NCBI GenBank assembly: GCA_037441945.1
Contig: JBBIRG010000001.1
Coordinates: forward strand, 1-27,556
Source: Bacteroidota bacterium
GTDB lineage: Bacteria; CLD3; SB21; JBBIRG01
Reading direction: 5' to 3'
Length of the DNA stretch: 27,556 nt
Under the pieces are notes generated by a model. The model had not been told where the DNA came from, searched no databases, and worked only from the letters and a program-made list of their open reading frames with translations. Of the stretch, positions 1 to 27,556 are shown piece after piece. The translations under genes and the position numbers were made by a program. Every line of letters starts with the position of its first letter. The first letter of the stretch is position 1.

Positions 1-1
1 G

Positions 2-2371
<2,370 letters not shown>

Positions 2372-2399
2372 TATAAACCCGCATTAAAACGGAGTTCGC

Positions 2400-4154
2400 A
2401 TGAAAAAGCATTTTTTGTGTTTCGTTATTATTCTATTCCTCCAGATCACCGGTTGCGGTCAGGGAGGTAAAGACATCATCAAACCCGACAGGTCGGTTAT
2501 CGTCGCCATCGTAGGAGGGGACACGCTGACCCTGCACGACTTTAAAAAATTTATTCAGCAGGATAAATATAAGCGCGTTGACCTGTCGGCTGCGATGGAG
2601 CGTCACCGGATACTGAATGAGCTTGTCAATCATCATTTGATTTTAAAAAACGTTGAGAATATTGTATTGGAAGGCATTGATTCGGTCGACAGAATTCTGA
2701 AAAACGTTGAAGAGGAACGGCTCGCAGGGCGAATCATCCGGACTAAAATCATTTACCCGAATATTCCCGAAGACGATCTGAGATCGTTTTACGATAAGCT
2801 TCGGATCGAGATGAACGTCCGGCATTTGTTCGTATTTCATAATGAAAACCAGAAAATCAAAATCCGTTCGTCCGAGGTTCCGTACCGTAACCGCAAGCGC
2901 GCAAAAGAAATCGCCGATTCCTTGTACGCGATCGTTAAAAAAAATCCGGGCGCAATGACCGAGGTTATCGAAACGGCTTCCGATGACCAGGAAACGAAAT
3001 ACCGGAAAGGGGAAATCGGGTTCATTCATTACGATAAATTTGATCCGCTTTTTCGCGAAACAATTTTCAATTTGAAAAACAGCGAGATATCCAGCGTCAT
3101 TGAGTCGCCCGATGGTTTTCATATTTTTCAGAAGACCGGGCATCGCGTAACGACTTTGATTGAACCCTATGAGCAGTTGCGTCCCTCTATTCTGGCTTCC
3201 TACGCGCATCGGTATGACGAGAGACCGACAAGGAAAATGGCGGAGGATTACCAGCGGTTTATCGACAGTCTGCTCGGCGCTTATCAGCTGTCGTTTAATG
3301 AAAAAAATATCGGACTGTTCCTGGATCGCTACAGGAAGATAAAAGCGCCGGCCGATATATTGACAATATTTCCATTGGGCGAACGGGGTAAAAATCTGGC
3401 CCAATTTGAGGGAGGATACATTTCCGTGCATGAGCTTGTCAATGCCATGGCGTCGAACCGGACAAAAGTGAAGTTAGACGCGGAACGGATGAAACAGGGG
3501 CTGCGCAATATCGCGACTACCCGCATTCTGGCGGCAGAAGCCCGAAAGCAAAACGTACAATTATCGACGGCCGATCAGGATGATATTCTGGACATGAAAC
3601 GCACAATGCTGAAAGATATCGTTACCTACCGAAATGTCGAGGCGCCGATTGTGATGAATAACAAGACGGTTGAAGAGTTTTATTCCCAGAATCTTCAGCA
3701 TTACAGGGAACCGGACAAAGTCAGTTTTCTTGAATTGTTTGCCGCAGACAAGAACCTGATTGACCTTTATGCGGCAGAAGTGAAGACAGGAAAGGATTTC
3801 AGGAAAGTAGCCAAAAAAGCTGAATCCGTTCAGGGCAACCGTTTCGGTGAAAGCGGACTAATTCCGGTGGAAAAGAAAAACGAACTGACGCTTCACGCAT
3901 GGAAAATGGAACACGGAGAGATCAGCGAACCTTTTACCTGGTCCGGCGGAGGATATTCGATCATTCAACTGCTTGAAAAAAAACCGGGAAGGCAGCTTTC
4001 GTTTAAAGAATCCGAAGAAAAGGCCGGAAGGGATTTTTATCAGTATCAGAAAAAAAACAACATGAGTCTCTGGCTTGCGAAACTGAAAGGCCTCTACCCG
4101 GTTCAAACATTTGAAAGCAATCTAAACGAAATATACGACATCATAAGAAAATGA
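2400..4154 (+). CDS. Parvulin-type peptidyl-prolyl isomerase/foldase lipoprotein (PrsA/SurA/PpiD-like) with two rotamase domains
   Basis: Lipobox ITGC at about Cys19 follows a hydrophobic stretch. Rotamase motif 1 is 'VRHLFV...ASDDQETKYRKGEIGFI...ISSVIESPDGFHIF'. A second, degenerate domain is 'GESGLI...GEISEPFTWSGGGYSII'. GGAG SD at 2391-2394. Confidence 0.88.
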   Translation: MKKHFLCFVIILFLQITGCGQGGKDIIKPDRSVIVAIVGGDTLTLHDFKKFIQQDKYKRVDLSAAMERHRILNELVNHHLILKNVENIVLEGIDSVDRILKNVEEERLAGRIIRTKIIYPNIPEDDLRSFYDKLRIEMNVRHLFVFHNENQKIKIRSSEVPYRNRKRAKEIADSLYAIVKKNPGAMTEVIETASDDQETKYRKGEIGFIHYDKFDPLFRETIFNLKNSEISSVIESPDGFHIFQKTGHRVTTLIEPYEQLRPSILASYAHRYDERPTRKMAEDYQRFIDSLLGAYQLSFNEKNIGLFLDRYRKIKAPADILTIFPLGERGKNLAQFEGGYISVHELVNAMASNRTKVKLDAERMKQGLRNIATTRILAAEARKQNVQLSTADQDDILDMKRTMLKDIVTYRNVEAPIVMNNKTVEEFYSQNLQHYREPDKVSFLELFAADKNLIDLYAAEVKTGKDFRKVAKKAESVQGNRFGESGLIPVEKKNELTLHAWKMEHGEISEPFTWSGGGYSIIQLLEKKPGRQLSFKESEEKAGRDFYQYQKKNNMSLWLAKLKGLYPVQTFESNLNEIYDIIRK

Positions 4155-6592
4155 TCCAGCGGTTTTTCCAGTCCGGCGCTTTGCTGTTTCTGCTTTTTAA
4201 TGCAGTTACGGCGCAGGACAGCCTTTCTGAGACCATTCAAAAACACTATCGCTCAGGTCAGTATGACAGCGTCTGCATTGTATATGACAGGCTTATACAG
4301 GATGGTGCTTTACAAAGTCACGAATATACGCTGCAGGTCTGCGTAGCCAAGTCATATTATTATACCGATCGCAACCGGCAATCCCTGGAGTTGTATAAGA
4401 GAATATATGATTTTCCGTCAGAAGATTCAGTGATTTTCTTGCGCATGCTTATTGATTATGCGTTAGTCCTGACCGAAACCGGGCAGTATGAAACCGCCAG
4501 AACAGTTTTAAGCAGGGCTGGCGCTTTGGTGGGACAATATGGAAGCCGTACCGATCTTGGCCGCTGGCACAACCGTTATGGCGTCTATTATCTCCGCCAG
4601 GGCGAATATGGCAAAAGCCTGTCCCGTCTGGACAGCGCCAAAGCAGTCGCTGACGAACTGATGGATGCGGATCTTCTTTCCTCAGTTTATACAAACTACG
4701 GTATTGTCTATCGAGAAACCGGGCAGTACGGCAAGGCGGTTAAGATTTACCGTTTGGCCGCGCGTATCGACAGTATCAGCGGGAAAGCGCACGATCTTGC
4801 CGTAGACTATGTGAATATAGCGAACGCATATAACGAACTGGGGCTTTACCGGAAAAGCATGGATTACTACCGTCTGGCTGCGGAGACGTACTCTCGGCTG
4901 AACGACACGGCCGGCCTGAGTTTGGTGTACGGGAATCTTGGAACTGTGCATTATGATATAGGCGAATATAAGAGTTCAGCTGAATGTATGGAAAAATCAC
5001 TAAAGCTGAATAAGGGTGATGATTCGCTGGGTTACGCGAGCGCTTTGCTGAATCTGGGTATAGCGTATCAGATGGCCGGCCGTGCGGAAGAATCGGTCAG
5101 TCTGCTATGGGATGCGCGCCGGAGATTTATCCGTCTTTCGCGAAAAACGGAAGAAGCGTATAGCCTGAATTATACTGGACGCGCGCGCCTGATGCTGGAT
5201 CAGGTTGATGAAGCCGAAAAAGCTTTTTTATCGGCAATTGAAATCTTTGAAAGTTCCGAAGTCCCTCAGCTCGGATGGATTGCGTATTACGATTATGCAC
5301 GGCTCAAATTTCAGGCAGGAAAAACGGATTCGGCTGTTGTTCTGCTCGAACGTTCCGTTCAGATGATCGAAGGTCTGCGCGCGGGCACCGAAGACGAGTC
5401 TCTGCTGACGCACTTCATGGAAAATGAAATCCAGCAGGCTTACCGCATGAATGTTTACCTGAATATTCTGATAGGACGGTATTCTTCTGCTTTTCGTATA
5501 TTTGAAAAAAGCAGGGTAAGATCGCTGAAACGTTATGAATTCTCCATGGAACGATCCTCGGGTGATGTTCAGTTCATTGAATACTTTTTGTACGATACAC
5601 TGTGGTTCGCCTTCGTTACGGGCTCCGATACTATCCAGGTGCGTTTTCTGTCCGCCTCGAACTCAGTTATCAGCCGCATCCGCGACTATTATCATTTGAT
5701 CCGATCGGAAAACATCGATTCAAGAATCATCAAAAAAGCTTCTCATAAATTATATGAGTTTTTGCTGCTTCCGCTGACGGATCTTCTTTCTGCGGAAATT
5801 CCGCTTATAATCGTTCCGGATGGGCCGCTGTATTATCTCCCGTTTGAAACTTTATGGACGGGGGAACAGTATCTCATCGAAAAATTTGCTGTCAGTTATG
5901 TTCCCTCCGCGGATTACTATGAACAACTGAAAGAACGGCGACGAATGAGGGAAGGGGATCATTCCAGGTCGGTTTATTTTTTCAAATCAGATTACAGCGA
6001 TATGGATTGCGATATCGGCGGTTTGCCGCTTGAAAAACTGCCTTTTATTGAGAATGAGAAAAATACACTGATGAAATTCATTCGTCTTGATTCGACGAAT
6101 GCTTTTCTGTATACCGGCGGCGAATCGTCGCTGAAAAATTTCGGAAACAGGGAACTCGGCATTCTGCACATTGCCGCTCACGGGATTAACAATCTACTTC
6201 TGCCGGAGCAGTCGGCCCTGGTAACCGGCGCTGGCGGTCATGCGCCGGATGACGGATACCTGACGGCGGAAGAAATCATTCGTCACCGGATAAGCGCAAA
6301 TTTGGTTGTGCTGTCGGCCTGCGAAACGTCGCTGGGCGAATTGCTTTGGGGAGAGGGAATGATCGGCCTGACGCGCGCGTTCCTGCAGTCGGGTTCTTCG
6401 GCGGTCATTTCCACTTTATGGAAGATCCGGGATTCGGCGGCGGCGAATTTCATAGATCGGTTTTATAACTACAAGCTCGTCAATAAAATGGATAGCCGCG
6501 CATCGCTAAAAAATGCCAAAATAGACATGATCCGTTCCGGTAAAAGCCATCCCTTTTACTGGGGGGCCTTTGTTTTATGGGGCTGTCCGTAA
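4151..6592 (+). CDS. TPR-repeat CHAT-domain (caspase-like, clan CD) cysteine protease with predicted signal peptide
   Basis: N-terminal hydrophobic leader (...LFLLFNAVTA|QDS) followed by about 9-10 TPR-like repeats of ~40 aa (e.g. YTNYGIVYRETGQYGKAVKIY). CHAT motifs 'LIIVPDGPLYYLPFETL', 'ILHIAAHG' (catalytic His), 'LVVLSACETSLG' (catalytic Cys), 'VISTLWKIRD' and 'HPFYWGAFVLWG'. ATGA overlap with the upstream gene. Confidence 0.93.
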   Translation: MIQRFFQSGALLFLLFNAVTAQDSLSETIQKHYRSGQYDSVCIVYDRLIQDGALQSHEYTLQVCVAKSYYYTDRNRQSLELYKRIYDFPSEDSVIFLRMLIDYALVLTETGQYETARTVLSRAGALVGQYGSRTDLGRWHNRYGVYYLRQGEYGKSLSRLDSAKAVADELMDADLLSSVYTNYGIVYRETGQYGKAVKIYRLAARIDSISGKAHDLAVDYVNIANAYNELGLYRKSMDYYRLAAETYSRLNDTAGLSLVYGNLGTVHYDIGEYKSSAECMEKSLKLNKGDDSLGYASALLNLGIAYQMAGRAEESVSLLWDARRRFIRLSRKTEEAYSLNYTGRARLMLDQVDEAEKAFLSAIEIFESSEVPQLGWIAYYDYARLKFQAGKTDSAVVLLERSVQMIEGLRAGTEDESLLTHFMENEIQQAYRMNVYLNILIGRYSSAFRIFEKSRVRSLKRYEFSMERSSGDVQFIEYFLYDTLWFAFVTGSDTIQVRFLSASNSVISRIRDYYHLIRSENIDSRIIKKASHKLYEFLLLPLTDLLSAEIPLIIVPDGPLYYLPFETLWTGEQYLIEKFAVSYVPSADYYEQLKERRRMREGDHSRSVYFFKSDYSDMDCDIGGLPLEKLPFIENEKNTLMKFIRLDSTNAFLYTGGESSLKNFGNRELGILHIAAHGINNLLLPEQSALVTGAGGHAPDDGYLTAEEIIRHRISANLVVLSACETSLGELLWGEGMIGLTRAFLQSGSSAVISTLWKIRDSAAANFIDRFYNYKLVNKMDSRASLKNAKIDMIRSGKSHPFYWGAFVLWGCP

Positions 6593-6599
6593 ATAACTG

Positions 6600-6630
6600 T
6601 TGAATACGAAAAATTATTATAATAACTTTG
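6600..6630 (+). promoter_or_regulatory. Candidate promoter for the E2 gene
   Basis: TTGAAT (6600-6605)-N17-TAACTT (6623-6628) in the AT-rich intergenic region. TAACTTTG also fits the Bacteroidetes-type TAnnTTTG element. A strong AAGGAG SD precedes the ATG at 6683. Confidence 0.4.
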
Positions 6631-6682
6631 TTTTTATATGAAACTCTGAAATGCACAGCGATATCCAATTAAAGGAGATTCC

Positions 6683-7981
6683 ATGAAAATCGATATGGTC
6701 ATGCCGCAGATGGGAGAAAGCATCACTGAAGGCAAAATCCTGAAATGGTTCAAAAAAGTAGGCGAGAAAATATCGAAAGACGAAACCGTTCTGGAAATCA
6801 GCACTGATAAGGTCGATTCGGAAATTCCTTCGCCCGCGACCGGCGTTCTGGCCGAAATTCTCGTGCCGGAGGGCCAAACCGTTGCGGTCGGTGCGCTGAT
6901 CGCGAGAATCGAAACCGAATCCGCGCAGGCAGTCCAGCCGGCCGTCGTGGAAACTCCGGCCGTAAAGAAAGCACAAACGGAAGTGAAAACGGAGATGAAA
7001 AAGGAAGCGCCGCCGGTTCAGCCGCAGATCACAACCGGGAAGTCTGACCGTTTCTATTCTCCGGTGGTTCGCAACATCGCGAAAGCCGAAAGCATATCGG
7101 ATAATGAACTAGCGGCCATTACGGGAACCGGATTGTCGGGCCGCGTCACCAAAGAGGATGTTTTGAGTTACCTTGAACAGCGGAAAAAAGGAACCTTACC
7201 GGCAGTCGCAACGGAATCACCAAAAACGGTGAAGCAGGTTCCTGCCATGAAATTTGAATTTTCCGGCGAACGCACCGAGCGGATACCGATGTCAAATGTC
7301 CGGCAGATTACCGCCGAACACATGCGGCGCAGCCTCGATACTTCGGCGCACGTTTACTCGCTGACGGAAATCGACATGAGCCGCGTCGTCCGCTACCGCG
7401 ATAAATTCAGGCCGGATTTCGAACGGCGCGAGGGATTCAAGCTCACCTACACGCCGTTTATCATCGACGCGATGGTTAAAGCCGTCAAGGATTATCCGAT
7501 GATCAACATTTCCGTTGACGGTAACACGATCATTAAAAAAAATTACATCAATATCAGCATGGCCGTATCCATCGAAAATAATACCGCGCTGATTGTCCCC
7601 GTAATCCGCGATGCCGACCAGCTGAACCTCATCGGCATCGCCCGTGCCGTGTTTGATCTTGCGGAACGCGCGCGGAATAAAAAACTCAAGCCCGAGGAAA
7701 TTCAGGACGGCACCCTCGCCCTGACCAATATGGGCGGTTTCGGTTCGCTCATCGGATTTCCGATCATCAACCAGCCTCAGGTTGCCATTCTTGGTATAGG
7801 CGCGATTAAGAAACGTCCCGTCGTGATCGAAACGCCCGAAGGCGATACCCTTTCAATCCGGCCGATGATGTACGCTTCGCTGTCGTATGATCACCGCGTG
7901 GTGGACGGCGCGCTTGGAGCATCCTACCTGGAACGGGTCGCGCACTATCTGGGACATTTTGATACGGCCCTGACGCTTTAA
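6683..7981 (+). CDS. 2-oxoacid dehydrogenase complex E2 (dihydrolipoamide acyltransferase); substrate class not resolved
   Basis: Single lipoyl domain 'MPQMGESITEG...EISTDKVDSEIPSP' and an Ala/Pro/Lys-rich linker. E3-binding domain 'FYSPVVRNIA...ITGTGLSGRVTKEDV'. Catalytic 'SYDHRVVDGA'. Confidence 0.95.
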   Translation: MKIDMVMPQMGESITEGKILKWFKKVGEKISKDETVLEISTDKVDSEIPSPATGVLAEILVPEGQTVAVGALIARIETESAQAVQPAVVETPAVKKAQTEVKTEMKKEAPPVQPQITTGKSDRFYSPVVRNIAKAESISDNELAAITGTGLSGRVTKEDVLSYLEQRKKGTLPAVATESPKTVKQVPAMKFEFSGERTERIPMSNVRQITAEHMRRSLDTSAHVYSLTEIDMSRVVRYRDKFRPDFERREGFKLTYTPFIIDAMVKAVKDYPMINISVDGNTIIKKNYINISMAVSIENNTALIVPVIRDADQLNLIGIARAVFDLAERARNKKLKPEEIQDGTLALTNMGGFGSLIGFPIINQPQVAILGIGAIKKRPVVIETPEGDTLSIRPMMYASLSYDHRVVDGALGASYLERVAHYLGHFDTALTL

Positions 7982-7990
7982 TGATCCCTG

Positions 7991-8020
7991 ACTCCCGGTG
8001 ATGTGATCGGGAGTTTTTTT
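7991..8020 (+). terminator. Intrinsic terminator after E2
   Basis: ACTCCCGGT-gatgtg-ATCGGGAGT forms a 9-bp stem with one G-U pair and is followed directly by TTTTTT. Confidence 0.85.
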
Positions 8021-8046
8021 ATTGGACAATATTTTCTGAGAAAACG

Positions 8047-10005
8047 ATGAAAACATTTTTCGCTGTTTTGTGGTTGTTCGGCCTGTCCTTTCCCTTACCG
8101 GGCCAGGTGTTGCTGAAAGAGGATTTCAGTAAGAAAGGGAAGTTTCCGGAAGATAACCGGACTTATTATTTTAACGGAGTTTATCACGTATACAGCCATG
8201 AAAGCGTCCGGCTGTTTGATCCGTCAAAGAATTTTAAAGATTTTACGGCAGAGATCCGTACCGAATTCATTTCCGGTGCTACCGCGGCATTTTACGGCCT
8301 TTATTTCCGGCACGACAGGCACATGAATGGATATTCATTTCTAATTACCTCGTGGGGTTACTATAACCTGCATCGCACTTTCCAGAAACCGAACGGTGAA
8401 GTTGATTCAGAAAATTTAACCTCAGGTACCGCTGATTCCGTATTCAATAAAAAAGGAGTTAATTATTTAAAAACAGAGTGCAAAGGCGACACTATTCGGT
8501 TGTATATAAACGGGCACAAGGTGCAAACTGTTACCGATTCTGTCATTCCGGAAGGTATCATAGGAATTTATGTTTGGAAAGACTTGCATGTTCATTTTGA
8601 CGATCTGACGGTGTATAAAAAAAATGTTACCGGAAAGTATTCCTTCAAACCCGTATTCCCGGACAGCGCTTTCGATGAAAAGAGTGATTCGAAGACAATC
8701 AATCTGATTAATTTTAACAAATTCACCGGTTGGAAAGATATTCCGGGAGCGTTTCATGAAAATGGTTTGTACAGGATTGATTCATCCGCTTATATCAATA
8801 ACTATATCTATAATTATGTCAATACCGATTTTTCAATCCGCGCCAATTTGAAAATCCGCGAGTGGCCGCGGCATGGCGAACTTCGCCTGAGCTGGTATCC
8901 GGACCAAAGCGATTATGAAACGGAAATAGGGATTATCGGGGATTCCACGCTGAGATATGTAAATAAACCCGCGGGAATAAGGAACACCCTACGAAACTTT
9001 CCGTTTCGCTATGAGACCGGAACATTCGTCCGCCTGCAAATCGATAAAAAGGACGGAGATACAAAAATATCAGTGAATGGCCATGAGCGCATCGTGATCA
9101 TTGACGAAAGCTATGAACCCAGAACGTTCAACTGGATCGAATTCAGAACGGAGGGTATCGGCATCGATTTATATAGTATAAAAATATCGAAACACTCTGA
9201 TGAGGAATACGGAATCGGGACGAAAGACCTGTCTTGTCCGGTTATCCGGGTATCCGGAAATCTTAAAACGGCGAAAAAACCCCCGGTGGAAGATGAATCC
9301 GATCGTATTCCTGAGGACGATTCATCTTTTTTTTCTAATCTTTTTTTGACAATTTTTTCCAATTATTTTTTAACAATCATTCTCATTGGAGCATCGCAAA
9401 TACTCCTGATATGGGGCATCGTTAGATGGAGGAACGCTGTTCGCTACAATGCAACCCATTTTGTGGATTATATCCGGGAAAGAAACGGTTCATTTTTTTT
9501 GAATGAATTTTCAGCCCGGTTCAGGTTCTCGCTGAGCAAAGCGGCCGCGGTAATGGATAAGATGGTGAAGGATTACGGAGGATACCGTTATCCGGTGAAA
9601 GATGAGAATGACGCCTTTTACGATTTTCCGACATTCATGAGTGATGTGCCTAAACCGGTGACCGTAGGATCCTATCCGGATTTCATTGAAAGGATGATCT
9701 CGGCATATGCGAAGAGAATTGGCCTGCCTGAATCTGCGGCGCGGTTTTATTTTTTACAGATTTGTACGCTGGCGGCTCATCTGCAGGGAAGGCTGTCAGT
9801 CCATACTGTGAACAAGAAAATCGAGGAGGGAAGTTTTATATTGGACCGCGCTCATTTTTCACCTTACAAAACAACATGGGATATTGTAATTCTTTTGATG
9901 TCGGAAATTATTGACGATGAGCGTTATATCAGGATTCTCAGCGACGATACGCCGGCCGTGCTGAAATTTCATGAGGATGTGATTAAACACTTTCAGAATC
10001 AGTGA
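8047..10005 (+). CDS. Type I membrane protein, paralog A: two DUF1080/ConA-like ectodomains, one TM, tandem winged-helix-like cytosolic tail
   Basis: Signal peptide (...SFPLPG|QV). Motifs 'YGLYFR', 'GVNYLKTECKGDTIRLYING' and 'GIIGI..LHVHFDDL' are typical of 3-keto-disaccharide-hydrolase-like/DUF1080 beta-sandwiches. TM 'YFLTIILIGASQILLIWGIV' is followed by RWR. Confidence 0.7.
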   Translation: MKTFFAVLWLFGLSFPLPGQVLLKEDFSKKGKFPEDNRTYYFNGVYHVYSHESVRLFDPSKNFKDFTAEIRTEFISGATAAFYGLYFRHDRHMNGYSFLITSWGYYNLHRTFQKPNGEVDSENLTSGTADSVFNKKGVNYLKTECKGDTIRLYINGHKVQTVTDSVIPEGIIGIYVWKDLHVHFDDLTVYKKNVTGKYSFKPVFPDSAFDEKSDSKTINLINFNKFTGWKDIPGAFHENGLYRIDSSAYINNYIYNYVNTDFSIRANLKIREWPRHGELRLSWYPDQSDYETEIGIIGDSTLRYVNKPAGIRNTLRNFPFRYETGTFVRLQIDKKDGDTKISVNGHERIVIIDESYEPRTFNWIEFRTEGIGIDLYSIKISKHSDEEYGIGTKDLSCPVIRVSGNLKTAKKPPVEDESDRIPEDDSSFFSNLFLTIFSNYFLTIILIGASQILLIWGIVRWRNAVRYNATHFVDYIRERNGSFFLNEFSARFRFSLSKAAAVMDKMVKDYGGYRYPVKDENDAFYDFPTFMSDVPKPVTVGSYPDFIERMISAYAKRIGLPESAARFYFLQICTLAAHLQGRLSVHTVNKKIEEGSFILDRAHFSPYKTTWDIVILLMSEIIDDERYIRILSDDTPAVLKFHEDVIKHFQNQ

Positions 10006-10035
10006 CCGATCAAGATCGAAGATACGGATAATGCC

Positions 10036-12027
10036 ATGAATCCAACTTCAAATCATTTATTCCTGACCCTAGCGGCTCTATCGATTTTTCAGGCAACCCT
10101 TTTGGCCCAATTCAAACCCGAAGATTCGGGCAATCCATTCCGTCGACTTTCATCCGTACAAACGCGGGACCTGGATAATGGAGGACTCCATGTCTTTTCT
10201 GAAATGACGCTGACGCGTATCGATACGAATCCCGTTCCCGACGATTTTTATGCGGAGCTGAAAACGGAATTTATCAACGGAAAAGAAGATAAAAGTTACG
10301 GCCTGATCTTCCGCGCCCAGGATTCGCTGAATTTCTACGCTTTCCTGATCCAACCCTCCGGCAAGTATTCTCTCCAGCTGCGCCGTTATTGGAAAAACAA
10401 ACCGATTTCCTGGTCATCAATCACTAAATGGACATCCGATTCGAACATCATCCGGAACGGCGTTAATTACCTGAAAGTCCGCTGTGTGAAAGATTCGATT
10501 ATCCTTTTTATTAACGGCATCCCCGTGAAAGGGCTCCGGGACAAGACTTACAGTAATGGGAAAACCGGTTTATACGCTGAAGGAGGCGTGCATATCCATT
10601 TTCAGGAATTGAAAATCGGCGCGAAACCCCCGGAGACGGTTTATGAGTTTATGCCGGCGGCAGATTCTATGCTGAGTTTGAAACCCGATTCAGCGACCAA
10701 ATGTTTTTACGATTTTCTGGAGACAAAACCGGACTGGGCTAATGAACCGGAAAATTATTTTGAACGGGGATTTTACCGAATGCATTTATCGGAACAATAT
10801 CCGTCGCACACTATCGGTTGCGGGATGGAAAATTTCACAATGGAGATGAATGTCCGGATTATGCGGTGGGATTCGGCGGGTCTGCTGCGCGTCATGTACC
10901 ATGTCGGAAAGTATTCCCATGAACAAAAAGGAATCTCGCTCGAATCCGATTCGGTCGTCAAATATTTTAATGATTATCATACCGCTGACACTAAGCCGCT
11001 GATTGTACGGATTCCTTTTCAATATGATTCCGGGCGCGCGGTGCACCTGAAATTAGACGTTCAGGATACCGATGTCAAACTCAGCATCGACGGCGTTGAG
11101 CGTATCCTCATCATTGATGAACGCTTTAACGAACCGGTCAGGGGATATTTCAAGCTGTACCTGCATCGTCTCAGCGCCGACATACACAGCATCCGCATCA
11201 GCAGCCGCCCGATCGACGAATACGGGCTAGCCTCAACGATGCCGACCTGCGCCGTGTACCGGCTGAGTCCACCGAAAGAAACGACCTTTAAGCCGCCTGT
11301 TCGGAAAGAGAAATCAAAAAATCCGGTTGTTAAGTTTTTCAAACAACTTGAAAGAGACATGGATGAGTGGTTCTGGGTTATGGTTTTCGGTATTGCCGTT
11401 CTGCTGGTTTCAGGGATCATCATGCTGATCGCCAGGATTCGCGGGAACAAAAAATTTAACAGCATGTTCGAAAATATGTTTCTGAAATACATGACCCTTC
11501 AGAACGGATCGGCTGGATTAAAGCAAATCGCGAAGCATTTCGGTGTTTCGCCGAAAAAAACTTTAAAACACATCAGTCGTTTTGCCGATCAGCACCAGAT
11601 TCTGTTACAGGTGGCCGGAAATCAGGATATGCTGATCGTGATTCCCGGATTGATGATCGCCCTGCCGGAAACCTGCGAACCTGTTTTACAAAAACTGACA
11701 GACAGCCAATCTCCCTTCCGGCTGACGCCGACGGAGGCTAAACGCGATCTTCTGACTCTTATGCGCATCGCTTCTGTTAATGGTAACCGGTTATCGGTCG
11801 GTATCCTTCAAAGGGAATACGACGTTCAGCCCGACCGTATATGTTTTTTTAAAAATATTATTTCCCAAAAAAACCGGTCTTTTTCGGAAGAATTTGAGAA
11901 ATCCGCATACCGGCTGTTTAATTCGCTGGTTGAAGAAAAAAACATTATCAAGGATACGGCGTCTGATGAAACGGCGGTCATCATTGCGGGAGATTTTATC
12001 CGCGCGATTATCGATTTGAATAAATAA
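10036..12027 (+). CDS. Type I membrane protein, paralog B: same architecture as A
   Basis: Signal peptide (...FQATLLA|QF). Motifs 'YGLIFRAQD..NFYAFLI', 'GVNYLKVRCVKDSIILFING' and 'GKTGLY..VHIHFQEL'. TM 'WFWVMVFGIAVLLVSGIIMLIA' is followed by RIRGNKK. The cytosolic tail aligns with A. Confidence 0.7.
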   Translation: MNPTSNHLFLTLAALSIFQATLLAQFKPEDSGNPFRRLSSVQTRDLDNGGLHVFSEMTLTRIDTNPVPDDFYAELKTEFINGKEDKSYGLIFRAQDSLNFYAFLIQPSGKYSLQLRRYWKNKPISWSSITKWTSDSNIIRNGVNYLKVRCVKDSIILFINGIPVKGLRDKTYSNGKTGLYAEGGVHIHFQELKIGAKPPETVYEFMPAADSMLSLKPDSATKCFYDFLETKPDWANEPENYFERGFYRMHLSEQYPSHTIGCGMENFTMEMNVRIMRWDSAGLLRVMYHVGKYSHEQKGISLESDSVVKYFNDYHTADTKPLIVRIPFQYDSGRAVHLKLDVQDTDVKLSIDGVERILIIDERFNEPVRGYFKLYLHRLSADIHSIRISSRPIDEYGLASTMPTCAVYRLSPPKETTFKPPVRKEKSKNPVVKFFKQLERDMDEWFWVMVFGIAVLLVSGIIMLIARIRGNKKFNSMFENMFLKYMTLQNGSAGLKQIAKHFGVSPKKTLKHISRFADQHQILLQVAGNQDMLIVIPGLMIALPETCEPVLQKLTDSQSPFRLTPTEAKRDLLTLMRIASVNGNRLSVGILQREYDVQPDRICFFKNIISQKNRSFSEEFEKSAYRLFNSLVEEKNIIKDTASDETAVIIAGDFIRAIIDLNK

Positions 12028-12044
12028 ATCCGGAGAAAGCATCT

Positions 12045-13544
12045 ATGAAACCGATCATGATTTTAATTGCCTTCATCAGTATCCTTCCCCTGCGCGCGCA
12101 GATGTTGTGGGAGGAACGGTTCGAACAACCCGATGCGTTTTCCGAATCCCAGTACGCGCATTTCAAAAACGGCGTATATCATATTTTTGGCAAGAACGGC
12201 CGTGTGACCACCAGCAATAAATTAATTATCGATGACGCTGCCATCCGGATCAAAACTGATTTCATCAGCGGTGAAGAGAACCAGGGGTATGGATTAATTT
12301 TCCGAGCAAAAGATTTTGATAATTTCTATATATTTGTCATATCGGCCAACGGACACTATTACCTGAGGAAAAAAATCAATAAGGAATATTATAATATTAT
12401 CGACTGGACGTCTTCGCAAGAAATCAATAAAAACGGCGTAAATTACCTCGCGGTATCATGCAACGGTCCCAAAATCGAACTGTATATCAACGGAAAACAA
12501 ATCAACCGCGCCGCTGATCCGTCGCTGACCTCCGGCAAAATAGGGCTCATCGCATTTTCCGGCGTGCATGCTCATTTCGATGACCTCCTGGTTGCGCGGA
12601 ACCTCTCCGATATGATTGAACGCTACGATTTTACGCCTGAACCTCCCGATTATACCGGCGATTTTCCCGAAGACCCGGCGTATCTTTTAACGGATAATTT
12701 CGATAATATGAGTAGCGGCTGGGGGCAGAGCGATAATGTATATTATGAGCGCGGTTATTACACCATGTGGAATCAGGAGGACATGCATTATACCTGGCAT
12801 CATTTTTCCCAGAAAAACTACATTCTGGAAACGAATTTCCAGATCAAACGCCGGTTTCCGGAAGTATTCCCGGATAAGACCGGCATTTTTTTCCGCGCCG
12901 AGAAGACCACCGATTTTTATTCACTGTCGGTATCGAAAAACAAGTCGGTTCTTTTAGAAAAAAGAATCAACAGTTTCAATAAAATTCTGCACGAACAAAA
13001 ACTGGAATCGCTTGATTTTAACAACATGATCCGGATGAAGGTCAGCGTGCATGACGATGAAATTCAGTGCTGGGTCAATGACGAATGGCTCGGGAAATTC
13101 AGCGATCCAATCAATACGCTGGAGTATTTCAATTTTGGCTTTTTTGCGTCGAAAGGCGTACAACTTCAAGTTTACGGCATTCGGCTCGGGGATATCAAAA
13201 TCGACTGGGGGGAAGCGCTTGCCGGTTTTTTCTCAAGTCGGGGATTCATCAGTATCACCGTAATAATTTTACTTTTTGTCCTAATCCGGATCGGCGTTAA
13301 ATCGCGCCTTAAAAAAATCCGGATCGCGGGCATTCTTCAGAAGACTATGCGCAAATACATTGAGGACAAGCGCGGCTCGTTCAGCATAACGAATGTGATG
13401 AACGATTTCCATCTTGACATCAAGACGGCAAAACAAATCATGGACGAAGCCTGCGCGCGTTACCAGGGTCACCATCTGATTTCACAGGACGGAAATGACT
13501 GGTACGATTTTCCGGATTATTTCCGCAGCGGTTCGAAGGATTAA
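12045..13544 (+). CDS. Type I membrane protein, paralog C: two DUF1080-like ectodomains, TM, single winged-helix-like cytosolic domain
   Basis: Signal peptide (...ILPLRA|QM). Motifs '[18 protein letters not shown]', '[20 protein letters not shown]' and '[14 protein letters not shown]'. A second repeat has '[16 protein letters not shown]'. TM '[18 protein letters not shown]' is followed by KSRLKK. Confidence 0.72.
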
Positions 13545-14560
13545 ATATCCAGGCCGAGTTGGGGAGTGTTGGTTTTTAGGGTTTTGATGTTCAGGTACTG
13601 GTAGGCGATGGCAGTGACTTCGCGTCCGCGCGGAGTCCGTTTGATCAATCCCCGCTGGATTAAAAAAGGTTCATACACTTCTTCAATCGTTCCGGCTTCC
13701 TCGCCGACGGAAATCGCGATCGTATCGATGCCGACGGGTCCGCCGCTGAATTTGTCTATAATGGTTGTCAGAATGCGTTTATCCATTTCGTCGAGTCCGT
13801 GTTCGTCCACTTCAAGCGCATGGAGCGAGTAATCGGCGACGGATTGGGTAATGATCGGTTCTTTGCGCACCTGGGCGAAATCGCGCGTCCGTTTCAGCAG
13901 GCGGTTGGCGATACGAGGCGTTCCGCGCGAACGCTTGGCGATCTCCTCAGCGCCTCTTTCATCGATATCGATTTTCAGAATCCGCGAGGAACGCTTGACG
14001 ATTTTAGTCAGGTTGCCGTCGTCGTAATAATCCAGCCGGCTGGTGATCCCGAACCGCGAGCGCAGCGGCGCGGTGATCAGTCCCGCCCGCGTCGTGGCGC
14101 CGATCAGCGTGAAATGCGGCAAAGTCAGCTGGATGGTGCGCGCGCTCGGGCCTTTATCAATGACGATGTCTAATTTGTAATCTTCCATCGCTGAATATAA
14201 ATACTCCTCAACCACCGGGTTGAGCCGGTGAATTTCATCGATGAACAGGACGTCGCGCTCGTCTAAGTTTGTCAGGATACCGGCCAGGTCGCCGGCCTTG
14301 TCAATCACTGGACCCGAGGTTACACGAATCTGTACGCCAAGCTCGTGGGCGATAATATGAGACAGCGTCGTTTTACCCAGTCCCGGCGGGCCGGAAAGCA
14401 GAACATGATCCAGCGCTTCTTGTCTCATCCGCGCCGCTTCGATGAACACTTTCAGGTTGCCGACCATCCGTTCCTGTCCGACGAATTCGTCGAATCGCGA
14501 AGGGCGAAGCGTCACATCTAATTCCAGATCATCTGCGGTCTTGTTGGGTCGGTTGCTCAT
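13541..14560 (-). CDS. ruvB: Holliday junction branch migration ATPase RuvB
   Basis: '[12 protein letters not shown]', Walker A '[10 protein letters not shown]', Walker B 'LFIDEIHRL', '[16 protein letters not shown]', '[11 protein letters not shown]' and '[17 protein letters not shown]'. Confidence 0.99.
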
Positions 14561-14592
14561 GCTTAGCTTATCATCGGTATGGTAAAAAATTC

Positions 14593-14621
14593 ATGGTAAA
14601 AAGAAAATCAAATTATTGCAA
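14593..14621 (-). promoter_or_regulatory. Candidate sigma70-type promoter for ruvB
   Basis: Minus strand TTGCAA (14621-14616)-N17-TACCAT (14598-14593). The same -35 hexamer occurs upstream of uppS. Confidence 0.55.
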
Positions 14622-14680
14622 GACAATTTCTTGTCCGGCTCCGGGCATGAAGCAGGAAATTCTGAATCAAACAAAAGGGA

Positions 14681-15712
14681 TTATGATTCCGATGGTTTGA
14701 GTTTCTTCAGCGTTTCAAGGATTTCTGGAATTTTCGAGATCAGCGCCTCCCGCCGCATGGCCTCATGATGATCCCGCGCGGGATATCCGGATATCGTTTT
14801 TCCTTCATCGACGGAACCGATGACGCCCGCCTGAGCGCCGATTGTAACGCGATTTCCGATTGCGATATGCCCGACTAATCCGGCCTGGCCGGCGATCGTT
14901 ACCGAGTCGCCGATGACCGCGCTTCCGGCGATTCCAGCCTGCGCCGCGATGACCGTGTCTTCGCCGATTACGACATTATGGGCTATCTGGATCAGGTTGT
15001 CAAGTTTGGAACCGCGGCGGATATGCGTTACCCCGAGCGTTCCACGGTCGATGCAGCAGTTCGCCCCAATTTCCACGTCGTCTTCAATCACGGTTTTTCC
15101 GGCATGTGGAATTTTAATGTACCGGCCGTCCTTTTTCATGTAACCGAATCCGTCGCCGCCGATCACCGTTCCCGCATGGATGATCGAGCGATTGCCGATA
15201 ATGCTATGGTCGTAAACGGTTACATTCGGATAGATCAGCACATCGTCGCCGATTTGAACATGACGGCCGATGACGCAATTCGCGTGAATATGCGTTCCCT
15301 TACCAGCCGAACTGTATTCTCCGATGACAGTGAAAGGATCAATTCGCGCGCCTGGATGGATCGCGCAATTTTCTCCGATTACGGCCGTTTTATGCAATGA
15401 CGGGACTAAATTATCTTCCGGGTAAAATAATTGCAACAGCGCAATCATATCCGCTTTGGGATCAGGGGTTGGGATATATGAAATTCCCGACCGGCGCAGA
15501 TAGTCTGATACTTTTTCAGTTAACAGCGGTTCAGCGATGAGCCAGGCTCTGGAACGGATTGACTCCGGATTTGAAAGGAATTTTTTCTCGGTCAGAAAAA
15601 TCATATCGTCGGGACCGGCCTCTTCCGGCGTGGATAAATATTGAACAGTCATGTCTTCGCCGAACGGCGGGCGGTTTAATTTATCAGCAAGTTGATAAAA
15701 TGTAAAATGCAT
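14681..15712 (-). CDS. lpxD: UDP-3-O-(3-hydroxyacyl)glucosamine N-acyltransferase LpxD
   Basis: N-terminal UBD-like region, hexapeptide repeats, '[14 protein letters not shown]', '[14 protein letters not shown]', '[15 protein letters not shown]' and 'SGYPAR'. Confidence 0.97.
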
Positions 15713-15723
15713 GGCGCGCCCTT

Positions 15724-15758
15724 AAAAAAAAAATGGAAACCCGAAACGGATTTCCATT
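15724..15758 (-). terminator. Intrinsic terminator-like hairpin between skp and lpxD
   Basis: Minus strand AATGGAAATCCG-ttt-CGGGTTTCCATT (one U-G pair) runs into a T10 tract (A10 at 15724-15733 on +) that ends at the lpxD SD. Confidence 0.75.
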
Positions 15759-15776
15759 CACGGAGAACAATAAAAA

Positions 15777-16343
15777 TTATCTTTTATCCTTAGTTTCCTT
15801 TTTGCCGGTATCCTTCTGATCGGCAAGTTTGACCAGTTCGTCGAGAACTTTCTGGGTCACTTCGTATTTTGTGTCAGCGGCGAGTATGATCTGCGAAGAT
15901 CCGTCAAGAACGAAATCCATTCCTTCAACCTTGCGCACGTTATCCACAGCTTTTCTGACCTTGTCAAAAATGGGCTGCATCAGTTCCTGGTAAAGTTTCT
16001 GCAGATCTTCCTGGAATTTCTGCTGGGACATTTGGATTTGATAAGCGAGATCTTCCAGTCCCTTTTCGATCGCTTTCTTGGAGCCGTCCTTGATCAGCGC
16101 GTTGTCCTTGATGTTTTTCACGTAATCTTCCTGCGCGTCCTGCAGGGAATCCTGCATATACTGCAGTTTCTTGTACATCTTTTCCTGTTCCGTCTGGAGG
16201 GCGCTTTGGACGGTCTGGGTTTCTTTCAGCGATCCCAATATTTTCTGGGAATCCACATAACCGATTTTCGACTGGGCGTTCAGCGCCGGGATGAAGGAAA
16301 GGATCAGGATTGCTCCCAGGGCCAGTTTCAGTGGTGTTTTCAC
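15777..16343 (-). CDS. skp: Skp/OmpH periplasmic OMP chaperone (copy 2)
   Basis: 'AQSKIGYVDSQKIL', long coiled coils and C-terminal 'LDFVLD..ILAADTKYEVTQKVL'-type motif (seen as MDFVLDGSSQIILAADTKYEVTQKVL). The start is reassigned to the GTG at 16343 because AAGGAG sits 7 nt upstream; the ORF track starts at 16379. Confidence 0.93.
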   Translation of the reverse strand: MKTPLKLALGAILILSFIPALNAQSKIGYVDSQKILGSLKETQTVQSALQTEQEKMYKKLQYMQDSLQDAQEDYVKNIKDNALIKDGSKKAIEKGLEDLAYQIQMSQQKFQEDLQKLYQELMQPIFDKVRKAVDNVRKVEGMDFVLDGSSQIILAADTKYEVTQKVLDELVKLADQKDTGKKETKDKR

Positions 16344-16399
16344 GTTCAAACTCCTTTGTTTTTTATAAAATGAATTCATTTTTCATCAAGAAGGTAAAT

Positions 16400-17053
16400 C
16401 TATTTTTTTTCTTTTGATAATCCTTCATTGCCGGCTCCGCCCTGTTCTTTTTCTTTTCCCTGATCCTGTTTTCGTGTGTTGTCTTGGTCGTTTTTCTGTT
16501 GGGACGATTGCCCTTTCAGCGTAAGCCCTTGCGCGCTGAATTCGTCGATCACAAGAGTGGTCAGGTCGAATTTACGGTCTATGGAAACCGGGTTGCCCGC
16601 TGAGATATCAAAAATGACATCGTATTTTTGCTTGATTCGGACGTTGTCAATCGATTTTTTAATTTTATCGATCAACGGCTGGAGAAGTTCCTGCTGCTTG
16701 CGGTAGAGTTCGCCGCTCACCGGAGAAAATTTCTGTTCACGGAACACGGTTAATTTTTGTTTGCGTTCCTCGATGTTTTTGACCAGCATGTCGCGGCTTG
16801 TTTTGGAAAGCGCTATGCTGATTGTTTCCAGTTCCTTTTCAAGGCTTTCGATAGTGTCCTGCATGGCTTCGATTTGCTGTGTCCAGTCGCGCGAGAGCCG
16901 TTCCAATTCTGCCTGGATATCCTGCGCCGCCTGCAGTTGGGATATCAGGTACTGAAAGTCGACGTAGCCCATTTTTGACTGGGCTTTGGGACCGTTATGC
17001 GGAACAAGAAAAATGATCCCGGCAAGGCAGGCGGAATAAAATATATTTTTCAT
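16400..17053 (-). CDS. skp: Skp/OmpH periplasmic OMP chaperone (copy 1)
   Basis: 'AQSKMGYVDFQYL', 'GELYRKQQELLQPLIDKI' and 'YDVIFD...DRKFDLTTLVI'. The start is reassigned to the ATG at 17053 (MKNIF) with an AAGGGG SD; the ORF track starts at 17074. Confidence 0.93.
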   Translation of the reverse strand: MKNIFYSACLAGIIFLVPHNGPKAQSKMGYVDFQYLISQLQAAQDIQAELERLSRDWTQQIEAMQDTIESLEKELETISIALSKTSRDMLVKNIEERKQKLTVFREQKFSPVSGELYRKQQELLQPLIDKIKKSIDNVRIKQKYDVIFDISAGNPVSIDRKFDLTTLVIDEFSAQGLTLKGQSSQQKNDQDNTRKQDQGKEKEQGGAGNEGLSKEKK

Positions 17054-17076
17054 TTTAACCCCTTGAAAAATCATCG

Positions 17077-19536
17077 TTAAAACATCTGGCCCAGTTGAAA
17101 ATGATATTTCGGATATCCGATGCGTTTGTTCCCTTTATCAATGCCGTATCCGATATCCAGTCCCATGATACCCACCATCGGCATGAAGAGTCGGAAACCG
17201 AAACCCCACGATCGCTTGACCTCAAACGGATCGGACGTTTGTAGATTGGAGAATACGTTCCCCGCCTCAAAAAAGGTCAGCAAGTACATCGTCGGATTGG
17301 GGATGACCGGCAGCCGGACCTCGGCGGAATACTTGAACATCGTCGTGCCGCCGGCGGCGTACTGGCCGATTTTCGGGCCGACGGCGCGGTTGCCGTAACC
17401 GCGAAGCTGTGTGGAGCCAATATCCAGAGCTCCGCCGCCCATATAAAAACGTTCCAGGTGAGGTATGTCGTAAATATTCGATGATTTCTCAAACGAACGC
17501 ACATATCCGAACATAAAATCGGTGTACAAGACCAGCGACCAAATAGCCGGTACATAATTCTGTCCGCGGAAAGTAACCCGCATATAATTTTTTGGCAACT
17601 GAGCTATAACATTGTTGTAACCGGTCGTGTCAAAAGAAACGATACCCGCTTCGGTCGTCAGGGTATATACGGAACCGGATTTTGGGAATTCGGCGGCATC
17701 ACGGCTGTCCCGCTGGATGACCTGGCCGACGGTGTAAGTCTGCTGAACGCCGTAGGTGAACTGCGGGTAAAGATCGGCGGTATAAGGCCGCAATGAGGAA
17801 TTGGAATAGCCCACCTGGTAGTTAAGCGTGAAGAAATCATCCGGCCATTTCAGCCGACGCCCGAAACTCAGCGATCCTCCTAAGCTGCGGCTCTTGTAAC
17901 CGAGATAGCTCGCGCGGCGGTCGCCGTCAAAGGAATAATACATCGACGACCCGAACGATGTCCGCGTCCCAAATAAATAAGGTTCGGTGAACCCTATGGA
18001 AAAAACACGGTAACCCAGCCCGCCTAACTGGACGTTCAGGGATACCTGCTGTCCGTTGCCGAGAAAATTATTGAACGCCACGCCGGCGGAACCGACAAAC
18101 CCGTCCTGCGCGCTGTAGCCGATCGCTAAATTGGCCGTATCGGTCGGTTTTTCGGCGACGGTAATCACCACATTGACCTTGTCGGCGCTTACCGGCTGGA
18201 TGTCGGGGAGCACGTTTTCAAAATAATTCAGTACCATCAAATTCCGTTGGGTGCGGATCAAAGCCTCGCGGCTGAACGTCTCGCCGGGAAAGGAAACGAC
18301 TTCGCGGCGGATCACTTTTTCTTTCGTTTTGGTATTGTTGCGGACGTCCACGCGTTCAATCGTTACCGGGTTGCCCTCGGTGACCATGAAATCGATATCC
18401 AGCGTGTCCTTGGCGATCGTTTTCTCGATGGGGACGATCTGCGCGTAAATGTAGCCCTGGTCGTAGTACAGCGCGTTGACTCTTTCCTGCATGGCGCGGT
18501 CGTATTTTTCCTGGTTGAACACGTCGCCCCTTTCAAAACCGAGGGCCGCGGTGAGTTCCCTGTTCGAGAAAAGCGCGTTGCCGCTCCAGTCGATATCGCC
18601 GATATAGTATTTCACGCCTTCCTCGACCCAGACGTCGATGAACAGGTCGCGGTTACGGTTGCCGAAATAGGTGGTATCGTTTACGATCTGCGCGTCGCGG
18701 TATCCGTTGTTCTTATAATGAGCGAGCAGATGGCCAAGATCTTCGCGGTATTTCTTCTCGTCAAATTCGCCGCGCTTGTGCCACCGGAAATGCGCCGGTT
18801 CGCTCATCGTATCTTCAAGAATGAACCGCTGCTTCCGGCTGCCGCGCCCGTTCTGCCGCCACTGGAAGAAGGATACCTGCGAATGCGTTTCCTTGAAGTT
18901 CTGTCGCAGCGCGTTGTCGGAAAACGCCTCATTCCCGAAAAACGAAATCGAACGGATCTTGACTTTTTGACCTTCGTCAATTTTGATTTTCAACAGCACC
19001 TTGCCGGTATCCGTTTCGGACGCGTAGGATTTGACCTGCACGTCGGCGTTCAGATAGCCTTTCGATGCGTACACCCGTTTGATCCTCGCGGCGGCCCGTT
19101 TGATGTGCTGCGGACTGACGGTCTGGTTGATGAACAAACCGATCTGGCTGCGCACGTCTTTTTCGTCGACTTTATCAAAGCCGGTGATTTCCATGGATTC
19201 GAGCCGCGGGTATTCGCTCACGAGAATGGTCAGCGCGAGACCGTCTTTAGTTTGTTCGCCGAGAATTTCGATGTGCCTGAAAACTTTCATTTCCCAGAGG
19301 TTCTGGACGGCTTTGGCGACGTCGTCGGCGCTCAGTTTCTGCCCTTCAGAGAGTCCGCTGGCGATAATGATCAGTTCCGCGTCCGATTTTATGTTGCCCT
19401 GTACGGAAATGGAAGCGATCACGGGTTGGGATGCGAACGACGTCTGGGACATTAATTTTCCAGATGGGACGGACAGCAGAAATACGAAGCTTAAAAAAGA
19501 AAGTAAAAGAGCGGCGGTAGAGATGTTACATTTCAT
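17077..19536 (-). CDS. bamA: Outer-membrane beta-barrel assembly protein BamA
   Basis: Five POTRA repeats ending in E(Y/G)/EKP, barrel start 'TANLAIGYS', conserved 'QLRGY' loop 6 motif, 'IMGLDIGYG' and terminal 'YHFQLGQMF'. Confidence 0.97.
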   Translation of the reverse strand: MKCNISTAALLLSFLSFVFLLSVPSGKLMSQTSFASQPVIASISVQGNIKSDAELIIIASGLSEGQKLSADDVAKAVQNLWEMKVFRHIEILGEQTKDGLALTILVSEYPRLESMEITGFDKVDEKDVRSQIGLFINQTVSPQHIKRAAARIKRVYASKGYLNADVQVKSYASETDTGKVLLKIKIDEGQKVKIRSISFFGNEAFSDNALRQNFKETHSQVSFFQWRQNGRGSRKQRFILEDTMSEPAHFRWHKRGEFDEKKYREDLGHLLAHYKNNGYRDAQIVNDTTYFGNRNRDLFIDVWVEEGVKYYIGDIDWSGNALFSNRELTAALGFERGDVFNQEKYDRAMQERVNALYYDQGYIYAQIVPIEKTIAKDTLDIDFMVTEGNPVTIERVDVRNNTKTKEKVIRREVVSFPGETFSREALIRTQRNLMVLNYFENVLPDIQPVSADKVNVVITVAEKPTDTANLAIGYSAQDGFVGSAGVAFNNFLGNGQQVSLNVQLGGLGYRVFSIGFTEPYLFGTRTSFGSSMYYSFDGDRRASYLGYKSRSLGGSLSFGRRLKWPDDFFTLNYQVGYSNSSLRPYTADLYPQFTYGVQQTYTVGQVIQRDSRDAAEFPKSGSVYTLTTEAGIVSFDTTGYNNVIAQLPKNYMRVTFRGQNYVPAIWSLVLYTDFMFGYVRSFEKSSNIYDIPHLERFYMGGGALDIGSTQLRGYGNRAVGPKIGQYAAGGTTMFKYSAEVRLPVIPNPTMYLLTFFEAGNVFSNLQTSDPFEVKRSWGFGFRLFMPMVGIMGLDIGYGIDKGNKRIGYPKYHFQLGQMF

Positions 19537-19601
19537 GAATCGTTATCGTTTTCCTTGGTTGCTTCGGATGTATTGATTTACGGGGTACACAGGTAAACAA
19601 G

Positions 19602-20414
19602 TTATTTTGATTTCCGGTTGTTGATTTTCTTTTTTTCGGCGGTCAGTTGTTCGCTGACCTTTCCGAACCGCCGTTCCCGTTTCTGGTAATCCATGATGGC
19701 GGCATACAGGTGCTGCTTTCGGAAATCGGGCCAGAAAATATCCGTAATGTAGAGTTCAGCGTAGGCGATTTGCCAAAGCAGAAAATTGCTGATCCTGTAT
19801 TCGCCGCTGGTGCGGATCATCAGGTCGGGTTCGGGAAGGTCGCGGGTATATAAATATTCCCCGAATAATTTTTCGTCGAGATCGTTCAGCGATATTTTTT
19901 TCTTCTGGGCGTCGTCGGCGACCGATCGCACGGCGTCCAGGATTTCGGTGCGTGAACTGTAGCTTAGCGCGAGGTTGAGTTGGAAGCCGTTGTTGTTTTT
20001 CGTGGATTCGACAGCTTTGACTAACTGGGCGTGTGTTTCCGGAGGAAGATGTTCGATATGGCCGATAGTGGTCAGCCGGACGTTCTGTTTGTTCAGATTT
20101 TCGAGTTCATTATGGATGGTCCGCATGAGCAGTTTCATCAGCGCGGAGATTTCCCATGCCGGCCGTTTCCAGTTTTCCTCGCTGAACGCATACAGCGTCA
20201 GGACTTTGACGCCTATTTCGCCGCATCCTTCCACGACTTCCCGTACCGACTCCACGCCGCCCGAATGACCGGCCACTCTAGGCAATCCGCGTTCCTTGGC
20301 CCACCGCCCGTTACCGTCCATGATGATGGCTACATGAGCGGGCACGTTTCCTTTCGCGATGATTGCTTCCCGCAGCGCCTGCAATTCAGACTTGGATAAT
20401 TTTTTTTTCTTCAT
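19602..20414 (-). CDS. uppS: Undecaprenyl/polyprenyl diphosphate synthase
   Basis: 'HVAIIMDGNGRWA', 'LYAFSEENWKRP', 'NLALSYSSR' and 'PDLMIRTSGEYRISNFLLWQIAYAE...WPDF'. Confidence 0.98.
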   Translation of the reverse strand: MKKKKLSKSELQALREAIIAKGNVPAHVAIIMDGNGRWAKERGLPRVAGHSGGVESVREVVEGCGEIGVKVLTLYAFSEENWKRPAWEISALMKLLMRTIHNELENLNKQNVRLTTIGHIEHLPPETHAQLVKAVESTKNNNGFQLNLALSYSSRTEILDAVRSVADDAQKKKISLNDLDEKLFGEYLYTRDLPEPDLMIRTSGEYRISNFLLWQIAYAELYITDIFWPDFRKQHLYAAIMDYQKRERRFGKVSEQLTAEKKKINNRKSK

Positions 20415-20460
20415 GCTGTGGTAATCCGAACCGGTATATCATATTGATCGCATTAGTCGG

Positions 20461-20490
20461 TTGCAATTAAAACAAAAAAAAATATATAGA
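20461..20490 (+). promoter_or_regulatory. Candidate promoter for the histidine kinase, overlapping the uppS promoter
   Basis: TTGCAA (20461-20466)-N18-TATAGA (20485-20490). A TATAAT also lies at 20491-20496. Confidence 0.35.
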
Positions 20491-20509
20491 TATAATTTTA
20501 AATTTGCAA
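20481..20509 (-). promoter_or_regulatory. Candidate sigma70-type promoter of the uppS-bamA-skp-skp operon
   Basis: Minus strand TTGCAA (20509-20504)-N17-TATATT (20486-20481), about 65 nt upstream of the uppS start. Confidence 0.55.
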
Positions 20510-20669
20510 GATAAAAGATGAAACCTAAAATTGGCTGTCTTCCGGTTTTATAATGATTATGTCTTAATAATTCAACAACCTTAACTTGATTCTGTGGGCG
20601 TTTCATATTATCATTTACTGTAAGTCTGTTTTCTATCACAGAAAATTTCCGGGATTGCGGGTGCGTTTT

Positions 20670-23216
20670 ATGTTGTTAAGCAAAATTCTTAATAAGATGC
20701 GGCATATCGTCGTTTTCACAGTGTTTGTCTTTGCGTGTATAACGGAAGCCAACCCGCAGGATATTTCCGGTACCACGTTTATTCTGCGCGATGATACGGA
20801 AGTTTTGCGCCTGCGAGAATCCGCCGATTTTATCGAAGACCGGACCGGGGACTTGCCATTCGATTCTGTTCTGTCGCGCTTCGCGTTATCGGGTCATCAG
20901 GCGTATATCGGCGCGACGCCGAATTTCGGTTTTACAGGATCCGTGGTCTGGCTCCGGCTGAAAATAGCGAATTTGTCTTCAGTCAATCACTGGATGCTGG
21001 AAATCGGTTATCCGCTTCTGGATGAGATTGATTTTTATTATCCGGGCAAAACGCAGGATTGGCATATCATCCGGACGGGCGACCAGCGGCCGGCCGGACA
21101 GCGTTATATTCAGAACCGCAATTACCTTTTTCATATTGAGGCGCCGGAAGACGAATACCGGATATTTTACATCCGTGTCCGGACGGAAGGATCGCTTCAG
21201 ATTCCCGTTGCGGTATGGACGCCGCAGAAATTATTCGGAAAAATCAGCAATGAGTCGCTGGTGCTCGGCGGTTTTTACGGGTTGCTGATCCTGATGTTTT
21301 TGTATAATCTCTTCCTTTTTGCGTGGGTCAGGGACCGGATATATCTGTTGTATGTTGTATTTATTATTTTCTACGGCGTCGGCCAGTCGGCGCTCGACGG
21401 GCTGGCGGCGGTTTATATCTGGCCGGAAGCGATGGGATGGGTGAATAAAAGCGTCGTTGTTCTGATGACGATCGCATTGCTATTCGCGGCTTACTTCACC
21501 AAATCCTTTCTGGATATCCGCGAGAACATACGTTATTATGAACCGGTCATATCAGCGGTTGTCTGGCTCGGCTGGATTCTGCTTGTCATTTCCTTTTTCA
21601 TCAGTTATTCCGTCAGCATCACGGCTTTTGCCGTGCTAGCGGTTCTGTTTTCAGCCGTAGCCCTTGTTGCGGGAATTCTGGTCAGCCTGAAAGGTTATAA
21701 ACCGGCCTTTTATTTTTTAATCGGCTGGGGCGTGTTTCTGATCGGGATTGCCGTATACGCGTTCAAGAGTTTCGGCATCTTTCCTTCGAATTTTATCACG
21801 CATTACGGCGTACAGCTTGGCGCGACGGTGAAAGTGATCCTGCTGTCGCTCGGTATCGCTCAGCGCGTCAGCCTGCTGAAGGAAGAATTGGCCCGGAAAA
21901 CGCTTGATCAGGAACGAATGGAGCATGAAAAAGAAATTGAAAAGAAAGAACTCATTGAATCGCAGAAAAGGGAACTGGAGGCTCTTGTCCGGGTAAGAAC
22001 GGCGGAACTTCAGCGGAAAAGCGATGAACTGGAAAAAGTCAACGTCATTGTCCAGGCAATCAATTCGGAGATCAGCTTCAGCGCGCTTTTAGACGCTATT
22101 CTGAAAGAACTGAAAATTATCCGGGCCGTTGACCGGGCGAGCATTCTTGTTTATGATAACACGAACGAAGCGGTCGAGCTGAAGGCGATTTCGGGGTGGG
22201 AACTTGGAAAAGCCGGAATAGCTGACAATTATTTTTCAGAAATCCGGAAACACTACCGGATCCTTGCCGCAAACGGACGGGACGAGCTGATCGTATTTCA
22301 GCCTCAGTTCGGAAAGCCACCGGAAGACGCGGTTGCCGCAAAATCGGTGATGATGATCGAGATCGCCACGGAACAAAGGATCGAAGGGTATATTCTTTTT
22401 GAGAATCTGAAAGGGGACGCGTTTCAGGAGGAGGATATCGCGCTGCTGAATAAACTGAAGCATCCGATCAAGACGGCGTTTCTTAAAGCCCGGATGCTGG
22501 AGGAACTGCAGGAACTGAACGAAAAGAAAAACGAATTCCTTGGCGTCGCGGCTCACGATCTCCGGAATCCTCTGGGGGCGATCATCGGTTTTACCGATCT
22601 GCTGGTGCAGGATATCCGGTCCGGTCAGTTTGTCGCCGAAGAGGGCGTCCGCGATATGGAAATGGTGCTGAGTTCAGCCCGGCAGATGCTGCACCTGATC
22701 ACAGAACTATTAGACATCTCGGCGATCGAAGCCGGGAAAGTCTCGCTGAGCCTGCACAGGGAAAATCTGGGTGAAATTCTAGACGATTGCGAAAAGATCC
22801 ATAAACGCGCCGCCGCGCAGAAACAAATTGCACTGACGATCATCCGCCCGGAAGAATTTCCCCAGGTGCTGGCGGATAAATCGCGCATGGCCGAGGTAAT
22901 GGATAACCTGCTGAGCAACGCGATCAAGTACACCTATCCGGGAGGCCGGGTTGACGTGTCCGCTGAATTACGAAGCGGCGAAGCGGTGATCCATATCCGC
23001 GATACCGGACAGGGCCTCAGCGAAGAGGACCTCAAGCAGATATTCAGGAGTTTCAAAAAACTCAGCGCGCGGCCAACGGGCGGGGAGTCCAGCACCGGAT
23101 TCGGCCTGGCTATCGTGAAGAAAATCGTCGAACTGCACGGCGGAAAAGTCTGGGTCAGTTCCGTTCAGGGAAACGGTTCGACTTTCTCGTTCACGCTGCC
23201 CCTGGCTGTAAAGTAA
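20670..23216 (+). CDS. Sensor histidine kinase: 7TMR-DISM extracellular domain, 7TM-DISM, GAF-like, HisKA, HATPase_c
   Basis: DISMED2-like 'PNFGFTGSVVWLRL..WMLEIGYPLLDEIDFY' and seven hydrophobic helices ('GGFYGLLILMFLYNLFLF...YFLIGWGVF...LLSLGIAQR'). GAF-like 'DRASILVYD..VELKAISG'. H-box 'AAHDLRNPL', N-box 'NLLSNAIKYT', G1 'DTGQGL', G2 'GFGLAIV'. The true start is likely ATG 20670 or 20697, not TTG 20586. Confidence 0.93.
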   Translation: MLLSKILNKMRHIVVFTVFVFACITEANPQDISGTTFILRDDTEVLRLRESADFIEDRTGDLPFDSVLSRFALSGHQAYIGATPNFGFTGSVVWLRLKIANLSSVNHWMLEIGYPLLDEIDFYYPGKTQDWHIIRTGDQRPAGQRYIQNRNYLFHIEAPEDEYRIFYIRVRTEGSLQIPVAVWTPQKLFGKISNESLVLGGFYGLLILMFLYNLFLFAWVRDRIYLLYVVFIIFYGVGQSALDGLAAVYIWPEAMGWVNKSVVVLMTIALLFAAYFTKSFLDIRENIRYYEPVISAVVWLGWILLVISFFISYSVSITAFAVLAVLFSAVALVAGILVSLKGYKPAFYFLIGWGVFLIGIAVYAFKSFGIFPSNFITHYGVQLGATVKVILLSLGIAQRVSLLKEELARKTLDQERMEHEKEIEKKELIESQKRELEALVRVRTAELQRKSDELEKVNVIVQAINSEISFSALLDAILKELKIIRAVDRASILVYDNTNEAVELKAISGWELGKAGIADNYFSEIRKHYRILAANGRDELIVFQPQFGKPPEDAVAAKSVMMIEIATEQRIEGYILFENLKGDAFQEEDIALLNKLKHPIKTAFLKARMLEELQELNEKKNEFLGVAAHDLRNPLGAIIGFTDLLVQDIRSGQFVAEEGVRDMEMVLSSARQMLHLITELLDISAIEAGKVSLSLHRENLGEILDDCEKIHKRAAAQKQIALTIIRPEEFPQVLADKSRMAEVMDNLLSNAIKYTYPGGRVDVSAELRSGEAVIHIRDTGQGLSEEDLKQIFRSFKKLSARPTGGESSTGFGLAIVKKIVELHGGKVWVSSVQGNGSTFSFTLPLAVK

Positions 23217-23350
23217 CGCGAAACGCATTTCGGCGCTGAAAATAAATTTTCCTCTTATCGTGTGACCTCTCTTTTGTTTTCCCTGATCCCGACACTAGTC
23301 CCAAATAAAACTGAGGGATGTCAGAAGAAGGCTGTCATTAGGCCCCGTCT

Positions 23351-23420
23351 CTTGTATTGTCATTTCGAACGACCGCACTTGTATTGTCATTTCGAGCCGC
23401 CGCAGGCGGCGAGAAATCCT
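23351..23420. repeat. REP-like palindromic element with a duplicated left arm
   Basis: The exact 18-bp direct repeat CTTGTATTGTCATTTCGA occurs at 23351-23368 and 23378-23395. The second copy continues into the hairpin ATTTC-GA-GCCGCC-gca-GGCGGC-GA-GAAAT. Confidence 0.7.
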
Positions 23421-23508
23421 GAATTAATCAATCATTGAATTTGTTTCCTTGCATTGTGACAGAATCCGATAAGCACAATAAATTATTATCCATCCGGTAA
23501 TAAACGGA

Positions 23509-23546
23509 AACGTCCGTCTGACGGTTACAGACGGACGTTAATTTTT
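23509..23546. terminator. Perfect 12-bp hairpin, probable bidirectional terminator between the convergent kinase and prfA
   Basis: AACGTCCGTCTG (23509-23520)-acggtta-CAGACGGACGTT (23528-23539). It is followed by AATTTTT on + and by TCCGTTTA on -. Confidence 0.7.
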
Positions 23547-23575
23547 GATATATCGCCGGCGACGGCTGCGATCTG

Positions 23576-24649
23576 TCAGTTATTTTTCAGCAGCATTTCG
23601 TTTTCCGCTAAATGCAATTTTTCGATGATCTCTTCGATCCGGCCGAGCATAACCGATTCCAGGTTATAGAGCGTTAAACCGATGCGGTGGTCGGTAAGCC
23701 GGTTTTGGGGATAATTATACGTGCGGATTTTCTCGCTGCGGTCGCCGGAGCCCACCATGGATTTTCGTTGCGAGGCGATTTTGGACTGCTGTTCGGATTT
23801 TTGCTTTTCAAAAAGCCTTGATTTAAGCACTTTCATAGCCTTTTCGCGGTTTTTAAGCTGGGAGCGTTCTTCCTGACACTGGACGACGATCCCGGTGGGC
23901 AGATGCGTGAGACGCACGGCGGTTTCGACTTTATTGACGTTCTGACCGCCTTTACCGCCGGCGCGGTAGATGTCGATGCGAAGGTCGTTGGGACTGATCA
24001 CGATATCGTCTTTGCTGACTTCGTCGATGACGGGCAGTACGGCCACGGACGCGGCGGAGGTATGCACGCGTCCCTGGGTCTCGGTTTTCGGGACGCGCTG
24101 GACCCGGTGGACGCCGCTCTCAAATTTCAGATTGCCGTACGCGCCGAATCCCTGAACTTCGAAGATGATTTCCTTGAAACCGCCCATGTTCGCTTCGGTG
24201 AAATCGAAGACCTCGATTTTCCATTTCTGGGAATCGATGTACTGGCGGTACATGCCGAACAAGTCGCCCGCGAAAATGCCGGCTTCGTCGCCTCCTGTGC
24301 CGGCGCGGATTTCCAGGATGCAGTCGCCGTCGTCCATCGGGTCTTTGGGTATCAGCAGCAATTTCAGTTCGTCTTCGATCCGGTTTTTACTGATTTCCAG
24401 TTCGTCCATTTCGGATTTGGCCATCGCCCGCAGTTCCTGGTCATCAGAATGGAACAGGATTTCTTTTGCTCCGCCGATGCCCTGCAGGACCCGGCTGTAT
24501 TCGGAGAACTTTTCAACGATCGGCTCCAGGCCGCGCCGTTCCTTGTTCAGGTTTTTCAGGTTTTCCTGGTTGCGGACCACATCCGGCTGATACATCTGCT
24601 CGTTGATTTCGTCAAAGCGTTTTTTTATTTTTTCTAATTGTTCGATCAT
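23576..24649 (-). CDS. prfA: Peptide chain release factor 1
   Basis: '[12 protein letters not shown]', '[24 protein letters not shown]' (PxT = RF1 specificity), '[10 protein letters not shown]' (GGQ) and '[20 protein letters not shown]'. Confidence 0.98.
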
Positions 24650-24723
24650 ATAGGTTACCGTTGCGCCTGAAAATAAAAAAGGAACATGACACGGTCATAT
24701 TCCTTTTGCGGAAAAAATTTTGA

Positions 24724-24957
24724 CTATTCCTGTTCCGGCTTCGTATCTTTGGCGCCTTTATATTTGGCGAATTTTTTATTGTATTTCTCGACGCGCCCGG
24801 CGGTGTCAATCAGTTTCTGCGTTCCTGTATAGAACGGATGGCAGTTCGAGCAGAGTTCGACGTGGATATCGCCTGCCGTTGAGCGCGTGCGGAAAGTGTT
24901 GCCGCAGGAACAAGTCACCGTGGACATCGGGTACGTCGGGTGAATTCCTTCTTTCAT
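24724..24957 (-). CDS. rpmE: 50S ribosomal protein L31, zinc-binding (C+) type
   Basis: 'MKEGIHPTY...TCSCGN...[27 protein letters not shown]'. All four Cys are present. AAGGAG SD. Confidence 0.98.
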
Positions 24958-25119
24958 AAAATCTCCTTAATCGGAAAATCGTTTAATAAGTGCAATTATA
25001 TTCAAGATTATAACTATAACGAATAAATTTAATTAAATCAATAATTATTTTGAATTTTTACAAAGTTTTTTACAAGGTTTTATAAAGTTCTATTTGGTTT
25101 TTTGCGTGGGAATATTATT

Positions 25120-25154
25120 AAAGAAAGGCCGGATCAAAGGAGGAAAATCCAGCC
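25120..25154 (-). terminator. Terminator-like hairpin closing the polysaccharide locus
   Basis: Minus strand GGCTGGAT-tttcctcctttg-ATCCGGCC (one U-G pair) is followed by TTTCTTT. Confidence 0.5.
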
Positions 25155-25337
25155 GTGTTGCACTCGAGCTACTCACTCAACCGATCGGGTACGATTGACC
25201 CCAAAAATACCATATCTATAGAAACAAGATACACACAACAATAATTTTTTAAAAGCGAATATTGATAAGTGGTTATTAGATATGTTTAACGGCTAAAAGA
25301 GGGTTGCTAAATTAAAGATAAGGCTGCCTGATTTGGA

Positions 25338-26459
25338 TTAAGGCTTTTTATGATTAATTTGCCTGTCGAATTTTTCAACCATTTTGATAAAAGTTCTGTA
25401 AGCGGGTTTTTCTGTCCAGTCATGCCAGATAAGTCCGAAATTATCCTCAGGGTCGTTCCTATTCGAACCTCGATCGTATATCGAATACCAAAGAAAAGGG
25501 CCGGCCCATGTTTCTTGAAACCATGATTCAAAATATGTAATCATATAATCTGATTGCGAATCCTCGTCGATTCCGGCAGAACACGTTGGAAAACCAACTT
25601 CAGTGCACCAAAGTTTCTTTGAACTGTCTTTATTAGCGTGTAAAATGTCAGAGATTTGTTTTGTTTTCAAAAACCAGTTATTATCATGCGGTTTAAGTGG
25701 ATCATGAGGCCATGAATAAGGATGAACAGCAATACCGTCAAAATAGTTTTTCCCGCCGTATGCATATATTCCCTGAATAAAATCAAGCGGAGATATGTCT
25801 TTACCATTAGAATTAACCGGAGCGGTTCCGCCCGTAAGGATGGTCACAGTTTTATTGCATTCCCGGGCAGCCCGTCGAAAGGCTGTTGAACCCGGAATTA
25901 ATATTTGTCGGACATACTTCTCAGGGTCAGGGTTTTTATAAAAATAATCGCTGTTGGGTTCATTGTATAATTCCCAAACATCGACACCTTTAGGAATATA
26001 TCTCAAACCGGTTTCATAAATAAAATTATACCAGTATAAATCAGTCATATCTTTATCAAGCCACATTGGAAAGTATCCAATAACGGCGATTGTTTTTAAA
26101 TTATATTTATTGATAATGTTAATTACCCGGTCCAACTTTTCCCATTCGTAATGCTTTGAGCGTTTTTTTTGAAGTTCGGGCCACGGGAAATCGATCCGTA
26201 TATAGGTTGTTCCTGTCTGGGCGCATCGGGATACTATGCTATCGATAGTTGAGTCGGGATAATGTAATATCCAGCCTGTAGCTATTCCGGTTTTATTGAG
26301 TCTGCCTGACTTATCAGCCTGACTGAATGCTTTATTGCACTGCCCGAAAAAAATTATTGATAAAAATGCTAATGACTTTAATGATATAGATTCACATAGT
26401 GCTTGCTTTAAAATGTTAACAGGACAACGGGTAAAAAAAGGAAAGAATGAGATAGGCAT
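25338..26459 (-). CDS. Clan GH-A glycoside hydrolase (GH5/GH39-like, 'cellulase family'), probably exported
   Basis: 'YIRIDFPW', acid/base 'WELYNEPN', 'FDGIAVHPYSW', nucleophile 'LWCTEVGFP' and 'FLWYSIYD...EDNFGLI..DWTEKPAY'. A hydrophobic leader ends in KAFS|QA. Confidence 0.85.
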   Translation of the reverse strand: MPISFFPFFTRCPVNILKQALCESISLKSLAFLSIIFFGQCNKAFSQADKSGRLNKTGIATGWILHYPDSTIDSIVSRCAQTGTTYIRIDFPWPELQKKRSKHYEWEKLDRVINIINKYNLKTIAVIGYFPMWLDKDMTDLYWYNFIYETGLRYIPKGVDVWELYNEPNSDYFYKNPDPEKYVRQILIPGSTAFRRAARECNKTVTILTGGTAPVNSNGKDISPLDFIQGIYAYGGKNYFDGIAVHPYSWPHDPLKPHDNNWFLKTKQISDILHANKDSSKKLWCTEVGFPTCSAGIDEDSQSDYMITYFESWFQETWAGPFLWYSIYDRGSNRNDPEDNFGLIWHDWTEKPAYRTFIKMVEKFDRQINHKKP

Positions 26460-26471
26460 ATGATACAGTAA

Positions 26472-27431
26472 TTACTGAAAATCTTCGGGAGATATGTTTT
26501 TCCAGTGAGTTAGTGCTTCTGCCATTGGGTATTTGAAAGGAAAATTATTTTTAATTAAATACTGTGGCTCAATATTCGTTGGAAAAGCGGCTTTTCTGAC
26601 TCTGACGTGATGAATAGAAGAGTTAGGTTTGAAAAAACGCAATACTTTGGCCGCTAACACAACACACCACAGAGGGACATGAAAAATGAAAACTTTGCAT
26701 TTCAGATGAGCTTTGATAATTGCGGCAAGTTCCCTCATACTAATTACAGGAGTTTCAGCATAATTATAGATAATCAGCTTATCAGTTTTATTCATTACAA
26801 ATTCGAAACTGTCAATCAAACCATATATGTAACCGAATGATTTTTTAATATCGGATGAACCCGGAAAAACAAAATACCCTTTTTGTATGGCGCGAATCAT
26901 GCGGTAAATATTGCCCGGGTCTTTTGGCCCGAATATTACGGACGGACGGCAAATAATGAGTCTTCGGTCATTAGATTTATTCAGCCAAATTTCATGGATT
27001 TTTTCTGCGACAAGTTTGGAGATTCCATAGGGGGTTTCCGGATATAAAGGGGATTCCTCGTTTCTGCAATCTCTTGAGCGTCCATAAACAGCGATACTGG
27101 AGGTGAAGACCAAAGTAGTGCACCCGATTGATTCTGCGAATGCGCAGACATTTTCGGCTCCTTTGATATTCGTATCAAAATATTCATTAGGCTGATGTCC
27201 GGGTTCACGGTGAACGGCTGCTAAGTTATACACAAGCGAGTTTTCATGGGGTACGATATCAGCCTCAATTTTTTCTCTTACATCAATATGACGATATGTA
27301 ATTTTTGGATCAGTTATTGTGCATTCGATAATATCAAATACAAATATGCGTGAAATATCCTTTACATTTAGGTAATGACGAATCAGCGCAGAACCTATAT
27401 AGCCTGAACCGCCGAAAAGAATGATGTTCAT
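26472..27431 (-). CDS. NAD-dependent epimerase/dehydratase (extended SDR)
   Basis: 'ILFGGSGYIGS' (GxxGxxG), 'NLAAVH', 'FTSSIAVY', 'YGISK' (YxxxK) and 'RPSVIFGP'. Confidence 0.93.
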   Translation of the reverse strand: MNIILFGGSGYIGSALIRHYLNVKDISRIFVFDIIECTITDPKITYRHIDVREKIEADIVPHENSLVYNLAAVHREPGHQPNEYFDTNIKGAENVCAFAESIGCTTLVFTSSIAVYGRSRDCRNEESPLYPETPYGISKLVAEKIHEIWLNKSNDRRLIICRPSVIFGPKDPGNIYRMIRAIQKGYFVFPGSSDIKKSFGYIYGLIDSFEFVMNKTDKLIIYNYAETPVISMRELAAIIKAHLKCKVFIFHVPLWCVVLAAKVLRFFKPNSSIHHVRVRKAAFPTNIEPQYLIKNNFPFKYPMAEALTHWKNISPEDFQ

Positions 27432-27444
27432 TTCAATCCCGAAT

Positions 27445-27555
27445 TTATTTTGACAGGTTATTTTTCCATTCCTGAATCATTGAATCTACATGAAATTTAA
27501 TTGATCTTTCAAACGTTTCGCGGCTGAATTTTTCCGCGTGTGCCCGTATTAAAGC
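27445..27555 (-). CDS. 3' end of a probable GT4 (GT-B) glycosyltransferase, running off the window and absent from the ORF track
   Basis: Reading the minus strand from 27555 gives ALIRAHAEKFSRETFERSIKFHVDSMIQEWKNNLSK* with TAA at 27447-27445. 'IRAHAEKFSRETF' matches the typical C-terminal helix of GT4 enzymes. It sits 13 nt upstream of the epimerase. Confidence 0.7.
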   Translation of the reverse strand, partial: ALIRAHAEKFSRETFERSIKFHVDSMIQEWKNNLSK

Positions 27556-27556
27556 C

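Follow-up and report, generated by a model that had tools for sequence, protein, structure and literature searches.

Glycan sensing in Bacteroidota relies mainly on hybrid two-component systems, SusR-like regulators, and pairs of ECF sigma and anti-sigma factors. The RsgI-type anti-sigma factors of Clostridium thermocellum are single-pass proteins that couple an extracytoplasmic CBM to a cytosolic protein-binding domain. RsgI is oriented N-in, carries its anti-sigma-I domain at the N-terminus, and is encoded beside sigI. CadC and ToxR begin with an OmpR-type wHTH in the cytosol and end, beyond a transmembrane helix, with a C-terminal sensor in the periplasm; a flexible linker lies between the membrane and the winged helix (WH). 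Membrane-tethered one-component transcription regulators (TTRs) of the ToxR/CadC type are single-pass proteins that pair a periplasmic sensor with a winged helix in the cytosol and lack a kinase (PMC10269533; PMC5430869). TTRs have been defined by at least one transmembrane (TM) region together with a DNA-binding domain recognised by profile (Demey et al., 2023), and Bacteroidota have many of them, of varied kinds (PMC10269533).

Two groups of carbohydrate-related proteins with a ConA-like fold are also relevant. The characterised members of PF06439 (DUF1080, the 3-keto-disaccharide hydrolase domain) are soluble enzymes of the periplasm whose genes lie next to dehydrogenase genes, and the family includes 3-keto-glucoside lyase/hydratases such as BT2157. 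CBM66 of Bacillus subtilis (4azz/4b1m) is a non-catalytic glycan-binding module on a secreted glycoside hydrolase. The locus described here lies in a window (the whole stretch of DNA analysed) of 27,556 nt from an uncultured Bacteroidota bacterium, and comprises three genes, A, B, and C, at positions 8047-13544.

Genomic Locus and Distribution

Genes A (8047..10005, 652 aa), B (10036..12027, 663 aa), and C (12045..13544, 499 aa) lie on the + strand and are separated by intergenic gaps of 30 and 17 nt. The original prediction of three co-oriented, closely spaced paralogs was exact in its coordinates, and pairwise BLASTP bears it out: A and B are 29% identical over 560 aa (E 9e-65), A and C 24% (E 2e-37), and B and C 32% (E 6e-36). 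By this sequence comparison, the three are true paralogs. A consists of a signal peptide, two ConA-like domains, a linker, a TM helix, a first winged helix (WH1), an insert, and a second winged helix (WH2). The architecture of B is that of A, as judged from its ORF, BLASTP to A, hydropathy, and alignments. C has a signal peptide, two ConA-like domains, a TM helix, and a single WH.

The block is flanked, as had been proposed, by a terminator and a convergent ruvB. The terminator-like hairpin (7990..8015, + strand; a 10-bp stem with 5 GC pairs, and a T-run) is located 3' of the gene for a 2-oxoacid dehydrogenase E2 acyltransferase (6683..7981, + strand; Pfam PF00198, PF00364, PF02817) and upstream of A, and is also kept in the sister genome G001. 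Downstream, ruvB (13541..14560, - strand; Pfam RuvB_N, AAA_lid_4, RuvB_C) is convergent to C and overlaps its stop by 4 nt. The block had further been described as AT-richer than the core genes. This difference is real but modest (GC 41-47% in the block versus 50-55% in the flanks), and the block is not foreign, because its locus is syntenic across the order; a horizontally acquired island was rejected on this ground.

Word-based homolog searches found very few members, and the family was gathered from the genomes of relatives instead. When the paralog array was sought in these genomes, the slot in which the gene or genes stand between the E2 acyltransferase gene and convergent ruvB was found to be conserved across one uncultured Bacteroidota order. 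Three copies are present in 3/3 genomes of the host's taxonomic family. In a sister taxonomic family, 11 genomes carry a single copy of ~560 aa in the same slot; there, the gene and thiE share 4 nt. C is nearest to this single-copy form, both in the tree and by BLASTP (27-33% identity over the full length), and according to the tree each of the two genera gained its third copy independently. Judged from these genomes, the predicted receptor family is vertically inherited, narrow, and confined to one uncultured order, with the single copy as the ancestral state. Between G000 and G001, identity is 67% for A, 42% for B, and 50% for C, against 82-90% for E2 and RuvB; A, B, and C change more quickly than the genes beside them, which is common for envelope proteins. 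In the genomes examined, the neighbouring E2, thiE, and ruvB genes gave no functional clue to the family, and a search for RNA runs returned only DNA metagenomes (subsurface and sludge samples).

Signal Peptide and Membrane Topology

By hydropathy, A, B, and C each have an N-terminal hydrophobic leader and a single strong hydrophobic segment. The signal peptide covers residues 1-19 in A (8047..8103, + strand), 1-24 in B (+ strand, also from alignments), and 1-18 in C (+ strand). In A it is followed by Gln20 at +1, and this Gln is invariant at +1 (Q20) in all 23 family sequences aligned. Under the Bacteroidetes Q-rule, Gln occupies the +1 position of signal peptides (PMC5837995). Cleavage is predicted before the invariant residue on this basis, and the leader is probably a Sec signal peptide cut at that point.

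The TM helix spans residues 441-459 in A (9367..9423, + strand; Kyte-Doolittle peak 2.33), 448-466 in B (11377-11433, + strand), and 400-418 in C (13242-13298, + strand). It is followed by a polybasic juxtamembrane stretch with a net charge of +3 to +8, a positive-inside pattern. In the AF2 model of A, helix 440-478 runs unbroken from the TM segment into helix 1 of WH1, with no flexible linker. Hydropathy, Pfam, AF2, and Foldseek agree on the predicted series of signal peptide, two sandwiches, one TM helix, basic stretch, and cytosolic winged helix. A, B, and C are thus very probably type-I single-pass inner-membrane proteins of this architecture and topology.

Ectodomain

The first ectodomain of A (residues 21-190; 8107..8616, + strand) is a conserved ConA-like/DUF1080 sandwich, matched by PF06439 over residues 61-189 and all-beta in the AF2 model. 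The second (residues 217-382; 8695..9192, + strand) is a degenerate repeat of the first, modelled as beta strands, and the two are homologous by hhalign (probability 99.6%, E 3.5e-24). Against the PF06439 gathering cutoff of 26.8 bits, the Pfam HMM scores 28.3 bits in A and 27.0 in C but only 14.5 in B, which is nevertheless homologous to both by BLASTP. The AF2 models were built on shallow alignments (23 and 30 sequences), and that of full-length A (pLDDT 78.9) presents both repeats as beta-sandwiches. These models and the two PF06439 passes bear out the expectation that the ectodomains are ConA-like.

In Foldseek searches, the tandem sandwich of A matched BT3469 (PDB 4jqt; E 7e-16) as well as tandem galectins and laminin LG pairs. 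For the single domain, the top match was CBM66 (4azz/4b1m; TM 0.72-0.76, with 0.76 for 4azz; 21% identity). The three motifs originally noted as shared, YGLxFR, GVNYLxxxCxxxxIxLxING, and GxxG(L/I)...(V/L)HxHF, are all found in A, B, and C, and across 23 members the majority of the motif positions do not vary. The membrane-distal sandwich (domain 1) is strongly conserved and the membrane-proximal one (domain 2) degenerate. Domain 1 carries invariant His, Asp, and Arg residues in the family alignment, and the invariant H47, H181, H183, and D185-D186 could form a catalytic or metal site instead of a lectin site. Elsewhere, this type of ectodomain forms the outer portion of a Ser/Thr receptor kinase, and it is appended to secreted HExxH and C11 peptidases. 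By analogy with these occurrences, it is predicted to be a sensor or binding module.

Cytosolic Winged-Helix Tail

The tail of A contains WH1 (residues ~466-527; 9442..9627, + strand), followed by an extra helix and WH2 (residues ~545-652; 9679..10002, + strand). Alignments place WH1 and WH2 of B at ~11458-11658 and ~11734-12024, and the single WH of C at ~13326-13526, all on the + strand. The WH is thus duplicated in A and B and single in C, and WH2 is also found in the ancestral single-copy form. WH1 and WH2 are homologous (hhalign probability 95.7%, E 8.6e-9). The AF2 model of the A tail (pLDDT 87.8, pTM 0.83) has two WH topologies. Its DSSP assignment (H11-20, E24-26, H27-34, H38-52, E55-59, E64-68) follows the H1-S1-H2-H3-hairpin order that defines a winged helix, and the same order repeats for WH2.

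What kind of winged helix is this? Local Foldseek superposed the tail on MarR and MepR with an rmsd of 2.5 A over about 60 residues, and the wider Foldseek search returned only generic WH or tandem-WH proteins, such as RPC62, UFL1-DDRGK1, MukE, SelB, and MarR. Among the nearest folds in PDB and AFDB, regulators and protein-binding tandem WH arrays turn up equally often. Searches by shape of the AFDB clusters and the ESM Atlas likewise gave generic WH folds only, and a feature-based search of the ESM Atlas returned nothing specific to the tail. In A, B, and C, no DNA-binding model of Pfam or NCBIfam matched the tail above its cutoff; HTH_24, HTH_10, and HTH_PafC matched WH1 of B weakly, below threshold. 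The only such model to pass, and that narrowly, was the FeoC-like WH, with 21.1 and 23 bits in two tails of the sister family (cutoff 21). WH1 is acidic to neutral in 16/18 members (pI 4.6-6.8), and H3 of WH2 is acidic. The WH1 of B is basic (pI 9.9), and in the sister family the H2-H3 turn of WH1 bears a basic patch, K-x-K/R-I-S-K-K/R.

An EF-hand/calmodulin tail was also considered, from a profile match to PDB (E 1e-3). It was rejected, since in the model the segment forms the wing hairpin of the WH, and neither an Asp at loop position 1 nor the Ca-ligand positions are conserved. The match stems from a tail motif, DGxxxYDFPDF, that resembles calmodulin DGNGTIDFPEF.

The same WH module was found in about 350 representative proteins, nearly all of them membrane proteins and none annotated; a TM-like segment is present in 138/146 of the WH-bearing matches. 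Unrelated polytopic membrane proteins carry two to three copies on their cytosolic parts. P0031, P0041, and P0042, for instance, are polytopic proteins of ~450-530 aa with this module (profile HMM E 1e-14 to 1e-5). Their WH is cytosolic and membrane-associated, as in A, B, and C, whereas their membrane domains are different and lack the ConA-like ectodomain; they are equally uncharacterised. The idea that the module always stands directly after a TM helix was rejected, as a TM segment lies within 45 residues upstream in only 47/231 modules. NCBIfam gave only far sub-threshold hits on eight tail-search matches, a cluster look-up of the WH-module proteins returned no informative names, and the gene context of one polytopic member (P0035) held no functional clue.

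Discussion

The design of A, B, and C is undescribed: no Pfam or NCBIfam model covers the whole architecture or the tail, and NCBIfam has no match to the three proteins at all. As originally predicted, profile searches detected neither a kinase or cyclase nor a sigma domain, and the domain order matches no named family. The observations that would have counted against the prediction did not appear, in that no family spans the full architecture, the tail is placed in the cytoplasm, and the ectodomains model as ConA-like. The first ectodomains of A and C can be assigned to PF06439, the group of BT3469 and BT2157. A, B, and C differ from the PF06439 enzymes in the TM helix that links them to a WH tail in the cytosol, in the sub-cutoff score of B, and in having no adjacent pathway genes. 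They resemble RsgI as single-pass proteins that link a predicted carbohydrate-type ectodomain to a cytosolic domain; neither an N-terminal anti-sigma domain nor an adjacent sigI-type gene was found at the locus. They also share the general plan of ToxR and CadC, but in reversed order: the ectodomain follows the signal peptide at the N-terminus, and the WH lies at the C-terminus. Trans_reg_C (Pfam) does not match A, B, or C, and the WH is not of the OmpR type.

We tentatively favour a reading in which A, B, and C are sensors or adaptors for glycans (envelope ligands), with WH tails that bind a cytosolic partner. The original prediction had instead proposed carbohydrate-responsive one-component receptors, which was not demonstrated. 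As TTRs of inverted topology, they would sense a glycan through the periplasmic lectin and bind promoter DNA through the WH. The true wHTH topology of the tail models, the sub-threshold HTH matches and high pI of WH1 in B, the K/R-rich turn in the sister family, and the abundance of TTRs in the phylum all speak for this. Of the two features that define a TTR, however, the TM region is present and a DNA-binding domain is not recognised by profile at cutoff. The reading is weakened by the mostly acidic WH1 and by the TM helix that runs straight into it without the linker of CadC and ToxR. The acidic H3 of WH2 and the frequency of protein-binding arrays among the nearest folds also count against it, and the sister-family gene, because of its overlap with thiE, has no promoter of its own for an auto-operator. 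On balance, TTRs in this sense seem unlikely. A related and likewise doubtful proposal is a new class of type-I, inverted-topology regulator, in which the periplasmic lectin reads a glycan and a rigidly coupled, membrane-apposed WH acts on DNA or the transcription machinery. If true, this would make the family the founding member, and a ligand-tractable one, of a wider, unannotated superfamily of membrane-associated WH modules (~350 representative proteins).

Could the proteins have no signalling role? They may be anchored envelope proteins that bind or process glycans, as a DUF1080-type lyase/hydratase or a lectin, with a WH for anchoring, oligomerisation, or localisation only. That PF06439 contains real enzymes (BT2157), that His, Asp, and Arg residues are invariant in domain 1, that the same domain is a targeting module on secreted peptidases, and that the genes evolve faster than E2 and RuvB is consistent with this. 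Yet no Gfo/Idh/MocA dehydrogenase or sugar-phosphate-isomerase-like gene of the 3-keto-glycoside pathway was adjacent in any of the genomes examined, and a tail that is folded, well conserved, and retained or duplicated throughout the family exceeds the needs of an anchor; we consider this role somewhat unlikely. An obligate heteromeric membrane complex of A, B, and C would fit the tight, co-oriented genes and the retention of three copies throughout the host's taxonomic family. The sister family has a single copy, and therefore a heteromer is not required for the basic function of the family; with the separate origins of the third copy also against it, such a complex is quite improbable.

A partner-binding tail is favoured by the acidic WH1, the lack of a DNA-binding Pfam pass, the missing linker, and the presence of the module on unrelated polytopic proteins; the basic WH1 of B and the basic patch of the sister family, on the other hand, are compatible with DNA binding. 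In the sensor or adaptor model, the distal lectin-like domain would bind a ligand of the envelope or the environment, with a glycan as the likeliest candidate, and the rigid TM-WH joint would pass occupancy or clustering on to the tail. The tail would work by binding a cytosolic partner (a protein, possibly a nucleic acid), unlike a classical repressor or activator that recognises a specific sequence. A, B, and C may be subfunctionalised duplicates, and their diverged ectodomains suggest that they probably recognise different ligands.

The impact of these findings is limited for now, as they concern a receptor family in one uncultured order with a function that is only inferred. The family nevertheless suggests a simpler wiring than is usual for glycan sensing in Bacteroidota, made up of a lectin-type ectodomain, one helix, and a small cytosolic WH and lacking an enzymatic output domain. 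Its tail further defines an unannotated WH module, found almost exclusively on membrane proteins. Were the partner of this module identified, several hundred orphan protein clusters would gain a function.

The three genes and their chromosomal setting

Three ORFs lie in the same orientation on the forward strand: A (8047-10005, 652 aa), B (10036-12027, 663 aa) and C (12045-13544, 499 aa), separated by gaps of 30 nt and 17 nt. These ORFs agree exactly with the positions given in the original prediction. By BLASTP, A and B are 29% identical over 560 residues (E 9e-65), A and C are 24% identical (E 2e-37), and B and C are 32% identical in their N-terminal halves (E 6e-36). At the sequence level the trio is clearly paralogous, as had been proposed. 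The proposed setting between a terminator and a convergent ruvB was also found. A terminator-like hairpin (7990-8015, forward strand; 10-bp stem and T-run), conserved in a sister genome, lies 3' of the upstream gene for the 2-oxoacid dehydrogenase E2 acyltransferase (E2), and ruvB converges on C and overlaps its stop codon. The trio block is AT-richer, as described, with a GC content of 41-47% vs 50-55% in the flanks. The genome comes from a subsurface metagenome.

Several other features were observed in the window. At 2400-6592, the first of two genes overlapping by 4 nt encodes a PPIase with two or three rotamase domains, and the second a TPR-CHAT caspase-like protein with an N-terminal hydrophobic leader; this pair beside E2 is conserved in two related genomes of the family (G001 and G002). 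A 7TMR-DISM sensor histidine kinase (7TMR-DISMED2, 7TM, HisKA, HATPase_c; 20586-23216, forward strand) lies between uppS and prfA/B. At 24500-27556 the GC content falls to 36-39%. This region encodes an NAD-dependent epimerase/dehydratase (26472-27431, reverse strand) and has a 373-aa ORF that matched nothing in Pfam (25338-26459, reverse strand); it resembles the margin of a locus for polysaccharide synthesis.

Topology and the lectin-like ectodomain

Each protein begins with a short, basic, hydrophobic leader. The Gln directly past the leader is invariant (23/23 sequences), in agreement at the sequence level with the Q-rule for substrates of signal peptidase I in Bacteroidetes (PMC5837995). 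Further along, one segment is strongly hydrophobic in each protein (A 441-459, B 448-466, C 400-418). Across the family, the net charge of the 14 residues past this segment is +3 to +8. Under the positive-inside rule this places the C-terminus in the cytosol, and the orientation is likely N-out/C-in.

The ectodomain belongs to PF06439 (formerly DUF1080) and to the ConA-like clan. The first domain matched this Pfam model at 28.3 bits in A and 27.0 bits in C, above the cutoff of 26.8, and at 14.5 bits in B, below it. The second domain repeats the first in degenerate form (hhalign probability 99.6%, E 3.5e-24). An AlphaFold2 model of A, built from an alignment of 23 sequences (mean pLDDT 78.9), has all-beta domains at residues 21-190 and 217-382, a disordered linker at 404-437 and one long helix at 440-478. 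In Foldseek searches against the PDB, the ectodomain matched BT3469/4jqt (E 7e-16) as well as tandem galectins and laminin LG4-5 pairs; the best single-domain match was CBM66 (TM-score 0.72-0.76, identity 21%). The ConA-like fold originally predicted is thus borne out.

Every shared motif quoted earlier was found in the trio, and the majority of the motif residues are invariant in the 23-member family alignment. Nearly all invariant residues are in domain 1 (H47, Y83, G84, R88, Y96, N139, N155, H181, H183, D185/D186). In A, H47, H181, H183, D185 and D186 (within window 8107-8616) are on the first and last beta-strands of domain 1. By strand alternation their side chains should face one side, and they could form a candidate metal or catalytic site.

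The same ConA-like domain type is borne by C11 peptidases. It was also observed at the C-terminus of a secreted 613-aa HExxH protein of the window's genome (contig C65, L004:66-1907, reverse strand; PF06439 24 bits), whose motifs SGYGFMFR, GVNTLRIDC and VHVLFDEL are similar to those of the trio. In a 622-aa Ser/Thr receptor kinase (P0016), the kinase is followed by a Pro-rich linker, a transmembrane (TM) segment and an extracellular C-terminal ConA-like domain, which shares 29% identity with C (E 2e-12). These settings are as would be expected for a portable ligand-binding module.

The winged-helix tail

The tail is a winged helix (WH) of an unnamed family. In the family-wide alignment it comprises one or two copies of a ~65-residue module, and the two copies (WH1 and WH2) are homologous (hhalign probability 95.7%, E 8.6e-9). 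When the tail of A was modelled alone (30 sequences; pLDDT 87.8, pTM 0.83), the topology H-S-H-H-hairpin came out twice; in the model of the whole protein, the TM helix runs directly into helix 1 of WH1. Fold searches with the tail returned only generic matches with weak E-values (0.001 or worse), including RPC62, TFIIIC, UFL1-DDRGK1, MukE, SelB and MarR-type regulators. No Pfam model matched the tails of A, B and C above cutoff, and FeoC-like WH matched marginally (21.1 and 23 bits; cutoff 21) on WH2 of two sister-family proteins only. A calmodulin match in a PDB profile search (E 1e-3) was rejected as a motif coincidence located in the wing hairpin.

HMMER, run exhaustively with the tail profile, returned 351 representatives at E<=1e-3, 22 of them at E<=1e-10. 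About 17 proteins with the architecture of A, B and C rank first. Three other kinds follow: many polytopic membrane proteins (~450-530 aa) with two or three module copies, small proteins with a TM helix and one WH, and a few soluble proteins carrying two WHs. A TM-like segment was found in 138/146 WH-bearing matches. Ten matches scanned with Pfam/NCBIfam gave no model at cutoff, and cluster look-up gave no informative name. The polytopic proteins (P0031, P0035, P0041, P0042; L039:6001-7488), whose WH copies are cytosolic, account for 69/150 top matches; they had no Pfam/NCBIfam match, and the single genomic context examined was uninformative.

Distribution and inheritance

Word-based searches found almost no homologs of A, B and C. 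The tail profile matched in 14/20 representative genomes of the class and in 0/2 genomes of its other family (f3). In relatives' genomes the order is E2, thiE (in the sister family), the receptor gene or genes, then convergent ruvB-lpxD-skp-skp-bamA-uppS. The E2-to-ruvB slot is conserved throughout one order, and therefore the locus has been inherited vertically; its lower GC is no mark of foreign origin, which the slot rules out. The sister family has one copy (~560 aa, two WH modules) and the window's family has three. In a tree, A, B and one G002 copy group against the C-like copies and the single-copy clade. What is shown for the trio is its architecture, its likely N-out/C-in orientation, both folds, and duplication within a vertically inherited locus.

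In six sister-family loci (L019:9886-10530, L020, L022, L024, L025, L027), thiE (TMP-TENI, E 6e-61) lies between E2 and the receptor gene; the window's family lacks it there. The receptor start lies within the end of thiE in L019, L020 and L025 (in L019 and L020 by 4 nt), and in these loci the receptor is therefore probably co-transcribed with E2-thiE. Between the window's genome and G001, identity is 67% for A, 42% for B and 50% for C vs 82-90% for E2 and RuvB; judged by these values, the trio evolves faster than its neighbours. G001 carries the whole trio locus twice with identical scores (C1:585383-590825 and C9:116845-122287), probably an assembly or binning duplication (genome contamination 6%).

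Proposed mechanism

The conserved distal lectin-like domain may bind an envelope or environmental glycan. It might instead be enzymatic, which is possible given the 3-keto-glucoside lyase/hydratases within PF06439, although the partner genes of a 3-keto pathway are absent at the locus. On the glycan-binding reading, a rigid helix would couple this domain to the WH tail, which would engage a cytosolic partner.

Protein is favoured over DNA as this partner because WH1 is acidic to neutral in 16/18 members and WH2 has an acidic H3, because DNA-binding families all fell under cutoff on the tails, because the junction between membrane and WH1 has no flexible linker, and because the WH module accompanies membrane proteins in general. 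DNA binding by the tail seems the less likely reading; it would be in keeping with WH1 of B, which has a pI of 9.9 and sub-threshold HTH matches, and with a K/R-rich H2-H3 turn in the sister family.

The family would work somewhat like the ToxR/CadC-type transmembrane transcription regulators (PMC10269533) or the RsgI-type CBM-bearing anti-sigma factors, but it lacks the features that define them: its topology differs, neither a DNA-binding nor an anti-sigma domain is recognised, and the partner genes are missing. We class A, B and C as putative single-pass transmembrane receptors with a WH output, a real and undescribed family of narrow distribution.
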